Shown: positions 1-64,000 of the stretch, piece after piece
How the letters are laid out: each line of letters starts with the position of its first letter
How positions within the stretch are numbered: the first letter of the stretch is position 1
Position numbers and translations under genes: made by a program
Origin: an uncultured Spirochaetia bacterium
Lineage (GTDB): Bacteria > Oederibacteriota > PGYV01 > Palsa-1178
Reading direction: 5' to 3'
Assembly (NCBI GenBank): GCA_964565765.1
Contig: CAZMGF010000008.1
Coordinates: 4,910-68,909, forward strand
Length of the DNA stretch: 64,000 nt
The notes under the pieces: generated by a model
Told to the model about the DNA's origin: nothing
What the model saw: only the letters and a program-made list of their open reading frames with translations
The model's database searches: none

Positions 1-1
1 C

Positions 2-619
2 ACCGTTACACCGTCATTTACACTTACTCCTTCCATAACGGGAACACTTACAGCAGCGCCATATTTTTCTTTTACATCAACACAGACAGCAGCGCCTTTA
101 TTTACAAATACGCCCTCTTTGACAGCGGGAGCCACAGGAACCGCCACGACAATTTCATCCTGCACAATTACACAGACGGAGACAATTACCGCCGTATTTA
201 CAGCCGCACAGAGCGAGACGCCTTCATTTACAATAACGCCGTCAGGTACTCCGGCACAAACTTTTACAGCAACTTTAACCCCTCAAACAACCATGACAGC
301 AACACCCGGGCCGGACTTGCTGGTTTATCCGGACCCGTATGATCCGGGGGATAATTTGCCGATGCATGTATTATTCAACTGCACTGCCGGAACCGTCTCA
401 ATAAAACTACAGTTCTGGTCAAGGGGATTCAGGCTGATAAGGCAGTATGAAGCGCCCGTATCAGCGCCGGATCAAACCCGGGGGAAAATAGACCTGAACA
501 GTTCCATTTTTGAAAATTTTTCCAACGGAATTTATTATCTTACGGCAGCTACAACGGACGGCGGGTCCTGGCACACGGCTTCAAAAATAAAAATGTTTGT
601 TGTTTTAAGGAAAAAATAG
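2..619 (+). CDS. C-terminal fragment (5' end lies outside window) of a secreted surface protein with a Thr/Pro-rich linker and a T9SS-type (FlgD-Ig-like) C-terminal sorting domain
   Basis: The reading frame is open from nt 2 (TVTPSFTLTPSITGT...), and the tracked M at 119 is a TTG. The C-terminus VYPDPYDPG...VSIKLQFWSRGFRLIRQ...NGIYYLTAATTDGG...KIKMFVVL fits the YPNPF...IYD..G.LV...GVYFY...K pattern of T9SS type-A CTDs. A TP-rich linker precedes it. Confidence 0.6.
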   Translation, partial: TVTPSFTLTPSITGTLTAAPYFSFTSTQTAAPLFTNTPSLTAGATGTATTISSCTITQTETITAVFTAAQSETPSFTITPSGTPAQTFTATLTPQTTMTATPGPDLLVYPDPYDPGDNLPMHVLFNCTAGTVSIKLQFWSRGFRLIRQYEAPVSAPDQTRGKIDLNSSIFENFSNGIYYLTAATTDGGSWHTASKIKMFVVLRKK

Positions 620-749
620 GGCGCAGGCCCGTGGATTTTTATTATTGTGTATTCTCTTTATTGGATGTAAACTATTTATATACAGGAAGCGTCAAAACAA
701 CGGAAGGTAAAAAATATTTTCGGCAGCTTAGCCGGAGGAGGCAGAGTTA

Positions 750-1400
750 ATGAAAAAGAATATCTTTGTTTTAACAGCGGTTCTATTCTTTGCGTCTTTC
801 TTTCAGGGTATTTTTGCGGAGATACAGGCGGGCTTTTCAATCGGAACTGAAGGGGTCCAGAATTTCTATCTGGGAGTAAGCGAATACAACAACATCCCGG
901 TCGCGCAGGTAGCGGCTTTAAGGGACAGGGGCATTCCGGACGAGGAAATGCCCGTGGTTTTCTTTATGGCAAAAAAAGCGGCCATCTCCCCGGAAAAGAT
1001 AATTATCTGGAGGACAAGAAAACATATGTCCTGGGCGGCTATAGCCGGACGGCTTGATCTTGGGCCGGAAGTATTCTATGTCCCTGTAGGCGGGCCGGTA
1101 ACAGGAGGGATTTACGGCACGACGTATGGATATTTCGATATCAGGCACAAGAACAGGTGGAACAGGATAAAACTGGCTGACACGGATATTATCAATTTTG
1201 TGAACCTCAGGTTCATGTCCGAGCATTACGGGTACAGGCCTGAAGAAATAATAAGGCTGCGCGAGACCGGAAAACCGTTTATCGCGATACATAACGATAT
1301 CAGGGTAGAAAGGGTAAAGACGTACGGCCAGGATTTCCATCACTGGCGCGACCACCAGAATGACCAGAACAACCACAGGGAAGACAAACACTGGAATTGA
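750..1400 (+). CDS. secreted hypothetical protein (N-terminal signal peptide)
   Basis: A strong SD (ggaggagg) lies 7 nt upstream of the ATG. The N-terminus MKKNIFVLTAVLFFASFFQGIFA is a signal peptide. The overlapping minus-strand ORF 918..1574 is judged spurious. Confidence 0.55.
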   Translation: MKKNIFVLTAVLFFASFFQGIFAEIQAGFSIGTEGVQNFYLGVSEYNNIPVAQVAALRDRGIPDEEMPVVFFMAKKAAISPEKIIIWRTRKHMSWAAIAGRLDLGPEVFYVPVGGPVTGGIYGTTYGYFDIRHKNRWNRIKLADTDIINFVNLRFMSEHYGYRPEEIIRLRETGKPFIAIHNDIRVERVKTYGQDFHHWRDHQNDQNNHREDKHWN

Positions 1401-1416
1401 AGGTAATATAAAAGCA

Positions 1417-1451
1417 AAAGGCCCCGGGCAACCGGGGCCTTTTGCTTTTTG
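1417..1451 (+). terminator. rho-independent terminator
   Basis: aggccccgg-gcaa-ccggggcct stem-loop followed by tttgctttttg, immediately after the stop at 1400. Confidence 0.7.
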
Positions 1452-1547
1452 CGCGGGCGAAAGGTTATAAATACCTTTTAATAATCCGGGTTTTTTGTTA
1501 AAATTGTTACCTGGCTCAAAACAAGCAATTCTCACAAGGGAGATGGC

Positions 1548-2330
1548 ATGACTGACACCGGTACGGATAAACACAGGGCCTGGGAAGAAACACAGCTTCA
1601 GTGGGACGATACCGATTTTCTGGCCAAAACGGCAAGCGCTCTCATGAAAAAGAAATGGCGGCGCCTGAACAGGAAAGTGCTGGAAATAATCAGCGCTGAG
1701 GTCGTTGGCAGCACTGAATATCCCGACCTGCTGGACATAGGCGCGGGCAGGGGGGATTTTTACGACATGGCCAGGGACATGGTAAGGGGTTATACCGGAA
1801 TTGAGCCGTCACATCAGATGTTAAAAGAAGATGTTAAATCGGATAATTATATTTTAAAAAGGGGGACGGGAGAGGACCTTGCCGATGAGAATATGTACGG
1901 AGTCTGCCTTATAAAAGAAGTACTGGATCATTCCTATGACCCTGAAAAAGTGATTATGAACTCTTACAGGGCCCTTAAAGAAGGCGGAATAATAATAGTC
2001 ACACTTACCAACAAGGATGCGTTTTATAAGCTGATTTTCAAAAATTACGCAAAAAAACTTGAAATAGAGCACAGGGACCATCTTTATAATTTTTGCCCTT
2101 CTGAAATAGAGGCTCTTTTTAAAAAAGCCGGTTTCAGCCGTGAAAAAACATATTCCTTCAATTATATTAAAATGCCGAAGCTCCTTGAGAATATTTTCGG
2201 AAGCCTGCCTGAAAAATTTGTATTCTGGTTCATGGATGTTTTTGATGCATTAATGTCCGTTATGCTTCCGGGAAAAGGCGGCGGATTTATTGCCGTGGCA
2301 AGGAAAGGCAAAAAGGCGGGCCAAATATAA
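1548..2330 (+). CDS. class I SAM-dependent methyltransferase
   Basis: Motif I LLDIGAGRGDF matches the (V/L)LD(I/V)GxGxG signature. The ATG is preceded by the SD aagggaga. The stop overlaps the next start (TAATG). Confidence 0.7.
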   Translation: MTDTGTDKHRAWEETQLQWDDTDFLAKTASALMKKKWRRLNRKVLEIISAEVVGSTEYPDLLDIGAGRGDFYDMARDMVRGYTGIEPSHQMLKEDVKSDNYILKRGTGEDLADENMYGVCLIKEVLDHSYDPEKVIMNSYRALKEGGIIIVTLTNKDAFYKLIFKNYAKKLEIEHRDHLYNFCPSEIEALFKKAGFSREKTYSFNYIKMPKLLENIFGSLPEKFVFWFMDVFDALMSVMLPGKGGGFIAVARKGKKAGQI

Positions 2331-3484
2331 TGAGAATTGGAATAGACGCGAGGATAATTTTTAAGCGCGGGGTCGGCCGTTATATAGAAAATCTTGTTAA
2401 AAATCTCCTGAGCCTGGACAAAAGCAACGAATATTTCATATATCTGGACAGGAGGTCCAGCCTGAATGAATATATTACCGCGAAAAACGCCAGGCTAATC
2501 AGGCTCAATACCGACAACGCCTATATATATGAGCAGTTCATGCTGCCGGCTCAGGCCGCGATAGACAGGATAGACGTGCTTCACGGAACGGACAACACGC
2601 TTCCGCTGGCGAATCCTTTTTATCACGGAAAAAAAATAGTGACGATCCATGACACTATGTATGTCAGGCCCATTAATAAAGCCATCGCGAAGCCGACCTT
2701 AAAGCAGCGGGCGATAGACATATACAACAAGACAGCGATTCCGCTCTCCGCCAGGACAGCCTCGGCCGTAATTACGGTATCTGAATATTCAAAGAGCGAT
2801 ATAATAAAGTATACGGGCGCCAGAGAAGATAAGGTATCGGTCATTTATGAGGCCGCCGACAAAAAATATACCATGATAAACGACGAAAAAGGCATCGCGG
2901 CTATAAAAACCAAATATTCAATAACAAAACCCTTCATACTTTTAAGCGCTGCCTCGGACACAAGAAAAAACACCATACGCGCGCTTGAGGCCTTCAATAT
3001 TTTTAACAATATGACGGAGTTTAAATACCAGCTTGTAATTACTTCCATAGGAAAAAAAGAAATGGAAACGACCAATATAGCCGAAAAAATAAAGGAACTA
3101 AACCTTGAAAAGTATATTATAATAACGGAATACGCGCCGGAAGAGGACATGATACTTTTGTATAATTCCGCTTTTATTTTTCTCTTCCCGTCAATATGGG
3201 AAGGGTTCGGCCTGCAGGTTCTGGAGGCTTTTTCATGCGGGCTGCCGGTCGTGACCTCCAATAACACATCGCTTTCCGAGGTGGCATCCGACGCGGCCAT
3301 GCTCATTGACCCTTTTTCGGTGGAGGATATTGTAAGGGGCCTGGATGAGGTTGAAAAAAGCGAGGCAAAAAGAAAGTCACTGATTGAAAAAGGAATGAAA
3401 AGGGCGGCTGAATTTTCATGGAAAACAACCGCGCAGGAGACACTGAAAATATATGAATCAACAGCAGCCAATAAAGGCAGGTAG
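2330..3484 (+). CDS. glycosyltransferase family 4 (GT-B, group 1)
   Basis: N-terminal MRIGIDARII...GVGRY, and the C-terminal EGFGLQVLEAFSCGLPVVTS, which is the E-x7-E/EGFG motif of retaining GT4 enzymes. Confidence 0.8.
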   Translation: MRIGIDARIIFKRGVGRYIENLVKNLLSLDKSNEYFIYLDRRSSLNEYITAKNARLIRLNTDNAYIYEQFMLPAQAAIDRIDVLHGTDNTLPLANPFYHGKKIVTIHDTMYVRPINKAIAKPTLKQRAIDIYNKTAIPLSARTASAVITVSEYSKSDIIKYTGAREDKVSVIYEAADKKYTMINDEKGIAAIKTKYSITKPFILLSAASDTRKNTIRALEAFNIFNNMTEFKYQLVITSIGKKEMETTNIAEKIKELNLEKYIIITEYAPEEDMILLYNSAFIFLFPSIWEGFGLQVLEAFSCGLPVVTSNNTSLSEVASDAAMLIDPFSVEDIVRGLDEVEKSEAKRKSLIEKGMKRAAEFSWKTTAQETLKIYESTAANKGR

Positions 3485-4982
3485 CACAGGAACGGCAATT
3501 ATGTACCTGGCGGTATTTGCGGGTATAGTTTTAAGGTTTGCCATGCCCGGGCTTAAACCGTTATCGCCGCAGGAGGCCTCTTTTGCGGGCTTATTCGCCG
3601 GCAAAGGCTTCCTTGAAGGGTTATTCACTTCGCTGGCCGTAAACCATCAGCCGCCGCTTTTTGATATTTTAACATGGATAATGACCTCGATTTTCGGGGT
3701 TTCCGAGTTTTCCCTGAGGTTTTTGCCGGCTCTCTTCGGGTCCGCGGCTATTTTTGTGGTGCAGAAAATGACGCGCAGCTTTTACTCGGAAAGGGTGTCA
3801 ATTCTCGCGGTCTCACTTTTTGCCCTGAACCCTTTCCTTATTTCAATATCCCGTTCCTGCAGTTTCGCGTCCCTTTTTCTTTTGACATCGCTGTTGATGG
3901 TTTATTATTTCATGCTTTCCGTAAAGTACAACAGCTTCGTAATGGGGCCGTTCATATTCTGGTCAATCGCGGGAATATACACGCACCATAACACTCTGCT
4001 TCTGCTCGCGGTTCTTAACGCGGTGCTTTTTTTAAGGTACAGGGAGGAAATAAGGATAAATTTATGGATAAGATCGCAGATATACATATTTTTGTCATGG
4101 CTGCCCCTTTGCGTTTATCTTTTTAAGGGAATTTCAGCCGGGGTTTATCCGTGGGAAAATCAGGCCATGCTGCCTTTATTGTTTTACAGGGAAATGCTTC
4201 TTGGGCCGGAGCTGGGATTTAACGCGGTAACAATCCTGTTCATGCTTGCCGCTTCATTTTTTTTGCTGGTTGGAACCGTTACATTAAGGAGCATTAAGGA
4301 AAAAAGGATGACCGACATCATGATAATTACCGCGGCCATACTTCCGGCCGTACCATGGATTGAGGAAATTATAAGAAAACAGCCATATGGCCCGCAGGCG
4401 ATGGCGCTCTCCGGCGCGCTTATGCTGATATTAATAGCCGTGGGCGCGTCACATTTGTCCCGTGATGGAACAGTCCTGTTTTCAGTGATTACGGTTGTTT
4501 TTTATGCCTGGGCCGCGTTTGTTTATTTTTACCAGCCGGCAGGCGCCGCTGATGTAAGGAAGGCTTACACAGAGATATCTTCGCAGTACAGGGCAGGGGA
4601 CATTATATTTAATACCGACCCGGAAAATTATATTACTTTTCAATTTTACAATTCGCATATGAACGGAAAAAACATGCCCGACAGGCTGCTCGCCCCTGTC
4701 CCCGAGTTCAAAGGCAGTAAAGCAGTAAGGGATATATGGAGGGGCATTAAAAATTTTCTCCTTGAAAAAACAGGAATTGCTGTGTACGCGGGTTACGACA
4801 GGAACATTATTCCGGAGGATATGATTGAAAATGAAATTGCGGGAACCTCAAGGGTATGGCTGCTTTGTCCAGGCGGCGGCGCCGAAACTGACAGGCCGTG
4901 GATAAAAAAACATTTCAGGGAAGCCTCAAGAAAGAACGCCGGTGGAGCGGACATTATTCTGCTGGAAAAGATATATAAGTAA
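3453..4982 (+). CDS. polytopic membrane glycosyltransferase, ArnT/PMT-like (GT83/GT39 fold)
   Basis: More than 10 predicted TM helices. KPPLFDILTWIMTSIFGVSEFSLRFLPALFGSAAIFVV resembles the KPPL...FG.SEFA.RLPSAL.G loop-1 signature of ArnT/PMT_2 enzymes. The start overlaps the GT4 gene by 32 nt. Confidence 0.65.
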   Translation: MNQQQPIKAGSTGTAIMYLAVFAGIVLRFAMPGLKPLSPQEASFAGLFAGKGFLEGLFTSLAVNHQPPLFDILTWIMTSIFGVSEFSLRFLPALFGSAAIFVVQKMTRSFYSERVSILAVSLFALNPFLISISRSCSFASLFLLTSLLMVYYFMLSVKYNSFVMGPFIFWSIAGIYTHHNTLLLLAVLNAVLFLRYREEIRINLWIRSQIYIFLSWLPLCVYLFKGISAGVYPWENQAMLPLLFYREMLLGPELGFNAVTILFMLAASFFLLVGTVTLRSIKEKRMTDIMIITAAILPAVPWIEEIIRKQPYGPQAMALSGALMLILIAVGASHLSRDGTVLFSVITVVFYAWAAFVYFYQPAGAADVRKAYTEISSQYRAGDIIFNTDPENYITFQFYNSHMNGKNMPDRLLAPVPEFKGSKAVRDIWRGIKNFLLEKTGIAVYAGYDRNIIPEDMIENEIAGTSRVWLLCPGGGAETDRPWIKKHFREASRKNAGGADIILLEKIYK

Positions 4983-5117
4983 TCCTCCGACACGCCCGTC
5001 CTTCGGCAAGCTCAGGATGGCCGGCGGTACTTAAAAAAAAATAATCTCCTGACAAAAAAATATCCCGGAAAAGTCAAGAAAAAAAATATTAATTTTATTT
5101 ATCAGAATTTATTCCTG

Positions 5118-5145
5118 TTGACAAAAAGCCTTTAAGTATTAAAAT
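5118..5145 (+). promoter_or_regulatory. sigma-70-type promoter (TTGACA-N16-TAAAAT)
   Basis: ttgaca at 5118-5123 and taaaat at 5140-5145. The tracked ATG at 5151 is too close to this -10 element. Confidence 0.45.
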
Positions 5146-5150
5146 TAATA

Positions 5151-5606
5151 ATGTTAGATTTGTGTAACATAAAAGGGTGGTGCCTCGTGGAAGAAAAAAA
5201 TCTTTCAGCCGCAATGGAAGATTATATAAAAACAATATATTCGCTGGAAAAGCGCAACAAGGTGGCCAGGGTCTCGGAGATAGGAAGGATGTTAAGCGTA
5301 AAAAAAGCGAGTGTTGTAGCCGCGGTTTCCCTTCTCCAGAAAAATGAATTCATAAAACACGAACGTTATGGTTTTATAACCCTGACCGAGCGGGGGATGT
5401 CAACCGCGGAAAAAATAGCGCATAAGGGCAGGGCCCTTTTTGAGTTTCTCACCATTGCCCTTAAAATAGACGATGAAAAAGCCAGAACTGAGAGCTGCGG
5501 AATGGAGCATTTTATAAGCCCTGAAACAGCGGAAAAAATGATTCAGCTTACAAGGCAGCTGGCTCCGAAACCGGTTAAAAAAGTTATGGCAAAGGCAAAA
5601 AAATAA
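5151..5606 (+). CDS. DtxR/MntR-family metal-dependent transcriptional repressor
   Basis: MEDYIKTIYSLEKRNKVARVSEIGRMLSVKKASV... matches the DtxR N-terminal HTH, followed by the ...EHFISPETAEKMIQL dimerisation region. The true start is probably GTG 5187 (SD aagggtgg) or ATG 5211, because the 5151 ATG abuts the promoter -10. Confidence 0.8.
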   Translation: MLDLCNIKGWCLVEEKNLSAAMEDYIKTIYSLEKRNKVARVSEIGRMLSVKKASVVAAVSLLQKNEFIKHERYGFITLTERGMSTAEKIAHKGRALFEFLTIALKIDDEKARTESCGMEHFISPETAEKMIQLTRQLAPKPVKKVMAKAKK

Positions 5607-5737
5607 TAAAGCGCGTTAAGCGCGCCGCAACAAACACGTCTGATCCAAATAAAATGTAAATACCAGCGCGCGCCGGGCAGCCTGTAAAAATATTTATAGC
5701 GCGTCTGCCGGATAAAAATTTCAGTGGGGGGGGGTTG

Positions 5738-7153
5738 ATGAAAAAAATTATATCAGCGATTGTCCTGTTTTTATATTCGGGATGCTCAATATGCTGTGGA
5801 GTTACATTTGACGAAGCGGCGGCTAATATGCTCAGCAGCAGCCCTTCGATAAAAAGCAGCCTGATGGAATTTTACGGGTCAAAAGCGGCCCTTTCAAGGG
5901 AAACGGGCAACAGATACGACCTGCGGTTCAACGCGGCATACAGCTATGGCGCCGGGTACACCGGAAGTACAATAACCGGTGACAACGGGAATCTGAATTC
6001 TGGCATAACGGAAAATCTGCCAACCGGAGGAAACATATCCGCGAATATTTACGGCTTTAATAATACCCCGCAGACGGGCTCCAGCCTGAATGATAACGCG
6101 TCTATCAGCATATATCAGCCCCTTTTGCGGGGGTTGATCGGGCTTACGGCCGACAACAACATAAAAAATGACGAGTTCGCCCTGGAGATGTCAAAAGAAA
6201 GCCTCAGGGATATTGTGACAGCATCGGTTGGAAATTTGAAAAAATATTTTGTCCTGATATACAGGCAAAGGCAGTATCTGGCCCAGAATACGCTGGCTAT
6301 AGAATACGCCAAAAATACCCAGGAAAAAGCAAAGGGGATTTTAAGCGCAGGAGAACAGCTTGAGGCTAAGGCTTTTTTACTTTCCAGGCAGGCACAGCAG
6401 GCGGGCTATGAAAATAATGTCAAAAGCGCGTGCGAAGATTTTTTGAATTACGCCGGATATGACGCCGGCGACTGGGATTCATTGACAATAGATTCTTCGG
6501 CAATGACAGAGGATGCTTATGTGCCGGCGACGCTTACCGCCGAGCTTGAAACAGCGCTTGTGGAGGCGCAGCCGCAGGTGGCGCGGGCCAGGATTCAGTA
6601 TGAAAACACAAAACTCTGGATGGACCAGGCGGGATTTTCCGAGCTTCCGCAGCTGGACCTTAACGCGTCAATGCAGCTTGGCGGATACGGCAGCACATTT
6701 CAGGATTCAATGAAAATAATGACGCAGGGCGGTGAAAAATATTATTCAGCAGGGTTGAATTTTTCTTTTGACATACCAAACAGCGGCCAGGTTTTTGACG
6801 AAAAGTACTGGGAAGCAGGGTATGAAAGGGATCAGATGAACTATAAGAACATTAAAAACAGCTTCAGGCGACTTGTAAGGGACGCGTGGAGAAACGTGCA
6901 GCAGGCTTTTGAAGCGTATGAAATGAGAAAAGAAGCCGCGGAAACATATTTGAAAAGGCTGGATATGGTAAAGGATGGATTTAACGCGGGAGCCATAAAA
7001 GTAAGGGAAATGGACCTTTCCATCAACGATGCCGCCGGGGCGCTGGCAAATGAGGCGGATGCGTATTATAATTACATAGCCGCTTTAAGCGACTGGAACC
7101 GCCTGAGCGGGAAATATGAGGGGGTTTTTAATCAATATATGAAAGACAAGTAA
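5738..7153 (+). CDS. TolC-like outer-membrane efflux protein (OMF family)
   Basis: Signal peptide, then VTFDEAAANMLSSSPSIKSS...YDLRFNAAYSY (the OMF N-terminal signature), and two alpha/beta repeats. The track start 5735 is TTG; the ATG is at 5738. Confidence 0.7.
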   Translation: MKKIISAIVLFLYSGCSICCGVTFDEAAANMLSSSPSIKSSLMEFYGSKAALSRETGNRYDLRFNAAYSYGAGYTGSTITGDNGNLNSGITENLPTGGNISANIYGFNNTPQTGSSLNDNASISIYQPLLRGLIGLTADNNIKNDEFALEMSKESLRDIVTASVGNLKKYFVLIYRQRQYLAQNTLAIEYAKNTQEKAKGILSAGEQLEAKAFLLSRQAQQAGYENNVKSACEDFLNYAGYDAGDWDSLTIDSSAMTEDAYVPATLTAELETALVEAQPQVARARIQYENTKLWMDQAGFSELPQLDLNASMQLGGYGSTFQDSMKIMTQGGEKYYSAGLNFSFDIPNSGQVFDEKYWEAGYERDQMNYKNIKNSFRRLVRDAWRNVQQAFEAYEMRKEAAETYLKRLDMVKDGFNAGAIKVREMDLSINDAAGALANEADAYYNYIAALSDWNRLSGKYEGVFNQYMKDK

Positions 7154-7290
7154 AAATTTAAAATTCAAAACCAAAAAGTACAGCTTAAAACCGGATAATT
7201 GACAACAAACCATTGCTGTATAATTTGTAACTTTAAAAATTTGCAATTGTAATTTTTGGTTTTGACTTTTAACTTTTTAATTTAAAAGTC

Positions 7291-9255
7291 CTATTTATAT
7301 ATCGTCGATTTTATCGTAAGCTCCACCCTGCGGTTTTTTTGACGGCCTTCTTCCGTTGCGTTATCCGCTATCGGAGAGAGTTCGCCGTAGCCCTCGGTGC
7401 GTATCCTGTTCTCGTCGTAGCCCAGAAGATTTACCATGAAAAACTTCACGGCATCGGCGCGCGCTTTTGATAATTCCTTATTGTCCTTATAGCGTATCCC
7501 ATGGGGCTGTATATTATCGGTATATCCGGCGACCAGTATGTCTGATTCGGGGTTTTTGTCTATTACGTCCTTCATTGTTTTTAAAACCGAATAAGCGGAT
7601 ATCTTGACGTTCGCCCGGCCGAGGTCAAAAAGCGCGTCGGATGAAAAGGTGAGTTTTATTTCCCTTAAAAGTATGACTATCGCCTGGGGCTTTGTCATGG
7701 CCTTATTGCCGACAGAATCGACAGTCATCAGGCTGTAATAATATAAATCGCCTGTCTGTACATATTTGTTGTTTATTCCCTTGCCGTCCCATATATATGA
7801 AATAGGCGGGTCGTTTTTTCCGGAGGCCGTAAAGAATAATTTTTTATTGTAATCCCATATTATGAACTGCCAGGAGGCGACTTTATTCCTGTCCTGCGCG
7901 TAAAATGAGAAAGTGGCGGGTATTATCAGGGAATCTTTTTCACCGGGCTTTAAAAGCTTCGGATCCGCGTCGATTGTCATTGTGGGCGGGGTGTTGTCTA
8001 TTTCCACGTTGACCCTGTTGGATTCAGAAGTCCCGTTGTCATATTCACATGTTATTGCGGCCTGGTATACACCGTCGGGCTGGACCTTACCGTTAATTTT
8101 TCCGTCCCAGACAATGGATTTTGAAAGTTTGTCAGCCACGGGAAGCGAGGCCAGGAGTTTTCCCGACGGGTCGAAAATATTAAGCTTAATGGACCGCAAC
8201 TGTTCGGGTGACTTTACCACGGGTATGAAATAAGCGTAATCAAGTATTTTGTCGTTGTTCGGCGAGAAGACAGGCGGCGTTACCTTAAGTTTTGCCGGAG
8301 GCGTGCCCCAGCCGTAAACAAGCGAGAGCCTGTTTGTAGGGCCCAGGTCCTCATAATTTACAAAAGCGTAATCAACCTCAAACCCTGACTTGCGGAAGCC
8401 GAGCCCGAAGGTGGGCTGGTCGAAGGCTCCGGTCATATAACCGAAGCGCAGGGCGAACATATCATAAAACCAGTATTCAAATCCTATTGAATAAAGAGGG
8501 TCATAATCAGGATTAATTTCAGCCTGCGCCGATATCAGAAGCGATCCGGACCACATTTTCATTTCGTCTGAAAGGCCGAAGTTTATAATACGCGGCGGGT
8601 CAAAGGCAATGTCCTGCATTTTAAGATCGGAACCCAGGTTTGTCATATCGGCGCCCAGGCGCAGGTAGTTCCCGTTTGATATTGTCTTGTAAAGGAGCCC
8701 CATATCAGTTGTGATGTTTGAGCCGCTGAACGTGTCAATATTTTGTGAAGTGTACTTGATTGTCGCGCCCGCAGAAAAATTTTCCTTGAAATCCAGCGCG
8801 TAGCCGGCTGTCACTTCATAATCGAAAGGTGCGAATTTCTGGTTGAACTGGGAAAAATCCACAGTTTCAAGAAAGGAGGGATCATAGGACTGAAGCGAAC
8901 CGGTTCTTGTCAGCTGATCTATCTGGAACCAGGCAAGGGCGACCCCGAACTTTCCTGTATCAGACCCCGGAACCGGCATGACCATGTCCAGATGCTCGTA
9001 GTTAATATTCTGGAACCAGTCAATATGCGTAAACTGGACCTCATAACCGGTTATTGAGGACATTCCAGCGGGATTATAGTAAAGGCCGTATGTGCCGTCT
9101 GATACGGCGGTAAAAGCCTCGCCCATCCCGACTGCGCGCGCGAACGGGGGAATTTTTGTAAAATTTTCGCTGGTTGTGCCGACAAGTTCAGCGCCGGCGC
9201 GGATAAACACAGCTGCAAAAACTGTTAAAAACAGAATGATCAGAATTCTTTTCAA
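7291..9255 (-). CDS. OmpA-family outer-membrane protein: N-terminal FadL/PorV-like beta-barrel, internal FlgD-Ig-like domain, C-terminal OmpA peptidoglycan-binding domain
   Basis: Signal peptide; AVGMGEAFTAVSD...YYNPAGM barrel motif; FSPNNDKILDYAYF...IFDPSGKLL...WDGK (FlgD-Ig); C-terminal ...ILVAGYTDNIQ...LSKARADAVKFFMV...NRRVEL (OmpA_C). The start codon is TTG. Confidence 0.7.
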   Translation of the reverse strand: MKRILIILFLTVFAAVFIRAGAELVGTTSENFTKIPPFARAVGMGEAFTAVSDGTYGLYYNPAGMSSITGYEVQFTHIDWFQNINYEHLDMVMPVPGSDTGKFGVALAWFQIDQLTRTGSLQSYDPSFLETVDFSQFNQKFAPFDYEVTAGYALDFKENFSAGATIKYTSQNIDTFSGSNITTDMGLLYKTISNGNYLRLGADMTNLGSDLKMQDIAFDPPRIINFGLSDEMKMWSGSLLISAQAEINPDYDPLYSIGFEYWFYDMFALRFGYMTGAFDQPTFGLGFRKSGFEVDYAFVNYEDLGPTNRLSLVYGWGTPPAKLKVTPPVFSPNNDKILDYAYFIPVVKSPEQLRSIKLNIFDPSGKLLASLPVADKLSKSIVWDGKINGKVQPDGVYQAAITCEYDNGTSESNRVNVEIDNTPPTMTIDADPKLLKPGEKDSLIIPATFSFYAQDRNKVASWQFIIWDYNKKLFFTASGKNDPPISYIWDGKGINNKYVQTGDLYYYSLMTVDSVGNKAMTKPQAIVILLREIKLTFSSDALFDLGRANVKISAYSVLKTMKDVIDKNPESDILVAGYTDNIQPHGIRYKDNKELSKARADAVKFFMVNLLGYDENRIRTEGYGELSPIADNATEEGRQKNRRVELTIKSTIYK

Positions 9256-9371
9256 ACTTCACCCCGGATCAGATTCTTTGTAATATTTTATGCTATTAAT
9301 AATGAAATATCAACTATTAACAGGATGGTCCGGGAGCCATACAGAGAGCCGGAGGAAGGCGGTTTTATATA

Positions 9372-9400
9372 TTGACAAAGCGTTTCAGCGGGGTTAAAAT
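9372..9400 (+). promoter_or_regulatory. sigma-70-type promoter (TTGACA-N17-TAAAAT)
   Basis: ttgaca at 9372-9377 and taaaat at 9395-9400, 43 nt upstream of the cNMP-binding gene. Confidence 0.5.
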
Positions 9401-9442
9401 ATTGTTATTACGGGTAATTAATGGCAAAAAAGGCGGTGGATA

Positions 9443-9850
9443 ATGGCTGATGATTTTTCAATGTTAAGAAGCGCCCTTCAGAAAGTTGATTTCTTTTACT
9501 CATTGAATATTATGGACCTGGATGCCCTCATAAAGGCCCTCAAGAAAAGAAAAGCAAGGGCTGGAGAGGTCATTATAAAGCAGGGAGAAATAGGGGATAA
9601 ATTTTATCTGATAGGCTCCGGCGCTGTCAGCGTATCAATAAACAACAAAAAAGTAACGGAACTAGGCGACGGCGACTTTTTCGGGGAAATGGCGCTGGTG
9701 ACGGACCTGCCAAGGACCGCGACCATTACCGTGCTTGAGCCGACGGACCTTTTCCTGCTGTATAAAAAGGATTTTAAAAAAATATTATTGTCAAAACCAA
9801 AAATAGCCCACATTATCAATGAAGTTTTAGAGCAGAGAAGAAAAAAATAA
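9443..9850 (+). CDS. stand-alone cyclic-nucleotide-binding (cNMP) domain protein
   Basis: GEVIIKQGEIGDKFYLIGSGAVSV...GDGDFFGEMALVTDLPRTATITV matches the CAP-family cNMP-binding beta-roll with its phosphate-binding cassette. There is no HTH or other effector domain. Confidence 0.8.
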   Translation: MADDFSMLRSALQKVDFFYSLNIMDLDALIKALKKRKARAGEVIIKQGEIGDKFYLIGSGAVSVSINNKKVTELGDGDFFGEMALVTDLPRTATITVLEPTDLFLLYKKDFKKILLSKPKIAHIINEVLEQRRKK

Positions 9851-9944
9851 AGCAGATTTTCCGGCAAATCCATAAAAATAACCGATAGATATAAACCGTT
9901 TAACATGTTTTTTAATATTTGTCAAAAAACGGGAAGGAGAAAAG

Positions 9945-11732
9945 ATGGACGCGACGCAGGTTAAAGAAGGGGAAGCGATAAACCGTATATTTGAAGGGCT
10001 GGACCAGACTGTCAAGGACGCGGTTATGGGAGCCATTGAATTTTTCAGCAAGGAAAAGTCGGAGAACGGCAACAAAATTGAGGATGTGGTAAAGGTCAAC
10101 AAGCTGCGCAACGCGTATAATTCGCTGGTGAGCGCCCTTGTCAATGAAAGGATGAACAGCCTCAATAAATTCCAGGAGCTCTTTCTATGCACCGGGGCCA
10201 TCGCGGATGTGGTCGATATAGGCGGAAATAAAATAACGCTTATGGATCCCGCTGTTTACGCCAAATTGTTCGAGGACTTCTGGAAAAAAGACGGCAACAA
10301 CCCTTTCATCTCGTCCGTATTCTCTGTAACAGATAAAATGAAGGCTCTGGCCGAGGGAAAAATAGAACTCATCGACACCTCCGGGAAAAGAAAATCAAAA
10401 AAATCCGACGATAAAGTTGACCCCAAGAAATTAAAGGCTTCGCTGGAATGGAAGAAAAACGACAGCTTAAAGGCAGGGGCAAACCTTACAAGGACCCTTG
10501 GCTCATACCTTGACAAGATGATGCAGATCGACGGCATAAAGCTTAAAACCTTAAAGTTAAATTATGACGGGTTGAACACTTATTTTAACATCCTGGGCAA
10601 AGGGGCAAAAATCTCGCCGGAAGACAAAAAAATGAAGGACGCGCTGGCCGCCCGCTCCGATATGATGGCAAAGGCGCTGGCTGATTTTACAAAACTTTAC
10701 GCTGAAACATTCACACGCGCGGCCGAAGCAGTCGATTCAATAAAGGAAAAAGTTGACGACATAAAACAAAAAGAAATTGAAATAATCAAGGCCTCATCGG
10801 CTGTATCCCTCGAGGAGAACAGCGCCGTTGATTCCTTTACATCAGAGCACTCAGATATAATCAAAAGGGATATCTCCATAATCAATTCGTTCATTGTAAG
10901 CGCGTCGGAAAAATCATCCAACAGGGTGCCTTATTCGGGCGCGAGAATCCTGCTTAATTCCCAGATACCGGACCTTGCCAGGGCCAATGACTCCTATTTC
11001 TGCACGCCCGGCGCGGTTATGGAATCGCTTAAGAAAATATGCTCCATACATACCAACGCGTTCCCCAAGGATGAGGACGGCAACTATATGATACCGCCGA
11101 TATTGATTGAGCCCATCAGGAATTATGTTGATTTCCTTGAGGACCGCTTTATTATGGGGTTTGTGACCGGAGAGCCGGGCAAAAAAGGGGCGAAAGTATC
11201 CTTTTCGCCGATAGATTTCCAGATTATGAAAGCCATCGGCATGTATCTTGCCAAGGACCCGATATACGATTACCGCGGCGAGATAAACGAAGGCACATTC
11301 ATGGGAGATTACACCGGAAAGATCGAAAAAACCGCCCAGGTAAAATGGACCGGCCAGGACAAGAAAATGAACATGGTCATATCAAGCGAGCTTGTTGACG
11401 CTGCCTCCCGTGATGATGCGGTCATCAATTACATGGATTTTGTATTCAACTGCCTTAACGGCCTCGGGCCGCCGCCGAAAATGTCAAAGAGGCGCATCAA
11501 TATACTGCTCAGGTACGCCACGATTTATTCCGTGGAAAATAATGTAAGGCTCCTTCTGCAGTATGTGGCCCAGTCTGAACCCACGGAAGTGCGCGACACC
11601 ATAATGAAATACACCAACAGGAGCGCGGACGCGGGCAGGGAAATGGTCAAAAAGATAATCAAAGAGGACGCGGTAGTGCAGAGGGTGCTGGGCAACAACC
11701 CGGACATGGTATGCGCGAAAATATTCGTATAG
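9945..11732 (+). CDS. large hypothetical cytoplasmic protein (595 aa), no recognisable motifs
   Basis: Strong SD ggaaggagaaaag before the ATG. No signal peptide or TM. Co-directional with the cNMP gene 94 nt upstream, with no intervening terminator. A terminator follows. Confidence 0.5.
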   Translation: MDATQVKEGEAINRIFEGLDQTVKDAVMGAIEFFSKEKSENGNKIEDVVKVNKLRNAYNSLVSALVNERMNSLNKFQELFLCTGAIADVVDIGGNKITLMDPAVYAKLFEDFWKKDGNNPFISSVFSVTDKMKALAEGKIELIDTSGKRKSKKSDDKVDPKKLKASLEWKKNDSLKAGANLTRTLGSYLDKMMQIDGIKLKTLKLNYDGLNTYFNILGKGAKISPEDKKMKDALAARSDMMAKALADFTKLYAETFTRAAEAVDSIKEKVDDIKQKEIEIIKASSAVSLEENSAVDSFTSEHSDIIKRDISIINSFIVSASEKSSNRVPYSGARILLNSQIPDLARANDSYFCTPGAVMESLKKICSIHTNAFPKDEDGNYMIPPILIEPIRNYVDFLEDRFIMGFVTGEPGKKGAKVSFSPIDFQIMKAIGMYLAKDPIYDYRGEINEGTFMGDYTGKIEKTAQVKWTGQDKKMNMVISSELVDAASRDDAVINYMDFVFNCLNGLGPPPKMSKRRINILLRYATIYSVENNVRLLLQYVAQSEPTEVRDTIMKYTNRSADAGREMVKKIIKEDAVVQRVLGNNPDMVCAKIFV

Positions 11733-11789
11733 CAATAAGGTAAAAGTTAAAAGGCAGAACCAATAAGTACAATTATAAAGTGTAAATTA

Positions 11790-11828
11790 AAAAAAAGGCC
11801 CCGCGAAAACGGGGCTTTTTTGTTTTTA
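11790..11828. terminator. bidirectional rho-independent terminator between convergent genes
   Basis: gccccg-cgaaaa-cggggc stem-loop flanked by an A-run (5') and a T-run (3'). Confidence 0.7.
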
Positions 11829-11881
11829 AACGTACGTTTTCTGCAGGGGCCGACTTATATGCCTGCCTTATTTTATATGTA

Positions 11882-13207
11882 TCATATAAATGCTCCGGTA
11901 ATTAAAATTACCGCCGTTCCAAAATTAATCATATTATAAACAATTGTATTTTTCTTCTCAAAAAATAATCCGTTGAAATATATCATGGCCGCCGTGATTG
12001 CCGCCACTGCAATTTTTACAGGCAAACCCGCGGCGGGCGCTGAAATACATGACCCCGCGATATAAAGCAATAAAAGAGCGGCGCTGTTTTGAAACGGCAA
12101 TAAAAACCTTCCGGGCCATTTTTTGATGATAAAACGCAGGCAAACGATAATACCAAAAGCAGCCGTAAAACATATTGATAAAGGCGCGCACGCGATTGCC
12201 GTGAAGACGCCGAGCGGAACCGCCATGGCGCTGCCTGAGGGTATTTTTTTTTCAATTGAGCAATAAAGCGCCATAAAAAGCGCCAGAAGGCAGGCGGAAA
12301 AAATAAGATAAGGGTCAAAAGGCCCGGTAAAAACAGGGGCTCCCGCGGCATGGCGCGAAGCAATAAAGCCGGAGAAGACGGCCGCTGCATAAACAAGAGA
12401 TGAAGGCGAAAAAAAGAGCGTGAGAAACCTGTTAAATTCTTTTTTGCCGTAATGCAAGTAATGTAAAACAAAGAGGAACGGAACCAGAAAAAGAAATATC
12501 ATGACTGAAATCCTTGATATGAAAGTATTCACTATTGCAGGTCCGAAAAAGAAGGCATGGACAAGGGTGTTAAATCCGGCCGGGTCAAACGGGAAAACAG
12601 GAAGAAGTATTAATACTGGAAAAGCCATTGAAGATACTGCGAGAAAATAGAGCATAAAAGAGCCTGCAGCGGACCTTAATACAGAGCCTGTTTTTATGAA
12701 AATATAGGAGCCGCAGAGGATGAATCCCGCAAAGACCTCAAACCTTATACCCGGGCATACTGAAACATCGCAGAACGGGTTGAAAAAAAGGAGAATGGCT
12801 TTTGTATAGCCCTCGATCGTATAAATATAATCTATCCTGCAGCCGCCGGGAAAAGCCGCAAAAATGTCAAAAAACGGCACAATAATTATCCAGCCGTAAA
12901 ACAAGAGCAGTATTTTTATTATTTTGACTGGCTTTTCCCCGGTGGCCGCTTTTATTGCAACGGAAAGGGTTATAAAAAGGGTGAGCCACTCCAGGTTAAA
13001 GAGGACAGCCATCTGCATTATTGTGGTCCTTATGAAAGCCACATTGAGCATAGTACGCGGCGGCTCGAGGAGCCCCTCAAAAAAATTCCTGGCAAAGGCA
13101 ATTGTCAGGATAAAGACTGTGAATTTGGCCGGAGTCAGCCCGTAATTTTCGGAAAAATTTATGAAATTTTTAATTTTATTTTCAATGCTGCCCAATTTTA
13201 TTTTCAT
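11882..13207 (-). CDS. polytopic integral membrane protein (function unknown; last gene of the pilin-like operon)
   Basis: At least 10 hydrophobic segments. The start overlaps the stop of the upstream Wzy_C gene (ATGA). Confidence 0.55.
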   Translation of the reverse strand: MKIKLGSIENKIKNFINFSENYGLTPAKFTVFILTIAFARNFFEGLLEPPRTMLNVAFIRTTIMQMAVLFNLEWLTLFITLSVAIKAATGEKPVKIIKILLLFYGWIIIVPFFDIFAAFPGGCRIDYIYTIEGYTKAILLFFNPFCDVSVCPGIRFEVFAGFILCGSYIFIKTGSVLRSAAGSFMLYFLAVSSMAFPVLILLPVFPFDPAGFNTLVHAFFFGPAIVNTFISRISVMIFLFLVPFLFVLHYLHYGKKEFNRFLTLFFSPSSLVYAAAVFSGFIASRHAAGAPVFTGPFDPYLIFSACLLALFMALYCSIEKKIPSGSAMAVPLGVFTAIACAPLSICFTAAFGIIVCLRFIIKKWPGRFLLPFQNSAALLLLYIAGSCISAPAAGLPVKIAVAAITAAMIYFNGLFFEKKNTIVYNMINFGTAVILITGAFI

Positions 13208-14964
13208 TTTACCGGGCCCTGCGCGTTAAAAATAGCCGTGCTGCCGCTGTTAACCACGCCCGGGTCTATGGTAACGGCCCTTTCAAGCTGGGCCTGCGCC
13301 TCTTTTTCACGGCCCATGGCGGAATATGACCTGAAAAGCCCGAGATGGGCCGCGGCAAGGTCCGGACAGCAGCTCAGGGCGCTTTCAAAATACTGCGCCG
13401 CGGCAGCATAATTTTTTTCATAAAGGCTGATGGAAGCTATATTGTACAGGATGTCAGGGGAATACGGGAAATAAGCCAGGGCGCGTTTGTAAGTTTCAAT
13501 TGAGGCAGCTGTGAACCCGGCTGATGATAAATAATTGGCGTAATATTCAAGGGCATAATAATTGTCGGGCTCCAGCTCAATGCTCCTGGAAAAATCAGAA
13601 AAACCCGACGCTCCTTTTTCCATGGCTTTTTCAAGGTAAAAATCAGAAGAAGCGGCTCCGGGTTTAATAAAACACATGTATATAACTGCCGGAACCGCCA
13701 GGATTAAAGCCGCCGCGCGCTTAATGTATCCTGGTATTGTAAAAGAGCTGCCGCCGGAATATCCGGCTCCAAGCGAGGCTGTCAACCCGGCTGCAATGAA
13801 ATATATTGCCGAAGAAGGGAACGAAAACAGTGGAAAATTAAAGAATGATTCGCATATTAAGAATATAAAAGCTGAAAAAAGGGCCGCGCCGAAGATATAA
13901 TCTTCAGCAGGCACGGTTTTTGACGACAGGCGGCCGAAAGAAATTGCCGTTGAAAACACAAATGCCATAAAAAGCAAAAATCCGGAAATGCCGGTCTCAC
14001 AGAGAAGCTGCAGGTAATCATTATGTGAATAAGACGAGGTTACATATGTGAAATTATGATTATTATTGATAAAATTTGCCTGCTTTTGGGGGTTAAAGCG
14101 CCTGAAAGCTCCGGCTCCGGCGCCGAAAAGCGGAGAAGCCTTAAATATATCAATGGAGGCAAGGGCCGTTAAAAGCCGGTTCTTTACCTCGGGAGAGCCC
14201 GAAGAAAAACCGTTAGCGCCGCGAGATGCCGCGTTTTTTATTGCCCCGGAAAATCCGGGAATAAAGCATATTAAAATAAAAGCGGCGCAGATAAAGGCGG
14301 CCCTTTTTTTATTCAGCCTGATTTTAAAGCCGCTGGAAAAGAAATACCAGGCAAAGGCGGCAAGAGAAATTAAAAGCGATATAAGGACACCGCGCGACGA
14401 GCACATGATAAGCGCGGGAACCGAGAGTGAAAGATTTACCGACGCGATAAGGCGGAGCGGCCCCGGATAATAGAGGGAAAAAAGCATGACAGGAACAACG
14501 GCGGCAATGAACTCGGCGAAAAAAATGGGGTTCCCGAAGGAAGAATAGGGCCTTGTTATCCCGAGAAAAGAATATTGATAAATTCCGTATAGGAGAGCCG
14601 GCAATATTACTATATTAAGAAAAAGCGATATTTTTCCGGCGGACAGGTTTGAATAAAACGCGGTAAAAAAAAGGAGCGGGGAGAAAAACAAAAGGCCGTA
14701 ATAAAAAGACGGGTGGTTCCATGAAAAAAGCAGCCTGGCCGATGAATAAAGGTAAAAAGCCGCGGCAAAAATGGATGGGAATGAAAAGCGGGTTTCGCCG
14801 CGCGCAAGAAAAAGAAGGACAAGGGTGATAATTCCGGCAGTAAATACTCCGAGTGCCTTCGGGAGCTGGTAAGCGTCGTACATATAAGGGCAGAAAATTA
14901 CAAGGCAAAATACCGCCGCGAGCAGGAGCAGGTTAAACGCGCGGCCCGGTAAAATTTTAGCCAT
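13204..14964 (-). CDS. O-antigen ligase-like (Wzy_C/PglL family) membrane protein with C-terminal TPR repeats
   Basis: Multi-TM. YSHNDYLQLLCETGISGFLLFM matches the conserved Wzy_C loop H..YL..L.E.G. The C-terminal ~150 aa are TPR-like (YYANYLSSAGF...YKRALAYFPYSPD...YAAAAQYFESAL). The probable start is the ATG at 14964 (MAKILPGRAF...), 7 nt after the upstream gene's stop; the tracked start 15084 would overlap that gene by 113 nt. Confidence 0.65.
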   Translation of the reverse strand: MAKILPGRAFNLLLLAAVFCLVIFCPYMYDAYQLPKALGVFTAGIITLVLLFLARGETRFSFPSIFAAAFYLYSSARLLFSWNHPSFYYGLLFFSPLLFFTAFYSNLSAGKISLFLNIVILPALLYGIYQYSFLGITRPYSSFGNPIFFAEFIAAVVPVMLFSLYYPGPLRLIASVNLSLSVPALIMCSSRGVLISLLISLAAFAWYFFSSGFKIRLNKKRAAFICAAFILICFIPGFSGAIKNAASRGANGFSSGSPEVKNRLLTALASIDIFKASPLFGAGAGAFRRFNPQKQANFINNNHNFTYVTSSYSHNDYLQLLCETGISGFLLFMAFVFSTAISFGRLSSKTVPAEDYIFGAALFSAFIFLICESFFNFPLFSFPSSAIYFIAAGLTASLGAGYSGGSSFTIPGYIKRAAALILAVPAVIYMCFIKPGAASSDFYLEKAMEKGASGFSDFSRSIELEPDNYYALEYYANYLSSAGFTAASIETYKRALAYFPYSPDILYNIASISLYEKNYAAAAQYFESALSCCPDLAAAHLGLFRSYSAMGREKEAQAQLERAVTIDPGVVNSGSTAIFNAQGPVK

Positions 14965-14971
14965 AAACGGA

Positions 14972-16522
14972 TTAATACGTTGGAACAGGCGTCGGGATAA
15001 GGAATGTAAACTCGCTGAATGAAAGTATCTGCACGCTTGACCCGGTGACGCCAAAAAGATTTGAGTTGCTGTTGTAATAAACATAAAGAGACGGCGTGTC
15101 GTTTACCGTATCCAGCCATAGCCTGCTGTTTTCCCCCAGATAAACCGTGCCGTATATGCAGACATTGGAATTGTTCGTGGAAGCGCCGCTGCGTACCCCG
15201 CCTATTGTAAGGTCGCCGTTGGTATATAAAAGGCCGCAGTGTTTTACATTTGAAAGATAGCCGGGTGTGCCTGTTGTAAAGTGAAGGCCGTCCGACGATT
15301 GCGGCAGGTAAAAGTTGGTGGGTGTCGGCACATTATATACCGTTGAGTAATTGCTCTGTGATGACGGGGTAAAGGTTGCGTAATGATATGTGGAGCCGGC
15401 GCTGGGGTTGTCGCCTATTAATCTTAGAGGCCCCATAACTATAACAGTTCCGTAAGTAAGATACTGGTTCGTGCTGTTTGTATAAAAGGCAATGGTATTT
15501 GCCGAGGTGTAAGTAGTGCCGCAATATGTGTTGCATGGCGAGGTCCGCACAGGCAGGCCGTCGGTGGTATCTATAAAAAGCACGCTGCCCGCGCTGTTTG
15601 CCATAGAGGTTATTGTCACGGCATTTGCCTGTGTTATTTTGGACATGGGCCAGCCAACCGGACCGAAATAGGTATTGTGGGCCTTTGCATAATTTCTGAA
15701 ATAATCAAAATCAATATCAGGTGCCGCGGCCAGGGATGAATAAGGATGCGCATGCGCGGTGGGGCTCATGTCATCGTATGTCTGGCCAAAAACAAGCGTT
15801 GAGCCTGTCCTGCCGGAATTGTATGAAACAGCGGTGTAAATGGAACCCATGGCATAAACCTGCGGCATCCAGGGCTGGTGGCCGTTAACCACATTTCCTC
15901 CCGCAACCTGTATCTGCCTGATCCTGCAGTAAGCGTCGGTTGTATTGGCTGAATATATATCACCCCAGAAAAATTCCGCCGGGTCCGCGTCGCTCCCGTT
16001 AGTGTCATAGCACGTGTCTATCATTCCCTTTGATATAAGCGGCCCGCCAAGGCCGGTCTTTTGTATTACAGCGTAAAAATCCCCTACGCAGGCTGTAATC
16101 GTAGTCATAACTTTTATGCCTATTGTACGGCTGCCATTAATATCCTGCCTCGGCTGCGTCGGGTCGGAAAGGACAGTGTAAAAAAGATTGCCCTGGGCAA
16201 TGTGAATTTCATAAGTCCCGAGGCTGGTCGTAAACTGGGTGCTGTAGTTTTGATATGCCGGAAGAGTGCTGGCGAATGTGTACCAGTTGTTGTTCTGTTC
16301 AAGTTTGTATATGCACTGCTCAAGTGCAAGTGAGGCAATCTCCTGTTTCTGCACAATGCAGCTGCCCTTTACAAGGAACTGCTGGTTGTACCTGAAAAGA
16401 AAGACAAGGGAAGCGCTCATTATGGCCAGCGTCCCGGCAAGAAGCAGTACGGTCGGCAGGGTCTGCCCCTTTTCTTTTACCGCGCTTTTTTTAACAGCTG
16501 TTTTCTTTTTTATAATGGCCAT
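14972..16522 (-). CDS. pilus-associated large minor-pilin-like protein (PilX/GspK-like N-terminal TM, lacks Glu+5)
   Basis: N-terminus MAIIKKK...KGQTLPTVLLLAGTLAIMSASLV is a single hydrophobic helix following a basic segment. It shares the MAII(K/R)K N-terminus with the 882-aa pilin. The rest is a Ser/Thr/Asn/Tyr-rich extracellular domain. Confidence 0.45.
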   Translation of the reverse strand: MAIIKKKTAVKKSAVKEKGQTLPTVLLLAGTLAIMSASLVFLFRYNQQFLVKGSCIVQKQEIASLALEQCIYKLEQNNNWYTFASTLPAYQNYSTQFTTSLGTYEIHIAQGNLFYTVLSDPTQPRQDINGSRTIGIKVMTTITACVGDFYAVIQKTGLGGPLISKGMIDTCYDTNGSDADPAEFFWGDIYSANTTDAYCRIRQIQVAGGNVVNGHQPWMPQVYAMGSIYTAVSYNSGRTGSTLVFGQTYDDMSPTAHAHPYSSLAAAPDIDFDYFRNYAKAHNTYFGPVGWPMSKITQANAVTITSMANSAGSVLFIDTTDGLPVRTSPCNTYCGTTYTSANTIAFYTNSTNQYLTYGTVIVMGPLRLIGDNPSAGSTYHYATFTPSSQSNYSTVYNVPTPTNFYLPQSSDGLHFTTGTPGYLSNVKHCGLLYTNGDLTIGGVRSGASTNNSNVCIYGTVYLGENSRLWLDTVNDTPSLYVYYNSNSNLFGVTGSSVQILSFSEFTFLIPTPVPTY

Positions 16523-16535
16523 ATTTTCCCCTTCT

Positions 16536-17204
16536 TTAATTGTAATAATAACCCGCCGAGTGCATGCGTTTTACAACGATTGTTTCCTGCGTAAATACTG
16601 TCAGCGGCGGCTGCGCCGCGAATACCCATTTGGAGAAGCGCGCCCCGACATTTATTACCGTGGCGTCCTTTGAATCGGCGTAATCAAAGCTTATCGAGTC
16701 CAGGTTTGCCGTAAGTGTAACGGTGGTGTAATATGTATTGGCGGTCACAGCGGAATTATTTGTCATATCCGTGCCTGGCAACACCTGCGGGTAAACCGCG
16801 AGAAGGTGGGAGCCGTACTGGAAAAGCTGTATCGGCGAGCCGGCGGCGCCGACTGTTGTGGTGCTTGAAGACTGCCCGGCGCAGCCGCATTTTGACTGCG
16901 TGGTGGTGATGTAAACCTGTTCAGCTATTATGGCCTCAATATATGAGTTTACAGGCTCCCCGGTGTCATACCTGGATATGGCGATTGTGGCCCCCTGGCA
17001 CTGGGTTATAAGCTTCCTTATTGTAAGCATTGTCACCCTTGATTCGCTTTCAAGGGCGATCCTTGCCGAGCCCATCTGCCACATATAATTGCCGTTCTTC
17101 AGCAGGGTAAAGATACCAACGCTTAAAATGGAAAGCAGCCCCACGGAAATCATGGCCTCTATCATTGTAAATCCTCTTTTGCCTTTTTTACCGGATAAAC
17201 TCAT
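16536..17204 (-). CDS. type IV pilin / pseudopilin with prepilin-type N-terminal cleavage/methylation motif
   Basis: MSLSGKKGKRG-FTMIEAMISVGLLSILSVGIF is a class-III signal peptide, with cleavage after G and Glu at +5. Confidence 0.75.
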   Translation of the reverse strand: MSLSGKKGKRGFTMIEAMISVGLLSILSVGIFTLLKNGNYMWQMGSARIALESESRVTMLTIRKLITQCQGATIAISRYDTGEPVNSYIEAIIAEQVYITTTQSKCGCAGQSSSTTTVGAAGSPIQLFQYGSHLLAVYPQVLPGTDMTNNSAVTANTYYTTVTLTANLDSISFDYADSKDATVINVGARFSKWVFAAQPPLTVFTQETIVVKRMHSAGYYYN

Positions 17205-17227
17205 TTTATCCCGCCTTTAATAAAATT

Positions 17228-19876
17228 TTAATATGCGGTCCATGTCCCGAGCGCGCCCGATATGTTCTGCCCGGTAAGTGAAGAGGTGCCGACAGCGATG
17301 GAAGGCAGCACCTTATAATATTTAGCCACGGTTTTTGTCATGTTAAGCGGCGTGCCGGTGTAAGAAATAAATGAATAATAGGCGTAAATGTCGTATGTGG
17401 TATTTACAGGGACTCGTATGGTGAAAGAGCCGTCACCCTGCCCGGGGAAGCCGTAGCTTGGATAAATCATCCTGGTGTGGCCGGAATACTGCTGGTAAAC
17501 AGTGGTGAGGTCATAGTGGTAATCTGAAGCGTGAATTGTGACGGAAGAAGGGTATATAACAACGTTCAACCCCTGTGAAACATTCTGGCTGTCCATCTGG
17601 ACATTGCCGCTCAAGCTGACGTATATCGGGACCACCTTGAAATTTGTATTTATGGCCGTGCCGCCGGCGGTTATCACAAGATTGTGCCATTTGCTGTCTG
17701 ATGTGACTGGATAAGTTATGCTGTATGAGGTTGTGTCAATGGTTATCGCAGCCTGATAACCGGAGCCCACGGGTATGCCGGTTATTAAATAGTAGCCCGT
17801 AATAGAGTCTGAATAGGCGTCGCTGCCGACATGATTGCCGCCGCTGTCAAATGCCTGGACAAAGATACCGCCCATGGGCAGGCCCGTGATGCCGTTCGTT
17901 ATTGTGCCCGACATGGAACCCGCCTGTGTGAGTGTTAGTGTCCCGGCGTTTGTAATGGCTCCGCCCGGTACGGAAGCAAGGCTCTCGGATGCCGAAGTGT
18001 AGCCGGGCATGCTTGCCTTTAAAGTATAATTGGTGCCTGGAACGGCATTTGTAAAATTAAACGCCCCGCCGTTGGTTGGAACCGAGTCGCCGGCGGAATC
18101 GCTCAGGTCAACTTCGGCGCCGGAAATATAATTGCCGAGAGAATCCTTGACAAAACCGGTCACAATAGCGGTTGATCCGGTTGTGGCTGTAAGTGTGACA
18201 ATAATTGAAACTGTACTTGTTGTTGACATGGGAACAATTACGCTGGCGTAATAAAGTACACTGTTATAGGTAAGGTAACTGATAACTGTAGTGGTGGTGC
18301 TGGCTGAACAGTTAATATTGCTTATAGTGAACGAGCCATTGGTTCCAACTGTTGCCATTGCCGACATGCCGTCAAGAGAGGAAACATTGGCGCCCACCGC
18401 GAAATAAACAGGCGGAGTAGCTGTCGGGGTTGCCGTATATGCGGGTGTGTTTGTCGCTGTGAAAGTGGGCGGGCAGGAGTAATAATCCACCTCAAGCCAG
18501 GCAGAGTCAATATAGGCGGCGGTTAAAAACCCGGGGCTGACCTTGAAAAATACTCCAAGATTGTTTACTTCGGACCAGTTCCACGTGGTATATATTGAAG
18601 CAATATCATAAGTGAATGTGTTCCAGTTCCATGCGGCAAGTGTGAAAGGCGAGCCTGTAAAGTACGTGGATGTTGTTCCGGTCCAGCCGCCGGCGTTGTT
18701 ATACCAGTTGGTACCGCTGTTTTGAGTAAAATTGAAATTGCAGGCAACGCTGCCGAACAGCCCCGCCTCGCCGTAAACCTTGAACCTGACGTCGGAAATG
18801 CAGGTATTTGCCGGGGAAGAAGAATTGTCAAATTCGGAATAAAGCATTTGATTGGTGCCGGACCCCTGTGAAGCGGAATTGCCGTCGCTTGCGCCGTGTA
18901 TGTATGTGGGGTTGGACCAGTTCTGGGTCTTTCCAGACATGGCGCCTGTGGCGTAAAGTATAAGAGTGGTGACAGCCGGAGTCGGAGTGTTTGTCGGCAC
19001 CAATGTCAGGGTAGGAGTCGGCGTCTGAATTGGAACATTTATCAAAGCAATTCCAGACACCTGGCAGCCGTTAATCTGCGGGCATGTTATGTTTATTCCG
19101 GTAACAGAAGTTACGGTTTCAGAAATGGAGACAGGGTTTGAGGTATAATTTGTGGGGGAGAGGCCGGGGCCGTCAGCGTATAAAGTATACGAGCCGGGAG
19201 GAACATTGGATATTGAATATGCCCCTGTGCTGCTTGCGGTTCCTGTGTATGCCGAGTATCCGACAATATGAACAATGGCGCCGGGCGCGGCCGAAGTTCC
19301 CGAAGAGTTTGATTTATAAACCGTCCCTGAAATTGTGGCGCCCGTCAGGTTCAGGGTTTTGTCCGAAAGATATGATGTTAGCCTGCTGGTTTTTGTAACT
19401 CCGTTGGACATATAAGTAACTATTGAGGTCAGCTGTTTAATGTCCGGGTTTGTAACGGTAAGGGAAGAGGCAGGCAGCCCTTCAAGGTTCCCGTTCCCGT
19501 CCTCCTGGGCCCATTCAACGCACGAATACACTTTATAAATCATCTGTGTGGTACCCGATGTTACGGTTACATAATGGTAAGTGTCATAAGCGCTTGTCCC
19601 TGTGGCGCATGTCTGAAGCGGGGTAAGATTGGTGAAATTTGAGTCAGGCAGGCACGAATCAGGGGTAGGCGGAAGGTTGTTAAATCCCTTGGATTTCAGG
19701 TAATCAAGCTGCTGCGAACACAGGGAGAGTGAGTATTGTTTTTGCTGGGAAATAAGGGAGTCTTTGTAAAGGCTTGTCATAAGGTTGACCGAGGCGACTA
19801 TCATAAATGTAATTACAACAGTCGATATAAGTGTTTCAATGTAAGTGAGTCCGCGGCTCTTCCTGATAATTGCCAT
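17228..19876 (-). CDS. giant (882 aa) prepilin-type protein with carboxypeptidase-regulatory-like/Ig-like beta-sandwich domains and TP linkers
   Basis: N-terminus MAIIRKSRG-LTYIETLISTVVITFMIVASV is a prepilin motif with E+5. Internal GATISGTVYKSNSSG...YSISNVPPGSYTL and GFVKDSLGNYISGAEVDL... resemble CarboxypepD_reg folds. TP-rich linkers include IQTPTPTLTLVPTNTPTP and TNTPAYTATPTATPP. Confidence 0.65.
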   Translation of the reverse strand: MAIIRKSRGLTYIETLISTVVITFMIVASVNLMTSLYKDSLISQQKQYSLSLCSQQLDYLKSKGFNNLPPTPDSCLPDSNFTNLTPLQTCATGTSAYDTYHYVTVTSGTTQMIYKVYSCVEWAQEDGNGNLEGLPASSLTVTNPDIKQLTSIVTYMSNGVTKTSRLTSYLSDKTLNLTGATISGTVYKSNSSGTSAAPGAIVHIVGYSAYTGTASSTGAYSISNVPPGSYTLYADGPGLSPTNYTSNPVSISETVTSVTGINITCPQINGCQVSGIALINVPIQTPTPTLTLVPTNTPTPAVTTLILYATGAMSGKTQNWSNPTYIHGASDGNSASQGSGTNQMLYSEFDNSSSPANTCISDVRFKVYGEAGLFGSVACNFNFTQNSGTNWYNNAGGWTGTTSTYFTGSPFTLAAWNWNTFTYDIASIYTTWNWSEVNNLGVFFKVSPGFLTAAYIDSAWLEVDYYSCPPTFTATNTPAYTATPTATPPVYFAVGANVSSLDGMSAMATVGTNGSFTISNINCSASTTTTVISYLTYNSVLYYASVIVPMSTTSTVSIIVTLTATTGSTAIVTGFVKDSLGNYISGAEVDLSDSAGDSVPTNGGAFNFTNAVPGTNYTLKASMPGYTSASESLASVPGGAITNAGTLTLTQAGSMSGTITNGITGLPMGGIFVQAFDSGGNHVGSDAYSDSITGYYLITGIPVGSGYQAAITIDTTSYSITYPVTSDSKWHNLVITAGGTAINTNFKVVPIYVSLSGNVQMDSQNVSQGLNVVIYPSSVTIHASDYHYDLTTVYQQYSGHTRMIYPSYGFPGQGDGSFTIRVPVNTTYDIYAYYSFISYTGTPLNMTKTVAKYYKVLPSIAVGTSSLTGQNISGALGTWTAY

Positions 19877-20010
19877 TAAATCATCCCTTTTCCGGTTATT
19901 TAAAGACTCTCCTTATAATAGTATACTTAAGAAAAAAACTTTTGTCAAATATTTTAGTAAATATCGATCATGCACTTTTTGAAACCGACGTTTCATAAAT
20001 AATGGCAAAA

Positions 20011-20787
20011 TCAGTATTTTTTCAGAACAGTTTTTTTAAATATCCACATTAAAGATGCAAAAAGAAATACTATAATGCAAAAGAGCTGGGCGTCAGAAAT
20101 TAAATGATGAATTTCGTGATACCGGAAAAACTCAATAAAAAATCTGGCTATTGCATAACACGCTCCGGTAAGCAGTATAAGTTCTCCGCGGTAAACAACG
20201 GATTTTTTCATGATATAAAGCAGGATGAGGATAATCAGCCACGCGCACGACTCATAAAGCTGTGCCGGGTGGAGTGGGACGTTTCCAAAAACAGTATAGG
20301 CATAAGAATAAGGGGAATAAAATGTCCCGAAAAAGTAATTTTTGGGAGACGGAATGCCGGGGCAACAGCCGTTAAAAAAACATCCCAGCCTCGCGAAGAT
20401 ACCGCCTGCCGCAAGGGAAAATGAAAAAATATCGGCCGCCTGCCAGGGGTCTGTCTTTAATAATTTAGCCGCAGGGAAAGCGCAGAGGGCCGCGGCAATG
20501 AGCCCCCACCATAATGAAACCTGGCCGAAGAGCGAAAACGACAGCCCCTTCTCATGGTTAAAAAAACCTTCAGCTACATAACCGTAACGGCTCGCAAGCG
20601 TGAACGGAACGAACAATATAAGGGCAAACAGGATTATCCGGTCCCGGAATTCTTTCGGGTAAGGTTTTAAATTATAAAAAAGAAGGAGAAACCCGGCGAT
20701 GATGCCGGCAAAATTCAAAATCCAATAGCTCCGTATTGTCAGCTCGCCGATGTAGCCAAGAATTGGATAGATAAAACCACCTCGCAT
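20011..20787 (-). CDS. lgt: prolipoprotein diacylglyceryl transferase
   Basis: ARLGCFFNGCCPG and HPAQLYES match the Lgt signatures (R.GNF.N.E..G / HPTQLYE). About 7 TM helices. Confidence 0.75.
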   Translation of the reverse strand: MRGGFIYPILGYIGELTIRSYWILNFAGIIAGFLLLFYNLKPYPKEFRDRIILFALILFVPFTLASRYGYVAEGFFNHEKGLSFSLFGQVSLWWGLIAAALCAFPAAKLLKTDPWQAADIFSFSLAAGGIFARLGCFFNGCCPGIPSPKNYFFGTFYSPYSYAYTVFGNVPLHPAQLYESCAWLIILILLYIMKKSVVYRGELILLTGACYAIARFFIEFFRYHEIHHLISDAQLFCIIVFLFASLMWIFKKTVLKKY

Positions 20788-20812
20788 ATAATTTTATACA
20801 TTATATCATAAA

Positions 20813-21640
20813 TCAGGCTAATTTGAAAAAGAGGGCGGCGTATATAAACATCAGCGCGAAGACAATTGCTTCATTTACTTTCCCCTTGCGCATTATTATA
20901 TAAAAGGTGGCCCCTCCAAGTATTATGGAAGGCGCTAGCATGAGCGCGCTATGTAAAAGCAGCGGCACCAGCAAATACGCCGCGTATGCCAGCGACGCTG
21001 TGACAAACCTCCCTTTTTCAGGGCCGAAAATGGTCATAAGGGTCATTACGGAATATTTTTTGTCCCCTTCGTAATCATTAACATCTTTTGTGTTGAAGGC
21101 CATGAATAAAAGGGCGGTGAAAACAGCTATGGCGGCAAATGGAAGCTTTGAAAAGATGCCGCCAGCCAGCAGATAACCCAGTACAAGGGCAAGGCTGGTT
21201 GAAAATGCTATAAGCAGTGTATTGACTGGAAAATATTTTTTTAACCTGAAAGGGGGGCAGGAATAAATCCACGCGGCCACGTGGATTGCAATTACTGCTA
21301 TTAACACAGGTATTGAAACTGCAAGCGAAAGGGAGACAGATGTCGCTAAAAGGAAAAAGAAGGCGTACAAATATCCACGCTGTGTAACGCCGGTTATGTT
21401 TAACGTATTGCCCTTATTGTTAACAGCGTCTATGGGGGCGTCATATATATTATTGAGAATAAGGCTGGCGGCAAATAGGATGTTTATAAGGAAGAACCCT
21501 TCTATTAATAACAGGGCATGAAGCGTAGAAGAGCACATTTTTATTGCCATATCATATCCCGCGCAAAAGACAGCGGTGTAATATATATGACGTGAAATGC
21601 GGAGAGAGGACAGGAACGCTTTGATATTTTTCATAGCCAC
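20813..21640 (-). CDS. UbiA-family membrane prenyltransferase
   Basis: First Asp-rich motif NNIYDAPIDAVN (N..YD...D) and second motif KDVNDYEGDKKY. About 8-9 TM helices. Confidence 0.6.
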   Translation of the reverse strand: MAMKNIKAFLSSLRISRHIYYTAVFCAGYDMAIKMCSSTLHALLLIEGFFLINILFAASLILNNIYDAPIDAVNNKGNTLNITGVTQRGYLYAFFFLLATSVSLSLAVSIPVLIAVIAIHVAAWIYSCPPFRLKKYFPVNTLLIAFSTSLALVLGYLLAGGIFSKLPFAAIAVFTALLFMAFNTKDVNDYEGDKKYSVMTLMTIFGPEKGRFVTASLAYAAYLLVPLLLHSALMLAPSIILGGATFYIIMRKGKVNEAIVFALMFIYAALFFKLA

Positions 21641-21833
21641 CTTTAATATGAATTTTCGTAATTATACCATAAATTTTCGCCTGCCCGCCGAAGCCATTCA
21701 GGGCGAAGGCGGGTGTGCAATAATATCTTGAAATCTGACAAAAAATCTATTATAATCAAATAGAGGGAATGTTATTGGTATATTTGCGTCTGCAAATTTA
21801 CCGGCATTCAAAAAACTTTATAAAGGACAACTG

Positions 21834-24554
21834 ATGAAAAAAATGATAATGAAAGCAATTAAAAGCCTCGCGGCAATAAGTTTTATCATCCTATTAATGT
21901 ATATACCGGCCGCCGCCACCACAAGCGCGGTGACAGTTGTGAGCATGACACCTTCCAACCCGAATCCGGGCGATATGGTTGCTATCGTGGTAAGCTATTG
22001 TGCCCAGGCTTATGATGACACGCGTATTATGCTTGCTGTTTCACAATATAATATGATACAGGCAAACAACACGGCCGGACAGACATTTAAGGTTGATGAA
22101 AACGGGACAGATGTCGGCGGCACTGGGGCCGGGGATTCTTCCGTCAACGGCGGTTACAATACAAATGACAATCCTTCAACCGCGCAATGCTACACATTGA
22201 CCTTTAATATAAACATCCCGACGACATTTTCGGGCGGCGGGACCTATTATATTGTTGTGGGAGCAAGATCATATTACACGGCGCCCGGCGCGGGGAACAT
22301 TGATTCGCAGAATTATCTGCAGTTTACCCTTCCGCTTCCTCCGCCATCCGCTTCTATAACCAAAACAGCCGAAGACACCCCCGAATTCCCGGGAGAAAAC
22401 ATTCTTTATACTATTAATTACACATTTGTTAATTCAACCACTTTTACAATAACAGACACAGTACCGCCAAACTGCACACTTGTGAGCCAGAGCGTCGGCG
22501 GTACAAGCACGGGAACCACTCCGGGATCTACCCTTACATGGGCAATTGGAAATACGGCACAACAAAAAACAGGAAGCGTATGGTTTGTAGTGAATATAGG
22601 GGCGGGAGCGGCTTCATCCACAATACATAATACGGCGAACTGGACCACGGTGGAAATACCGGCGGGAGGTTCAAGCGGAGATGCGCCTGTGGTTGTCGGG
22701 CCTGCCGCGTTTACACTCACGAAATCAGAATCAGAGGCCACGGGAGTAATAGGCGACACAGTTACGTATGCATTTGATTTCCAGGCAGGAGGTATGTTTT
22801 TTAACTCATATGATACTTTTGATACCACCAATGAATCAAGTTTGTTTACAGCGGTCAGCAACGGAGGGCCGGGATACCCGGGCACATGGACATGGGAAAG
22901 CGATGGAAACGGCGGCGGTTATGTTTATTCACCGCAGCAGGGAACAGGGCCAACCAACACCCATTATCCCCATTATCTGAGGAACACACCGACTAATTTT
23001 TGTTTTGGAGAGATAGAGGCTGATATACAGATACAAAATGGAACAACAAACTGGGACGGCTCATTAACATTCAGGGATAACGGAGTGGCCGATAATTGTG
23101 TTGCGTACGGTGTTGGAATTTCGCAGGATAACAGCCCGGGATATTTATTCATTCAAAAATCAGTTCCGGGATATACGCCTTTAGTTGCTACTACCGCGAT
23201 TCCATTTACAATAAACTTTAATCAATTCTATACTGTAAAAGTGCTTGTCACAGATGCGGGAAATGGAGCAGTTGAGATACAGGCCAGTGTTTGGCCGCAG
23301 GGGCAACCCGATCCAATGGCATGGTATCTTACATATATTGACACACCCGGACCCACAAATACAGTTATACCAGCCTGTGGCCAGGTCGGTTTTCAGGGGT
23401 GCCCGTATAATCCAGATGTCTTTGACAACCTGAAAATATCAGAGTCTGTTCATACGAACCCGCGTTTATTTGACACAATACCCACCAGCATTACATATTC
23501 CGGCGGGACACCGGCGAGTGTTACGGTTAATTCAGCGCCTGTTGTTTCCAACGGCGTGGTATCGTGGAACATCACAACGCAGCTGAGCAGCATGGTATAT
23601 CACTATGAGTGGTACGGGATAATTAATTATTGCGGCACCATTCCAAATACGGGATCCTTTATCGCGGATAACGGCTTTGGCACTGTTAATTCCAACACTG
23701 TAAGCCTCAGCGTCCCTGTCTGCCCGCAGACAGCCACATTTACCCCGACTTATACAATTACAAACACATACACTGTGACCTCAACTTATACACCAACGGT
23801 AACCATGACAGTGACAATGACGCAGACGCCTTCTCCTATAATACCTCAGTTTACCCTTTCAAAGGCTGAATCAGAGACAACGGCAAATATCGGCGATACA
23901 GTGACATATACAATAACCTATAATAATACCGGGCTCATCGACCTGACAAACCTTGATGTCTGGGATACAGTGCCGGCGCAGCTTACTGATATAACAACCA
24001 TATCACCCGCCGGTGGAAATTACAGCGCGGCTACAGGGCTGGTTTCATGGGTATTGGCGGATGTGCCTGTATCCGGATCCGGCACCATGGTATTTTCAGG
24101 GGTTGTTTCCAATAATGTAAATAACGGACAGGTCATGCCAAACACCGCTTACGGAACGGTTGTGAGCGGACAAAATACTGTGGTGTCAAATACCGTCAAC
24201 CTGACCGCAAGCGTGCCGGAACTTCAGCTCACGCCTATAATGAATTATCCCAATCCTTTCGGCGGCGGGCCGGATACTACAACAATAGTTTTCGGGCTGA
24301 CCGTTCAGGCTGAAGTTGATGTAAAATTTTTTACAATATCAGGCGAACTTGTCAGGACAATGACATATGACGAATTAAAAGGGCAACTTGTGGCCCCGCA
24401 GACGGACACACAGAAAGGCACCAATAAGTTCATATGGGACGGAAAAAACGACAGCGGCAACAGGCTGGCCTCCGGAGTATATTTTTACAGGGTAGAGGCG
24501 AAAAGAGGAAACGAAAGCGCCCATTACATTTCAAAGCTGGCTATTTTAAGATAA
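21834..24554 (+). CDS. large secreted adhesin-like protein with DUF11-type repeats, TP linker and T9SS-type C-terminal sorting domain
   Basis: Signal peptide. Repeated units LTKSESEATGVIGDTVTYAFDF and LSKAESETTANIGDTVTYTITYNNTG (DUF11-like). TP-rich stretch TPTYTITNTYTVTSTYTPTVTMT. C-terminus NYPNPFGG...ISGELVRTM...WDGKNDSGNRLASGVYFYRVEA...KLAIL is a type-A CTD. Confidence 0.7.
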   Translation: MKKMIMKAIKSLAAISFIILLMYIPAAATTSAVTVVSMTPSNPNPGDMVAIVVSYCAQAYDDTRIMLAVSQYNMIQANNTAGQTFKVDENGTDVGGTGAGDSSVNGGYNTNDNPSTAQCYTLTFNINIPTTFSGGGTYYIVVGARSYYTAPGAGNIDSQNYLQFTLPLPPPSASITKTAEDTPEFPGENILYTINYTFVNSTTFTITDTVPPNCTLVSQSVGGTSTGTTPGSTLTWAIGNTAQQKTGSVWFVVNIGAGAASSTIHNTANWTTVEIPAGGSSGDAPVVVGPAAFTLTKSESEATGVIGDTVTYAFDFQAGGMFFNSYDTFDTTNESSLFTAVSNGGPGYPGTWTWESDGNGGGYVYSPQQGTGPTNTHYPHYLRNTPTNFCFGEIEADIQIQNGTTNWDGSLTFRDNGVADNCVAYGVGISQDNSPGYLFIQKSVPGYTPLVATTAIPFTINFNQFYTVKVLVTDAGNGAVEIQASVWPQGQPDPMAWYLTYIDTPGPTNTVIPACGQVGFQGCPYNPDVFDNLKISESVHTNPRLFDTIPTSITYSGGTPASVTVNSAPVVSNGVVSWNITTQLSSMVYHYEWYGIINYCGTIPNTGSFIADNGFGTVNSNTVSLSVPVCPQTATFTPTYTITNTYTVTSTYTPTVTMTVTMTQTPSPIIPQFTLSKAESETTANIGDTVTYTITYNNTGLIDLTNLDVWDTVPAQLTDITTISPAGGNYSAATGLVSWVLADVPVSGSGTMVFSGVVSNNVNNGQVMPNTAYGTVVSGQNTVVSNTVNLTASVPELQLTPIMNYPNPFGGGPDTTTIVFGLTVQAEVDVKFFTISGELVRTMTYDELKGQLVAPQTDTQKGTNKFIWDGKNDSGNRLASGVYFYRVEAKRGNESAHYISKLAILR

Positions 24555-24570
24555 AATATTTTTTAAATTA

Positions 24571-24620
24571 AAAAAGCCGGAAGCAATGCAAAAAAAGCGT
24601 TGCTTCCGGCTTTTAATTTC
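24571..24620 (+). terminator. rho-independent terminator
   Basis: gccggaagcaa-N13-ttgcttccggc stem-loop (11 bp) followed by ttttaattt. Confidence 0.7.
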
Positions 24621-24631
24621 AACGGAGCCTT

Positions 24632-25006
24632 ATGAAAATAATTATAGACGGCTACAATCTGATGTACCGCATGGAACTCTCCGGCTCACTTGAAAAAAAG
24701 CGGGATGAGATGCTTGAGTCTCTGGCGGAGTTTTTGTCCGTCAATCCCAATGACATGACCGTTGTTTTTGACGGCAGAAACAATCCCTCCGGCCACAGGG
24801 GCAAAGAGGTTAAATACGGCATTAAGGTCTGCTATTCGGCGCGCGGTGAGATAGCCGACGACTATATAATGGAAATGATCACAAAACGCACCGGGAAGGC
24901 AAAGGAATACCTTATAGTATCATCCGACAGGATGATAACTGATTTCGCGAAAAAGAATTTTATGAAAACAGCGTCAAGCGACCAATTTATTGGATATCTG
25001 GAATAA
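24632..25006 (+). CDS. YacP-like NYN-domain ribonuclease (Rae1/YacP family)
   Basis: MKIIIDGYNLMY...VVFDG...GEIADDYIMEMI matches the YacP pattern (L.VDGYN.I...VVFDA...GETADDYIE). Confidence 0.75.
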   Translation: MKIIIDGYNLMYRMELSGSLEKKRDEMLESLAEFLSVNPNDMTVVFDGRNNPSGHRGKEVKYGIKVCYSARGEIADDYIMEMITKRTGKAKEYLIVSSDRMITDFAKKNFMKTASSDQFIGYLE

Positions 25007-25029
25007 ATTTAATTTTATAAGAATTCCCC

Positions 25030-25078
25030 TTGACATTTCCCCGTCTGTGATATATATTTAGTTTGCCTAACTATTAGG
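25030..25078 (+). promoter_or_regulatory. sigma-70-type promoter (TTGACA-N17-TATATT) with overlapping palindromic operator CCTAACTATTAGG
   Basis: ttgaca at 25030-25035, -10 near 25053-25058, and a perfect 13-bp palindrome at 25066-25078 at the predicted transcription start. A related motif occurs upstream of the second marR at 33005-33025. Confidence 0.5.
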
Positions 25079-25105
25079 TAATAAAATAATTTGAGGTATT
25101 AATCT

Positions 25106-25546
25106 ATGGAGAAAAAAACAGAAGAAATAATGGAAGGTATCAGGGGTATTTCATTTTTCTTCCGTAAAAGAAAAAGCCACTCCTTTTTCGGGCCTGGAGC
25201 CAGAGATATCACAATCTCCCAGCTTGACCTCATGGCCTACCTTTATGAGCATAAAAGGGTAAAAATGAGCGACCTTGCAAAACATACCGGCGTCAAGATG
25301 CCCTCCATGACAGATACTATAAGCAGGCTCGTTGATATGAAAATGGTAAAAAGGGAACACGATGAAGAGGATCGCCGCACAGTCTGGGTCTCCATTACCA
25401 AAGATGTGGAAAAAATGGTATGCAAACACATTGCCCAGAAGAATGATGAGATGTCGGAGCTTATGGATGTTTTGACGGAACAGGAAAAAACAATGGTTAT
25501 AAACATACTCGCGAAACTAAAAAATAAACTGGAAAGGGTGCAATGA
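25106..25546 (+). CDS. MarR-family transcriptional regulator
   Basis: Winged HTH ...ISQLDLMAYLYEHKRVKMSDLAKHTGVKMPSMTDTISRLVDMKMVKREHDEEDRRTVWVSIT... Confidence 0.85.
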   Translation: MEKKTEEIMEGIRGISFFFRKRKSHSFFGPGARDITISQLDLMAYLYEHKRVKMSDLAKHTGVKMPSMTDTISRLVDMKMVKREHDEEDRRTVWVSITKDVEKMVCKHIAQKNDEMSELMDVLTEQEKTMVINILAKLKNKLERVQ

Positions 25547-25547
25547 G

Positions 25548-26132
25548 ATGAAAAAGACAACAATTATCCTGATGATCTCGCTTTTTTTAGCGGCTGTTGC
25601 CGCCGCTGATTCGGAAAAACTTATCTTTACGGAATACGGGGTTTCATACGCGTCGGTCCTGACGCCTTCAATAATTGCCAATAATTCCACCGGCACTTTT
25701 GACACCGCCGCTTTTGATATAAAAGTTGGAGCTTCATTTCTTGACAGATGGGCTGAGGCATATGTGGGGGCCGGTTTCCAGGCCTTTATATTCACCTCAA
25801 ACTCACAGGAAAACTATTCCTTTTTCCCGCTTTACGGCGGAATCAAGGCGAATATATGCCCGGACTGGACTGTTTATCCGGACATTATATTCGAATACGG
25901 AAGGGCCATTTCAAACATACGTTCGCAGTATATGACGGACATGGGGCCCATGAACAGGGACAACGCGTGGCTGGCCGATTATTACAGCTTCGGTGCGGGC
26001 ATAAACTGGAAGATAGAGGACATCGCCATTCTTGGATTAAAAATTGAAAGGCCATCATATTCAAACCTGAACAAGAGTTACGGGGAAATACAGGTAATCA
26101 AAGCCGGCATCACATGGCAAATATACTATTAG
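25548..26132 (+). CDS. small outer-membrane beta-barrel protein (OmpW/OmpA-barrel-like), function unknown
   Basis: Signal peptide, alternating hydrophobic beta-strand pattern, and a C-terminal aromatic (..GITWQIYY). Lies between marR and the OMF gene. Confidence 0.45.
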   Translation: MKKTTIILMISLFLAAVAAADSEKLIFTEYGVSYASVLTPSIIANNSTGTFDTAAFDIKVGASFLDRWAEAYVGAGFQAFIFTSNSQENYSFFPLYGGIKANICPDWTVYPDIIFEYGRAISNIRSQYMTDMGPMNRDNAWLADYYSFGAGINWKIEDIAILGLKIERPSYSNLNKSYGEIQVIKAGITWQIYY

Positions 26133-26149
26133 GACAAGGAGAAAATAAA

Positions 26150-27751
26150 ATGAGAGACTCTAAAATTTTGAAACCAACAACACACGTTATTGCGGCCATG
26201 TTTGCCGTGATATTTTTTACAACGGCGCTCCTTGCGGACGATGTCACGCCCACGGCGCAGCCCGCTGTAAAAAAGATACATAAGGTTAAAAAAGCAAAGC
26301 CGGTTGCGGCAACAGCCACGCCTGTTGCCCTGACGCAGACTGCGGCTCCGGAAGCTGTAACGCCTGCGGCATCACCAGCCTCGGTTACACAGGGCGCGGC
26401 GCAGAGTATTTCAGCATCCGCGATTGCTATCGCCCAGCCCTCAGTTCAGGTGGCAACTTCTTTGACATTTGAGGACTGCTATAAGATAGCCGCGGAAAAG
26501 AACCGCGATTTTAAAATAGCAAATCTTGATAAAACAATTTCCGAAGCCGAGCTTTCAAAGGCAGTGGCTTCGTTCGGGCCTTCAATAACATTATCAGGGT
26601 CATATGAACCTGAAAACGTGCAGGCTCCGCTTGTGATACCATACGGTTCGCCGGAATATGGAATATTCGCGGGGCTTTATCAGTCAGCAGGAATAACTCT
26701 GACAGCAGGGTCTCCGCTTTCACTTAGCCTCTATCCTTCATATTATTATATGTCGCGTGTAACGCTTACACAGCCGTTGTTCACATTTGGAAAGACATAT
26801 TTTGGTTTCAAGATGGCCGATGAAGCTTACAAGATAGCACAGATTAATTTCAAAAAGGCAAATGACAAACTTAACCTTGACGTTATAAACGCTTTTTACG
26901 GCGCACTTATCGCCCAGGAAATGGCAAACACACTTGAGGAAACAATGAAAGCCAACGAAGAATATTTAAGGATAACAAAGACAAAATATGACAACGGCCA
27001 GGCTTCCAATTTTGACGTCCTTCAGGCGCAGGTGCAGTATTCCAATTCCATACCAGACTACCAGAGGGCCGCTGACGGCGCCAAACTTTCGCTGGAATCA
27101 CTGAAAAACACACTCGGAATACCGCTTGACCAGCAGATACAGCTTTCAGGAACACCGGAATACAAGAAGCTGCAGTTTACATATGAAGAGCTTAAGAAAA
27201 AATTTGAGGACAACAACAGCGACAGGCAGATTACGGAACACGCGGCAAACCTGGCCGGATTTCAGAAAAATCTCCAGGAAGCAATGTTTCTTCCGAACAT
27301 AGCCCTTACCGCGAATTATAATTACACTTCAAGCGACCCGGCATTTCATCACGAGGCGTGGGACTGGCAGTCTTCATGGGACGTGGAAATCGGAATGCAG
27401 TGGAGCCTTTTTGACTCCTTCAAGAACGTGGCGTCCATGAAAGAGGCCAACGCGAATGATGAAAAGGCAAAGCTCAACAAGGAAAACGCGGACAACATGC
27501 TCACAATAGAGCTTGATTCACTTTACACATCACTCACACAGAACGGGCAGATAATCGAGGCCGCGGACGACCTCATAAAGACCGCTGAAGAGGGCTACAG
27601 GATAGCCAAAGAATCATACAAGAACGGGCTCATCCAGTCCGTCGACCTTTTAAACGCCGAGACGCAGATGCTGCGCGCGAAGATGAATTACCTCAACGCG
27701 CTCTTCAACTACATCACCACGGCGCAGAAGCTCAAGGATTTTGTAAACTAA
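26150..27751 (+). CDS. TolC-like outer-membrane factor of the RND efflux system
   Basis: SD aggaga before the ATG at 26150 (tracked start 26114 has no SD). Signal peptide. LTFEDCYKIAAEKNRDFKIANLDKTISEAEL is the OMF N-terminal repeat. Coiled-coil and beta-strand alternation throughout. Confidence 0.7.
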   Translation: MRDSKILKPTTHVIAAMFAVIFFTTALLADDVTPTAQPAVKKIHKVKKAKPVAATATPVALTQTAAPEAVTPAASPASVTQGAAQSISASAIAIAQPSVQVATSLTFEDCYKIAAEKNRDFKIANLDKTISEAELSKAVASFGPSITLSGSYEPENVQAPLVIPYGSPEYGIFAGLYQSAGITLTAGSPLSLSLYPSYYYMSRVTLTQPLFTFGKTYFGFKMADEAYKIAQINFKKANDKLNLDVINAFYGALIAQEMANTLEETMKANEEYLRITKTKYDNGQASNFDVLQAQVQYSNSIPDYQRAADGAKLSLESLKNTLGIPLDQQIQLSGTPEYKKLQFTYEELKKKFEDNNSDRQITEHAANLAGFQKNLQEAMFLPNIALTANYNYTSSDPAFHHEAWDWQSSWDVEIGMQWSLFDSFKNVASMKEANANDEKAKLNKENADNMLTIELDSLYTSLTQNGQIIEAADDLIKTAEEGYRIAKESYKNGLIQSVDLLNAETQMLRAKMNYLNALFNYITTAQKLKDFVN

Positions 27752-27787
27752 AAGTATGGATAATAAACGGGCAATACGGAGGGTTAA

Positions 27788-28714
27788 GTGAAGAGGACCT
27801 TTGATAAAAACGCGGTGCAGCATGCTGTTTTTGCGGCAGTCGTAATAATTGTATGCTTTATGCTGGTAAACTGCGCGAAAAAAGAGAAGGAAACTTCTTA
27901 CAGCGTCTCGGTTTATACCCTTGAAAAGCAAAAAGTTCCCCATATGATAACGGTTCAGGGGATACTTGAGGGCGATCCACAGGTGAAGGTATATCCGCAG
28001 GTGGCTGGTAAGTTCGTTAAAAACGCGGTTCCCGAGGGGGCCCGTGTGAATAAGGATGATGTTGTGGCTTATGTTGACCGCGACCAGATCGGATACAAAT
28101 ATGAGCTCGCTCCGGTAAAGGCGCCGATAGCCGGCGTTGTCACGAAACTGTATTTTATCGACAGGGGCGGCAAAGTGGACCAGCAATCTCCCGTGGCCGA
28201 GGTGGCCAACGAGGACAATATAAAGGTTGTATTTAATATAGGACAGGATGATCTTTTGAAGGTGAAAAAGGGGCAGAGCGCTCTTATATATTACGCCAAT
28301 GATTCGGCGCTTGCGGTATCCGGGACAGTTTCGTCGGTTCCGCCGGTTGTCAATATGGATATAATGGCGGGCACCATAATAGTGACTGGTTCCAATAAAT
28401 CAAAAATATTAAAAATAGGCATGTCGGTAAATGTCAGCATATTGACAGGTGTAAAGGAAAGTTATTTAATCCCTGAAAAGGCGATCCTTCAGAGTGATGA
28501 CGGGTTGTATGTGTTTGTTGACGCAGGCGGAAAAGCGGCCAGGGCAAAGGTTATTACCGGATACAGGTTAAATGATATGATAGAAATAGAAGGGCAATTT
28601 TCCGACGGGGACAGGATTGTAATCGACGGGAACTCGGGCCTATCTGACGGGGCCTTGCTGAATATAACAGCGGCGCAGGACCGTGAAAAACCGGCGGGCG
28701 GCGCACAAATTTAA
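27788..28714 (+). CDS. RND efflux periplasmic adaptor (membrane-fusion protein), copy 1
   Basis: N-terminal anchor, then the biotinyl/lipoyl-like hairpin EGDPQVKVYPQVAGKFV...DVVAYVDRD, beta-barrel and MP domains. Paralogous to 28782 and 33510. Confidence 0.7.
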   Translation: MKRTFDKNAVQHAVFAAVVIIVCFMLVNCAKKEKETSYSVSVYTLEKQKVPHMITVQGILEGDPQVKVYPQVAGKFVKNAVPEGARVNKDDVVAYVDRDQIGYKYELAPVKAPIAGVVTKLYFIDRGGKVDQQSPVAEVANEDNIKVVFNIGQDDLLKVKKGQSALIYYANDSALAVSGTVSSVPPVVNMDIMAGTIIVTGSNKSKILKIGMSVNVSILTGVKESYLIPEKAILQSDDGLYVFVDAGGKAARAKVITGYRLNDMIEIEGQFSDGDRIVIDGNSGLSDGALLNITAAQDREKPAGGAQI

Positions 28715-28781
28715 ATATTTTCAATAATCAATAATTATTGATTATTTTTTTTGCAAATCAGGCTCAAGAAGGCGGGACAAA

Positions 28782-29690
28782 ATGAACAGCACAAGGACAA
28801 CAATAAAAAACATAGTAATCATAATTTTGATAATACTTGCATGTATTATGGTGTTGAGAATAATCGCCAGTATAACAAGGAACAGTAAAAAATCCGTTGA
28901 GCTTATAAACAACGCAGGCTCTGTAAAAGCCGTATTTTCAAAGGTGCCCCATTATATTTCCGTGCAGTCCGTTGTCGAGGGCGACCCGCAGGTGAAGGTT
29001 TATCCGCAGGTGGAAGGAAAATTTGTCCGCAACGCGGTGGTTGAGGGAACAACAGTAAAAAAGGACCAGCCGCTTGTTTACATTGACAGGGACCAGGTGG
29101 GGGAAAATTTCGAGTATGCCGTTGTGTACGCGCCGGCGGCCGGGTTGGTGACGAAGTTTTATTATACGGACAGGGGCGCGATGATAAATCCGGAAAACGC
29201 AGTCGCTGAAGTGGCTGACGGGGAAAATATAAAAACAGTATTCAGCGTTAATCAGGAAGACCTTATGCTGCTTAAAAAAGGGCAGAAGGCAAGGATATCC
29301 TTTATAGGCGATGATTCAATTTCTGTGGAAGGCGTGGTTGAGCTTGCCCCGCCTGTAATTAATGAGGACACAATGGCAGGCTCCATTGTTGTTAAGGCCC
29401 CGAACACCGGCGGAAAAATGAAAATCGGCATGTCGGTGAATGTGGACGTGCTGACCGGCGAGACAGAATCAATCCTGGTGCCGGAGCAGGCCGTTCTGCT
29501 GGGGGACAACGGCGCGTATGTTTATATTAACGACAACGGCAAAGCTAAAACAGTAAATGTTGTCATGGGATACAAACAAAATAATGATGTTGAGATATCC
29601 GGGCCCGGGCTTAAGGCAGGGGACGAAATAATTACCGACGGAAGTTTCAAGCTTTCAGACGGCGTAAAAGTGAGCACAATTCTCAAATAA
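28782..29690 (+). CDS. RND efflux periplasmic adaptor, copy 2 (tandem paralog)
   Basis: Same architecture and motif (EGDPQVKVYPQVEGKFV...PLVYIDRD). Confidence 0.7.
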   Translation: MNSTRTTIKNIVIIILIILACIMVLRIIASITRNSKKSVELINNAGSVKAVFSKVPHYISVQSVVEGDPQVKVYPQVEGKFVRNAVVEGTTVKKDQPLVYIDRDQVGENFEYAVVYAPAAGLVTKFYYTDRGAMINPENAVAEVADGENIKTVFSVNQEDLMLLKKGQKARISFIGDDSISVEGVVELAPPVINEDTMAGSIVVKAPNTGGKMKIGMSVNVDVLTGETESILVPEQAVLLGDNGAYVYINDNGKAKTVNVVMGYKQNNDVEISGPGLKAGDEIITDGSFKLSDGVKVSTILK

Positions 29691-29771
29691 AGAGCGTGAT
29701 AAGCAGAACTTGAACAAAGCAGTTTTTGTTTCTTTAAAAAATGATAAAAGAACACATACAGGAGTGAAATA

Positions 29772-32700
29772 ATGAATATAGCGGGATTGGCGATAAAAAG
29801 GCCGGTTTTAATAGTAATGATGGTTGTCACTATTATAACCCTTGGCATTATAGGTTTAATGAATCTTCCGGTTGACCAGTTTCCTGACATATCATTTCCT
29901 ACGGTCAATGTAACGGTATCATATCCGGGCGCGTCGGCAGAGGAGATGGAAACGCTTGTAAGCAAACCCTTTGAGGACGCTTTCGCCACGCTTGAGGGAA
30001 TTGACACAGTGAGCTCGACCTCAATGGAAGGCGCTTCTTTTGTAAGCGCGCAGTTTAAGCTGGGGTTTGATGTAAAGTACGCCGAGGCAAATGTCCGCGA
30101 CAAGGTCACAGCAGTAAAGCCGCTGCTGCCAAAAGACGTAAACGAGCCGGTCATCTCAAGATTTGCTTTCACTGACATTCCAATACTATTTTATTCCGTA
30201 GAGGGCAACAGCGACCAGACATCAATCAGCGAATTTATTGAGGACAAGCTTCAGCCGCAGATAGAGCAGGTTGAGGGGGTTGCCTCGGTTTCAATAATGG
30301 GTGGAAGGAAAAGAATAGTAAAAATTACAGTGGACAAAGCGCTGCTTCAGGCGAAGGACCTTAATATAAATTCCATAATTGGCGCGGTAAATTCCAGGAA
30401 CCTTAATTATCCCGTAGGCGTTGTGGATGGCCCCATAAAGGATATGACCTTCAGGGTGGTCGGCGAATTTAAGGATTTAAAACAAATAGAGGATATGCCG
30501 GTCACCTCCTCAGGCGGAAAGATAGTCAGGCTCGGGGACATTGCAAAAGTGGACTGGACCATAGAAAGGGAAACTGAAATACTTCATGTTAATAAAAGGC
30601 CGGCAGTGCTCTTCGCAATTTTTAAACAGTCCGGCACAAATACGATTTCCGTAGCCGATAAAGTTGAAAGCAGGCTCAAACAGCTTGAAAAAGACGGGGT
30701 TATCCCCAAGGACCTGAAGATCAAGTCGGTCATAGACATGACCGGAGGCATCAGGCGCAGCACCGAAGGCGTTGAGGAAAACATGCTCCTTGGCGCGCTG
30801 CTTGCCGTATTAATTGTTTATCTCTTCCTTGGAAATTTCCGTTCCGCCATAATCACGGCCGTGGCGCTGCCGAATTCAATACTCGGGGCGTTTTTTCTGA
30901 TTTACATTTCCGGATTTTCAATAAATGTCATAACCCTCCTTTCCCTGTCGCTTGCCGTCGGGCTGCTTATAGACGATTCCATAGTTGTGCGCGAAAATAT
31001 ATTCAGGCATATAGAGATGGGCATGGACCCGAAAGAGGCCGCGGAAAAAGGGACCAACGAAGTCGCGCTTGCGGTAATTTCCACAACGCTTTCAATAATG
31101 GCAGTGTTCCTGCCTATATCATTTTTAACAGGCGTCATAGGGCAATTTTTTAAGCAGTTCGGGTTTACCGTGGCTTTTGCCCTGGGCATATCACTGCTTG
31201 ACGCCTTTACTACGGCCCCCATGCTTTCCGCCTACTGGTACAAAAAAGAGGGCAACAAACCGAAACAGGGATTTTCCAAACTTATGCACGGCCTCTCGCT
31301 CAAATGGAACGATTTCTACGAAGAACTTAAAAAAATATATATTGATATATTAAAATGGGCTCTTGCGAGGAAGAAGATGGTTATTATAACGGCTGTAGGG
31401 CTGCTTGTTTTCAGCTTATGCCTTGTGCCGTTTATAGGCATGGGATTTATGAACCAGAACACGCCTGTCATGACCATAAGTTTTGAAACTTATCCCGGCG
31501 CCCATGTAACAAACACAGCTTTTTATATGGGCAAGGTGGAGGATTTTATATCCAAACTGCCGGAAGTTGACACTTATTATGTAGACGCCGGAGGCTCTTC
31601 CGGGCTTTTTGGTTCGTCCGGCAGCAACGGCAATATAGGCACTATCATGCTTTCACTGGTGCCGGTAAGCAAAAGAAACCTTTCACTCGACCAGATATCA
31701 CAGAAAATAAGGGACTATGTAAGGAAGCAGAGAATCGACAGTTTTGTAAACGTCACAACAGGCTCGGGCGGCGGCGGAGGTAATGAGGATTTTTCAACGC
31801 CCCTGCTCGTAAAGATATACGGATATGATTTAAGCGCGCTTGGAAAACTCGGCGCGCAGGTGAAAAGAATAATGCAGGAAACTCCGGGCACGGCCGACGC
31901 GGATATGTCGCTTAAACCAGGCAAGCCTGAAATGGTGCTGCGGGTTGATCCTGTAAAATCGGCGACGCTTGGAGTTTCAACAAACGACGTGGGAGAGCTG
32001 CTCAGGACCCTGATTGCCGGTGAGGCAATATCAAAATACCGCAGGGGAGAAAAAGAATACGACATTACTATGGAATTAAACGACAGGAACAAGCGTGTCC
32101 CTGATGATATAAAAACAATACTTATAACGAATCAGGCGGGAAAGAAAATACCGCTTTCCGCGGTGTGTTCTTTCACATATTCCTCGGGCCCTGTTCACGT
32201 GGACAGGGAAGATAAAATGAGGATAGTCAAGATTTCAGCGTCGCTTGCCCCTGGATATTCCGTTATAGAGGTTAAAAATAAGATTGAGGCAAGGCTGAAA
32301 AAGGAACTTGTCATGCCGGCGGGTTACAAATATACCTTCGGCGGGCAGAGCAAGGAATTCATGGATATGGGGCTTCAGATGGCAGGCGCCATGCTGCTGG
32401 CGGTGCTTTTTATGTATATGATACTGGCGTCGCTTTATAATTCCTTTACTCAGCCGCTTATACTTATGACCGCAGTGCCGCTTGCTTTGATAGGCGCGTT
32501 CATAGGGCTGCTCATCACGGGCTATCAGCTTGACCTGTTCGGTTTTATAGGGCTGCTCATGGTGCTCGGACTTGTGGCGAAAAACGGGATCCTTCTCCTT
32601 GATTTTACCAACAAAATGAGGGATGAGGGCATGAGCATAAGGGAAGCGCTTATGCACGCGGCGCCTATACGTTTAAGGCCGATTTTGATGACAACTTTTG

Positions 32701-32912
32701 CCATGATATTCGGGATGCTCCCCATAGCGATGTCGCTGGGCGAAGGGGCCAAAGGCAATGAGTCGCTCGCCGTGGTTGTAATCGGCGGATTAATAACATC
32801 AACATTCCTTACGCTTGTGGTCGTGCCGGTGGTATATGAATGGGCGGAATCACACAGCCTGCCCAAACCAAAAGATTTTTTAAAGTCAAAAACGAGGAAA
32901 AAAACAAAATAA
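29772..32912 (+). CDS. RND efflux transporter permease (AcrB/CzcA superfamily), 1046 aa
   Basis: 12-TM, two-large-loop architecture. Conserved TM4 region SLAVGLLIDDSIVVRENIFRH and the C-terminal half MTAVPLALIGAFIGLLITG. Confidence 0.9.
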   Translation: MNIAGLAIKRPVLIVMMVVTIITLGIIGLMNLPVDQFPDISFPTVNVTVSYPGASAEEMETLVSKPFEDAFATLEGIDTVSSTSMEGASFVSAQFKLGFDVKYAEANVRDKVTAVKPLLPKDVNEPVISRFAFTDIPILFYSVEGNSDQTSISEFIEDKLQPQIEQVEGVASVSIMGGRKRIVKITVDKALLQAKDLNINSIIGAVNSRNLNYPVGVVDGPIKDMTFRVVGEFKDLKQIEDMPVTSSGGKIVRLGDIAKVDWTIERETEILHVNKRPAVLFAIFKQSGTNTISVADKVESRLKQLEKDGVIPKDLKIKSVIDMTGGIRRSTEGVEENMLLGALLAVLIVYLFLGNFRSAIITAVALPNSILGAFFLIYISGFSINVITLLSLSLAVGLLIDDSIVVRENIFRHIEMGMDPKEAAEKGTNEVALAVISTTLSIMAVFLPISFLTGVIGQFFKQFGFTVAFALGISLLDAFTTAPMLSAYWYKKEGNKPKQGFSKLMHGLSLKWNDFYEELKKIYIDILKWALARKKMVIITAVGLLVFSLCLVPFIGMGFMNQNTPVMTISFETYPGAHVTNTAFYMGKVEDFISKLPEVDTYYVDAGGSSGLFGSSGSNGNIGTIMLSLVPVSKRNLSLDQISQKIRDYVRKQRIDSFVNVTTGSGGGGGNEDFSTPLLVKIYGYDLSALGKLGAQVKRIMQETPGTADADMSLKPGKPEMVLRVDPVKSATLGVSTNDVGELLRTLIAGEAISKYRRGEKEYDITMELNDRNKRVPDDIKTILITNQAGKKIPLSAVCSFTYSSGPVHVDREDKMRIVKISASLAPGYSVIEVKNKIEARLKKELVMPAGYKYTFGGQSKEFMDMGLQMAGAMLLAVLFMYMILASLYNSFTQPLILMTAVPLALIGAFIGLLITGYQLDLFGFIGLLMVLGLVAKNGILLLDFTNKMRDEGMSIREALMHAAPIRLRPILMTTFAMIFGMLPIAMSLGEGAKGNESLAVVVIGGLITSTFLTLVVVPVVYEWAESHSLPKPKDFLKSKTRKKTK

Positions 32913-32928
32913 GCCGTTTTAAATTTAT

Positions 32929-32957
32929 GGGGCGCGGGAAACCGCGCCTTTTTCTTA
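32929..32957 (+). terminator. rho-independent terminator
   Basis: ggcgcgg-gaaa-ccgcgcc stem-loop followed by tttttctt. Confidence 0.7.
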
Positions 32958-32976
32958 TATAACCCCTGAAAAAAAC

Positions 32977-33025
32977 TTGATTTATTACCGGATTAATTAT
33001 ATACTTAGCCTTGCCTAAATATTAA
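32977..33025 (+). promoter_or_regulatory. sigma-70-type promoter (TTGATT-N17-TATACT) with operator-like motif TTAGCCTTGCCTAAATATTAA
   Basis: Promoter hexamers at 32977-32982 and 33000-33005. The downstream motif shares TTAG..TTGCCTAA.TATTA with the first marR promoter region. Confidence 0.45.
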
Positions 33026-33051
33026 CCCTTACTAATGAAAAGGAGCCTGAT

Positions 33052-33513
33052 TTGGATAAAAAAAAGGAAGCAGAGGCCATATTCAACCACATAGTGGACA
33101 TAGTGCGCGCGGTCAGGTCAAATAAAAAGATAGAGATATTCCGCGGCGGAATGGAAAAACTTACTTTCGCGCAGATAGTCGCCTTATATTTTCTTTATGA
33201 TTCATCCGGCATGACAATGGGGGAACTATCAACATGCGCCAGCGTTAAAATGCCTACTATGACGGATATCATGTCAGCGCTTGTAACAGATGGTTATGCC
33301 GCAAGAAAACATTCCGAAAAAGACAGGCGCAAGGTAATTATGACCCTTACAGAAAAAGGAAAGAAGCTTGTTGAATATAACAGGGGCATCGGCATTGATT
33401 ATATTGAAAAGTTCATGTCCAATTTAAACCATGTGGAACGCGGGATAGCAAATGTGCTTGTGAAAAGGACAAAGGAAATCCTCACAAAAAGATTTGAGAA
33501 GGAGAAAAAATGA
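33052..33513 (+). CDS. MarR-family transcriptional regulator (second copy)
   Basis: ...FAQIVALYFLYDSSGMTMGELSTCASVKMPTMTDIMSALVTDGYAARKHSEKDRRKVIMTLTEKG... Confidence 0.85.
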   Translation: MDKKKEAEAIFNHIVDIVRAVRSNKKIEIFRGGMEKLTFAQIVALYFLYDSSGMTMGELSTCASVKMPTMTDIMSALVTDGYAARKHSEKDRRKVIMTLTEKGKKLVEYNRGIGIDYIEKFMSNLNHVERGIANVLVKRTKEILTKRFEKEKK

Positions 33514-34406
33514 AAATAGAATCCGTAAAAAAATGGGCCATGGCCGCGCTTGTTATATTTCTGGCCGCGGCTGTATTCTGGATAGTTGTGAAGCTGTTAA
33601 AATCCTCCGCAAAAGTGGAAGAGAAGGTGATAAAAGTTTCCGGCATCAGGGCGGAGTTGAAAGATATAAATGAGACTGTTGTAATTCAGGGAATTGCCGA
33701 AGGCGACCCCCAGATAAAAATATACCCGGCTGTTTCAGGAAAATTTGAGCGTGTGGCGGCAAAAGAAGGAAGTTCCGTAAAAAAAGACGACACTATACTT
33801 TTTATAGACCGCGATATCGTCGGCATGGATTTCCAGCTGGCACCCATAAAATCGCCGGTAAACGGTATTGTTACAAAAATTTATTACTCCGACAAAGGGG
33901 CCGCGGTTTCACCGCAGAACCCTGTGGCTGAAGTGGCCGACCCGGACAATGTGAAAGTCATCCTGCATACCGGGGAAGAGGAAATGGTAAAGGTAAAAAG
34001 CGGCATGTCCGCTGAAATAAAGCCGGTATATGGAGAAGCGGCGCCGGTAAAAGCTTCTGTATATTCCTGCACCCCTTTCATTGACACTGATACAATGTCC
34101 GGCACCATTATAGTAAAAGGAAGCAACCCCGGCCGCGGGATAAAACCCGGAATGTCGGTGGAGGTTACGATTAATACGGCAGTGAGGAAAAGCATAATGC
34201 TTCCTGAAAGCGCGGTTTTAATGGGCGAGGGCAAGGCATATGTTTATGTCAACGACAGCGGGAAAGCAAAGAGCGTTGATGTTGAGCTTGGATATATGGC
34301 GGGTGATGAGGTTGAGATAAAAAGCGGCATTACCGAAGGCGCGGACGTGGTTACCGATGGAAATTTTAAGTTGAGCGACGGCGCCAGAATCAGCGAAGAA
34401 AAATAA
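33510..34406 (+). CDS. RND efflux periplasmic adaptor, copy 3
   Basis: EGDPQIKIYPAVSGKFE...DTILFIDRD, the same architecture as 27788 and 28782. The start overlaps the marR stop. Confidence 0.7.
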   Translation: MKIESVKKWAMAALVIFLAAAVFWIVVKLLKSSAKVEEKVIKVSGIRAELKDINETVVIQGIAEGDPQIKIYPAVSGKFERVAAKEGSSVKKDDTILFIDRDIVGMDFQLAPIKSPVNGIVTKIYYSDKGAAVSPQNPVAEVADPDNVKVILHTGEEEMVKVKSGMSAEIKPVYGEAAPVKASVYSCTPFIDTDTMSGTIIVKGSNPGRGIKPGMSVEVTINTAVRKSIMLPESAVLMGEGKAYVYVNDSGKAKSVDVELGYMAGDEVEIKSGITEGADVVTDGNFKLSDGARISEEK

Positions 34407-34423
34407 GAGGAGCACTTTAAATC

Positions 34424-37400
34424 ATGAATATCGCGGAGATGGCAATAAAGCGCCCCATATTTGTCATAATGATAGTGGCGTCTATAATAACACTCGGGTT
34501 GATCGGTTATACCTCCATGGGCGTTGATATGCTGCCCGACATTGAATACCCGACAATATCAGTGACCACTGTTTATGCCGGAGCTTCCGCGGAAGAGATA
34601 GAAAATCTTGTTACAAAACCACTTGAGGACGCGCTTGCCGTTGTTGAGGGGCTCGACACACTTTCTTCCACATCTGATGAATCGGTTTCTGTAATAACCG
34701 CGAAATTTAACCTTGGCGCGGATGTTAAATACGCCGAGACAAGGGTGCGCGACGCCGTAAATAAGGCGAAATGGAAGCTGCCTGACGACGCCAAGGAGCC
34801 CTCTGTCGAGCGTTTTTCAGCCGCCGAATGGATACCGGTCATTGCCATGACAGTAAAGGGGAACCGGGATCTTGCGGGCCTAAAAGAAATAGTTGACGAC
34901 AGCATAAAACCTGAAATTGAAAAAATAAAAGGTGTCGGCAGGGTTGACCTGTGGGGCGGCCGCGACAGGGCGGTAAAAATAACAATAAACAAATCGGCTC
35001 TTTTCGCCAGGATGATATCATTTAATCAGGTAATAGAGGCAATCGACAGGGAAAACCTGAACATACCCGCGGGTTCCATTGAAAACACAAAAAGAAGCAT
35101 TGACGTCCGGGTAAAGGGAAGGTTTGACTCCATTCCTGAGATAGAGAATGTTTCAATGAAGGCCGCAAACGGCGCAATTGTCAGGATAAAGGATATAGCA
35201 AACGTAACTTTTGGTTTAAAGGATGAAGAACGGCGCACCAGGGTGGATGGTGAGAACGGCCTTATTTTCGGGGTATACAAACAGTCCGGTGAAAACAGCG
35301 TTGAAATAGCAAGGATAGTAAAAAGTAAAATGAAGGATATAAACGCGAAGCTGCCCCCGGGAATAAGGTTTGATGTATTCAGGGATCCGACACATTACGT
35401 CGAACAGTCCATAGAGGGGCTGCAGGGCGACATCCTGATAGGCGCGCTATGCGCCATAATCATAGTATGGCTCTTTCTCGGCTCATTCCGCTCAACTATT
35501 ATAACGGCAATTGCCCTTCCAAATTCTCTTCTTGGCGCCTTCTTTTTCATCAATGCCGCCGGATTTACAATTAATATGATGGTGCTTCTCGCCCTCTCGC
35601 TTTCAATAGGGTTATTAATAGATGATTCCATAGTTGTCCGTGAAAATATTTTCAGGTACATCGAAGGCGGTATGGACCCGAAAAAGGCGGCTGTAAAAGG
35701 GACAAACGAAGTCGCCCTTGCCGTCATCGCCACGACTGCCTCTATTATGGCCGTCTTCATACCGATATCATTCCTGCACGGCGTTGTGGGGCAATTTTTC
35801 AAGCAGTTCGGTTTTACAATAGCCTTTGCCCTTACAATTTCACTCATTGACGCCTTCACAACAGCTCCAATGCTTTCGGCCTACTGGTGGAAAAAAGAAG
35901 ACTCCGGGAAAAACACAAAAGGCGCATCATCGGTTTTTCATGCCATACATGAAAAATGGGAAGAAATTTATGAAGGCATAAAGGAAGTTTATACACAGCT
36001 ATTAAACTGGGCCCTTGACCATAAAAAAAGCGTGATATTCGGGACGCTCGGGCTTCTGGCCGTATCCGGGCTAGCTGTCATGTTCATAGGTGTGGCATTT
36101 ATGCCCGATTCCGATTACAGCGAGATAGAGTATACAATTGAATGCAGGCCGGACGCCACCATCGACGTTGTGGACGCAAAATTAAAAATGGTCGAGGCAT
36201 ATTTAAAGACCGTACCCGACATAGAGGAGTATTATGTTGTGGCAGGCGGTGAGGGAAGCAGGGGAACGGCAAGTAAAAACGTGGGCTCTATTTTCGCCAG
36301 GATAAAAAAAGGGGGCAGGAAATCCACGCCCGCAGGACTTGAGGAGTACAAAAAGATAAGCGCTATAATAGGAAAAGACGCCCTTTTAATCCTGCAGGAC
36401 AGCGGTTCCGGCCAGGTGCTGTCGGGCGGCGGCGATACATTCGCGATAACAATAAATATAACGGGTGATGATATAAAAGTTATTGATTCCATTGCGGACT
36501 CCATCAAGAAAGAGGCGGAAAAGACACCGGGTGTGGCCGACCTGGACACATCTTTCAGGCCGGGTAAGCCCGAGATATCTGTAAAGGTTGACAGGCTCAA
36601 GGCGTCAAAACTCGGCCTTTCCACATACGAAATAGGAGAGATTCTTAATATGCTCATTAATGGGAAGGAAATCGCCCAGTACAGGAAAGGCGAAAAGGAA
36701 TATCCGATAATAATGCAGCTTCCTGAAAATGAAAGGCAGGAGATAAATTCACTGAACGACATAATGCTCACAAACAGCGCGGGGTTGAAAATACCCCTTT
36801 CAGCCGTCGCCAGATTTGAGTTCGGCTCAGGGCCCGTTGAGATAAAAAGGGAAAATAAAAAGAGGATAGTCAAGGTTACCGGAAATGTCAGGGAAAAATA
36901 CTCACTTGGCGATGTTGTGAACGCCCTTAAAAAAAATATAAAGCAGAATGTAAAAATACCTTATGGATATGATTACAGCTTCGGCGGCCAGGCCTCACAG
37001 CTTAACGACACCATAACCGAGATGGGCACCGCCATGCTTCTGGCCCTGCTTTTTATGTATATGATACTTGCCTCGCTTTATAATTCCCTGGTGCAGCCGC
37101 TTATACTTATGATATCCGTGCCTCTGGCAATTATCGGGGCGTTCCTAGCCCTGCTTGTAACCGGGCAGCAGCTGGACCTGATGGCCATGATAGGTATTTT
37201 AATGGTGCTCGGCCTTGTGGCGAAGAACGGCATACTTTTGATAGATTTCACAAACCAGAAAATAGCGCAGGGGATGAGCGCAAGGGAAGCGCTGACACAC
37301 GCCGGCCCGATACGCTTAAGGCCGATTCTTATGACAACTTTTGCCATGATTTTCGGTATGCTGCCTCTCGCCTTTGGTTTTGGAGAATCGGTAATAATGG

Positions 37401-37537
37401 CAAAGACAATGCCGATTGCAGTAATAGGAGGGCTTCTTACATCCACATTCCTTACCCTGATTGTGATACCGGTTGTTTATGAGTGGGTTGAAAGAAGAAA
37501 AGTTAAAAAAGGCAAGGCTCTGAAATACAAAAAATAG
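34424..37537 (+). CDS. RND efflux transporter permease (second pump), 1037 aa
   Basis: Paralogous to 29772..32912 (SLSIGLLIDDSIVVRENIFRY, ISVPLAIIGAFLALLVTG). Confidence 0.9.
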   Translation: MNIAEMAIKRPIFVIMIVASIITLGLIGYTSMGVDMLPDIEYPTISVTTVYAGASAEEIENLVTKPLEDALAVVEGLDTLSSTSDESVSVITAKFNLGADVKYAETRVRDAVNKAKWKLPDDAKEPSVERFSAAEWIPVIAMTVKGNRDLAGLKEIVDDSIKPEIEKIKGVGRVDLWGGRDRAVKITINKSALFARMISFNQVIEAIDRENLNIPAGSIENTKRSIDVRVKGRFDSIPEIENVSMKAANGAIVRIKDIANVTFGLKDEERRTRVDGENGLIFGVYKQSGENSVEIARIVKSKMKDINAKLPPGIRFDVFRDPTHYVEQSIEGLQGDILIGALCAIIIVWLFLGSFRSTIITAIALPNSLLGAFFFINAAGFTINMMVLLALSLSIGLLIDDSIVVRENIFRYIEGGMDPKKAAVKGTNEVALAVIATTASIMAVFIPISFLHGVVGQFFKQFGFTIAFALTISLIDAFTTAPMLSAYWWKKEDSGKNTKGASSVFHAIHEKWEEIYEGIKEVYTQLLNWALDHKKSVIFGTLGLLAVSGLAVMFIGVAFMPDSDYSEIEYTIECRPDATIDVVDAKLKMVEAYLKTVPDIEEYYVVAGGEGSRGTASKNVGSIFARIKKGGRKSTPAGLEEYKKISAIIGKDALLILQDSGSGQVLSGGGDTFAITINITGDDIKVIDSIADSIKKEAEKTPGVADLDTSFRPGKPEISVKVDRLKASKLGLSTYEIGEILNMLINGKEIAQYRKGEKEYPIIMQLPENERQEINSLNDIMLTNSAGLKIPLSAVARFEFGSGPVEIKRENKKRIVKVTGNVREKYSLGDVVNALKKNIKQNVKIPYGYDYSFGGQASQLNDTITEMGTAMLLALLFMYMILASLYNSLVQPLILMISVPLAIIGAFLALLVTGQQLDLMAMIGILMVLGLVAKNGILLIDFTNQKIAQGMSAREALTHAGPIRLRPILMTTFAMIFGMLPLAFGFGESVIMAKTMPIAVIGGLLTSTFLTLIVIPVVYEWVERRKVKKGKALKYKK

Positions 37538-37569
37538 TTTTACGTATATTATTATAAAGGGGTTTTTAA

Positions 37570-38133
37570 TTGGGAAAAAAATATTTTTTAACGGGTCTTT
37601 TTTTTCTGCCCGCGCTTGTTCTGTTTTCCGGCTGCGCCGCGCTTATGCCCGAGTCCGGAGCGGCAAAAGTGGATTACATTAATGACGATAATTCAGGCGT
37701 GCAGATATGGACGCTTATAAACAACGAACTCTCCAATGATGAATACAACGTTTCCACAAGTGATTTTAGGCTTGGAGTCGAAAAATACGCAAGGGCAAAA
37801 GAAGACGCGCGTTATTTTCTAAAACTTGAGTATAAGGGAAAGGAGTGGCTGCTCATATCCGGAAAGGAAAGCCTTGTCCTTTATATTGACGCGGACCGAT
37901 TTGTGTACAAAGACTGTTCCGAAGAGAGGCAGTCCGGCGAATATGATGTCCATGAAACACTGCTTTATGAAATTGACGACAAAATTATACTTAAACTTGC
38001 GGGCGCCGGCAGGATAAAGGCGGTAATAACGGGTGAAAAAGGGTCGGTTACGGTTTATTTCAGCAGAAGAAATATTATGAACATAAAAGAATTTTACGAT
38101 GAGATAGTCATGGCGGTTAAAGAACCGTTTTAG
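37570..38133 (+). CDS. hypothetical lipoprotein
   Basis: Lipobox LVLFSGC after a signal peptide. No other recognised motifs. Confidence 0.55.
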   Translation: MGKKYFLTGLFFLPALVLFSGCAALMPESGAAKVDYINDDNSGVQIWTLINNELSNDEYNVSTSDFRLGVEKYARAKEDARYFLKLEYKGKEWLLISGKESLVLYIDADRFVYKDCSEERQSGEYDVHETLLYEIDDKIILKLAGAGRIKAVITGEKGSVTVYFSRRNIMNIKEFYDEIVMAVKEPF

Positions 38134-38140
38134 TCGTAAA

Positions 38141-38734
38141 TTAGGTGGAATTTTTTCTTTTTTGCTTTAGCCTGTCCAGTAAAGAATACGAACACCCGCA
38201 ATAATCCTGTCTGTATAAATCATGTTCTTTGGAGAGTATGATTGATTTTTTGAAGCCGTCCTGCTTTTTGAAGTTTGATTCCAGGTATTTAACCCCGTGT
38301 TTTTCCGCGGCTTCCTTCCCGAGGCGGTTTATCAGGGCAGTATCCTTGTGCGGTGAAATTGTCAGGGTAGTGGCAAAAATTTCAATTCCGAGTTCCCCGG
38401 CTTTTTGCGCCGATTTGTCCATTCTCATTTTAAAACAAACTTCACACCGCTTGCCACGCTCAGGCTCATTGGCATAAGGTTTGCATATTTTAAACCATTC
38501 TTCTATGTCATAGGGTACGTTTGAAATATTTTCTGTTGAAGTTTCACGGGCAAGCTTTTCCATATCTTTGACCCTTTTATAATACTCATCACGCGGGTGT
38601 ATGTTGGGGTTGTAAAAAAATGTGACAGGTTCATAGCCGGCGTCACGCAGGGCATTTATAGTATGTGTGGCATCCGGCGCGCAGCAGACGTTTAAAAGTA
38701 TTTTCAAAAAAGGCTCCTTGTTTCGGGCCGCCAC
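38141..38734 (-). CDS. queH: epoxyqueuosine reductase QueH (DUF208 family)
   Basis: N-terminal ...ILLNVCCAPDATH...FFYNPNIHPRDEYYKR and the C-terminal Cys pair ...DYCGCSYSL match the QueH Cys-cluster signature. Confidence 0.7.
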   Translation of the reverse strand: MAARNKEPFLKILLNVCCAPDATHTINALRDAGYEPVTFFYNPNIHPRDEYYKRVKDMEKLARETSTENISNVPYDIEEWFKICKPYANEPERGKRCEVCFKMRMDKSAQKAGELGIEIFATTLTISPHKDTALINRLGKEAAEKHGVKYLESNFKKQDGFKKSIILSKEHDLYRQDYCGCSYSLLDRLKQKRKNST

Positions 38735-39019
38735 AGGGGGCGGCCCCTACGGTAAATTGTGGAACAAAAACATTTTACGGACTGGCGCAAAAAATGTAAA
38801 CCACTTTTTATTAATTATAACTTGCTTTTCAATATTCATCTGCTATATATATTAATAGAACCTCTGAAATTTAGAGGCTAAGGGAAAGCCGGCAAGTACC
38901 AGAAATGGTAAAAACTGTCGAATGCTTTCCCTCAAAATGTAGCAAGTGTGTAATATAAGGCAGGCGAAGAAAGCCTGCCTTTCGCATTTATAGGCATGTA
39001 AAATAAATAAAACAATAAC

Positions 39020-39049
39020 TTGACAAACCCTATAGACTTTGTTATATTT
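39020..39049 (+). promoter_or_regulatory. sigma-70-type promoter (TTGACA-N17/18-TATATT) upstream of the Rrf2 regulator
   Basis: ttgaca at 39020-39025 and tatatt near 39044-39049. A TTGTT-N4-AACAA inverted repeat follows at 39053-39066. Confidence 0.5.
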
Positions 39050-39098
39050 ATATTGTTGATAAACAAGATGGACAATATATAGTAAACGGAGGCTTTAA

Positions 39099-39569
39099 AT
39101 GAAAATAACATATAAAGGAGATTACGCAATAAAATCTCTTGTATATCTGGCGGCAAGATATATCAGGGAGCACGGGGCTGAATCTTACAGCCAGATACAG
39201 GAAATTTCAAAGGATCAGGATATACCTGAAAAATTTCTTGAGCAGATATTATTGAGCCTGAGGAACGCGGGATTTGTAAGGAGTCTCCGCGGGAAAAACG
39301 GCGGTTACACAATAGCAAGGGATCCTGAAGAAATAAAACTCGGGGACATTATAAGGCTTATGGACGGTCCGCTTGCGCCGATTGCGTGCGTGAGCAGGTC
39401 GGCATATCAGAAATGCGACTTTGAACCGCGCTGTGTATTAAAGCCCATCTGGGCCAGGGTCAATGACGCCATAAGCGGAATTGTGGACAATATAAATTTC
39501 AGGCAGCTGGTGGAGATGGAGAGCCAGATGAAGAAAAAGTCTATTGAGGAATTTGTTTATCAAATTTGA
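39099..39569 (+). CDS. Rrf2-family transcriptional regulator (IscR/CymR-like)
   Basis: MKITYKGDYAIKSLVYLAA...SYSQIQEISKDQDIPEKFLEQILLSLRNAGFVRSLRGKNGGYTIARDPEEIKLGDIIRLMDGP matches the Rrf2 HTH. Confidence 0.85.
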   Translation: MKITYKGDYAIKSLVYLAARYIREHGAESYSQIQEISKDQDIPEKFLEQILLSLRNAGFVRSLRGKNGGYTIARDPEEIKLGDIIRLMDGPLAPIACVSRSAYQKCDFEPRCVLKPIWARVNDAISGIVDNINFRQLVEMESQMKKKSIEEFVYQI

Positions 39570-39747
39570 TCCGCCTCCGTGCGTTTAAGCTTCGGCGGAT
39601 GAAAGAAAAGGAGAATTAAAATGGGAAAATTGAAAAGAATGCATGAATGCCTGATATGGGTGAAGGATGATTTTATGCGCAGGCGAATGTGATATACGCC
39701 GGGGATGATTTAATAAAAAATTAAAAATAAAAAAAGGAGAAACAAAA

Positions 39748-41022
39748 ATGGTAAATTATAAATTTGAAACTTTACAGCTTCATGCGGGACATGTGCCTGA
39801 CAGGGAGACACACTCAAGAGCGGTGCCAATTTATCAGACTTCGTCATACACATTTGAGGACACAAACGACGCAGCCGACCTTTTTGCCCTGAAAAAATTC
39901 GGCAATATTTATACCAGGCTTATGAATCCCACAACCGATGTACTTGAGAAAAGGGTAGCTGCTCTTGAAGGAGGAGCGGCGGCACTTGCTTTTGCCTCAG
40001 GCATGGGGGCCATTACCGCGGCAATACTCGGGCTTGCATCAAAAGGTGATGAAATAGTCGCGGCGTCAAATCTTTACGGAGGCACGGTTACACTTTTTGC
40101 GCATACTCTGCCGAAACTCGGCATAAATGTTGTATTTGTGGATGCTAAAAATCCGGAAAATTTCCGGAAAGCAATCACGGCAAAAACAAAGGCTCTTTAT
40201 GCGGAAACTTTGGGCAACCCTGAACTTAACATTCTGGATATTGAAGCTGTAGGTAAAATAGCCAGGGAAGCAAATATTCCGCTGATAGTGGATTCAACAA
40301 TGACGCCTCCGTCAATTTTAAGGCCTCTTGAACACGGCGCGGACATTGTTATCCATTCGCTTACTAAATATATGGGGGGCCACGGCACATCCCTGGGCGG
40401 GATTGTTGTTGATTCCGGGAAATTTGACTGGTCAAATGGAAATTTTCAGGATCTTGTAAATCCGGATCCGTCATATCACGGAACTAAATTTTATGAGACA
40501 TTTAAAGGGCTAGCGTATATAATAAAGCTAAGGGTTTCAACGCTTCGTGATACCGGATCGGCATTGAGCCCTTTTAACGCTTTCCTGATTCTTCTTGGAA
40601 TCGAGACGCTTTCTCTTCGCATGGAAAGGCATTGCGAAAACGCTCTTAGGACAGCAAAATGGCTGGGCTCGAACCCAAAAATCAGCTGGGTGAATTATCC
40701 GGGGCTTGAATCATCACCCTCTTACGGGCTTGTGAAAAAATATCTTCCCGGCGGCGCCTCAGGCATGATAGCCTTTGGAATAAAAGGCGGGGTTGAAGCC
40801 GGAGTAAAATTTATCAATAGCGTCAAATTGCTCTCGCACCTGGCAAATATAGGCGACGCAAAGACACTTGTGATACATCCATGGACAACCACACATCAGC
40901 AGCTTTCAGACGCTGAGAAAAAAGCGGCCGGTATTACCGAGGATTTCATAAGGCTTTCCGTTGGCATTGAAAATGTTGATGATATTATTGCGGATATCAG
41001 CCAGGCACTTGATAAAATATAA
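39748..41022 (+). CDS. metY: O-acetylhomoserine aminocarboxypropyltransferase (sulfhydrylase), PLP-dependent
   Basis: [13 protein letters not shown]...[43 protein letters not shown] is the canonical MetY N-terminus. The PLP lysine region ...[11 protein letters not shown] is present. Confidence 0.9.
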
Positions 41023-41034
41023 GGAGGTTATACA

Positions 41035-41973
41035 ATGGGAAGAATATTTGAGGACATCACAAAGACCGTGGGAAACACGCCGCTTGTCAGGTTAAATAAG
41101 CTCGCAAAGGACACAGCAGCCAAGCAAGTGCTTGTAAAACTTGAATCATTTAACCCGCTCTCAAGCGTCAAGGACAGGATAGGCGTCGCGATGATAGAGG
41201 ACGCCGAAAAAAATGGAAGGATTAAACCCGGCGATACATTGATAGAGCCCACCAGCGGCAACACCGGGGTGGGGCTGGCTTTTACCGCGGCCGCAAAGGG
41301 CTACAAACTTATCCTGACCATGCCCGAGACAATGTCAATTGAGCGCAGGCAGCTCCTGGCCATACTGGGTGCGCAGCTTGTGCTCACACCGGGCTCTGAA
41401 GGCATGAAAGGGGCGGTGGCAAAGGCCGAGAGTCTTAGCAAGGAAACGCCAGGCTCTATTATTGTCGGCCAGTTTGACAATCCGGCAAATCCGGAAATCC
41501 ACAGGAAAACCACGGCTGAAGAAATATGGAAAGACACGGATGGCGGTGTTGATATTTTTGTAGCAGGTATAGGCACTGGAGGTACTATCACCGGCGTCGG
41601 CGAGGTTTTGAAGAAAAAAAATAAGGATATAAAAATAGTGGCCGTAGAGCCGGATGCATCCCCTCTGCTCTCAACGGGCCAGGCCGGGCCCCATAAGATA
41701 CAGGGAATCGGCGCCAATTTTGTTCCGTCAGTACTTAACAGGAGTGTTATTGACGAGATAATCAGGGTAAAAGATACAGACGCAGGCGAAGTATCAAGGG
41801 CGCTTGCAAGGCAGGAAGGAATACTGGTTGGCATTTCAAGCGGCGCGGCAGCATGGGCGGCAATTGAGCTGGCAAAGAGGCCGGAGAATAAGGGGAAGAC
41901 AATAGTGGCGCTTCTGCCGGATACAGGAGAGAGATATCTTTCAACGTGGCTGTTTAAGGATATTATTGTATAA
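41035..41973 (+). CDS. cysK: cysteine synthase A (O-acetylserine sulfhydrylase)
   Basis: [20 protein letters not shown]...[25 protein letters not shown]...[10 protein letters not shown]. Confidence 0.9.
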
Positions 41974-42072
41974 ATTTAAAAATTAAAAAAATTATTATAA
42001 TTTGCAATATATTGTGCTATAATTTTTTTCATAAGCACGGTATAAACAGGTTAAAGGAGCAAAACAAAGTAA

Positions 42073-43266
42073 ATGGATAAACCCCCAAACGATTCAGTGG
42101 GTATTGTAAAAACCCAGACCTTTACTTTCGCGGAACCGTCCAATGAAATGGTTTTGGAAAAAGGCGGAAAGCTCGGACCCATAACATTAGCCTATGAAAC
42201 CTACGGAACCCTTAACAAAGAAAAATCCAACGCCATACTTGTATGCCATGCCCTATCCGGCAGCGCGCACGCGGCAGGGTATTATACGGAAGACGATATA
42301 AAGGATGTGAAAAAAAACACCGGCTGGTGGGACCTTATGATAGGCCCGGGCAAGCCGATGGATACAAACAAATATTTTATAATCTGTTCCAATATAATAG
42401 GAAGCTGTTACGGATCCACGGGCCCTTCATCAACGAACCCGGCCACCGGCAAAGAATACGGCATGTCTTTTCCCGAAGTCACCATTCCCGATATGGTAAA
42501 GGCCCAGAAGGTGCTGATGGACAGCCTGGGAATAGAAAAACTTGTAAGCGTAATTGGCGGTTCCATGGGCGGAATGCAGGCCCTTGAATGGGCGCTGCAA
42601 TTTCCGGACGTCCCGAAGTCAATAATAGTAATAGCGGCCTCTGCCGCGCTCTCTGCGCAGGAAATTGCCCTTGACGCGGTTGGCAGGAACGCGATTAAAA
42701 TTGACCCTGACTGGGACAATGGCAACTATTACGGCAGGGGCAAGAAACTGCAGGGGCTGGCCGTCGCAAGGATGGTGGGCCACATATCATACCTTTCCGA
42801 AGAGGGGATGGAAAAGAAATTCGGCCGCAGGGTTGAGGATCCGGCCATGGCCGCCGCGATGTCGGAGTTTGAGAAGAAATTCGAAAACGGTTTTGCCGTC
42901 GAAGGTTATCTTGCACACCAGGGGAAAAAATTCGTCGAAAGATTTGACGCCAACGCCTACCTTTATGTGACAAAAGCAATGGACTATTTCGATGTGGACA
43001 ATAAATACGGCGGCGGCTCGCTGAACAAGGCCATGAAGAGGATAAAGGCTGAAGTGCTCATGGTTTCTTTTACGTCGGACTGGCTCTTTTCGCCGGCTCA
43101 GGCCAAGGAAATTGTGCAGGCTTTGACACTAAACAACAAGGATGTTTCATACATAGAGATAAAATCAATACACGGCCACGACGCGTTCCTGCTTGAAAAA
43201 AAGACCATAGCCGAAAATAAAATTCTCGGCCAGGCCTTTAAAAACTTTTTGATACACATTAAATAG
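42073..43266 (+). CDS. metX: homoserine O-acetyltransferase
   Basis: LAYETYGTLNKEKSNAILVCHALSGSAHAAG...GWWD.MIGPGKPMDTNKYFIICSNIIGSCYGSTGP and the nucleophile motif GGSMGGMQALEWA. Confidence 0.9.
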   Translation: MDKPPNDSVGIVKTQTFTFAEPSNEMVLEKGGKLGPITLAYETYGTLNKEKSNAILVCHALSGSAHAAGYYTEDDIKDVKKNTGWWDLMIGPGKPMDTNKYFIICSNIIGSCYGSTGPSSTNPATGKEYGMSFPEVTIPDMVKAQKVLMDSLGIEKLVSVIGGSMGGMQALEWALQFPDVPKSIIVIAASAALSAQEIALDAVGRNAIKIDPDWDNGNYYGRGKKLQGLAVARMVGHISYLSEEGMEKKFGRRVEDPAMAAAMSEFEKKFENGFAVEGYLAHQGKKFVERFDANAYLYVTKAMDYFDVDNKYGGGSLNKAMKRIKAEVLMVSFTSDWLFSPAQAKEIVQALTLNNKDVSYIEIKSIHGHDAFLLEKKTIAENKILGQAFKNFLIHIK

Positions 43267-43281
43267 GGACCGGAGAAGAGA

Positions 43282-43944
43282 ATGTACAAGGAAATTTACC
43301 TGAAGCACACATATGAAGAGATTGTAAGGATGATAGAGGATAATTCCCGCGTGCTTGACCTTGGCTGCGGCGACGGCGAGCTGCTTGAGCTTCTTTACAA
43401 CAGAAAAAACGTATACGGCCTCGGGGTCGATATAAACACGGAAGAAGTTTTGAAATGCATAAAACGCGGGGTTTCTGTCATCCAGGAGGACATTGAAGAA
43501 GGCATTTATAAATACAAGGATCAGGCATTTGACTATGTAATTCTTTCAGAAACTCTTCAGGCCGTTAAAAGGCCAGACCACGTTATGAACCAGATACTCA
43601 GGGTCGGCAAAAAGGTAATTGTTTCGTTCCCGAATTTCGCATATTATAAAATGAGGCTGCATATATTATTTAAGGGAATTATGCCCAAATCAGAGATACT
43701 TCCATTTGAATGGTATAATACACCAAATATACACCTTCTCTCAATCAGGGATTTTAAAAATTTCTGCAGGGCCAACTCCATAAAACTTCTTGAGGAAATT
43801 TATCTTGTCGGAACGCAAAAAAAAGTGAAAAATTATTTTGGCATGGAAAACATGCTTGCTGAAGAGGCCATATTTTTGATACAGCGCACACCGCAGGAAA
43901 AGATAACATTAAAGGAAGTCATTGTAAACGGCGTAAAAAAGTAA
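43282..43944 (+). CDS. metW: methionine biosynthesis protein MetW
   Basis: VLDLGCGDGELLELL...GLGVDI...C..RGVSVIQEDIEEG. Immediately follows metX, as in metXW operons. Confidence 0.85.
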   Translation: MYKEIYLKHTYEEIVRMIEDNSRVLDLGCGDGELLELLYNRKNVYGLGVDINTEEVLKCIKRGVSVIQEDIEEGIYKYKDQAFDYVILSETLQAVKRPDHVMNQILRVGKKVIVSFPNFAYYKMRLHILFKGIMPKSEILPFEWYNTPNIHLLSIRDFKNFCRANSIKLLEEIYLVGTQKKVKNYFGMENMLAEEAIFLIQRTPQEKITLKEVIVNGVKK

Positions 43945-44074
43945 CAAAATATTCCACAAAACGCCAAATATCGGGGAAATATCTTAAAAATACCAAAAAT
44001 CTTGTTATTCCTTTGAAAATAGGGGTTTTTTCGTAAAAAAACTGTTAAAAGCCTTAAAAAATGGCATTTTTTTA

Positions 44075-44103
44075 TTGACCGGTTATTGATTGTATGTTAT
44101 AAG
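44075..44103 (+). promoter_or_regulatory. sigma-70-type promoter (TTGACC-N17-TATAAG)
   Basis: Hexamers at 44075-44080 and 44098-44103. The leader carries a terminator-like hairpin at 44131-44158. Confidence 0.4.
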
Positions 44104-44173
44104 ATTGCAAAACACAATATATGGTATAAAACGCGGGGAGAAACGCGTAATTTTTTCTAAGGAGGAGGGTGGA

Positions 44174-44722
44174 ATGAAAAAAGTATTGATTTTGGCAGTG
44201 ATTGTTTTTGCTCTTGCTTTTTCGGCAATAGCGGCAACGGACGCAGTCGGGCAGAAACCGGAATGTGACAATGTGGTGAGCGCCAATGTCTGGCCCTATC
44301 TTGGGGCATTTTTCAATCTCGGTTATGAAAGGGATCTTGTGGCGAATCTGTCGGTAAGGGTAAGGGGCGAGTACTGGGGATTGAGCCAGGGCGGATTTAA
44401 TCTGGGCGGATATGGAATTGACCTGTTTTACCATCCGATGGGAAAAGGGCTTGACGGCTGGTATTTCGGGCCGAGGTTTGACCAGTGGATTGTTTCGTAT
44501 TCCGGCAATGGTACGACAGGCTCGGGTTCTTTGTACTGGGTAGGCGCGCAGGCGGGATACAGGTGGATATTTGACGGAGGATTTGAAATGGCGGTTTCAC
44601 TCGGAGCGCAGAAAAACATAGCGGCATCAATAACATACAATAATTCTACAACAAATGAGACGCCGCCGTTCAACGCGATGACGCTGCCGGTATTTGACTA
44701 CGACCTTGGATACGCGTTCTAA
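44174..44722 (+). CDS. small outer-membrane beta-barrel protein
   Basis: Strong SD ggaggagggtgg. Signal peptide MKKVLILAVIVFALAFSAIAA. Amphipathic beta-strands, with C-terminal ...DYDLGYAF ending in Phe. Confidence 0.55.
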   Translation: MKKVLILAVIVFALAFSAIAATDAVGQKPECDNVVSANVWPYLGAFFNLGYERDLVANLSVRVRGEYWGLSQGGFNLGGYGIDLFYHPMGKGLDGWYFGPRFDQWIVSYSGNGTTGSGSLYWVGAQAGYRWIFDGGFEMAVSLGAQKNIAASITYNNSTTNETPPFNAMTLPVFDYDLGYAF

Positions 44723-44760
44723 CAGGGAATTTTAATATATTAAAAAACAGGAGGAAGTAA

Positions 44761-45033
44761 ATGACGAAATCGGAAATGATCCAGGCAATCTCGGACAAGG
44801 CAGGAGTTGCAAAGAAAGATGTTAAGAAAACGGTTGAGGCTTTCACGGAAGTTATCATCTCTACGCTCAAGAAAGAGAAAAAAGTAAAGCTCCCGGGGCT
44901 CGGAATCCTTGCGGTAAAGCACCGCAAAGCAAGGATGGGAAGGAACCCGCTTACAGGAGAGGCCATCTCAATCCCGGCAAAAAAAGTTGTAAAAATGAGG
45001 ATAGCAAAGGATCTGAAGGCGTCGGTCCTTTAA
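44761..45033 (+). CDS. hup: HU-family nucleoid-associated DNA-binding protein
   Basis: MTKSEMIQAISDKAGVAKKDVKKTVEAFTEVI...GLGILAVKHRKARMGRNPLTGEAISIPAKKVVKMRIAKDLK (90 aa). Confidence 0.9.
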   Translation: MTKSEMIQAISDKAGVAKKDVKKTVEAFTEVIISTLKKEKKVKLPGLGILAVKHRKARMGRNPLTGEAISIPAKKVVKMRIAKDLKASVL

Positions 45034-45049
45034 TAAATAATACAGGCAA

Positions 45050-45085
45050 AAAATGCCCGGCTGAAAAGCCGGGCATTTTTTTTGT
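45050..45085 (+). terminator. rho-independent terminator
   Basis: atgcccggc-tgaaaa-gccgggcat stem-loop followed by ttttttttg. Confidence 0.8.
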
Positions 45086-45233
45086 AAGACAAAAACTCAC
45101 AGAAACTTGATAGTAGAGAGGAGATTTCCTAGAAATAGGTGGATTTTTCATGTTTTTTGCATTAAAATTAAGGCATATGGCGCATTCAAACATTCATAAG
45201 GGAAATCTGAGAGCGTTTTACGCAGGGACAGCC

Positions 45234-47549
45234 ATGCTGATTATGTCTGTCCTTATATTTTTTTGCGCCCCGGCTTCCATATTTGCCGATGATACCGTAA
45301 AAAACGATATTTTAAGGTCTCCCGGCGCAAGGGCCGCGGGTATGGGCGGCGCTTTTACCGCAGTAGCCGACGATTACTCCGCATTTTTCTGGAATCCTGC
45401 CGGACTTGTTCTTGACAATCACATATCAGCCACCCTGCTCTATGATTCCATATTTACGAACAAAGAAAACAACGGCGGTTTTAATTACACCCTTCCGGTT
45501 TATGACAATTACACCGCGGCTTTTTCATATATAAAATCCACATATGATTCATCCGGCTATGAGGATGACACCCTATATTTTACCGGCGCGGCATGGCTTG
45601 ACGATGAAAAAAAATACGCCCTGGGCGGCAGCTTCAAGTTTATGAACACCAGCATTTCAAATTATAATGTCTACGGCAGGACCGGAAGCTTTGACCTGGG
45701 AGTAATGGTGTTTCCGGACATGCTGGAGAAAAAAATACGCTTTGGTTTTCTTGCGCAGGACCTGAACGCGGTTATGATGTGGAACAACGGCATCAATCAG
45801 AATATACCCTACCTTTTTAAAATGGGCTCAAGCTACACATTCGACCAGACGGCGGTTGTGGATATGGACATAAACCTGCTCCAGAGCGAAGCCAGCAGGT
45901 ATTACAGCAGAATGGGGCTCAATATAGGCGGAGAAAAATGGTTTATGAACAGGATTGTCGGCAACTTCGGTCTCAGGGCCGGATTTGCCTGGAGCGAGGC
46001 CTTTAATCCCGACTATAATTTTACCTTCGGCATGTCATACAGCAGGGAGGATTTTGAATTTGATTACACTTACGCCCCAGGAGTTGAAAGCCTGGGGGAA
46101 ACGCACAAGCTGAGTTTTACATACTATTTTGGTTCCAGGGAATCGCTTAAACAGGCGGAGCAGGTTACTTCAACGGCTCTGGAGACGGCGCAAAAATCCG
46201 TTACAATATCGGCTGCCGCTGATATGGCCCTTGTTGTGGAAAAATTCAAAAACATGGATATGTCAATTACTTCAAAATATTTTTCTCCGAATAATGACGG
46301 CGTTATGGACAGTGTTGATTATATTTTAAGAAACAACCCTCCTGACTCTAAAGGCATAGACTGGTCATTTACGGTTGCCAACTCCAAAGGAGAATCAATC
46401 AGGAATTTAAAGGGGACAGGCGCGCTGCCTGCTTTCTTTACCTGGCACGGCGACAACAACGACGGAATAACCCAGGCTGACGGGGATTATACCGCCACCC
46501 TTTCAGTGAATTACTCCGGCGCTGAAATATGGAAAAAATCAAGGGTGGTGACGCTCGATAACACCGCGCCGGCGTTTGATATGACGGTCTCGCCCAAGGT
46601 TTTTGCACCTTCAAAGAACAGCTCGGTCAAGGAGCTTTCAATCGACCTTAAGACAAAAGCCGAGGATATAAAATCCTGGCAGCTGGTAATTGTGGACGAC
46701 CAGAAACATTCAATCAGGAAAATGTCGGGCGACGGTTTTACCGCCAAGCTTTCATGGGGAGGCAAAGACGCGCTGGACAACCCAGTAAAGGACGGCAAGT
46801 ACTCCGCGGATATGACCATGTATGATTACGCGGGCAACAATTATTTTGTATCAGAGCCTTTCACCGTTGACACCAGGGTAGCTGAGATAAAGATAAAGGC
46901 GGATCCGAAAGCATTCGTTCCGGCAAAGGGAAAAACGTCATTTACGGTTGATTTCTCGGAGCCCCAGCTTGTAAAGTCATTTGATTTTGAGATACTGGGA
47001 GCGGATAAGAAACCGTTAAAAGTCTTTGCCGGCAGGACCGCGGCTTCAAAAAAGATTGTATGGGACACAGGCGGCGAAAAACCATCGCCGGTAAGGCAGG
47101 GGGCCGCGTTCACATACAGGGTAACAGTTCAGCAGAAGAACGGTATGAAAAACACGGAAGAAGGAATAATACAGACCGCGCTGCCTGAATTCAAGGACGC
47201 GGGTATTGAACTTACTCTGGCGGCCATTGATTTTGCCGCGGGAGATTCAACCGTGCCCGCTGACGAGAACAGCAGCTTAAACCAGGCCACTGAAGCGGTG
47301 AAAAAATACGCCAAAGAATATTATCTTTATGTAAAGGGATATTCCACCGATGCCGGAGGTCCGGATGCTGATATTAAATTATCAATCGCGCGCGCTGAAG
47401 CGGTCCGCGATTATCTGGTGGAGGCCGGCGTGCCGGAATCCAACATTTACGTGGCAGGTTACGGCGACTGCACCTATGGCGGAAACCTTTCAAAAGCAGA
47501 GCTTGCAAAGGCCGGAAAAAGGGTCGAAGTGGAACTGCTGACGAAGTAG
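45234..47549 (+). CDS. OmpA-family outer-membrane protein: FadL/PorV-like beta-barrel, FlgD-Ig-like domains, C-terminal OmpA domain (paralog of 7291..9255)
   Basis: Signal peptide MLIMSVLIFFCAPASIFA begins at ATG 45234 (SD aggga); the tracked start 45150 is upstream. AAGMGGAFTAVADDYSAFFWNPAGL barrel motif. FSPNNDGVMDSVDY (FlgD-Ig). C-terminal ...LYVKGYSTDAGG...LSIARAEAVRDYLVEAGV...RVEVEL (OmpA_C). Confidence 0.7.
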   Translation: MLIMSVLIFFCAPASIFADDTVKNDILRSPGARAAGMGGAFTAVADDYSAFFWNPAGLVLDNHISATLLYDSIFTNKENNGGFNYTLPVYDNYTAAFSYIKSTYDSSGYEDDTLYFTGAAWLDDEKKYALGGSFKFMNTSISNYNVYGRTGSFDLGVMVFPDMLEKKIRFGFLAQDLNAVMMWNNGINQNIPYLFKMGSSYTFDQTAVVDMDINLLQSEASRYYSRMGLNIGGEKWFMNRIVGNFGLRAGFAWSEAFNPDYNFTFGMSYSREDFEFDYTYAPGVESLGETHKLSFTYYFGSRESLKQAEQVTSTALETAQKSVTISAAADMALVVEKFKNMDMSITSKYFSPNNDGVMDSVDYILRNNPPDSKGIDWSFTVANSKGESIRNLKGTGALPAFFTWHGDNNDGITQADGDYTATLSVNYSGAEIWKKSRVVTLDNTAPAFDMTVSPKVFAPSKNSSVKELSIDLKTKAEDIKSWQLVIVDDQKHSIRKMSGDGFTAKLSWGGKDALDNPVKDGKYSADMTMYDYAGNNYFVSEPFTVDTRVAEIKIKADPKAFVPAKGKTSFTVDFSEPQLVKSFDFEILGADKKPLKVFAGRTAASKKIVWDTGGEKPSPVRQGAAFTYRVTVQQKNGMKNTEEGIIQTALPEFKDAGIELTLAAIDFAAGDSTVPADENSSLNQATEAVKKYAKEYYLYVKGYSTDAGGPDADIKLSIARAEAVRDYLVEAGVPESNIYVAGYGDCTYGGNLSKAELAKAGKRVEVELLTK

Positions 47550-47636
47550 CCCAAAAAGCCGTTGATTTTAATATGGCACAATATTATAATTAAAGCAAAG
47601 AAACCCGCAATTTGAGGGGTTAAAGGAGCCTGAAAC

Positions 47637-49160
47637 TTGGATGGAGAAGAAAAGAAGCTTTATATAAAGCTTGCTTATGGATATTACCAGAATAAGGAAT
47701 ACAAAAAGGCCCTTGACCTCTATGAGAAAATATACAAGGCCGACACAGAAGATTTTAACGTTTTGAATATGCTCGCGGACACCTATGTAAAACTTAACAT
47801 AAAGGACAAGGCCATTGAGGCCTATGTTTCCACGATATCCATTCTTGAACGCAAGGATCAGCATGAAAAAGTGATAAAACTCTGCAAGAAAGCCGCAAAA
47901 GTTTTTCCTGACGACCAGCGTGTAAAATCGAAACTGAAAAATTCCATCAGGGTGATGATAAATGAAGCTGAAAGAAGGACAACGGCCCATGAGTACGCCG
48001 AGGCCCGTTTAATATATGAAAATCTGGCCGAATTTAACAGCGATGAATATCCGATCAATGTGAAAATTAAGGAATTAAACGACGAGGAAGCGGCCTATAC
48101 CGCAAGGTCAAAAAGGCAGGAAGAGTCAAAAAGAGCCGAGGCTCCCCAGGATTCACAGAAGGACCTGATATCCAAATTTGACAGGATGGCGCAGAATTAT
48201 ATTTTAAACGGCGACTTCGACGGCGCGGTTGAAACTTATATAACGGCCCTGAAGCTGGCTCCGGGAAACGAGGACCTGCGCGCAAAGCTGCATAAAGTTT
48301 ACCTGACAATTGCCCAGGAGTCACAGGGCGAGAAAGTATGGGAAAAGCTTGATAAAAATCCAAGGGATAAAATGGAAGAGGCAAAGCGTAAGGCAATGGA
48401 GGAGCGGCAGGCGCAGATAATGAAAGAAGAAGAGGAACGCGCCAGAAAAATGCTGGAAGAAGAGGCAAAGCTGCAGTCCGAATATGAGGCGCAGGAACTG
48501 GCCATTATACAGGCCGCGGCAGACGAGTTAAAGCACAAGCTTGAAGAGGCGCAAAAGACGGAGAAGCTTAAGGAAGAGGAGATACAGAGGATAACACGGG
48601 AGCAGGAAGAGAAAAAACGGGAGCTCCTTGAGAAATTAAAAAAGGAAGCCGTTGAAAAGTTCAACAGGCAGAAGGAAGCCATCAGGGCGCAGGTTGCCTC
48701 AGCGCAGCAGGAAAACAAACCTGAGACGGCCGGCGATGAAAAGATTTTTGCCCCGAGGCAGGTTTCCACAGCCGACCTTATGGATAACCTGAAAAAAGCC
48801 TACGAAACCCCGAAAGTCGGCTTCCAGGAGCCTGAAGCTGAAAAGATAAGGCAGGAAATTCAGGAAAAGGCAAAGGATATCCCCCAGGCAAAGGCACCTG
48901 AAGAAGCCGCAAAAAAGGAAGCCGTGGAAGACAAAAAGGAAGAAACCGCCGGCGGCGTGGAAAATCCGGCGCATCATATTGAAGAGATACTGGTCAACGA
49001 CGAGACCCTTGATTCACTAATCACCATGTCGTACATATATATAAACCAGGGGGTTTATAAGGAAGCAATGCGTATTTATAACAAGCTTTCTGAAAAATAC
49101 AACGACAACAGGGAAGTAAAGGGGATACTTGAAGAGATAACCAAAAGGCAAGGTTCCTGA
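47637..49160 (+). CDS. TPR-repeat protein with a central highly charged (E/K/R-rich) coiled-coil region
   Basis: N-terminal TPR-like helices (YGYYQNKEYKKALDLYEKIYKAD...). A central ~150 aa are EEEERARKMLEEEAKLQSEYEAQELA.... The C-terminus is TPR-like. TTG start with SD taaaggag. Confidence 0.55.
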   Translation: MDGEEKKLYIKLAYGYYQNKEYKKALDLYEKIYKADTEDFNVLNMLADTYVKLNIKDKAIEAYVSTISILERKDQHEKVIKLCKKAAKVFPDDQRVKSKLKNSIRVMINEAERRTTAHEYAEARLIYENLAEFNSDEYPINVKIKELNDEEAAYTARSKRQEESKRAEAPQDSQKDLISKFDRMAQNYILNGDFDGAVETYITALKLAPGNEDLRAKLHKVYLTIAQESQGEKVWEKLDKNPRDKMEEAKRKAMEERQAQIMKEEEERARKMLEEEAKLQSEYEAQELAIIQAAADELKHKLEEAQKTEKLKEEEIQRITREQEEKKRELLEKLKKEAVEKFNRQKEAIRAQVASAQQENKPETAGDEKIFAPRQVSTADLMDNLKKAYETPKVGFQEPEAEKIRQEIQEKAKDIPQAKAPEEAAKKEAVEDKKEETAGGVENPAHHIEEILVNDETLDSLITMSYIYINQGVYKEAMRIYNKLSEKYNDNREVKGILEEITKRQGS

Positions 49161-49219
49161 AAAAATCCTCCGAAAAAATCCAGCCTTAAGCTGACCAAAA
49201 AAAGCAATACGGGGTAATT

Positions 49220-51223
49220 ATGGACAAGTTCATGTTAAATACCAAATACAAGCCTGCCGGCGACCAGCCCGGCGCCATTGAAAAACTTGCCGGAAAAATA
49301 AAGACCGGCGAGAGATTCCAGACACTTCTCGGGGTCACCGGATCCGGAAAAACATTCACAATGGCAAAGGTGATTGAGAAATTAAACAGGCCGGCGATAG
49401 TTATATCACACAACAAGACGCTTGCCGCTCAGCTTTATATGGAGTTTAAGGAGTTTTTTCCTGAAAACGCCGTGGAATATTTTGTTTCATATTATGATTA
49501 TTACCAGCCGGAAGCATACATTCCACACAGGGACCTGTATATAGAAAAGGATTCCGCAATTAATGACGAACTTGAGAGGCTGCGCCTTTCGGCCACACAC
49601 AAGCTTTTAACGCGCAGGGATGTGGTCATTGTGGCCTCGGTTTCATGCATTTACGGCGTGGGGTCGCCGGAATACACAAAGCAGATGAGGCTTTACGCCG
49701 AGGCGGGGGACACGCTTTCAATCAATGAACTTTCGGCAAGGCTGACTTCGCTGCAGTATACGCGCAATGAATTTGAGTTCACACAGGGGATTTTCAGGGT
49801 AAAAGGGGACATTGTCGAGGTTTTCCCGGCATATTCCGTTACTGCCTTAAGGCTCGAATTTTTCGGCGACACCCTTGAAAAAATATCCGAAATAGACCCG
49901 GTTTCAAAAAACACCATCGCAGTTATGAAAAAAACAGCCATATACCCGGCAACGCACTATGTTATGCCGGAAGAGATGCTGAAAAAAGGGATAGAAAATA
50001 TAAAAGCCGAGCTTGAACTGAGGCTGAAGGAACTGGACGGAAAAACCGTTGAGTACGAAAGGCTGAAAACAAGGACAAATTACGACATCGAGATGCTTGA
50101 AGAAATGGGATACTGCAAGGGCATAGAGAATTACTCAAGGATAATGGAAGGCAGGAAACCCGGTTCTCCGCCGTATACCCTGCTTGATTACTTCCCCGAA
50201 GATTACCTGATGTTCATAGATGAATCACACGTCACCATACCGCAGTTCCACGGCATGTTCGCAGGGGATTATTCAAGAAAAAAAAACCTGGTGGACTACG
50301 GCTTCAGGCTGCCGGCGGCTTTTGACAACAGGCCTTTAAAATTTGAAGAATTTGAAAAAAAAATCCGGCAGGTTGTTTTTGTATCCGCAACGCCGGAAGA
50401 TTATGAACTTGAAAAAAGCGGAGTTGAAAACATTTCCGAGCAGATAGTCAGGCCCACAGGGCTGGTGGATCCTGAAATAACAATAAGAAAAACAGCCGGC
50501 CAGGTGGACGACCTGATGGCGGAGATAAAAAAGCGCGCTGAAATAAACGAGCGTGTTCTTGTCACGGTGCTTACAAAAAAAATGGCGGAATCACTGACGG
50601 AATTTCTTAAGGAACGCGGAGTCAAATGCCGCTACCTGCACTCGGACATCGACACCCTGGAGCGTATACAGATAATACGCGAACTGCGTGAGGGGAAATT
50701 TACAGCGCTCATCGGGATCAATCTTTTAAGGGAAGGGCTTGATATTCCCGAAGTATCCCTTGTGGCAATCCTGGATGCCGACAAGGAGGGGTTCTTAAGG
50801 TCGGAGACTTCCCTTATCCAGACCGTCGGCAGGGCAGCCAGGCATATTAATGGGAGGGTAATAATGTACGCTGATGTCATCACAGGCTCCATGAAAAGGG
50901 CCATAGATGAAACCGGCAGGCGCAGGGAAAAGCAGGTCAAATACAACAGGGAAAACAACATCACGCCGAAATCAATACAAAAAGAGATAAAGCAGATAAT
51001 GGGCTCGGTTTATGAGATGGACTATTTTACAGTGCCTCTATCCGGCGAGGAACAGGACTACCGCTATAAGGACGCCGCGGACCTTATACGCCAGCTTGAG
51101 GCGGACATGGTGAACGAGGCAAAGGCCCTTAATTTTGAAAAAGCCGCGAAGCTGCGCGACAAGATAGAGGATATTAAGGAAGGCGGCGTAAGAAAGCAGA
51201 AGAAAAAGAAGTATAAATTTTAG
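49220..51223 (+). CDS. uvrB: excinuclease ABC subunit B
   Basis: YKPAGDQPGAIEKL...QTLLGVTGSGKTFTMAKVIE..., helicase motifs, the beta-hairpin region, and the C-terminal UvrC-interaction domain. Confidence 0.95.
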   Translation: MDKFMLNTKYKPAGDQPGAIEKLAGKIKTGERFQTLLGVTGSGKTFTMAKVIEKLNRPAIVISHNKTLAAQLYMEFKEFFPENAVEYFVSYYDYYQPEAYIPHRDLYIEKDSAINDELERLRLSATHKLLTRRDVVIVASVSCIYGVGSPEYTKQMRLYAEAGDTLSINELSARLTSLQYTRNEFEFTQGIFRVKGDIVEVFPAYSVTALRLEFFGDTLEKISEIDPVSKNTIAVMKKTAIYPATHYVMPEEMLKKGIENIKAELELRLKELDGKTVEYERLKTRTNYDIEMLEEMGYCKGIENYSRIMEGRKPGSPPYTLLDYFPEDYLMFIDESHVTIPQFHGMFAGDYSRKKNLVDYGFRLPAAFDNRPLKFEEFEKKIRQVVFVSATPEDYELEKSGVENISEQIVRPTGLVDPEITIRKTAGQVDDLMAEIKKRAEINERVLVTVLTKKMAESLTEFLKERGVKCRYLHSDIDTLERIQIIRELREGKFTALIGINLLREGLDIPEVSLVAILDADKEGFLRSETSLIQTVGRAARHINGRVIMYADVITGSMKRAIDETGRRREKQVKYNRENNITPKSIQKEIKQIMGSVYEMDYFTVPLSGEEQDYRYKDAADLIRQLEADMVNEAKALNFEKAAKLRDKIEDIKEGGVRKQKKKKYKF

Positions 51224-51295
51224 GCAATTGTAAAGCCCCAATTAATAAGGTATAATTATTTTTTAAGGAAGAGACAACGCTGTAATAATGAAAAT

Positions 51296-51601
51296 ATGGA
51301 GGATATTATGAGCGCGCATACGGCATCAGGCGTACAAAAAAACGCCGCAATAAGGGAAAAAATGAAGTTTTCAGCCGGGCTGACTTCCATGGTCAACTCC
51401 TATGAAAAGAAAGCCATGCAGATAAAATGTTTTTTTAACGGCATTGAGACTTCAAAGGGCATAATGGGGCTCATGGTCGACCTGACAAATGTCAGGGATA
51501 TTTTCAACATCCGCATAGAAGTCACAGGAGCCGGCAGCCCGGAGCTCTGCGCCGTTGAGGCGGAAAAAGTCATGAAAGGGCTGGAAGAGTATTTCGCCTG
51601 A
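51296..51601 (+). CDS. small hypothetical protein (101 aa) between uvrB and uvrC
   Basis: Intact ORF with an ATG and the SD-like sequence aaaatatggaggat. No recognised motifs. Confidence 0.4.
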   Translation: MEDIMSAHTASGVQKNAAIREKMKFSAGLTSMVNSYEKKAMQIKCFFNGIETSKGIMGLMVDLTNVRDIFNIRIEVTGAGSPELCAVEAEKVMKGLEEYFA

Positions 51602-51641
51602 GAATTTTTATCAGTATGCAATTTAAGAGCAGGGAGAATTA

Positions 51642-53429
51642 ATGGATAAAGACAAGCTCTCCAGCCTTCCTGAAAAGCCGGGGGTTTATATTTACCGCGA
51701 CGGCGCCGGCAAAGTGATTTATATAGGCAAGGCAAAGGTCCTGAAAAACAGGGTCAGGTCCTATTTCGGGGAAGGAAAGAAGGACTTAAAGACAGAGCAG
51801 CTTTCTTCCCGCGTGGCGGATATAGATTTTATTGTTACAGGCAATGAACTTGAAGCTTTTATACTTGAAAACAACCTCATCAAGGAACACAAACCAAAAT
51901 ACAACATCCTGCTTAAGGACGACAAGTCTTATCCGTATATAATGCTTTCAATAAACGATGTTTATCCCGGAGTTTATATAACACGCGACACCAAAGACAG
52001 GTCAAAAATATACTTCGGGCCCTATTTTTCGGCTGACGCGAAAAAAGTGGCCGCACTGATTTACAGGATATTTAAAATAAGGCAGTGCACCCTCGACCTT
52101 TCCGGAAAACCGCCCGGGAGGCCATGTATATATTATGACACGGGTTTGTGTACGGCGCCATGTGTGAGGCTAATTGGCGCCGGAGAATATATGTCCGCGG
52201 CGCTCAAGGTCAAAGATTTTCTCTCCGGGGAATACGCGCCGGTAATTGCCCTGCTGCAGGGCGATATGGAAAGGTTATCGGCGGAAAAAAAATATGAAAA
52301 AGCCGCTGAAATCAGGGACGATATAAAATCTGTCGGGGAAATAATGAAGGAACAGAAAATGGTGATACAGGGGGAAAAGAACATGGATGTGGCCGGATAT
52401 ATTTACAGGAACGGAGCCTATTATTTTGGCGTCTTTAACATAAGGCGCGGCAGGCTCACCGGCAAAACAATCAATATTTTCAGGGAGATGCCCTTAAACG
52501 AAAACCCCCTTGAAATTTATCTTTCGCAGTATTATTCCAGGAACACATTAATGGCGGACGAGGTTATACTCCCATCCGGCGCGGTGGACGAGGAGATAAT
52601 ACAAAGGTATGTTTTCAAGGGCAAAAAAATAACAGTGACTTTTGAGGAACCGGGCGGGAAGCTCCTCGGGATGGTTGAAGAAAATCTCAGGGAAAAGGCG
52701 TCATCCGAGGAAAAATTTGAGAAGAAAAAAATGGATGTTAAGGGCGAATACCTGGCGCAGATGCAGGCGCTGAAGGAATCGCTGAACCTTGAATACATGC
52801 CCGAATGCGTGGAAGGCATCGACATTTCACACTCTTCGGGGGATAATATGGTCGGGTCGCTTGTGGTCTTTAAAAACGGCGAACCCGATAAAAAGAATTA
52901 CAGGCACTTTAACATCAAGACCGTGGGGCAGATAGACGATTATGCCTCAATAGACGAGGTTGTTGAAAGGCGCTATTCAAGGCTGAAGGCGGAAGGTGAA
53001 TATTTTCCCGATTTAATACTAATTGACGGCGGCACAGGCCAGGTAAACGCGGCAAAAGAGGCCCTGAACAGGGTAGGCGTGGATATTCTGCTCCTCGGGC
53101 TGGCAAAGGAGCGGGAAGAAGTATTCAAACCCGGAGGCGGAGAGCCCGTGGCTGTAAGCGAAAAGGGCAGGTTCCTGTTGATGAGGGTGCGCGATGAGGC
53201 CCACAGGTTCGCCAATTCATTCAGGAAAAAACTGGCAAACAGGGATCTTAAGGAGTCGATTTTTGATTCCATAAAGGGTGTCGGTGAAAAAACAAAATAC
53301 AGGATATACAATGAGTTTAAGGATTTTGAGGAGCTTGCCTCGGCAATAGAAAGCGGCGATGAAAGGGCCTCGTTCCTCGGAAAAAAACAGAGGGAATCGG
53401 TATTAAAGACAATTAAAGAAAGGAAATGA
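51642..53429 (+). CDS. uvrC: excinuclease ABC subunit C
   Basis: N-terminal GIY-YIG (PGVYIYRDGAGKVIYIGKAKVLKNRVRSYF), a UvrB-binding region, and C-terminal RNase H-like and HhH domains. Confidence 0.95.
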   Translation: MDKDKLSSLPEKPGVYIYRDGAGKVIYIGKAKVLKNRVRSYFGEGKKDLKTEQLSSRVADIDFIVTGNELEAFILENNLIKEHKPKYNILLKDDKSYPYIMLSINDVYPGVYITRDTKDRSKIYFGPYFSADAKKVAALIYRIFKIRQCTLDLSGKPPGRPCIYYDTGLCTAPCVRLIGAGEYMSAALKVKDFLSGEYAPVIALLQGDMERLSAEKKYEKAAEIRDDIKSVGEIMKEQKMVIQGEKNMDVAGYIYRNGAYYFGVFNIRRGRLTGKTINIFREMPLNENPLEIYLSQYYSRNTLMADEVILPSGAVDEEIIQRYVFKGKKITVTFEEPGGKLLGMVEENLREKASSEEKFEKKKMDVKGEYLAQMQALKESLNLEYMPECVEGIDISHSSGDNMVGSLVVFKNGEPDKKNYRHFNIKTVGQIDDYASIDEVVERRYSRLKAEGEYFPDLILIDGGTGQVNAAKEALNRVGVDILLLGLAKEREEVFKPGGGEPVAVSEKGRFLLMRVRDEAHRFANSFRKKLANRDLKESIFDSIKGVGEKTKYRIYNEFKDFEELASAIESGDERASFLGKKQRESVLKTIKERK

Positions 53430-53439
53430 AGCAGGCGAA

Positions 53440-54834
53440 ATGATAATTAAAACCATCAGGTCAAAAGTAGTGCTCTATTTTCTTGGAGCGTCCGCGCTTG
53501 TAATAGGGCTGTATGGCTTCATGACCTATGAGCTGCTCCGGGGGAACCTTGAATCCGAAATGGAAAACAGGCTCACCACCGCCGGAAAAATAATAGCGCA
53601 GGCAATTGACCCTGCGGATGTGAAATATATCGGGCTTAAGGGGAAAATATACCTTTCATACAGGGAGAAATTAAGGAAATTGAGGGAGATAACGGAAGTA
53701 CGGGATATTTTTATCCTTGGAGGGGACAGAAAAGTGCTGTTATCTTCCCTTGATGAAAATGAGAAGTTTTATATTAATCTGGACAGCTTCGAAATTGAAA
53801 AGGCTTTCAGGGGAGAGACTTCATCTTCACCGCTTTATCAGGGGGCGGGAAAGCTTTATTATAAGACCGGGTATGTTCCTGTCGGCAGCGCCGGAACGAT
53901 CGCGTGCGTTGTGGGAGTTGAGGCAAGCGTCAAATATACCAGATATTTAAGCCAGTACGGCTCTACGCTGGGGACAATGGGAATTATCAGCCTGGCCCTT
54001 GCCCTTGTGATGTCGATGCTGATTACCGGAGGAATTGCCTCAAGGATAAATCTGCTCAGGAAAAAGGCTGAAGAAATCGCCAGAAGGAATTTCTCGGAAA
54101 ATATAACCGTTGAGGGTGAGGAGGAAATATCGCTGCTTGCGGCAACGCTCGATTCCATGAAAAAAGAGCTGAAGGAGTATATAGAAGACCGGGAAAAAAT
54201 GGCGTCAGTCGGGGAATTCTCCGCGGGGGTGGCCCATGAAATAAGAAATTCCCTGGGCGCCATATCAGGATACGCCGAACTTATAAGGGAAAGGGAAAAA
54301 GACGAAAAAACAAAAAAATTCGCCGGGGATATTGTCTATAACTGCATGAAGATGAGCGAGTTTCTCAATAATTTTCTGACATACACAAAGGAATTTACTC
54401 CGGAATTTTCTCTTGTTAAAACGGCGGAATTGATAAGCGAAACAATTTCCGAGCTGCCTGAAGCGGCCGGAAAAGTTATAATTGACAGGTTTTCCGGTTC
54501 GGAGGCTTCGGCAAAATGCGACCCTTACCTTATAAAAAAGGCGCTTTATAATATAATAATAAACGGATATCAGGCGCTGGATAAACCGGATGGAAAGGTT
54601 GAGATATTTTTGACAGCCGAGGGAGACAGAAGCGTAATTGTAATAAAGGACAACGGGGCCGGCATGGGGCCGGAAGAGCTCTCCAGGATATTTCAGCCGT
54701 TTGTTACCGGAAAAAAAGAAGGCACCGGGCTGGGTCTGGCCATAGTTTATCGTATAATAAAAGAAATACATAAAGGCGAGATATACGCCGCAAGCGAGGC
54801 CGGCAAAGGGTCGGAATTCGCGGTAAAAATATGA
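53440..54834 (+). CDS. sensor histidine kinase (two TM helices, periplasmic sensor domain, HisKA, HATPase_c)
   Basis: TM1 at aa 10-30, a ~150-aa periplasmic domain, then TM2. H-box SVGEFSAGVAHEIRNSLGAI. N/G boxes ...NGYQAL...DNGAGM...GTGLGLAIV. Confidence 0.85.
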   Translation: MIIKTIRSKVVLYFLGASALVIGLYGFMTYELLRGNLESEMENRLTTAGKIIAQAIDPADVKYIGLKGKIYLSYREKLRKLREITEVRDIFILGGDRKVLLSSLDENEKFYINLDSFEIEKAFRGETSSSPLYQGAGKLYYKTGYVPVGSAGTIACVVGVEASVKYTRYLSQYGSTLGTMGIISLALALVMSMLITGGIASRINLLRKKAEEIARRNFSENITVEGEEEISLLAATLDSMKKELKEYIEDREKMASVGEFSAGVAHEIRNSLGAISGYAELIREREKDEKTKKFAGDIVYNCMKMSEFLNNFLTYTKEFTPEFSLVKTAELISETISELPEAAGKVIIDRFSGSEASAKCDPYLIKKALYNIIINGYQALDKPDGKVEIFLTAEGDRSVIVIKDNGAGMGPEELSRIFQPFVTGKKEGTGLGLAIVYRIIKEIHKGEIYAASEAGKGSEFAVKI

Positions 54835-54849
54835 GACGGGGATGGTAAA

Positions 54850-56175
54850 ATGAGGGATATATTAATTGTCGAGGATAATGACGGCTTGAGGGAGGTTCTT
54901 AAAGAGGCCCTTTCAACCCCGGAAAACACCGCAGAGACGTCTGAAACAGCCGAAGAAGCACTTGAAAAGATAAAGCAACAGACATTTGATATGGTGATAA
55001 CCGACCTGAAACTTCCCGAAGCGGACGGAATGTCAGTGCTTGAAGCCGTAAAAAAGATTTCGCCTGAAACGGAAGTGATAGTAATCACAGCGCACGGGAC
55101 CGTTGACAGGGCCGTTGAGGCCATGAAAAAAGGGGCGGCGGATTTTATCACAAAACCCTTTTCAATAGAGCAGATAAGGATGCAGGTGGCAAGGATACTC
55201 GGCGCCAGAAATCTGAAGGAAGAGAACATTTATTTAAAATCAGTAATGGAGCGCAGGATAATAGGTTCCGGCGGCAGATTAAAAAGCGTTATGGAAACCG
55301 CTTCAAGGGCCGCCGACAAGGACGCCACCGTGCTTATCACCGGGGAATCAGGAACCGGAAAAGAACTTATAGCGGAAGAGATACACAGGCGGTCAAAGAG
55401 AAATAATTTTCAGATGGTAAAAGTTAACTGCGCGGCGCTATCCCCCGGGCTGCTTGAATCGGAACTTTTCGGCCATGAAAAAGGTGCGTTTACGGATGCT
55501 TATACACAAAAAAAGGGGCGCTTTGAACTTGCCGACAGGGGGACAATATTCCTTGATGAAATAGCGGAATTGCCGCAGCCGCTGCAGGTAAAAATACTCC
55601 GCGTTATACAGGAACGTGAGTTTGAGCGCGTTGGCGGCGAAAAGACCATAAAAACGGACGTACGTATAATAGCCGCCACCAACAGGGACCTGAAAGCCAT
55701 GGTAAAGGAAGGGGCTTTCAGGCAGGAGCTTTACTACAGGCTGAATGTGGTGGAAATAAATATGCCCCCGCTGCGCGAGAGGAAGGAAGATATACCGGAG
55801 CTTGTGGAATATTTCATAAAAAAATACGCGGAATACGACAATTACAGGGTGAAAGGCATAACCAAAGAGGCGCAGGACGCGCTTTTGTTCTACGATTATC
55901 CAGGCAACATAAGGGAACTTGAAAACATAATACAGCGTGTGCTTGTATTGTGCGGCGGCGATATGATAAACGACGGGGACATTCCTTATGAGCTTAAAGC
56001 CGGAAAACCCGCTGAATCCGGAAAAGACGGGCTGGAGGCGAAAGTCGCTTCATTTGAAAAAAATATGATCCAGAAAGCCCTGGATGAAACGAAAGGCAAC
56101 AAGGCAAAGGCCGCCGAACTGCTCAGTGTGAACAGGGTCACCCTGCTGGCAAAAATAAAAAAATACGGGCTTTAA
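54850..56175 (+). CDS. sigma-54-dependent response regulator (NtrC family bEBP: receiver, AAA+ domain, Fis-type HTH)
   Basis: Receiver ...FDMVITDLKLPEADG. Walker A VLITGESGTGKE. GAFTDA loop (variant of GAFTGA). C-terminal HTH KAKAAELLSVNRVTLLAKIKKYGL. Confidence 0.9.
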   Translation: MRDILIVEDNDGLREVLKEALSTPENTAETSETAEEALEKIKQQTFDMVITDLKLPEADGMSVLEAVKKISPETEVIVITAHGTVDRAVEAMKKGAADFITKPFSIEQIRMQVARILGARNLKEENIYLKSVMERRIIGSGGRLKSVMETASRAADKDATVLITGESGTGKELIAEEIHRRSKRNNFQMVKVNCAALSPGLLESELFGHEKGAFTDAYTQKKGRFELADRGTIFLDEIAELPQPLQVKILRVIQEREFERVGGEKTIKTDVRIIAATNRDLKAMVKEGAFRQELYYRLNVVEINMPPLRERKEDIPELVEYFIKKYAEYDNYRVKGITKEAQDALLFYDYPGNIRELENIIQRVLVLCGGDMINDGDIPYELKAGKPAESGKDGLEAKVASFEKNMIQKALDETKGNKAKAAELLSVNRVTLLAKIKKYGL

Positions 56176-56192
56176 CAATAAAGGAGAAAATA

Positions 56193-56918
56193 ATGAAAAA
56201 AATGGCACTGGTTTTATCCGCATCGCTTATCACTCTTTTTCCCGCGCTTTATGCCGGGGAAAATCCCGGATTTGAGGCAAAAGCCAGGGAGTATTCCGCA
56301 CAGCTGGAAAAAAAGCAGTCGGAGTATCTGAGGGTAAAATCCCGTTATGAGCAGATGTTGAGGCGTTTAAATGAACTCAAGGAGCGAACCAAGAAAAATC
56401 CTGTGGCCTCTTTTATTAATTCCATGAAGATGGACTATTACCTTAAAGCGGGTAACAGCGCGGGGTATAAAATTTACGTGCTCAACAGGCAGATCAAGGA
56501 ACTTTCGGGTGAGTGCTTTACTTATGATTCCCTTGTTGCCGGTGACCTTACGAAAAAATTCCAGGATTGTATTGAAAATAAATGCGGGGAGGCGCAGCGG
56601 ATATATGACGAAAGGGAAAAGTGGACCGCCATGGCGCTCGGGACCGGAGAGGCCCTTGTATTTGATATTGATGTAAAGGGCATGCTTGAAGGGATGAGTC
56701 CGGAGGCAAAAGAGGACCTAAGGCAATACCTGAAAAAGAAAATGGTGCAGATAGAAGAAAGAATATATATGCTCAGGGAAGAAAAAGAGATAAATACCGC
56801 CGCCGGGAAAAACGGCATAAAAACAGCATCCGAAACGGTTAAAAAATCAGGGGAAGAAATGGCAAAGTTTTTGAGGATGGAAAAAGAGGCGAAAAACATA
56901 CTGGCTTCTATTAAATAA
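56193..56918 (+). CDS. secreted hypothetical protein (signal peptide, coiled-coil-rich), co-transcribed with the HK/RR pair
   Basis: MKKMALVLSASLITLFPALYAG signal peptide. Starts 17 nt after the RR stop. Confidence 0.55.
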   Translation: MKKMALVLSASLITLFPALYAGENPGFEAKAREYSAQLEKKQSEYLRVKSRYEQMLRRLNELKERTKKNPVASFINSMKMDYYLKAGNSAGYKIYVLNRQIKELSGECFTYDSLVAGDLTKKFQDCIENKCGEAQRIYDEREKWTAMALGTGEALVFDIDVKGMLEGMSPEAKEDLRQYLKKKMVQIEERIYMLREEKEINTAAGKNGIKTASETVKKSGEEMAKFLRMEKEAKNILASIK

Positions 56919-56920
56919 GG

Positions 56921-56955
56921 ACAGCCCTGCCAGCATCGCAGGGCTGTCGTAATTC
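56921..56955 (+). terminator. stem-loop ACAGCCCTGC-N7-GCAGGGCTGT: operon terminator and/or bEBP upstream activating sequence
   Basis: Perfect 10-bp inverted repeat 2 nt after the stop of 56193..56918. The 3' flank is only weakly U-rich. It lies ~105 bp upstream of the sigma-54 -24 element. Confidence 0.5.
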
Positions 56956-57038
56956 ATTCACCGCTGTACGTTTTTATACTATAAAATCCCGGATTGTAAA
57001 ACCACCCCGTTATTAGCCATATTTATATGGGCATATGC

Positions 57039-57054
57039 TGGCACGGCTATTGCT
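57039..57054 (+). promoter_or_regulatory. sigma-54 (RpoN) -24/-12 promoter
   Basis: TGGCACGGCTATTGCT matches YTGGCACGrNNNTTGCW exactly, including GG-N10-GC spacing. It sits 38 nt upstream of the ATG at 57092 (SD aaaggagaa). Confidence 0.8.
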
Positions 57055-57091
57055 TACTATAATGATGTAGAAAGCAAAAAGGAGAATTTAT

Positions 57092-57463
57092 ATGAGGCTG
57101 AAATTGATATCAATAGATGAAAAACAGCTGAAAGATTACTTGGTGCTTGTCCAGAAAATAAAGAGCATTCCGCCCGATAAAACCTCTGATATGGCCGGAA
57201 AAATATCAAGAATAAGGGGAAGGGCCGGAAAGAACGCCATTTACCGCAGTCTTATAGAATCCAATTTAAAGAATGTGGTTCATGTGGCCTCGAAATACAG
57301 GGGGGCCGGAGTGACATTTGCCGCTCTTATTGCCGCCGGCAACAGGGCATTGATAGCGGGCATAAAGGGATTTGAACCTGAAAAAGGCGAAAATTTTAGC
57401 GAAGCCATAAACTGGCAGATCGAAGGCGCGGTAATGGACTGTGTTGTTGAGGCTAAAAAATAG
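57092..57463 (+). CDS. 123-aa protein homologous to sigma-70 regions 1.2-2.2 only (truncated sigma / putative sigma mimic)
   Basis: LIESNLKNVVHVASKYRGAGVTFAALIAAGNRALIAGIKGFEPEKGENFSEAINWQIEGAV aligns with sigma-70 [61 protein letters not shown]. The upstream IPPDKTSDMAGKI resembles region 1.2 (LTREGEIDIAKRI). The protein stops after region 2.2, with no regions 2.3/2.4/3/4. Confidence 0.6.
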   Translation: MRLKLISIDEKQLKDYLVLVQKIKSIPPDKTSDMAGKISRIRGRAGKNAIYRSLIESNLKNVVHVASKYRGAGVTFAALIAAGNRALIAGIKGFEPEKGENFSEAINWQIEGAVMDCVVEAKK

Positions 57464-57506
57464 GCCGGCCGCATGGCCGGCATTTGAAAAACAGGAGATG
57501 GTAAAA

Positions 57507-59252
57507 ATGAAAAAAAGAATTATTTCGGCGCTCATACTGATGCTGGCAGTGGCGGCTTTTAGTTATTCTGCAACAGGAACAGCGGTTATAAGCCCTGCTT
57601 ATCTCGCGCCGTCAGCATACCGTCCTACTATCACCATAACTTATAAAACCGCCGGCGTTACAATGGTTGCGGGCGCGGTGGAGTTGCAGATAAATTCAGC
57701 CTTTCCGCTTCCAACCACAGTAACCACAAGCGCCGGCGCTATAACAGCGGTCATAATGATTAACGGAACCACCCCCACTGACGTGCCGCAGTCTGATATA
57801 ACCATTAACGGATATACCGTTACGATAAATTCATTAAACATACAGCCGGTTGATTCACTGATTATAACCTACACCGGGGCAGGAACAGGCGAATTTGTCG
57901 GGCCGGCGGCAACCGGCGCGTATCCTTTTAATGTATCCGAGGAAATTTCATCAACCGACCTTAATTTTACAGGCCTTGGTTCCCAGCCGGTTATTTATGT
58001 CACAAATATGGTAATTACCAAAACAACAGAAAGCAGCCTTATAGAGGCGGGCAATACAGTTACATATGTAATTTCGTATCAAAGCAATGAAGCGAATATG
58101 AATTCTGTTTCAATAACGGACTCAATGCCTCAGGGGCTTTTGATACAAAGCGCGCAGCCGTCTTCGAGCAGTTATAGCGGCAATATATATACATGGAACA
58201 TTGGAAGCGTTGCTACAGCAGGCAGTTTGTCAAGCATCACAATAACGGCTGTGGCGCAAGCCGGGATTGCGGCATACGGCTTTACCTCGACCAATTACGC
58301 CACTATTTCAGCCAACAGCAGCATAACAGGATCAAATGGAATGGCTGTTTCAAGCACAGTAAACGTCAGCGGAGCGGTTCTTACATCTTCAATTACAGCT
58401 TCACCCGATTCTGTTGTATCAGGCGGGCAGATTACTGTTGTCATGAATGTAAGCAATTCCGGAAACTATGGGGCGTCAAGCGTCGCTCCATCGACACTTT
58501 CATTATCCGGCACCACAGTGGCGACATTGCTAAGCGGACCCGTACCTTCATCTGTTTCAGGTATTGAACCCAACGCATCGGCTTCTTTTACGTGGATATA
58601 TACGGCAAATAATCCTGGAATGACAAATTTTACGGGTTACTCCAGGGGATATGACAACGGGCAAGTATTGTCTTCAGGAACCGCTGTTAGCGGCAATATT
58701 TCGGTATTAAACCCGACCCCGACATTTACATTCACCTTAACAAGCACACCCACTCCGCAGAATACAAATACTTCAACCGGAACATTTACACCTGTGCCGC
58801 CGACGGACACGCCGACCCCTCAATATACAAACACTCCCGCTGTCACAAATACACCGGCAGTTACCGATACACCGGCGGGGACCGCGACCACGGTTCCGGG
58901 CCAGACAAGTTCTCCGACAGCGGTTTCAACGGCCCCGCTTACAACGCCGACGCAGGTTCCAACAATTACTGTAAAAGCCGTAACCGACAGAAATTATATT
59001 AATCTCAGCAACGGCGACAGGGCCGCTATTATTTACAAAGTTGAAAGCGACGGCGACAGCTGGATAGATATATATAATCTCAGCGGCGAGCTTGTAAAGC
59101 ATTATGTAAGAGAGCCGCTTGCCGCCGGACAGCATACAGTTTACTGGGACGGATCAAACGATGACGGCAAAAAAGTCGGGCAGGGAATGTATTTTATAGT
59201 AATACACCAGCCGGGCGGGGTAACAACAAAGAAACTTATTGTAATAAAATAG
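57507..59252 (+). CDS. secreted DUF11-repeat surface protein with long TP linker and T9SS-type C-terminal sorting domain
   Basis: SD aggag 9 nt before ATG 57507 (signal peptide MKKRIISALILMLAVAAFS; tracked start 57441 is upstream). DUF11-like ITKTTESSLIEAGNTVTYVISYQSN. Linker TPTPQNTNTSTGTFTPVPPTDTPTPQYTNTPAVTNTPAVTDTP. CTD ...IYNLSGELVKHYVRE...VYWDGSNDDGKKVGQGMYFIVIHQ...KKLIVIK. Confidence 0.7.
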   Translation: MKKRIISALILMLAVAAFSYSATGTAVISPAYLAPSAYRPTITITYKTAGVTMVAGAVELQINSAFPLPTTVTTSAGAITAVIMINGTTPTDVPQSDITINGYTVTINSLNIQPVDSLIITYTGAGTGEFVGPAATGAYPFNVSEEISSTDLNFTGLGSQPVIYVTNMVITKTTESSLIEAGNTVTYVISYQSNEANMNSVSITDSMPQGLLIQSAQPSSSSYSGNIYTWNIGSVATAGSLSSITITAVAQAGIAAYGFTSTNYATISANSSITGSNGMAVSSTVNVSGAVLTSSITASPDSVVSGGQITVVMNVSNSGNYGASSVAPSTLSLSGTTVATLLSGPVPSSVSGIEPNASASFTWIYTANNPGMTNFTGYSRGYDNGQVLSSGTAVSGNISVLNPTPTFTFTLTSTPTPQNTNTSTGTFTPVPPTDTPTPQYTNTPAVTNTPAVTDTPAGTATTVPGQTSSPTAVSTAPLTTPTQVPTITVKAVTDRNYINLSNGDRAAIIYKVESDGDSWIDIYNLSGELVKHYVREPLAAGQHTVYWDGSNDDGKKVGQGMYFIVIHQPGGVTTKKLIVIK

Positions 59253-59606
59253 GCTGCATATTTTGGATCAGTATAAACCGGGGTTTTGCATCATGATATT
59301 AATGAATGTTTGATAATTAAATCTATTCAACATGGTCCTGGATTAACTGTTTAACTAAAATCAACATAATTCACTATTTTCCACTTTTACTTTCACGTTA
59401 AACCAATTTATTTTATGGTTAAACTATCCTGTGTAGTTATTTTGTTACCCACCCAAAAATTGCTTTATCATGTATCCATGCTATAGTCTAAATAAGGGAA
59501 AATTTTAAGCGTTTAAACAGGAGCCTATATTAATTTAAAACGTTTTCAATAAAAACGCTTTCGGGGAATTAATATTAATGTTCGAAATTTAGGCGGGAGT
59601 TTTATC

Positions 59607-62417
59607 ATGGGGAAAATATTATCGAACTTAAGTCGGGCAGCTGCCATTTTTATCTTCCTGTTTGTCGCTACGGCTGCCATAACAGCATTTACAAACCCCG
59701 GATTTGAAACCGGGACACTGGCTGGCTGGACAACAAATATATCCTACGGCGCAAATGTTGTATACGACCCGAATGTAACAATCCAGACTCACGGCGCGGC
59801 ATGGCACACACAGGGCACTATTTGCGCCGCTCCTTTAATCTGCCTTGATATGGTTCATACCGGAACCTACGCCGCAATGCTGGATTCCGGAAGGGGTGAT
59901 AATCCGGTCAGGGATTACGCACAGATACAGCAGGCAGATATAGTACCGTCGAACGGGAATTCATGCCTCTCTTTCTGGTTCGCCGCGGTTTTATCCGGCT
60001 ATCATTATCTTGACTGGCTAAATAACAACAACGGCTCGCCGAATGACGACGCTTATGTTGTGGTTGATGTGCTTATAAACGGTGCGGTAGTCGCGAGCCA
60101 GCGTTTCAATTATTTTACAATGCTTAATCAGCTTGTTGACGATGGGGCTGATCCTGCTGGAGGCCCGGAACCGGTGGTGAGCGGAGCGGGAAATTTGAAT
60201 GTATGGAAACACCTGCCATGGACGCAGTTTTATATCAATCTTGCCGCGTACGCCGGCCAGCAGGCCACTGTAAGGTTTACCGCCTATTCATGCGACCAGA
60301 GCGGCCACAGCTGCATAGGCTATCTTGATGATGTAAGCTGGTCCGCATGCCCGGTTGTAAATATGAACCTGGCAAAAACAAACAGCCCTACCGGAACGGT
60401 CCACAATGGCGGGACAATAACATACACCCTGGCCTATTCATTGACCGGGACGGCGGGTGTACTGGGTGTAAACATTTATGATACATTTCCGTCAGGCACA
60501 ACATACGTAAACAATTCGGCTGGAAGCACGCCTTTTTATCCGGTTGTAAACGTTACCGCAGCGGGCATTAACTGGAACCTTGGATACCTGGCCCCCGATT
60601 CTTCAGGGACGCTGACTTTTAAAGTAAAGGTCAACACTTCGTGCACCGGGGTAAGCAATACCGCCTCTGAAACGGATCTGGAGACGGACGGGATAATATC
60701 AAATACTGTTTATAACTGGATAGACGGCTGCACGCCGACATTTACGGTTACAAGGACATATACCCCCACCTCCACTCCTACCGCAACAAAAACAGTTACA
60801 AAAACAATAACAGCAACCTTTACACAGACATATACACCAACCGCGACGCCGACTTTTACATTTACCGACACTTACACACCGACATATACGCAGACATACA
60901 CACCAACGGCCACACCAACTTTTACATGCACCAGGACATTTACGCCTACTTTTACACAAACATTCACACCGACCGCGACCCCCACTTTTACCTATACAAA
61001 TTCCGATACTCCTACAAGGACCGTTACAGCAACAAATACGCTGACAATTTCCAAAACAATAACTCCAACCCTTACAGCAACGCCGACAGACACGCCGACT
61101 TTTACTGCAACACCCACTTACACATATACATTGACATTTACTCCGACATTTACAGGAACATTCACTTCAACATTCACATCAACTTACACGGCAACGCCGA
61201 CTTTTACCCAGACCTATACAGCGACGTATACGCTTACCGCAACCCCGACTTTTACATCCACAAAGACTTCAACTATGACCTTCACAAGAACGTCCACGCC
61301 GTCTTTTTCGCCGACCGCCACCGCAACCCCCACAAGCACAAATACCGATACGTCGACGTTTACTTTCACCAGGACATACACTTTCACATTTACTACGACT
61401 TTTACGCCTACAATAACAGACACATTTACAGCGACACCTGTAAAGACAACCACAACCGGATACCTTGTAACGGTAAAAATTTACAATGAAGCCGGAGAGG
61501 TTGTAAGGACAATAATCCAGTCGCAGACAACTTATCTGCTTACAGGAATTATTACAAGTGTAAATGGAAACACCGGAGCCAATATCTTTTCAACCGGGGA
61601 AGTTTTTACAGTGACTTTACCGGGAGCGGGGCCGGGCGGCGCGGACATGACAACGTCATGGGACGGTAAAACAGACGCCGGCCAGCCTGCGGCATCCGGC
61701 ACCTACTACCTTGCGGTGGATGAAACAGACACATACGGTCATGTGACTGATATAACAAAAACCATTACCCTGATCCAGGATTCCACCTACATTCAGCTCA
61801 ATATATTTAACAGCGCCGGCGAACTGGTGAGGAAAATTACAGATTATAATTTTATCTTCCCGCCTGATTTTTTATCCGGCACTGCCGCGCTGGGGGTAAT
61901 TATGAATGTTCCGGCCGTTATAACAACCAAGGAGGCCAATTTATCGCCGGTTCAGGTAATGTTCGGATCACAAACCGGGGACTTCATGCTGTGGGACGGC
62001 AAGAACAATAGCGGTATTTCAGTGAGCAGCGGAGTATATGAAATGCAGATTGTGGTAAAAACAGAGTCCCTGCTCGCCGTAGTGGCTTCCAAGAGCGTCA
62101 CCGTACTTGAAAACAATGATGTTTTTATAGGTGAAATAAAGGCACTGCCAAATCCATATATGGGTTCCGGCAACGGTATAGAATTCAGATGGACGTCCAA
62201 TGAAACCGGCAATATGAGCATAACCATTTTTAACATGTCAGGCGAGCTTATACGGATCCTTAACACAAAACTTGAGAACGGCTCGATGAAATGGGACACG
62301 GCAACAGCATCAGGCAATCTGGTTTCAAACGGGCTCTATATAGCGGTACTTCAGGGAATATCCGGCGGTGGAAACATAGCAAGATTAAAGGTAAAAGTCG
62401 CGATAAACAGAAGATAG
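59607..62417 (+). CDS. large secreted adhesin-like protein: N-terminal beta-sandwich/DUF11 region, ~245-aa Thr/Pro/Phe/Tyr tandem-repeat linker, three FlgD-Ig-like domains, the last a T9SS-type CTD
   Basis: Signal peptide. [28 protein letters not shown] (DUF11-like). The repeat region spans [20 protein letters not shown]...[13 protein letters not shown]. Ig domains [13 protein letters not shown]...[18 protein letters not shown]; [13 protein letters not shown]...[18 protein letters not shown]; [14 protein letters not shown]...[10 protein letters not shown]...RLKVKVAI. Confidence 0.7.
60730..61465 (+). repeat. intragenic low-complexity tandem repeat encoding (T-x-T-P/F/Y-T)n linker; the unit [12 protein letters not shown] recurs about 3 times nearly identically
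   Basis: The DNA-level near-repeat acatatacaccaaccgcgacgccgacttttaca recurs at about 60826, 60889 and 60952. Spurious ORFs appear on both strands across this region. Confidence 0.8.
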
Positions 62418-62518
62418 ACTGCCTTGCGGTGTTATTTCTTTTTGCCTATATTAAAAGCAACCCCCTGTGTTAAAATATAAGTCAAATAAATCATATTTTT
62501 TATACTCAGGGGGAAACC

Positions 62519-63277
62519 ATGGCCATTAATAAAAGAACAGCGGTTATAACAGGCGGTGCGCAGGGAATTGGCCTGTGCCTTGTCAGGGAATTTCTTAAGG
62601 CAGGTTATTTTGTGGCGGCGGCGGACAATGACAGCGAGGCCGGCGCAGAGTTGAAAGCATCTGTAAAAGAGGCTAAAAACTTCCTTTATCTGGAGTGCGA
62701 CGTTTCTTCTGAAAAGGAAGTTGAACAATTTATAAAAAGTGCCGCGCGGAAATTTCATGGCATAGATGTGCTTATTAATAATGCCGGCATTGGCATAAAC
62801 AAGCCTGTTACGGAACTTACGTTAAAGGAGTGGAACCGCGTCATCGGCGTAAATCTTACAGGAGCTTTTTTATGCGCCAAGCACGCGGCCGGACATATTG
62901 GAAACAACAACGGCTGCATAATTAATATAGCATCAACCCGGGGCATTATGTCCGAGAAGAATACCGAGTCATATTCCGCAAGCAAGGGCGGGATAATAGC
63001 GCTTACCCATGCCCTTGCGGTAAGCCTGGGGCCGAAAGTGCGCGTCAACTGTATAAGCCCGGGATGGATAGAAGTATCCAACTGGAAGAAAAAGAGCGCC
63101 GTAAAAAATGTAATCCAATCCAGGGCCGACAGGCTCCAGCATCCCGCGGGCAGGGTGGGCACACCTTATGACATAGCGGAAGCCGCCCTTTTTCTTGCTT
63201 CAAAAAAGGCAGGGTTTATAACAGGGCAGAATTTTATAATTGACGGCGGTATGACAAAAAAAATGATATATGTATGA
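62519..63277 (+). CDS. SDR-family NAD(P)-dependent oxidoreductase
   Basis: TGGAQGIGL (TGxxxGxG), NNAG, and the catalytic S...YxxxK (YSASKGG). 252 aa. Confidence 0.9.
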   Translation: MAINKRTAVITGGAQGIGLCLVREFLKAGYFVAAADNDSEAGAELKASVKEAKNFLYLECDVSSEKEVEQFIKSAARKFHGIDVLINNAGIGINKPVTELTLKEWNRVIGVNLTGAFLCAKHAAGHIGNNNGCIINIASTRGIMSEKNTESYSASKGGIIALTHALAVSLGPKVRVNCISPGWIEVSNWKKKSAVKNVIQSRADRLQHPAGRVGTPYDIAEAALFLASKKAGFITGQNFIIDGGMTKKMIYV

Positions 63278-63380
63278 TATTATAATAACAAATTTTCAAT
63301 ACAACTTGACATTGCGCCCGGCGTGGGTGTATAAGTAAGCTGTGAAGCGTTGAATTTTTCAGGCAGTAAGGGGGATCAAA

Positions 63381-63788
63381 ATGAAAACCAGCACAATATT
63401 ATTTTACGGCGGTAAAATAATAATATCTTCAGCCATTGACACGCCCGATGGCGAAATAAAATGGGGAAAGCCTTTTATAATATTAAACAGGGATTCCGGC
63501 GCCGGGGAGATCGGAGGCGCAATTATAAAAAACCTGATGTCTCCCATAGAATCGGTCGCCTCTCCCGCAGAAATACTGAAAGAAACAGGCTTTAAGTCCT
63601 GGGATGATTTTTCCTCTAAAAATATGATGCTTTCCGCGGAACTTAAAGGGGATAAAATAGTCATTCACCCATATTTTTCGGCACCCGGAGGCGAATATTA
63701 CGCAGTACTCAACAGGGATAAGGAGTCCGGCCTTGAGCCGTATGAGCTCGGACACGCCGTCATAAAGTCCCTTGAGTATTGTGGTTAA
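63381..63788 (+). CDS. hypothetical protein (135 aa)
   Basis: Intact ORF with SD taagggggat. No recognised motifs. Confidence 0.4.
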   Translation: MKTSTILFYGGKIIISSAIDTPDGEIKWGKPFIILNRDSGAGEIGGAIIKNLMSPIESVASPAEILKETGFKSWDDFSSKNMMLSAELKGDKIVIHPYFSAPGGEYYAVLNRDKESGLEPYELGHAVIKSLEYCG

Positions 63789-64000
63789 TGCGAAAATCCC
63801 TGATAACCACTATTTTTAATGATTAAGATACCCGGTCAAAAGCCCTAAAAACAAGCAAAATAATATTGACATAAGTCTCAAAAAGTGTAAAATGTACCCT
63901 TGCTTTAAATATACAGCCGGAAATCATGAAATTTAAGGTACATCCTTGGTTTTCCTGATTTATAAGCATAAAACCGCGCGAAGGTTTGATTTTTTTTATA

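Follow-up and report, generated by a model that had tools for sequence, protein, structure and literature searches.

What might be built by five tightly packed genes on the minus strand, running from 19876 to 11882 of the window (the whole 64,000-nucleotide stretch of DNA analysed, from an uncultured bacterium of peat bog in the candidate phyla FCPU426/Goldbacteria), and why are pilin-like proteins encoded there beside a member of the Wzy_C family? The odds are about even that the operon supplies a type IV filament with its tip, or priming, module and that an envelope glycan ligase is co-translated with it. The five ORFs reported by the first-pass annotation are all present: gene 1 (882 aa, 17228-19876), gene 2 (222 aa, 16536-17204), gene 3 (p516; 516 aa, 14972-16522), gene 4 (Wzy_C-TPR; 586 aa from MAKILPG, 13204-14964) and gene 5 (441 aa, 11882-13207). 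Their close packing stands, with the '4-24 nt gaps' replaced by measured spacers of 23, 13 and 7 nt and then a 4-nt overlap, in which gene 5 starts within gene 4. The longest ORF for gene 4 would begin at 15084 and overlap gene 3; the 586-aa form was chosen because it is used by the public gene call and by the orthologues. As gene order is kept in about 20 independent genomes, the five genes are real and not chance ORFs. A promoter-like site on the minus strand (19920..19948; TTGACA-17-TATACT, 11/12, by consensus match only) lies in the 134-nt gap between an Lgt-family gene and the pilin genes, approximately 44 nt before the ATG of gene 1, and has the top minus-strand score within 11500-22000. 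At the other end, a strong bidirectional terminator-like hairpin (11792..11821, no strand; 12-bp stem, T-runs on both sides) separates gene 5 from a convergent gene for a 595-aa protein.

Judged by their sequences, genes 1 and 2 are true prepilin-type proteins. Their class III signal peptides, MAIIRKSRG/LTYIE and GKRG/FTMIE (the slash marks the cleavage site), had already been recognized; they share the motif G/[LF]T.IE, which is conserved, with Glu5 invariant in all loci. The Gly at -1 is found in all orthologues of gene 1 but one, which has Ala, and in at least 90% of the 23 orthologues of gene 2. The MAII(K/R)K N-terminus that had been described as a shared feature is not kept in orthologues and is coincidental. 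Gene 2 scores above the cut-offs for N_methyl (Pfam, 28 bits; cut-off 21.2) and TIGR02532 (18.2; cut-off 16.3), and its profile matches only pilin N-terminal helices in the PDB; on this basis it is classed as a prepilin-type minor pilin.

Gene 1 has no N_methyl match in Pfam and contains two CarboxypepD_reg domains (Pfam, 4e-17). Its AF2 model is weak, with a pLDDT of 59.8, and shows a pilin-like N-terminal module (helix at about 12-62, sheet at about 104-171) followed by a beta-sandwich domain; the C-terminal part also consists of beta-sandwich domains, and matches are adhesin-stalk-like. Between them is an optional module of about 200 aa (about 279-495) with TP-rich linkers at either end, and this stretch, residues ~279-495, is precisely what is missing from the short orthologues. 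Streptococcus sanguinis PilB and PilC are reportedly modular type IV pilins that display bulky functional modules, carried on a pilin module, on the filament. Gene 1 has the same fusion of a pilin module to bulky modules, although here these are CarboxypepD_reg-type beta-sandwiches plus the module between TP linkers, and the host is a diderm (OEP, OmpA and Omp85 genes were found).

Gene 3 begins with a basic leader and G/QTLPTV, lacks Glu5 and has no Pfam match. The proposal that it is PilX/GspK-like is now backed by a structure model (pLDDT 79.6) in which an N-terminal helix of 54 residues and a GspK-type pilin domain are combined with a 340-aa beta-solenoid. Foldseek matches it to ComZ (E 2.6e-5), and the predicted structure looks like a ComZ/GspK-like tip pilin. 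ComZ lacks Glu5, is located at the tip and consists of a pilin domain and a beta-solenoid (PMC6561018). Thermus thermophilus ComZ/PilA2 (6qvi, 6qvf) resembles gene 3 in its length (~500 aa), its N-terminal hydrophobic helix without Glu5, its GspK-type domain bearing a large solenoid like that of ice-binding proteins, and its encoding beside small minor pilins. The partners differ, as ComZ is accompanied by PilA1-3 while here there is one 222-aa pilin and a giant modular one, and in Thermus no Wzy_C-TPR gene comes next. A competence (DNA-uptake) pilus tip, with gene 3 as DNA receptor as proposed for ComZ/PilA2, is nevertheless improbable: gene 3 and ComZ have no detectable sequence homology, the solenoid also resembles ice-binding proteins and tapirin adhesins, the Thermus locus has no counterpart of the 882-aa subunit with its adhesin-like beta-sandwiches, and com genes were not found nearby.

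In another reading the three proteins would be type II secretion pseudopilins, forming a periplasmic GspK/I/J-like tip and not a surface pilus. In GspK-GspI-GspJ (3ci0; XcpVWX, 5vtm), however, the GspK insert is alpha-helical, whereas that of gene 3 is a beta-solenoid, and no partner there is an 882-aa modular protein. A string of beta-sandwiches and a 340-aa solenoid would fit poorly in a periplasmic piston, gsp genes were not found nearby and ComZ, of the same architecture, is part of a pilus, so that this reading is very unlikely.

Pfam detected no PilB, PilC, PilD, PilM-Q or secretin domain in the ORFs of 150 aa or more that were scanned in the window (every such plus-strand ORF apart from a single one lying inside a larger gene, and the minus-strand ORFs that do not overlap), as the first-pass annotation had observed, and the T2SS-E signature is absent from every frame of the window. 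Neither the window nor the 10 kb around any related locus contains a prepilin peptidase, assembly ATPase, platform, secretin or major pilin, which counts against a filament tip. This absence from about 20 loci is what speaks for adhesins that would work without a pilus, anchored in the membrane by a cleaved or uncleaved pilin-type helix, the uncharacterised type to which the missing genes had been thought to point. Minor-pilin operons are, however, often unlinked from pilBCD and pilMNOPQ, so no new kind of pseudopilin-anchored adhesin is needed. In a diderm, moreover, a protein anchored by an inner-membrane helix needs a filament and a secretin to be displayed beyond the outer membrane, and the Glu5 pattern, invariant in two proteins and missing from the third, is what marks ordered filament assembly. 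Adhesins of this kind are accordingly hardly credible. The operon as a whole is an interesting variation on systems already described and does not stand as a kind of its own.

In the favoured reading as a filament tip, the products of genes 1-3 would be cleaved after Gly by a prepilin peptidase encoded elsewhere. The Glu5-less, ComZ-like protein would cap the filament in the manner of GspK, with the gene 2 product and the pilin module of the gene 1 product docked beneath it through their N-terminal helices, and this GspK/I/J-like trimer would prime assembly. The 882-aa subunit would then act as an adhesin, projecting its string of beta-sandwiches and swappable middle module outwards. Genes elsewhere would supply the major pilin and the PilB/C/D/M-Q machinery.

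The assignment of gene 4 to the Wzy_C family, with the loop motif and C-terminal TPRs, holds: Pfam finds Wzy_C (66 bits, cut-off 31.7) and TPRs at residues 459-568, and the Wzy_C loop carries SHNDYLQLLCETG. Hydropathy predicts about 13 TM segments and, as the sole basis, suggests that the TPR domain (~440-586) is periplasmic, sharing its side of the membrane with the catalytic loop. Both domains are present in 19/19 orthologues, with H314 invariant and R191/R248/R263 conserved in at least 90%; an invariant His and conserved Arg are the residues of Und-PP-glycan ligases. Gene 4 most likely transfers a flipped, undecaprenyl-PP-linked glycan in the periplasm.

The membrane core of gene 4 matches the solved O-oligosaccharyltransferase 9rmk (E 1.4e-7) and WaaL (7tpg, E 2.1e-7; residues 21-346) equally, with the catalytic His aligned in both, and PglL_A and Wzy_C_2 are absent from gene 4 and its orthologues. 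The earlier PglL-like label was thus too specific, and PglL and WaaL cannot be separated by sequence for this protein. Pseudomonas aeruginosa TfpO (PilO), Acinetobacter TfpO and Neisseria PglL share with gene 4 the Wzy_C core with its conserved His and an arrangement in which a periplasmic domain lies C-terminal to many TM segments, but in gene 4, whose activity is predicted, that domain is TPR. The TfpO gene is directly downstream of its pilin substrate and gene 4 likewise follows pilins, although these are minor (tip) pilins and not the major pilin. Such adjacency had been called typical of these transferases, but pglL is not linked to pilE. TfpW, which had been placed in the same Wzy_C fold group, is a GT-C enzyme. 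This arabinosyltransferase of P. aeruginosa group IV pilins is, like gene 4, polytopic and has at its C-terminus a large TPR domain in the periplasm, and its gene lies beside pilA. If gene 4 does glycosylate the pilins, it would unite the catalytic family of TfpO and PglL with a TPR like that of TfpW.

Coupling of the Wzy_C gene to the pilins is strictly conserved through a deep clade. The order pil882-pil222-p516-Wzy_C/TPR is complete in 20 distinct loci without exception, all from FCPU426/Goldbacteria MAGs, and one further locus stops inside the Wzy_C gene. Spacers across loci are ≤ 24 nt or overlaps, while p516 identity drops to 34%. These data have to be weighed against the possibility, less probable than a dedicated enzyme but of real weight, that the triplet is a tip module and gene 4 a general envelope ligase (WaaL-type or a broad-spectrum O-oligosaccharyltransferase) placed here by inherited synteny or co-regulation. 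A general ligase is favoured by the equal closeness of the core to WaaL and by two occurrences of the parts alone. Recurrence without pilins was among the things that the first-pass annotation had named as telling against its view, and that part of its test went against it. The nearest outside Wzy_C-TPR proteins (Elusimicrobia) are encoded in a housekeeping context between YbeY and an M23 peptidase, without adjoining pilins, and an unrelated organism of 67% GC has a homologous triplet of pilins, which marks the triplet as a module, with no Wzy_C alongside. The flanks (DUF11 protein, UbiA, Lgt, 595-aa protein and cNMP-binding protein) are also syntenic, so conserved adjacency is weaker functional evidence than it appears. 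Against a general ligase, the p516-to-Wzy_C-TPR spacer is 0-24 nt or an overlap in every locus, at divergence down to about 30% identity, and the coupling outlasts both a rearrangement (L018) and a tandem duplication of the pilin triplet ahead of a single Wzy_C-TPR gene (L024). The extra TM segment and periplasmic TPR are foreign to WaaL, there is no NCBIfam WaaL equivalog match and the operon contains no LPS core or O-antigen genes.

For the dedicated enzyme, the additional TM segment and the TPR arm in the periplasm point to a protein as acceptor, and the Ser/Thr-rich tip pilins of the same mRNA would be the obvious candidates; their glycosylation by gene 4 is plausible. The tip pilins have a Ser+Thr fraction of 0.21-0.27 and TP linkers, as reported earlier, although this is not pilin-specific: T9SS-type DUF11 surface proteins in the window are alike (0.22-0.27, also with TP linkers). 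Any glycosylation could therefore be general, which again fits a general ligase.

Gene 5 had been described as a polytopic membrane protein, which it is, and hhalign now places it more precisely. It has no Pfam or PDB match and consists of an uncharacterised N-terminal domain (~1-235) and a degenerate UbiA-fold domain (~236-441), aligned to the neighbouring UbiA at 98.3% (E 2.4e-14). The Asp-rich motifs are lost, with YCSIEKK in place of NNIYDxxID, and from sequence comparison the domain is a catalytically decayed paralogue of the upstream UbiA. Gene 5 follows Wzy_C-TPR in 14 loci and is missing from the flanks of five. Only 92 relatives occur among 1.84 billion representatives; distant ones are fusions of the N-domain, UbiA and TPR, and one locus (L006) carries the fusion.

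The stand-alone UbiA prenyltransferase (20813..21640, minus strand; UbiA 87 bits, Pfam) has intact Asp-rich motifs and is 33% identical to the UbiA portion of fusion P0102. The TfpW pathway also requires a UbiA-family enzyme, but that is DPPR synthase, whereas the nearest solved structures to this UbiA are AfUbiA, ChlG and DGGGP synthase. Gene 5 probably partners it in a polyprenyl-dependent step. Directly upstream of gene 1 is the Lgt-family gene (20011..20787, minus strand; LGT 112.8 bits, Pfam; under NCBIfam equivalog cut-offs), which is probably outside the transcription unit. It is upstream in all 18 loci reaching that far, with an extra gene before gene 1 in two.

The first-pass annotation had described five packed genes on the minus strand, and all five open reading frames are present: pil882 (17228-19876), pil222 (16536-17204) and p516 (14972-16522), which encode pilin-like proteins of 882, 222 and 516 aa and are together called the triplet; Wzy_C-TPR (13204-14964), which encodes a 586-aa protein; and mem441 (11882-13207), which encodes a 441-aa polytopic membrane protein. 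The first four genes are separated by 23, 13 and 7 nt, while Wzy_C-TPR and mem441 overlap by 4 nt. The best sigma-70-like site on the minus strand (TTGACA-17-TATACT) sits in the 134-nt gap 5' of pil882 and a 12-bp GC-rich bidirectional hairpin lies 3' of mem441. From this tight spacing, the upstream promoter-like site and the downstream hairpin, the five genes look like one transcription unit. Other public assemblies contain identical genes, and in one of these the order of the 222-aa and Wzy_C genes is also the same. The operon probably encodes the tip or priming module of a type IV filament, made up of a ComZ-like cap, a small pilin and a modular adhesin pilin.

Class III signal peptides had been proposed for pil882 (RG|LTYIE) and pil222 (RG|FTMIE), and their conservation in 21 independent related loci bears this out. 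Both fit the class III pattern of a short basic leader closed by Gly(-1), a hydrophobic +1 residue, Glu at +5 and a stretch of about 20 hydrophobic residues. The motif is G|(L/F/V/M)T(F/Y/L)(I/V)E in pil882 orthologues and G|(F/W)T(L/M)(I/M)E in those of pil222. Glu5 is invariant in both sets, and G-1 is replaced by Ala in a single orthologue of each. A search for the N_methyl domain (PF07963) succeeded for pil222, which scores above the curated cut-offs (28 bits against 21.2; TIGR02532, 18.2 against 16.3), but not for pil882, which gave no N_methyl match in Pfam at E ≤ 0.1; its orthologue P0075 does have PF07963. Among PDB sequences, the pil222 profile picked up solved pilins and nothing else, in each case at the N-terminal helix. 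A match of pil222 to 'Verru_Chthon cassette protein C' was rejected as weak, being confined to the N-terminal helix (E = 0.004) and far below the cut-off. The MAII(K/R)K start shared by the first and third genes was also dismissed, as it is not kept in orthologues.

pil882 is a modular pilin. Pfam recognizes two CarboxypepD_reg domains in it and nothing in its middle and C-terminal modules. The segment at residues ~279-495, which is bounded on either side by TP-rich linkers, is exactly what orthologues of 680 to 725 aa are missing, and it is therefore optional, swappable cargo. Structure prediction, which had been suggested for this protein, returned a helix (residues 12-62), a small sheet and then a series of β-sandwich domains, but the model, for which eight homologues were usable, is weak (pLDDT 59.8) and has generic adhesin-stalk similarities only.

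The third protein, p516, has a basic leader, the pattern (G/A)|Q(S/T)(L/F)P.V and then a hydrophobic stretch in all orthologues. The +5 residue is variable and non-acidic, and Glu5 is never present. p516 matched no Pfam or NCBIfam family and had no sequence-level homology to T2SSK, PilX_N or ComZ; a profile of 36 sequences found nothing among PDB sequences at E ≤ 10, nor did the solenoid region match Pfam. An AlphaFold model built from the 36 sequences (pLDDT 79.6, pTM 0.74) comprises a 54-residue N-terminal helix and a β-rich body. Foldseek placed Thermus thermophilus ComZ first (E = 2.6e-5, probability 0.96) and an ice-binding protein second. ComZ has a GspK-like pilin domain bearing an ice-binding-protein-like β-solenoid and is without Glu5, and the case has been made that it caps the pilus and binds PilA2 (PMC6561018). 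The p516 model agrees with this description: its predicted fold is a GspK-type pilin domain into which a large domain is inserted, in ComZ the β-solenoid. Despite the lack of sequence-level homology, the p516 model therefore has the architecture of ComZ, and the earlier label 'PilX/GspK-like' was correct and may now be refined to 'ComZ-like'. ComZ-type architecture would then be present in a second lineage besides Thermus, and β-solenoid tip pilins would not be a Thermus oddity.

Domain and motif scans agree with the earlier statement that the window encodes no PilB, PilC, PilD or PilMNOPQ. No PilB, PilC, PilD, PilM-Q or secretin domain was detected in the 64-kb window, no prepilin peptidase or PilB/PilC-type machinery within 10 kb of the related loci, and no T2SS-E signature in any frame of the window or related loci. 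Further canonical prepilin motifs were also absent from the window and related loci, apart from a chance match in an unrelated open reading frame of an Elusimicrobia locus. As minor-pilin operons normally lie apart from the assembly machinery, its absence from the window is ordinary.

Wzy_C-TPR passed both domain checks that had been suggested for it. Wzy_C (PF04932) scored 66 bits against a cut-off of 31.7, TPRs occupy residues 459-568, and both are found in 19 of 19 orthologues. H314 is invariant and aligns with the catalytic histidine of 9rmk and 7tpg, and conservation reaches 90% or more at R191, R248 and R263, as would be expected of an active Und-PP-glycan ligase. From hydropathy, the catalytic periplasmic loop seems to be followed by four TM segments, so that the TPR domain would lie in the periplasm.

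The description of this enzyme as PglL-like holds for the Wzy_C core and conserved histidine, but the protein in the window had no PglL_A (PF15864) or Wzy_C_2 (PF11846) at E ≤ 0.1, neither family is among those common to the 19 orthologues, and WaaL matches equally well. In a phmmer search of the PDB with the membrane core, the 'oligosaccharyltransferase' 9rmk (E = 1.4e-7) and the WaaL structure 7tpg (E = 2.1e-7) were equal matches, so sequence does not settle the substrate; a profile search was dominated by TPR matches. A WaaL was taken to have 12 TM segments and no extra domain, to be encoded in an LPS core/O-antigen cluster and to match an equivalog HMM. Wzy_C-TPR has the C-terminal TPR and a predicted extra TM segment, its gene lies in a pilin operon, and its only NCBIfam matches are weak ones to IctB and PEP_O_lig_1.

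Comparison with known pilin glycosylation systems gives likenesses to more than one. TfpO and PglL have a C-terminal periplasmic domain, a location that hydropathy suggests for the TPR of Wzy_C-TPR, and the Wzy_C-TPR gene adjoins pilin genes as TfpO adjoins its pilin substrate, although the pilins beside Wzy_C-TPR are minor pilins and not the major pilin. TfpW is a pilin glycosyltransferase with a periplasmic C-terminal TPR, encoded next to pilA. However, it belongs to the GT-C class and not to the Wzy_C fold to which the first-pass annotation had assigned it; the same annotation had PglL typically encoded next to its pilin, whereas pglL is unlinked to pilE.

It is possible, and we suggest it tentatively, that the co-translated Wzy_C-TPR ligase glycosylates the pilins of the tip module. 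A general envelope ligase is a rather doubtful alternative. Its case comes from the next-best homologues of Wzy_C-TPR, in Elusimicrobia (68 bits, where orthologues score 224 or more), which have no pilins beside them and lie between phoH-ybeY and an M23 peptidase; recurrence of the Wzy_C cluster without pilins had been named in advance as part of the evidence that would count against the pilin link. Composition also argues against a pilin-specific role, since the S/T-rich (0.21 to 0.27 S+T) and TP-linker-rich character of the pilins is common to the T9SS-type DUF11 proteins of the window. On the other side stand the departures from WaaL and the position of the gene in a pilin operon. If Wzy_C-TPR does glycosylate tip pilins, pilin O-glycosylation would be extended from major to minor pilins, and glycoengineering would gain a naturally occurring Wzy_C oligosaccharyltransferase whose TPR arm recognizes the substrate. 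The enzyme would also illustrate convergence with TfpW.

The arrangement of the operon is conserved and rare. Only 41 homologues of p516 were found in a 5.8-billion-protein collection, and a scan of 185,579 species genomes gave 19 loci, nine of which are labelled candidate division FCPU426, Goldbacteria or Goldiibacteriota, the rest carrying generic names or likely misassignments. For the analysis of synteny, in which all window proteins were mapped onto open reading frames, the 19 genome loci were joined by three metagenome loci, one a duplicate, which made 21 distinct loci in all. Twenty of these have the complete order pil882-pil222-p516-Wzy_C/TPR, the remaining contig stops inside the Wzy_C gene, and no locus breaks the order. 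The lowest identities are 34% (p516) and about 30% (Wzy_C-TPR). Genes in the block overlap or are separated by no more than 24 nt, with the sole exception of 122 nt between two copies of the triplet in locus L024 (6611-17893). There, tandem triplets (829/234/534 aa, then 687/220/613 aa), one with the long and the other with the short form of the big pilin, precede a single Wzy_C-TPR. In L018 the block is intact though UbiA is relocated to its 3' side. mem441 follows the block in 14 loci and is missing from the flanks of five. Lgt lies 5' of the block in all 18 loci that are long enough, with an extra gene between in two. The flanks are syntenic as well: one side encodes a DUF11 protein, UbiA and Lgt, the other a convergent 595-aa protein and a cNMP-binding protein. 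This makes adjacency by itself weaker evidence than the number of loci suggests.

Outside the clade, the metagenome scan gave only two loci. In an unrelated organism of ~67% GC (L032 4714-9042; L033 891-6390), a homologous triplet encodes an 843-aa pilin, a 169-aa pilin (E = 2e-19 with the pil222 profile) and a 428-aa protein (E = 6e-14 with the p516 profile), followed by a Sec-signal protein and no Wzy_C; a third contig has two p516-like genes in tandem (L034 780-3405). A triplet without Wzy_C argues that the triplet is the older module and that Wzy_C-TPR was added within the clade. The cassette occurs only in the candidate phyla FCPU426 and Goldbacteria. Several of the MAGs that carry it (L009, L013, L014, L016, L020, L021, L024 and L027) are labelled 'Spirochaetia' or 'Methylomirabilis', probably through taxonomic misassignment or binning error.

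To our knowledge FCPU426/Goldbacteria have no cultured members, and their cell surface is almost unknown. No papers were found that deal with both Goldbacteria and pili, nor are pili mentioned in the main Goldbacteria genome paper and its supplements. Goldbacteria were first captured through sticking to cellulose (PMC7031533). The operon, with a ComZ-like β-solenoid cap and a modular adhesin pilin predicted at the pilus tip, is a concrete candidate for the adhesive apparatus of the clade.

The fifth gene, mem441, had been called a polytopic membrane protein, which is correct but can be made more specific. At full length it matched nothing in Pfam or the PDB, its N-domain had no Pfam match, and PF01040 was found in none of 15 orthologues. 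The orthologue profile matches every neighbouring stand-alone UbiA (1e-9 to 1e-12), and hhalign aligned mem441 with UbiA over 250 columns (98.3% probability, E = 2.4e-14), assigning residues 236-441 to the UbiA fold. The NNIYDxxID of UbiA aligns with YCSIEKK in mem441, which lacks the Mg-diphosphate-binding Asp-rich motifs (NxxxDxxxD, DxxxD). By these comparisons mem441 is an uncharacterised N-domain joined to a degenerate UbiA-like domain, a paralogue of the intact UbiA (20813-21640, minus strand). It has only 92 relatives among 1.84 billion representatives. The distant ones are longer: 10 of 10 scanned have TPRs at the C terminus, and in four the mem441-like part is followed immediately by a UbiA domain. 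In L006 the equivalent of mem441 is a fusion of N-domain and UbiA 3 kb downstream of the block. mem441 and these fused relatives (N-domain, UbiA and TPR) define a rare, unannotated membrane-protein family. Members outside the clade are 500 to 1000 aa long and include P0102 (L030 8001-10511), whose gene is found next to those for a Kelch/FlgD_ig protein and a T9SS-tail protein; none of the neighbouring genes encodes a pilin domain.

mem441 may act with UbiA in a polyprenyl-dependent step. The nearest solved relatives of the intact UbiA are AfUbiA, ChlG and DGGGP synthase, which gives no support to a DPPR-synthase-like enzyme feeding Pa5196-like arabinosylation. UbiA and a divergent Lgt, the latter below NCBIfam equivalog cut-offs in the window, travel together 5' of the operon (20011-21640, minus strand; Lgt, 20011-20787). 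A geranylgeranyl-reductase-like FAD protein is encoded between Lgt and the pilin in L006 (5162-7108). The UbiA/Lgt set looks like a prenyl-lipid module.

The system is a variation on known parts: a tip of the ComZ/GspK type, modular pilins, and putative chemistry of the TfpO/PglL family together with a TPR like that of TfpW. A bolder reading, which we consider improbable, has a pilin-dedicated O-oligosaccharyltransferase of new design. A Wzy_C core of the PglL/TfpO family would have acquired one more TM segment and a TPR arm in the periplasm, in convergence with the GT-C enzyme TfpW. It would target tip (minor) and not major pilins, namely the ComZ-like β-solenoid cap and the giant modular adhesin pilin, while the split UbiA/pseudo-UbiA pair bracketing the operon would either supply a polyprenyl-linked donor or handle it. 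The whole would be a self-contained 'glyco-tip' cassette common to FCPU426 and Goldbacteria.

Several other genes of the window were recorded. A methyltransferase, a GT4 glycosyltransferase and a PMT_2 (ArnT/PMT-like GT-C) membrane protein are encoded in a row ~7 kb from the operon (1548-4982, plus strand), a possible envelope glycan or protein-mannosylation cluster. The 595-aa cytoplasmic protein convergent to the operon (9945-11732, plus strand) belongs to no Pfam family and shows much stronger conservation than the operon itself, with phmmer E-values of 1e-239 to 0 in the clade; the small cNMP-binding protein (9443-9850, plus strand) pairs with it in nearly every locus. Two large OmpA-family proteins have FlgD_ig or CHU_C-like domains (7291-9255, minus strand; 45150-47549, plus strand), the first being syntenic with the cassette in several loci. 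Three large DUF11/CLIPPER proteins (21834-24554, 57441-59252 and 59607-62417, plus strand), with FlgD_ig or CHU_C-type C-terminal domains, look like T9SS cargo and have a very high Thr content and TP-rich linkers, as in the pilins. Two consecutive RND efflux sets occupy 25548-37537 (plus strand), the first with OEP, two HlyD-like adaptors and AcrB, and the second with a MarR-like gene, an adaptor and a second AcrB.

What the first reader, a model, noticed from the sequence alone, without database searches (positions are those of the whole stretch)
45234..47549. Paralogous OmpA-anchored FadL/PorV-like beta-barrel proteins with internal FlgD-Ig domains
7291..9255 (654 aa) and 45234..47549 (772 aa) share a tripartite architecture. 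They have an N-terminal barrel with the G-M-G-G/E-A-F-T-A-V-(A/S)-D...(F/Y)(W/Y)NPAG(L/M) motif, as in FadL/PorV-type channels. They have one to three FlgD-Ig-like modules starting FSPNNDG/K. They end in an OmpA peptidoglycan-binding domain. PorV-type barrels shuttle CTD cargo. Fusing one to Ig modules and an OmpA anchor is not a standard arrangement. It may represent a cargo-tethering or cell-wall-coupled secretion or attachment component.
Basis: partly seen in the sequence, partly recalled or inferred. Interest (0 to 1): 0.6.

Follow-up and report, generated by a model that had tools for sequence, protein, structure and literature searches.

The report
Cell-wall-anchored FadL/PorV-type outer membrane barrels
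Two paralogous genes in this uncultured FCPU426/Goldbacteria-like bacterium each encode an outer-membrane barrel of the FadL/PorV/PorQ kind joined through periplasmic Ig-like spacers to an OmpA-type cell-wall-binding domain. They most likely tether the outer membrane to the cell wall; the layout is real and unstudied experimentally, but it is a variation on known themes.

Summary
ORF A (45177/45234..47549, +) and ORF B (7291..9255, minus strand) are paralogues (BLASTP E=2e-22). Both have a signal peptide, an N-terminal hatch with the NPA motif, a compact barrel, tandem Ig-like modules (three in A, two in B) and an OmpA_C domain that keeps the Asp/Arg peptidoglycan-binding pair. The A barrel models with 14 strands (AF2 pLDDT 89); its top 23 solved-structure matches are all FadL-family, and PorV gives the best TM-score.

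The organism is candidate division FCPU426/Goldiibacteriota, not FCB. I found no T9SS component in the window or in any neighbourhood examined. An even-stranded barrel puts the Ig modules and OmpA_C in the periplasm, so the Ig modules cannot hold external cargo.

Relatives attach SPOR, LysM or OmpA_C behind the same barrel, and one MAG encodes the barrel and an Ig+OmpA protein as adjacent genes. My best reading is an OmpA-like outer membrane-to-peptidoglycan tether, comparable to a covalent PorP-PorE pair. A role as a docking site for CTD-bearing surface proteins is not excluded: the window holds three candidates. Public databases already label the family "PorV/PorQ family" or "OmpA family". 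I rate it a new variant of a known kind, of moderate interest.

The parts
45177..45287 (+).
   Evidence: The N-termini of orthologues P0001-P0004 (MAHSNI[HN]KGK...) match the 45177 start. AF2 places a hydrophobic helix at residues 2-21. The cleavage site is inferred from the sequence.
45306..45419 (+). ORF A hatch/plug segment (aa 25-62) with GARAAGMGGAFTAVADDYSAFFWNPAGL, including the FadL-type NPA motif
   Evidence: This is the most conserved part of the protein: 77% mean identity among 36 orthologues. N54 and P55 are invariant. NPA is the FadL-family hatch motif (PMC8407342; FadL NPA mutants appear among the PDB hits).
45420..46136 (+). ORF A 14-stranded beta-barrel (aa 63-301), compact, with inter-strand loops of 2-9 residues
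   Evidence: AF2 barrel-only model: pLDDT 89, pTM 0.81, 14 strands. The top 23 Foldseek PDB hits are all FadL family (TbuX 9.4e-11). PorV 8gl6_F gives the best TM (0.63/0.59). A profile search hits PorV 6h3i_F at E=1.4e-8. NF033709 scores 70.9 bits.
46137..46256 (+). ORF A helical linker (aa 302-341), poorly conserved; ORF B has no equivalent
   Evidence: AF2 predicts a helix at 302-338. It has the lowest conservation of any segment, 26%. In the BLASTP alignment B has a gap here.
46257..47189 (+). ORF A: three tandem Ig-like (FlgD_ig/Big-type) beta-sandwich modules (aa 342-446, 447-550, 551-652), inferred to be periplasmic spacers
   Evidence: Pfam FlgD_ig scores 36.9 bits and Big_13 matches weakly. 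NF053608 (Lsa66_OmpA) covers aa 341-634. AF2 pLDDT is mostly 85-95. The modules are related to each other. Foldseek matches tandem Ig/FnIII chains.
47190..47549 (+). ORF A OmpA_C peptidoglycan-binding domain (aa 653-771) and stop codon
   Evidence: Pfam OmpA scores 50.9 bits. The profile matches PDB OmpA-like domains at E down to 8e-21. The alignment to 7bba and YiaD shows the TD Asp (D706) and the RA Arg (R720) conserved. It is the second most conserved segment, 59%.
8314..9255 (-). ORF B signal peptide (aa 1-22) and PorV/PorQ-family barrel with hatch (aa 27-314)
   Evidence: NF033709 scores 140.3 bits over profile positions 1-324 of 326 and passes the cutoff of 90. PorQ 62.1, PorV2 59.4 and PorV 55.8 bits all fall below their cutoffs. 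A local barrel HMM scores 217 bits.
7660..8292 (-). ORF B: two tandem Ig-like modules (aa 322-443, 449-532); the first starts VFSPNNDK
   Evidence: The local Ig HMM finds two domains. Pfam CHU_C (24.7 bits) and FlgD_ig (21.9 bits) are both just below cutoff. The modules align with those of A.
7291..7656 (-). ORF B OmpA_C peptidoglycan-binding domain (aa 534-650) and C-terminus
   Evidence: Pfam OmpA scores 61.5 bits over the full profile, 1-98. The canonical GYTD...NKELSKARA motif is present.

Best explanation
ORF A and ORF B are outer-membrane proteins that attach the outer membrane non-covalently to peptidoglycan. They are functional analogues of OmpA/OprF built on a different barrel.

Shown by the analyses:
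- Each has a Sec signal peptide and a compact FadL-superfamily barrel of the PorV/PorQ family (14 strands in the model of A), plugged by a highly conserved N-terminal hatch carrying the NPA motif.
- Tandem Ig-like modules follow (three plus a helical linker in A, two in B).
- Each ends in an OmpA_C domain that retains the Asp/Arg pair used by OmpA-like domains to bind the diaminopimelate of peptidoglycan.

Inferred:
- Outer-membrane barrels have an even number of strands and both termini in the periplasm, so everything after the barrel is periplasmic.
- The Ig modules act as a semi-rigid spacer that spans the gap from outer membrane to cell wall. That would be roughly 8 nm for B and 12-17 nm for A, assuming about 4 nm per Ig module.
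- The OmpA_C domain grips the wall.

The two paralogues of different reach are both conserved across FCPU426/Goldiibacteriota. The plugged barrel may have a second job, either uptake of hydrophobic molecules or docking of surface proteins, but nothing here demonstrates one.
For: Architecture and fold.

PG-binding residues are conserved (D706 and R720 nearly invariant; alignment to solved OmpA-like domains; B motif GYTD...LSKARA).

Conservation among 36 orthologues fits an anchor-spacer-anchor design: hatch 77% > OmpA_C 59% > Ig2 52% ~ barrel 50% > Ig1 42% > Ig3 36% > linker 26%.

The wall-binding module is interchangeable. Relatives with the same barrel end in:
- OmpA_C directly (P0047, 453 aa);
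- Ig + SPOR (P0048);
- LysM (P0060);
- OmpA_C + TPR (P0053).

Split form: in L081 a PorV/PorQ-family barrel gene (107.6 bits) is immediately followed by a gene for a 947-aa protein ending in Ig + OmpA_C.

Neighbourhoods are not conserved between distant orthologues and are housekeeping in character (met genes/uvrB; recF/grpE-dnaJ; dnaA). This fits a stand-alone envelope protein.

A-type and B-type genes lie on the same contig about 36-50 kb apart, both in the window and in an FCPU426 MAG.

Precedents:
- PorE bridges peptidoglycan to the 14-stranded barrel PorP (PMC9143113).
- OmpM is both tether and channel (PMC10628300).
- A published survey of outer-membrane tethers counts any barrel plus OmpA domain as OmpA (10.1101/2021.05.31.446380).
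- T. pallidum FadL-like barrels carry periplasmic C-terminal extensions (PMC8407342).
Against: There is no experimental evidence of any kind; everything rests on sequence and models.

Inter-domain geometry is uncertain: the full-length model has pTM 0.43.

The hatch is the most conserved part of the protein, more so than a passive anchor would seem to need. That hints at a further activity of the barrel.

The Ig2 module (52%) is more conserved than a pure spacer should be.

The far more numerous barrel-less Ig-string + OmpA_C proteins have a plain signal peptide and mostly no lipobox. The Ig-OmpA cassette therefore also works without an outer-membrane anchor, so its role may go beyond tethering.

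I could not census the genome for Pal, Lpp, canonical OmpA or OmpM, so I cannot say whether another tether is present.
Confidence: 0.6

Rival explanations
1. Wall-anchored docking barrel for CTD-bearing surface proteins. The barrel would behave like PorQ or PorP, holding the C-terminal sorting domain of a secreted protein at the cell surface, while the fused Ig-OmpA_C tail plays the part of PorE by fixing the complex to peptidoglycan. This can coexist with a tether role.
For: - Membership of the PorV/PorQ family at subfamily level; PorV gives the best TM-score.
- The window encodes three large DUF11 proteins ending in a FlgD_ig/Por_Secre_tail-like domain. TIGR04183 scores 25.4 and 26.3 bits, above the cutoff of 23, for 57441-59252 and 59607-62417, and 20.1 for 21834-24554.
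- Elsewhere, barrels of this family sit beside CTD proteins. A 125-aa protein that is little more than a signal peptide and a TIGR04183 domain (40.3 bits) lies 10 bp upstream of the barrel-Ig-OmpA gene P0154 in L087/L088. Similar pairs occur in L015, L027 and L062.
- Literature: PorQ-PorZ and PorP-PG1035-PorE complexes (10.1101/2020.05.13.094771; PMC9143113).
Against: - No SprA/Sov, PorK/L/M/N or PorU homologue was seen in the window or in any neighbourhood.
- Scores against the PorV, PorQ and PorV2 equivalog models are far below cutoff.
- The modelled extracellular loops are only 2-9 residues. The long PorV loop that enters SprA has no counterpart.
- The candidate cargo genes are not adjacent to ORF A or B.
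- PorV/PorQ-family barrels also occur in Brachyspira, where the authors propose a FadL-like transport role and report no T9SS (10.1101/2025.01.03.631275).
- The adjacency cases number 5 of 88 loci.
Confidence: 0.2
2. Primarily a FadL-type uptake channel for hydrophobic compounds (fatty acids, aromatics) that happens to be wall-anchored. The periplasmic Ig chain would then hand substrates on, or position the channel.
For: - The top 23 structural matches are FadL, TbuX, TodX and CymD.
- The NPA hatch motif is invariant, and the hatch is the most conserved segment.
- T. pallidum FadL-like proteins with periplasmic C-terminal extensions have been proposed to pass cargo to periplasmic partners (PMC8407342).
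Against: - Pfam Toluene_X does not match A or B, even at E<=1.
- The barrel is about 240 residues with minimal loops, so it lacks the extracellular loop regions present in the larger FadL and PorV barrels (367-444 residues in the solved chains; loop lengths).
- Several FadL-fold proteins are not transporters (PorV, PorQ, PorP/SprF, BamG; PMC12611786).
- No fatty-acid or aromatic catabolic genes lie nearby.
Confidence: 0.12
3. Flagellar accessory structure: an outer-membrane and peptidoglycan-anchored ring or stator scaffold, by analogy with MotY or FlgT. The suggestion comes from the FlgD-type Ig fold and the MotB-like OmpA_C domain.
For: - JGI annotates several orthologues as 'flagellar motor protein MotB'.
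- aroA plus flagellar rod or MS-ring genes lie 1-5 kb downstream of barrel-Ig-OmpA genes in two unrelated contigs, L085 and L091.
Against: - The MotB label reflects only the shared OmpA_C domain.
- No flagellar genes lie near ORF A or B in the window, L001, L003, L089 or L090.
- The FlgD_ig fold is widespread in non-flagellar proteins.
Confidence: 0.04
4. Surface adhesin, as reported for Leptospira Lsa66, with the Ig modules exposed and binding an external ligand.
For: The Ig-OmpA part matches NF053608 (fibronectin-binding adhesin Lsa66) at 62.8 bits for A, and at 92-308 bits for relatives. Lsa66 was described as binding extracellular matrix and plasminogen (PMC3130794).
Against: - 62.8 bits is far below the equivalog cutoff of 700.
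- The Ig modules lie between a barrel whose C-terminus is periplasmic and a peptidoglycan-binding domain, so surface exposure is topologically implausible.
- The source is an environmental, free-living lineage.
Confidence: 0.03

Closest known systems
PorP-PorE (and PorP/SprF-like + PorE-like gene pairs) of the Bacteroidota type IX secretion system
   Same: A 14-stranded FadL-like outer-membrane barrel is linked to peptidoglycan through a periplasmic chain that contains an Ig-like fold and ends in an OmpA_C domain (PMC9143113, PMC7192894). An adjacent-gene form of the barrel and the Ig+OmpA protein exists among relatives (L081).
   Different: Here the link is covalent, within one polypeptide. 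There are no TPR or beta-propeller domains. The barrel matches the PorV/PorQ family (NF033709), and Pfam PorP_SprF did not match A or B. The lineage is outside FCB, and no other T9SS gene was seen.
PorV / PorQ (NCBIfam NF033709 PorV/PorQ family; NF033710, NF033711)
   Same: Homologous compact barrel with an N-terminal plug. B passes the subfamily cutoff (140.3 against 90). The profile hits PorV 6h3i_F at E=1.4e-8, and PorV gives the best TM-score.
   Different: Both proteins fall far below the equivalog cutoffs for PorV, PorQ and PorV2. Their loops are very short. They carry a 330-470-residue periplasmic tail that PorV and PorQ lack. No T9SS context was found.
FadL/TodX/TbuX hydrophobic-compound channels and the spirochaetal UPF0164 FadL-like proteins (T. 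pallidum TP0548, TP0859, TP0865)
   Same: 14-stranded barrel with an N-terminal hatch and NPA motif. The treponemal members also carry a periplasmic C-terminal extension (PMC8407342). Pfam UPF0164 matches weakly.
   Different: No significant match to Pfam Toluene_X. The barrel is about 240 residues, far smaller than FadL/TodX. The extension is Ig + OmpA_C rather than helical TPR.
OmpA / OprF / OmpM-type outer-membrane tethers
   Same: An outer-membrane barrel plus a periplasmic peptidoglycan-binding domain in one chain. The OmpA_C domain has the Asp/Arg pair. It would count as 'OmpA' under the barrel + PF00691 definition used in 10.1101/2021.05.31.446380.
   Different: The barrel is a plugged 14-stranded FadL-type barrel, not the 8-stranded OmpA barrel (PF01389 was not matched). 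A 200-350-residue Ig spacer replaces the short Pro-rich hinge.
Lsa66-like tandem-Ig + OmpA_C proteins of spirochaetes (NF053608; Leptospira LIC10258; ~1050-aa Treponema proteins)
   Same: The Ig-Ig-OmpA_C cassette is homologous (A: 62.8 bits; P0170: 307.9 bits). 116 of the 150 best representative clusters have this cassette.
   Different: Those proteins have no barrel. After the signal peptide the Ig string starts directly, and few have a lipobox. A and B are the minority form with an N-terminal barrel (12 of 150).

Membership tests
FadL superfamily of 14-stranded outer-membrane barrels | 14 antiparallel strands forming a monomeric barrel | tested here: met
   AF2 barrel-only model with pLDDT 89 and pTM 0.81. 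DSSP gives 14 strands between residues 63 and 301. The top 23 Foldseek PDB hits are all FadL/TodX/TbuX/CymD/PorV. This was modelled for ORF A only; for B it is inferred from homology.
FadL superfamily of 14-stranded outer-membrane barrels | N-terminal hatch/plug with a conserved NPA motif | tested here: met
   WNPAG in A and YNPAG in B. N54 and P55 are invariant and A56 and G57 are >=90% conserved in the alignments.
FadL superfamily of 14-stranded outer-membrane barrels | Lateral opening created by a kink in a barrel strand; transport of hydrophobic substrates | not testable with these tools
   Model coordinates could not be inspected and there is no assay. Pfam Toluene_X gave no match for A or B, even at E<=1.
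PorV/PorQ family (NCBIfam NF033709, subfamily level) | Score at or above the curated cutoff of 90 bits | tested here: met
   ORF B scores 140.3 bits over profile positions 1-324 of 326 and passes. ORF A scores 70.9 bits (E=1.4e-19) and does not pass on its own, but it is a clear paralogue of B. So the criterion is met for B and borderline for A.
T9SS PorV (NF033710), PorQ (NF033711), PorV2 (NF052325) as orthologues | Score above the equivalog cutoffs (250 / 220 / 325 bits) | tested here: not met
   B scores 55.8, 62.1 and 59.4 bits. A scores 27.8 (PorQ) and 30.0 (PorV2), with PorV absent from the 25 best of 34 families shown.
T9SS PorV (NF033710), PorQ (NF033711), PorV2 (NF052325) as orthologues | Co-occurrence with the T9SS core (SprA/Sov, PorK/L/M/N, PorU/PorZ) | tested here: inconclusive
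   None was found in the 64-kb window or within 8-10 kb of seven homologues. The whole genome could not be searched.
T9SS PorV (NF033710), PorQ (NF033711), PorV2 (NF052325) as orthologues | Long extracellular loops that bind the cargo CTD and reach into SprA (PorV) | tested here: not met
   All inter-strand loops in the model of A are 2-9 residues. The barrel is about 240 residues, against 367-402 for the solved PorV chains.
OmpA-like peptidoglycan-binding domain (Pfam PF00691) | Domain match above the gathering score, with the conserved Asp (TD) and Arg (RA) residues that bind peptidoglycan | tested here: met
   A scores 50.9 bits and B 61.5 bits against a cutoff of 27.2. D706 and R720 are nearly invariant. 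The alignments to 7bba and YiaD show both residues. B has GYTD...LSKARA. The role of the Asp/Arg pair is taken from established knowledge of OmpA-like domains.
Classical OmpA (8-stranded barrel + OmpA_C) | N-terminal 8-stranded OmpA barrel (PF01389) | tested here: not met
   No PF01389 match. The barrel has 14 strands.
Lsa66 (NF053608, equivalog) | Score above 700 bits and full-length architecture without a barrel | tested here: not met
   A scores 62.8 bits, covering only the Ig region (profile positions 19-340 of 581).
FlgD Ig-like domain (PF13860) | Domain match above the gathering score of 27 bits and a beta-sandwich fold | tested here: met
   A scores 36.9 bits with two stretches. B scores 21.9 bits, below cutoff, with CHU_C at 24.7 also below. 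AF2 shows three beta-sandwich modules in A at high confidence. So the criterion is met for A; for B it rests on homology.

The most novel reading that the evidence does not exclude
In FCPU426/Goldiibacteriota and a few other non-FCB candidate lineages, compact PorV/PorQ-type barrels fused to an Ig-OmpA_C tail are wall-anchored docking stations. They would hold proteins carrying FlgD_ig/Por_Secre_tail-type C-terminal domains on the cell surface. That makes them a single-chain equivalent of PorQ/PorP plus PorE, working in organisms where I found no canonical type IX secretion genes. If so, the CTD-and-barrel anchoring module would be older and more widespread than the T9SS itself.
Probability: 0.15. 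Interest if true: 0.75.

Novelty: new variant of a known kind. Interest (0 to 1): 0.4.

Why it matters
How bacteria outside the well-studied phyla hold their outer membrane to the cell wall is an open question. Surveys so far recognise Lpp, Pal, OmpA and OmpM (10.1101/2021.05.31.446380).

These proteins would add a fifth design, in which a plugged FadL/PorV-type barrel is tied to peptidoglycan by an Ig-domain rod. The wall-binding end is interchangeable among relatives (OmpA_C, SPOR, LysM). Two versions of different length are kept side by side throughout a candidate phylum.

They also provide a natural fusion that supports the PorP-PorE 'barrel bridged to the wall' model from type IX secretion. 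They show too that PorV/PorQ-family barrels are common in lineages where I found no T9SS context, so the automatic label 'PorV/PorQ family protein' should not be read as evidence for a T9SS.

Tried and rejected
1. Operon context. I looked for T9SS or other functionally informative neighbours around ORF A, ORF B and seven homologues. Close relatives are syntenic, but distant ones have unrelated housekeeping neighbours. No functional operon emerged.

2. Fold searches.
- With the full-length model, tandem-Ig proteins such as complement C3 and gp130 swamped the results and said nothing about the barrel. I re-modelled the barrel alone.

3. Representative search. The whole-protein profile search of 1.84 billion representatives was dominated by barrel-less multi-Ig + OmpA proteins. 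It sized the Ig-OmpA cassette family but not the barrel family.

4. Literature.
- Searches for the fused architecture and for T9SS in Goldbacteria found no description of it. The Goldbacteria genome paper mentions type IX secretion only in its reference list.
- A search for T9SS distribution outside Bacteroidetes returned nothing.

5. Cluster look-up gave almost no taxon names.

6. Rfam found no RNA families in the window.

7. The promoter and terminator scan around ORF A was uninformative.

8. Readings I rejected:
- The adhesin (Lsa66-like) reading, on topology.
- The MotB/flagellar labels, as artefacts of the shared OmpA_C domain, though I note two cases of flagellar genes nearby.


Full report
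**What is there**

- ORF A is open from 45150 to 47549 on the + strand.
- ORF B runs 7291..9255 on the minus strand.
- Orthologues of A begin MAHSNI[HN]KGK..., which matches an ATG at 45177 and gives 790 aa. Residue numbers below count from 45234.
- The two proteins are paralogues: 24% identity over 595 aligned columns, E=2e-22, with a second alignment through the Ig and OmpA parts at E=1e-12.
- A local HMM built from the barrel finds only these two barrels in the 64-kb window. The same holds for the OmpA_C domain.

**Domains**

*HMM matches*
- Pfam finds OmpA in both proteins (50.9 and 61.5 bits; cutoff 27.2).
- FlgD_ig passes in A (36.9 bits) and falls just short in B (21.9, with CHU_C at 24.7).
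- UPF0164, the treponemal FadL-like family, matches both weakly.
- NCBIfam places the N-terminal ~300 residues in NF033709, the PorV/PorQ family. B scores 140.3 bits over the whole profile (cutoff 90). A scores 70.9 bits, E=1.4e-19.
- Neither protein comes near the equivalog cutoffs for PorV, PorQ or PorV2.
- A profile of 41 family members hits the solved PorV chain 6h3i_F at E=1.4e-8, and many OmpA-like domains at E down to 8e-21.

*Structure models*
- AlphaFold2 with that alignment gives a confident full-length model of A (mean pLDDT 83.6). Inter-domain confidence is low (pTM 0.43).
- The model shows a signal helix, a hatch at ~25-62, 14 strands at 63-301, a helix at 302-338, three beta-sandwiches at ~342-446, 447-550 and 551-652, and an OmpA_C domain at 653-771.
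- The barrel modelled alone reaches pLDDT 89 and pTM 0.81, again with 14 strands.
- Its 23 best Foldseek matches in the PDB are all FadL-family channels (TbuX 9.4e-11, FadL, TodX, CymD). PorV (8gl6_F) has the best TM-score: 0.63/0.59, rmsd 5.2 Å. The FadL-like BamG chains of Bacteroidota BAM complexes follow.

*Barrel details*
- The invariant WNPAG/YNPAG is the NPA hatch motif of the FadL family (PMC8407342).
- The barrel is unusually compact. Every inter-strand loop in the model is 2-9 residues.

*Ig modules and OmpA_C*
- The Ig modules are related to each other. B has two; A has three plus a ~40-residue linker that B lacks.
- The OmpA_C domains keep the Asp of the TD motif and the Arg of the RA motif. 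Those are D706 and R720 in A, nearly invariant in the family. B reads GYTD...LSKARA.

**Whose genome it is**

- ORF B is 100% identical to a protein listed from NCBI and ENA sources, with a longest contig of 71,562 bp (P0074).
- The nearest species-representative genomes carrying ORF A orthologues are labelled 'uncultured Spirochaetia bacterium' (79%), 'candidate division FCPU426 bacterium' (74% and 51%) and 'Candidatus Goldiibacteriota bacterium' (38-39%).
- FCPU426 and Goldiibacteriota are candidate phyla outside the FCB group. The 16S cluster FCPU426 has been equated with Goldbacteria (PMC7031533).

**How common the architecture is**

- Full-length orthologues of A form 36 clusters at 90% identity (36-90% identical to A). 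Those of B form about 77 clusters (35-100%).
- NCBI names them 'OmpA family protein' or 'PorV/PorQ family protein'. JGI names them 'OmpA-like peptidoglycan-associated protein' or 'MotB'.
- A-type and B-type genes co-occur. They lie ~36 kb apart in the window and ~50 kb apart on the 1.2-Mb contig of an FCPU426 MAG.
- Among 88 fetched loci, 14 barrel genes have barrel+Ig+OmpA, 6 have barrel+Ig and 75 are barrel-only. The barrel-only genes are spread over Elusimicrobia, Zixibacteria, Ignavibacteria, Eisenbacteria, Acidobacteriota and others.
- A profile search of 1.84 billion representatives shows that the Ig-Ig-OmpA_C cassette is far more common without a barrel. Of the 150 best representatives, 116 are 530-2250-aa proteins with multiple Ig units and a C-terminal OmpA_C. 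Only 12 have the barrel.
- The barrel-less proteins match the Leptospira Lsa66 model. After a plain signal peptide they start directly with an Ig module.

**Evidence on function**

1. *Topology.* Outer-membrane barrels have an even number of strands and both termini in the periplasm (established knowledge). With 14 strands, the linker, the Ig modules and OmpA_C are periplasmic. That is where an OmpA_C domain must be to reach peptidoglycan.

2. *Interchangeable wall-binding modules.* Relatives with the same barrel end in different modules:
   - OmpA_C directly (P0047, 453 aa);
   - Ig + SPOR (P0048);
   - LysM (P0060);
   - OmpA_C + TPR (P0053);
   - TPR (L011, L012, L036);
   - fn3 (L009).
   
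   Three unrelated peptidoglycan-binding domains on one scaffold argues that wall attachment is the selected property.

3. *A split form.* In L081 a PorV/PorQ-family barrel gene (107.6 bits) is directly followed by a gene for a 947-aa protein ending in Ig + OmpA_C.

4. *Conservation profile.* Hatch 77%, OmpA_C 59%, Ig2 52%, barrel 50%, Ig1 42%, Ig3 36%, linker 26%. The two ends are constrained and the connecting parts are freer.

5. *Context.* Close relatives share the window's synteny: metY-cysK-metX-metW, a small ORF, HU, gene A, a TPR protein, uvrB. Goldiibacteriota orthologues instead sit between recF and grpE-dnaJ, and B-type genes sit beside dnaA, dus or aroA. These look like stand-alone envelope genes.

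6. *No T9SS.* I found no T9SS component in the window.

**Most likely mechanism**

- The barrel sits in the outer membrane and is plugged by its hatch.
- The Ig modules form a periplasmic rod. That would be roughly 8 nm for B and 12-17 nm for A if each module spans about 4 nm and the linker is partly helical. These lengths are inferred, not measured.
- OmpA_C binds peptidoglycan non-covalently.
- This makes the proteins functional analogues of OmpA/OprF, and of OmpM in combining a barrel with a tether (PMC10628300). They are also single-chain counterparts of the PorP-PorE bridge, in which a 14-stranded barrel is linked to the wall by a periplasmic protein with an Ig-like CRD and an OmpA_C domain (PMC9143113, PMC7192894).
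- I put this at about 0.6.

**What stays open**

- The hatch is the best-conserved segment, which suggests the barrel does more than anchor.
- One possibility is FadL-like passage of hydrophobic molecules. The structural neighbours and the NPA motif favour it. Against it are the lack of a Toluene_X match, the minimal loops, and the existence of non-transporting FadL folds such as PorV, PorQ, PorP and BamG (PMC12611786).
- The more interesting possibility is docking of CTD-bearing proteins.
  - The window encodes three DUF11 proteins ending in a FlgD_ig/Por_Secre_tail-like domain. Two exceed the TIGR04183 cutoff.
  - In L087/L088 a 125-aa protein, essentially signal peptide plus TIGR04183 domain (40.3 bits), lies 10 bp upstream of a barrel-Ig-OmpA gene.
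  - CTD proteins also abut barrel genes in L015, L027 and L062.
  - This recalls PorQ-PorZ and PorP-PG1035 (10.1101/2020.05.13.094771; PMC9143113).
- Against docking:
  - I saw no translocon or sortase.
  - The equivalog scores are low and the loops are short.
  - In the window the candidate cargo genes are not next to A or B.
  - A PorV/PorQ-family barrel also occurs in Brachyspira, where the authors propose a FadL-like transport role and report no T9SS (10.1101/2025.01.03.631275).
- Flagellar and adhesin readings are weak (see the rival explanations).

**Verdict**

- The functional gloss (cargo shuttle or tether, FCB context) is not supported as stated, because the Ig modules are periplasmic.
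- The family already exists in public databases under generic names. I found no paper describing it.
- It is best classed as a new variant of known kinds: an OmpA-type tether, or a fused PorP-PorE-like bridge, in a poorly known candidate phylum.
- Interest is moderate. It would rise if a role in docking CTD proteins outside canonical T9SS lineages were shown.

Noticed in passing
window 21834-24554 (+), 57441-59252 (+), 59607-62417 (+): Three large secreted-looking proteins with DUF11 repeats and a C-terminal FlgD_ig/Por_Secre_tail-like domain. TIGR04183 scores 20.1, 25.4 and 26.3 bits against a cutoff of 23, and CHU_C matches in the third. They are candidate CTD-sorted surface proteins in a non-FCB genome with no T9SS gene in the window.
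   Followed up: partly
L081 2578-3720 and 3814-6654 (JAUVLC010000064.1, MAG labelled Clostridia bacterium): A 'split' version of the fusion. A PorV/PorQ-family barrel gene (NF033709, 107.6 bits) is immediately followed by a gene for a 947-aa protein ending in an Ig-like module and OmpA_C (PorE-like OmpA match, 54.5 bits).
   Followed up: partly
L087 and L088 1530-1904, upstream of 1917-3908 (P0154): A 125-aa protein that is essentially a signal peptide plus a T9SS type A sorting domain (TIGR04183, 40.3 bits). It lies 10 bp upstream of a barrel-Ig-OmpA gene, and a PASTA-domain protein follows. This recalls the PG1035-PorP-PorE trio.
   Followed up: partly
L015 1-2631/2621-3496 (Caldiserica MAG); L062 5839-6900/7276-9729 (KSB1 MAG); L027 203-1402/1294-2328: Proteins with a C-terminal FlgD_ig/Por_Secre_tail-like domain are encoded directly beside barrel-only PorV/PorQ-family genes in several candidate phyla. 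The arrangement resembles the cargo/PorP-SprF gene pairs of Bacteroidota.
   Followed up: partly
L085 10673-17950 (Goldiibacteriota); L091 15101-19399: In two unrelated contigs, aroA followed by flagellar rod/MS-ring genes (flgB-flgC-fliE-fliF-fliG in one; flgF-flgG-flgA-flgI in the other) lies 1-5 kb downstream of a barrel-Ig-OmpA gene. This is not seen in the window or in three other contexts.
   Followed up: partly
proteins P0205-P0350, e.g. P0170, P0038, P0218: A very large family of 1000-4000-aa proteins made of 4-26 copies of the same Ig unit, most ending in OmpA_C, with no barrel and mostly no lipobox. They would be periplasmic, wall-anchored Ig strings related to Leptospira Lsa66, which is annotated as a surface adhesin.
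   Followed up: partly
L020 2646-4121 (Marinifilum sp. MAG, Bacteroidota); also L024, L029, L030, L037: PorV/UPF0164-type barrels that end in a single Ig/CHU_C-like domain with no wall-binding module. That puts a CTD-like fold on the periplasmic end of a barrel.
   Followed up: no
window 44090-44722 (+) and 44761-45033 (+): A 210-aa Gly/Tyr-rich ORF with a signal peptide that ends in Phe and matches no family. It could be a small outer-membrane barrel. An HU-type DNA-binding protein gene follows. Both lie directly upstream of ORF A and are syntenic in the FCPU426 MAG locus L001.
   Followed up: partly
window 26114-37537 (+) and 5735-7153 (+): Two tandem RND efflux systems: an OEP, three periplasmic adaptor genes (27788-28714, 28782-29690, 33510-34406) and two AcrB-like pumps of 1046 and 1037 aa. 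A separate TolC-like OEP gene converges on ORF B.
   Followed up: no
window 16536-17204 (-) and 17228-19876 (-): A prepilin-type N-terminal methylation motif protein lies beside an 882-aa protein with CarboxypepD_reg domains and a weak ComGE-like N-terminus. These may be components of a type IV pilus or type II secretion pseudopilus.
   Followed up: no
L003/L007/L008, ~2.5 kb upstream of the A-type gene (e.g. L003 3746-5398): Goldiibacteriota encode a 550-aa protein that combines TolB/Tricorn-like beta-propeller repeats with a C-terminal OmpA domain. This is another unusual OmpA_C fusion close to the A-type gene.
   Followed up: no

Follow-up and report, generated by a model that had tools for sequence, protein, structure and literature searches.

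Several well-described two-component systems of the NtrC family, including NtrBC-glnAp2, ZraSR-zraP and AtoSC-atoDAEB, combine a kinase with an activator of receiver, AAA+ and Fis-type helix-turn-helix (HTH) domains and an adjacent sigma-54 promoter. The locus described here lies in a 64-kb stretch of DNA that was analysed as a whole (the window), and shares this organization, including a -24/-12 promoter, candidate tandem sites located some 90-115 bp upstream of the start, and intervening AT-rich DNA. It differs from the NtrC-family systems in the sigma-54 contact loop of the activator, which is GAFTDA instead of GAFTGA, and in its predicted target, a sigma fragment together with a T9SS surface protein. 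As in ZraSR/ZraP a small secreted helical protein is part of the system, but here it is encoded in the activator operon rather than being the target.

A further parallel is offered by the Hk2-Rrp2-RpoN-RpoS cascade of Borrelia burgdorferi, in which an NtrC-type two-component activator acts through a sigma-54 promoter on a sigma-70-family protein (PMC2940757, PMC4014564, PMC3037356). Both arrangements place a sigma-70-family product under a sigma-54 promoter with surface-protein expression as the output. However, RpoS is a complete sigma factor whereas the product here comprises only a sigma-2 domain, and at this locus the surface protein belongs to the same predicted transcription unit and conserved boxes lie upstream. 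A likeness to PrsK/PrsR (PEP-CTERM-box) is also seen in the activator, which scores 408 bits against TIGR02915, below its cut-off of 502.6, and in the juxtaposition of a sigma-54 two-component system with genes for C-terminally sorted proteins; the sorting signal here is, however, a T9SS type A domain and not PEP-CTERM, and no exosortase was seen.

A -24/-12 element downstream of a kinase/activator operon

The features of the upstream operon and the promoter are as follows:

53440-54834, + strand: sensor histidine kinase (Pfam, translation)
54850-56175, + strand: NtrC-type bacterial enhancer-binding protein with receiver, AAA+ and Fis-type HTH domains (Pfam)
56193-56918, + strand: 241-aa secreted all-helical protein, last gene of the kinase/activator operon (AF2, synteny)
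57039-57054, + strand: sigma-54 -24/-12 promoter element TGGCACGGCTATTGCT (sequence read, conservation)
57058-57063, + strand: hexamer TATAAT (sequence read; a TAtaAT-like hexamer in most lineages of the alignment)
57092-57463, + strand: 123-aa stand-alone sigma-2-domain protein (mini-sigma), first gene of the downstream unit (profile, AF2, Foldseek)

Pfam searches and translations agree with the initial annotation in assigning a kinase, an NtrC-type enhancer-binding protein and a secreted protein to the operon at 53440-56918. The kinase has two transmembrane segments and a periplasmic domain of ~145 aa, followed by HAMP, HisKA and HATPase_c domains; its best NCBIfam models are AtoS/ZraS, below the equivalog cut-offs, and its orthologs are syntenic and 60-84% identical. 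The activator matches PF00072, PF00158, PF25601 and PF02954, all far above the cut-offs (Sigma54_activat 8e-72, Response_reg 2e-28, HTH_8 1e-13), while its best NCBIfam models, namely AtoC, NtrC and ZraR, do not reach the equivalog cut-off. It is the sole enhancer-binding protein encoded in the window. The contact loop GAFTDA, a variant of GAFTGA read from the translation, takes the form G[AS]FTDA in all orthologs, and the recognition helix NRVTLLAKIKK is invariant in them save for a single A-to-S change in the locus L010. Among previously studied proteins with this loop, the activator DVU2106 is listed with a sigma-54 regulon in D. vulgaris, so that the variant counts there as compatible with activation (PMC4641369), and for VfmH an interaction with sigma-54 was not detected (PMC10714721).

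The 241-aa protein has a signal-peptide-like N-terminus and is syntenic in relatives at 33-87% identity. Searches against Pfam, NCBIfam and PDB sequences gave no match for it, and its all-alpha AF2 model (pLDDT 74) recovered no structural neighbour with E below 0.3. A CpxP/ZraP/Spy-like role for this protein is only an analogy. The kinase, the activator and the 241-aa gene are found immediately upstream in all of the loci L001-L021 with enough flanking DNA, and every locus of the Goldbacteria/FCPU426 type has the kinase/activator operon in this position.

The promoter element TGGCACGGCTATTGCT is situated in a 173-bp gap and directed at the mini-sigma gene. It matches TGGCACG-N4-TTGCW with no mismatches, its GG (57040-41) and GC (57052-53) being separated by 10 nt, exactly the GG-N10-GC consensus spacing claimed in the initial annotation. 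The further claim that it is the only consensus match on either strand also held: a scan of both strands of the window for TGGCAC-N5-TTGC found it as the single match without a mismatch, and the longer pattern TGGCACG-N4-TTGCW is expected just 0.0098 times per 64 kb with both strands counted. Matches to TGGCAC-N5-TTGC with one mismatch occur at chance level (5 found against 4.6 expected in the window), and when GG and GC are fixed and up to 3 mismatches allowed, the window contains 15 sites, among which TGGCACGGCTATTGCT is the sole intergenic one. From the motif to the ATG at 57092 we measured 37 nt, one less than was noted earlier, and a Shine-Dalgarno sequence, AAGGAGA, is present at 57079-85, 5' of this ATG. 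If the GC is taken as -13/-12, transcription is predicted to start near 57065.

The predicted transcription unit

Downstream of the mini-sigma gene the following features were delineated:

57464-57481, + strand: hairpin GCCGGCCGCATGGCCGGC directly past the mini-sigma stop codon (terminator scan)
57507-59252, + strand: 581-aa secreted surface protein with DUF11/CLIPPER, CARDB, FlgD_ig and T9SS type A sorting domains (Pfam, TIGR04183)
59607-62417, + strand: 936-aa second surface protein with DUF11/CLIPPER, FlgD_ig and T9SS sorting domains (Pfam, NCBIfam)

The mini-sigma protein covers the part of a group 1-3 sigma factor from region 1.2 to about region 2.4, within which it ends. It contains a sigma-2 domain but neither region 3 nor region 4, the latter being the sigma-4 domain responsible for -35 recognition and flap binding. 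Its match to the Pfam sigma-70 region 2 has an E-value of 1.6e-4, below the cut-off, whereas a profile of the family recovers the solved SigA/RpoD sigma-2 domains with E 2e-16. The AF2 model (pLDDT 84.7) has only sigma-2 domains as its top Foldseek matches, with TM about 0.7. The family comprises 19 clusters, all of 123-129 aa, and is rare: 1.84 billion proteins yielded about 17 representative clusters. A tryptophan equivalent to W433 is retained, and Ala replaces the classical core-binding residues D403/Q406/E407. Three multi-domain candidates from the representative search (P0033, P0037 and P0039) appear to be ordinary sigma factors duplicated by assembly and were set aside.

In several relatives (L007, L008, L010, L013 and L023-26) the mini-sigma gene is directly preceded by an ORF for an HTH protein of 59-60 aa, which neither the window nor its close relatives have. 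The small HTH protein gave weak matches to HTH_17 (E 0.002-0.03) and none among PDB sequences. Likewise, a gene of ~255 aa that follows the mini-sigma in some relatives has no Pfam or PDB match. The pairing of a small HTH protein with a sigma-2-only protein in these relatives recalls SigO-RsoA of Bacillus subtilis, which is described as a two-subunit sigma factor whose small polypeptides are encoded side by side (cited in PMC7826278; PMC2795558), with the difference that the HTH ORF of the relatives has weak similarity to HTH_17 and not to sigma region 4. We regard it as a tentative possibility, at present less likely true than false, that the mini-sigma acts on RNA polymerase, either as one half of a split sigma factor, the other half being the small HTH protein, or as a mimic competing with sigma-70-type factors, thereby giving a cascade from kinase to sigma-54 to sigma fragment that is coupled to a T9SS adhesin.

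Both surface proteins score above the TIGR04183 cut-off of 23 (25.5 bits for the 581-aa and 26.3 bits for the 936-aa protein). Wherever a locus extends far enough downstream, the gene for the 581-aa protein follows the mini-sigma, which suggests that the conserved transcription unit consists of the mini-sigma and this CLIPPER/FlgD-Ig protein, with the two genes probably co-transcribed. The hairpin GCCGGCCGCATGGCCGGC between them (-16.4 kcal/mol) is absent in L011, L001 and L003, and this strain-specific structure may terminate part of the transcripts or mark a processing site within the operon. The gene for the 936-aa protein is preceded by a 354-bp gap with sigma-70-like promoter candidates and is not consistently adjacent in relatives, where another gene may take its place or further genes may intervene. 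Of the regulon proposed in the initial annotation, the mini-sigma and the first adhesin are always linked to the promoter, but the second adhesin is not consistently so, and its membership is uncertain.

Conserved upstream boxes, the palindrome and alternative readings

To characterize the sequence upstream of the promoter we draw on a MAFFT alignment of the related loci, which, together with the window, defines these further elements:

56920-56948, + strand: perfect palindrome GACAGCCCTGC-N7-GCAGGGCTGTC (RNA fold)
56944-56962, + strand: box 1 CTGTCGTAATTCATTCACC, candidate activator-binding site (alignment of 15 loci, 11 lineages)
56964-56981, + strand: box 2 CTGTACGTTTTTATACTA (TGT-N10-ACT), candidate activator-binding site (alignment)
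56986-57003, + strand: third conserved element, degenerate here as ATCCCGGATTGTAAAACC (alignment)
57017-57030, + strand: AT-rich tract CCATATTTATATGG, centre about -41 (alignment)

The pattern GGCA[CT]-N5-[TA]TGC[TA] recurs at the orthologous position in 15 different sequences representing 11 lineages, and no related locus with sufficient upstream DNA lacks the -24/-12 element. Among the loci that keep the promoter, identity of the adjacent protein falls from 93% to as low as 40%, and what remains of the spacer is otherwise unalignable. A leave-clade-out profile, constructed from distant lineages only with the three closest clades omitted, matched the window at 56944-57068 and nowhere else (E 2.3e-10), and the promoter profile gave exactly one match per locus, with no further copies in the window or the related loci. 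This retention at the orthologous position bears out the initial reading of the element as a promoter: it is very probably a real sigma-54 promoter, as judged from sequence conservation, and the motif and its own upstream candidate activator-binding boxes are conserved across the uncultured phylum Goldbacteria/FCPU426.

Box 1 has the family consensus CTGTCaaaA..c...CA.C and is centred at about -112 from the predicted start, and box 2 is centred at about -92, the two being spaced by about 20-21 bp in direct register. The TGT of box 2 is invariant in 11 of the 11 lineages. In the window itself both boxes are only weakly palindromic; in L023 (CTGTCAGGATTCTGACAG) and L024 (AGTGTAGAGATTTCTACACT) box 2 is a perfect dyad of the form TGT-N10-ACA. 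Pairs of the form CTGTM-N15-16-CTGTM occur twice in the window against an expectation of 0.25, the second copy being intragenic. TGT-N10-ACA is the NifA-type upstream activator sequence, and box 2 resembles it further in its position, about 90 bp upstream of the start. However, the activator here is a receiver-domain protein and not a GAF-domain NifA, and the boxes come as a pair in direct register with a 20-21 bp offset. The resemblance appears confined to the half-site spacing. In L003, L007 and L009 the third element, whose family consensus is aTTtC.c.t..tGAAAC and whose centre is at about -70, forms a clear inverted repeat (TTTCA-N5-TGAAA or GTTTC-N7-GAAAC). The AT-rich tract is palindromic in the window, L010 and L025, and may be a place where the DNA between enhancer and promoter bends or takes up an architectural protein; inspection by eye of the conserved spacer for an IHF site (WATCAA-N4-TTR) found no convincing match.

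The palindrome had been noted earlier as a perfect dyad with 10-bp arms centred ~105 bp upstream of -24, and was proposed as both terminator and upstream activator sequence (UAS). It is indeed real, with arms of 11 bp (GACAGCCCTGC at 56920-30, GCAGGGCTGTC at 56938-48), a loop of 7 nt and a centre 106 bp upstream of the -24 GG. This is the classical enhancer distance, and a perfect dyad is the type of site preferred by HTH_8 dimers; moreover, its ends, GACAG...CTGTC, form an inverted pair of the conserved CTGTC, of which the right-hand copy (56944-48) comprises the last 5 nt of the palindrome and the first 5 nt of box 1. Nevertheless, these 5 terminal nt are all that is conserved alongside the promoter: the leave-clade-out profile match starts at 56944 and not at 56920, the closest relative, L011, whose mini-sigma is 93% identical, keeps neither the left arm nor the stem, and its degenerate palindrome folds with just -9.9 kcal/mol; L001/L014 have no hairpin at this position; and the hairpins that other lineages carry there are unrelated. 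As is typical of elements that act in RNA, the palindrome has a GC-rich stem and lies 2 nt past the TAA stop (56916-18); its RNA fold has an energy of -23.4 kcal/mol (z -4.1). The terminator half of the earlier proposal is consistent with a stem-loop just past a stop codon but not with the tail, GTAATTCATT, which has 3 T in 8 nt and no U-rich tract, and it is very unlikely that the palindrome is itself the enhancer bound by the activator. The two TGT boxes appear to be better enhancer candidates, and for the palindrome the best reading is a hairpin, specific to this strain, that forms in the RNA at the end of the upstream operon as a putative terminator or 3'-end stabiliser without a U-tract. 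An Rfam scan of 56700-57600 gave only sub-threshold chance matches, and the spacer and leader therefore hold no known RNA element. Canonical terminators of the window, such as those at 1410-1449 and 45048-45081, have A/T tracts.

Other readings concern the control of the promoter itself. The activator could be an enhancer-binding protein encoded elsewhere, with the adjacent two-component system controlling other genes. Adjacency is indeed only guilt by association and is evidently not required: in the distant locus L024 the unit with the same promoter architecture, the HTH ORF, the mini-sigma and the surface protein follows a glycosidase gene, and the 3 kb upstream of it contain no activator genes. 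Yet it is kept in at least 9 lineages despite turnover of the intergenic sequence and accessory genes, the recognition helix of the adjacent activator is invariant and the TGT boxes likewise, and the window encodes no second enhancer-binding protein, which makes an activator from elsewhere quite unlikely. Alternatively, the mini-sigma operon might be transcribed wholly or mainly by a sigma-70-type holoenzyme from the perfect TATAAT located 4 nt past the -12 element, with GG-N10-GC as a modulating site or overlapping promoter. Hexamers resembling TAtaAT occur at the same place in most lineages and are perfect in L007, L009 and L024. Against this, no acceptable -35 exists at 16-18 nt (the sequence there is ATGCTG), and for want of a good -35 the promoter scan did not list the hexamer; AT-rich DNA downstream of -12, which helps melting, is usual for sigma-54 promoters; and the invariant positions are the sigma-54-specific GG and TGC and not the hexamer. 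We therefore consider predominant sigma-70-type control unlikely; the TATAAT may represent AT-rich DNA that melts as part of the sigma-54 promoter, or else a -10 box of sigma-70 type that overlaps it, and could be a source of some sigma-54-independent transcription. As for a chance motif with no promoter function, it is a single site, and no rpoN was seen among the large ORFs of the window by Pfam, nor an RpoN-box peptide in six-frame translations of 337 kb of related-locus DNA. With 0.0098 matches expected per window and an enhancer-binding protein encoded next door, the probability of this reading is negligible, and it is untenable because the element is conserved in 11 lineages and recovered by the leave-clade-out profile; the alignment and profile may be said to have effectively refuted it already.

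Proposed mechanism and significance

Taken together, we consider it likely that 56944-57068, in a genome of Candidatus Goldiibacteriota (Goldbacteria/FCPU426), constitutes a complete sigma-54-dependent regulatory region. Points that weigh against this are that neither rpoN among the large ORFs of the window nor an RpoN-box peptide in the 337 kb of related DNA was seen, the variant GAFTDA loop, the weak dyad symmetry of both boxes in the window, the arrangement in L024 and the perfect TATAAT. The region would operate as follows. The membrane kinase would sense a periplasmic or envelope signal, possibly with the help of the 241-aa secreted protein, and phosphorylate the NtrC-type activator. This activator would in turn assemble on the two TGT boxes, to which we infer that it binds (56944-62 and 56964-81), and the intervening DNA, with the dyad at about -70 and the AT-rich tract, would let it reach the sigma-54 holoenzyme waiting in a closed complex on TGGCACG-N4-TTGCT. 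ATP hydrolysis would then open the promoter, and the transcript from near 57065 would comprise the mini-sigma and the T9SS-sorted CLIPPER/FlgD-Ig protein. The palindrome hairpin at 56920-48, not being the enhancer itself, would insulate the activator operon from the mini-sigma unit.

The promoter is an ordinary kind of switch and its type in itself teaches nothing new; the unusual part is the target, a stand-alone sigma fragment with a secreted surface protein. The analysis also corrects the placement of the enhancer, the candidates being the TGT boxes rather than the conspicuous palindrome. Goldbacteria/FCPU426, which are known only from metagenomes and sorted cells, thereby gain a concrete, testable regulatory circuit in which the sensor, activator, candidate boxes, promoter and output genes are all defined to the base. 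Its target, a conserved sigma-2-only protein accompanied by a secreted isopeptide-domain surface protein, could represent a new kind of RNA-polymerase accessory factor.

The probable promoter region and its conservation

In the 173-bp gap between the ORFs at 56193-56918 and 57092-57463 lies a sequence that we read as a sigma-54 promoter:
57039-57054, + strand: sigma-54 -24/-12 element TGGCACGGCTATTGCT, with GG at 57040-41 and GC at 57052-53

The element matches TGGCACG-N4-TTGCW with 0 mismatches, bearing out the initial annotation of a consensus -24/-12 match with GG-N10-GC spacing, and a search of both strands of the window returned just this one perfect match to TGGCAC-N5-TTGC, as had also been claimed. 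The base composition predicts 0.0098 occurrences of the full consensus per 64 kb. Single-mismatch matches to TGGCAC-N5-TTGC are at chance level (5 found versus 4.6 expected), and of 15 sites in the window that keep the GG and GC with at most three mismatches, the one at 57039-57054 is alone in being intergenic. It stands 37 nt upstream of the ATG of the ORF at 57092-57463, which is preceded by AAGGAGA; taking the GC as -13/-12, transcription is predicted to start near 57065. This ORF encodes a 123-aa stand-alone sigma-2-domain protein, hereafter mini-sigma, whose family comprises 19 clusters at 90% identity, all of 123-129 aa.

We fetched 30 related loci (denoted L001, L003 and so on, with L011 the closest relative), which yielded 15 distinct promoter sequences that we grouped into 11 lineages, with mini-sigma proteins from 93% down to 40% identical to that of the window. 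All loci with enough upstream DNA retain GGCA[CT]-N5-[TA]TGC[TA] with the GG-N10-GC spacing at the equivalent position. When the 140 bp that end with the promoter were aligned, five conserved blocks of fixed order and spacing emerged:
Block 1 (box 1): CTGTCaaaA..c...CA.C
Block 2 (box 2), 20-21 bp after box 1: cTGTc.a.a.t...A
Block 3: aTTtC.c.t..tGAAAC
Block 4: AT-rich tract with C and G on its flanks
Block 5 (promoter): GGCA.Gg..aTTGCT..aTa

Searched with a DNA profile built from this alignment, each locus gives a single match, and the window has no other. As an unbiased control, the window clade, and then the two next closest clades, were removed before profile building; each time the window gave a single match (E 1e-18, then 2e-14, finally 2.3e-10), the last spanning 56944-57068. 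That this match persists without the closest clades excludes a chance origin of the promoter match and points to a functional unit that is ~125 bp long. The MAGs of the related loci are labelled candidate division FCPU426, a name for the same phylum as Goldbacteria (PMC7031533). Same-strain contigs in JGI, ENA and NCBI (GCA_050012975.1) are 99.99-100% identical to the window.

Candidate enhancer boxes and the palindrome

Upstream of the promoter the following features can be recognized:
56920-48: palindrome GACAGCCCTGC-N7-GCAGGGCTGTC, 11-bp arms
56944-62: box 1, candidate enhancer, centre ~112 bp upstream of the predicted start
56964-81: box 2, candidate enhancer, centre ~92 bp upstream of the predicted start
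57017-30: AT-rich tract CCATATTTATATGG, palindromic in the window

The palindrome, initially described with perfect 10-bp arms, is real and its arms are in fact 11 bp long; it begins 2 nt past the TAA stop, with its centre 106 bp upstream of the GG. It had been proposed to double as terminator and enhancer. The part of the latter proposal that stands is that its last five bases, CTGTC of the right arm, fall within box 1, for it is at 56944 that conservation starts; the remainder is without conservation in relatives. In L011 and L012, whose mini-sigma is 93% identical, the left arm differs and the best hairpin reaches -9.9 kcal/mol. At this intergenic position a hairpin is missing from L001 and L014; L005 carries canonical terminators unrelated in sequence, L007 a long repeat hairpin and L003 an inverted repeat of roughly 190 nt. 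The stem not being conserved, an enhancer role for the palindrome is not supported, and the tandem TGT boxes take its place as candidate enhancer.

Box 2 keeps its TGT in 11/11 lineages; it is a perfect TGT-N10-ACA dyad in L023 (CTGTCAGGATTCTGACAG) and L024 (AGTGTAGAGATTTCTACACT) and reads TGT-N10-ACT in the window. The window contains the pair CTGTM-N15-16-CTGTM two times, with 0.25 expected, the other copy being intragenic. Block 3 forms an obvious inverted repeat (TTTCA-N5-TGAAA) in several lineages and is degenerate in the window; together with the AT-rich tract it might have a bending or architectural role.

As RNA, the palindrome would form a hairpin of -23.4 kcal/mol (z = -4.1) abutting the stop codon; hairpins of -15 kcal/mol or stronger occur at 5/49 gene ends in the window. 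It has no U-tract, unlike the canonical bidirectional terminators of the window (1410-1449, 24572-24614 and 45048-45081), whose stems lie between A-runs and T-runs (e.g. AAAAGCAAAAGGCCCCGG-N4-CCGGGGCCTTTTGCTTTT) and which show that the genome uses U-tract terminators. Given its poor conservation and a strong hairpin at the stop lacking a U-tract, we read the palindrome as a probable strain-specific RNA-level element ending the activator operon, either a terminator or a 3'-end stabiliser.

The L003 repeat (L003:7655-7845) is near-perfect, folds at -108 kcal/mol, separates the 242-aa gene from the conserved promoter region, and resembles a miniature inverted-repeat element; it is also found in L004 and, partly N-masked, in L017. 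The L007 hairpin (L007:7583-7655) consists of CGGAGTT/AACTCCG heptamer repeats.

The activator operon

Pfam searches confirmed that the operon upstream of the promoter encodes a sensor kinase and an NtrC-type enhancer-binding protein, followed by a putative secreted protein:
53440-54834: kinase, HAMP/HisKA/HATPase, two membrane segments
54850-56175: activator, receiver + Sigma54_activat + AAA-lid + HTH_8
56193-56918: 241-aa protein, signal-peptide-like N-terminus, no family match

A Candidatus Goldiibacteriota MAG encodes a hypothetical protein with 100% identity to the 241-aa protein. The scan of the window's large ORFs found neither another enhancer-binding protein nor rpoN. All three genes lie immediately upstream of the promoter in every L001-L021 locus with enough flank, and L023 keeps the 241-aa gene there, whereas in L024 a glycosidase gene occupies this place; the linkage of activator and promoter is thus strong but not absolute. 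Conservation and synteny support well, without proving, both the sigma-54 reading of 57039-57054 and the earlier suggestion that the neighbouring activator is its regulator.

Activator orthologs are 65-84% identical overall, and their HTH recognition helix NRVTLLAKIKK is invariant bar one A-to-S in L010, consistent with an invariant DNA motif as its target. In the sigma-54 contact loop the window protein has GAFTDA and every ortholog G[AS]FTDA. A study of the D. vulgaris sigma-54 regulome counts GAFTDA as one of the variants that should remain active, and it is carried by DVU2106, to which a sigma-54 regulon was assigned (PMC4641369); for VfmH of Dickeya, which has the same substitution, an interaction with sigma-54 was not detected (PMC10714721). 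The closest curated models of the activator are AtoC, NtrC, the PEP-CTERM-box regulator and ZraR, none of which reaches equivalog score.

Only 10 nt separate the start of the kinase gene from the stop of uvrC, which with uvrB occupies 49220-53429. As this adjacency is kept in relatives, the operon may be co-transcribed with uvrC. In two loci gene calling splits the activator gene into two ORFs (L008:3066-4900 and L010:4772-6795), reflecting a frameshift, an assembly error or a real disruption; both have an extra ORF of 159-188 aa between kinase and activator. In one lineage a 611-aa gene without family match has been inserted downstream of the 240-aa secreted-protein gene, ahead of the promoter region (L008:5630-7465, L013:5616-7451).

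Mini-sigma, its predicted transcription unit and known systems

The single 123-aa ORF matches Sigma70_r2 weakly (Pfam, E 1.6e-4), whereas the family profile matches solved SigA/RpoD/RpoS sigma-2 domains at E ~2e-16, covering Taq SigA residues ~190-270. Its AlphaFold model has five helices (pLDDT 84.7), and the best Foldseek matches of this model are exclusively sigma-2 domains (TM ~0.7). Mini-sigma ends within region 2.4 and is without regions 3 and 4. By eye, guided by the profile match, we judge the family to have Ala at the region 2.2 positions D403/Q406/E407 of E. coli sigma-70, an invariant W433 equivalent and none of the -10/-12 recognition residues. Among 1.84 billion representative proteins there are ~17 family sequences (120-134 aa), after which ordinary sigma factors rank at much lower scores. 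The closest non-family relative (P0022, 141 bits) is a 386-aa protein with three tandem sigma-2-like domains; the multi-stretch matches P0033, P0037 and P0039 look like assembly duplications and were set aside. We considered that mini-sigma might be a split sigma, for which SigO-RsoA is a precedent (PMC7826278), or a polymerase-binding mimic.

The conserved unit consists of mini-sigma followed by a DUF11/FlgD-Ig protein, at gaps of 18-65 nt. Two large proteins lie downstream in the window (57507-59252 and 59607-62417), both with DUF11, now named CLIPPER, an isopeptide-bond domain (PMC12617251), and FlgD_ig (Pfam), and with a C-terminal T9SS type A sorting domain above cut-off (NCBIfam). The initial annotation had tentatively placed both in the regulon with mini-sigma. 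The first is part of the conserved unit. The second is an uncertain member: a 354-bp gap with sigma-70-like candidates lies before it, and relatives have something else in its place or other genes in between.

Between promoter and mini-sigma, L007, L008, L010, L013 and L023-26 carry an ORF of 59-60 aa that includes an HTH-like stretch (consensus ..SKEEAA.YMKVSLPTFNKFLK.HP..; weak HTH_17), not present in the window, L001, L003, L005 or L009:
L007:7820-7999; L008:7820-7999 (shorter start); L010:7817-7999
L013:7820-7999; L023:1000-1179; L024:2816-2998

The leader in L005, and less clearly that of the window (GAAAGCAAAAAGGAG), resembles a relic of the 3' end of this ORF. Several lineages, excluding the window clade, have a gene of ~250-305 aa after mini-sigma, with no Pfam or PDB match:
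L005:8397-9155; L007:8392-9159; L010:8435-9235
L013:8393-9172; L024:3401-4318

Right after the mini-sigma stop, inside the presumed operon, the window has a GC-only hairpin (GCCGGCCGCATGGCCGGC, 57464-57481, -16.4 kcal/mol), absent from L011; on the minus strand it is by sequence a good terminator, with no minus-strand gene ending there. Elsewhere in the window are two more FlgD_ig surface proteins (21834-24554 and 45150-47549), one with DUF11 and one with OmpA, neither with a copy of the sigma-54 promoter region, and two consecutive RND efflux sets (26114-37537), with an outer-membrane factor gene (26114-27751) and AcrB-family pump genes (29772-32912 and 34424-37537).

The system shares its working arrangement with those of the NtrC family (NtrBC-glnAp2, ZraSR-zraP, AtoSC). 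In logic it is like the Borrelia Hk2-Rrp2-RpoN-RpoS cascade, where a sigma-54 promoter drives a sigma-70-family gene controlling surface proteins (PMC2940757, PMC4014564). It is a member of no curated equivalog family and differs from the known systems in its truncated sigma target, the surface-protein gene within the transcription unit of mini-sigma and the variant contact loop of its activator. The promoter as such is of a known kind and of moderate interest; its stand-alone sigma-2 target could be new.
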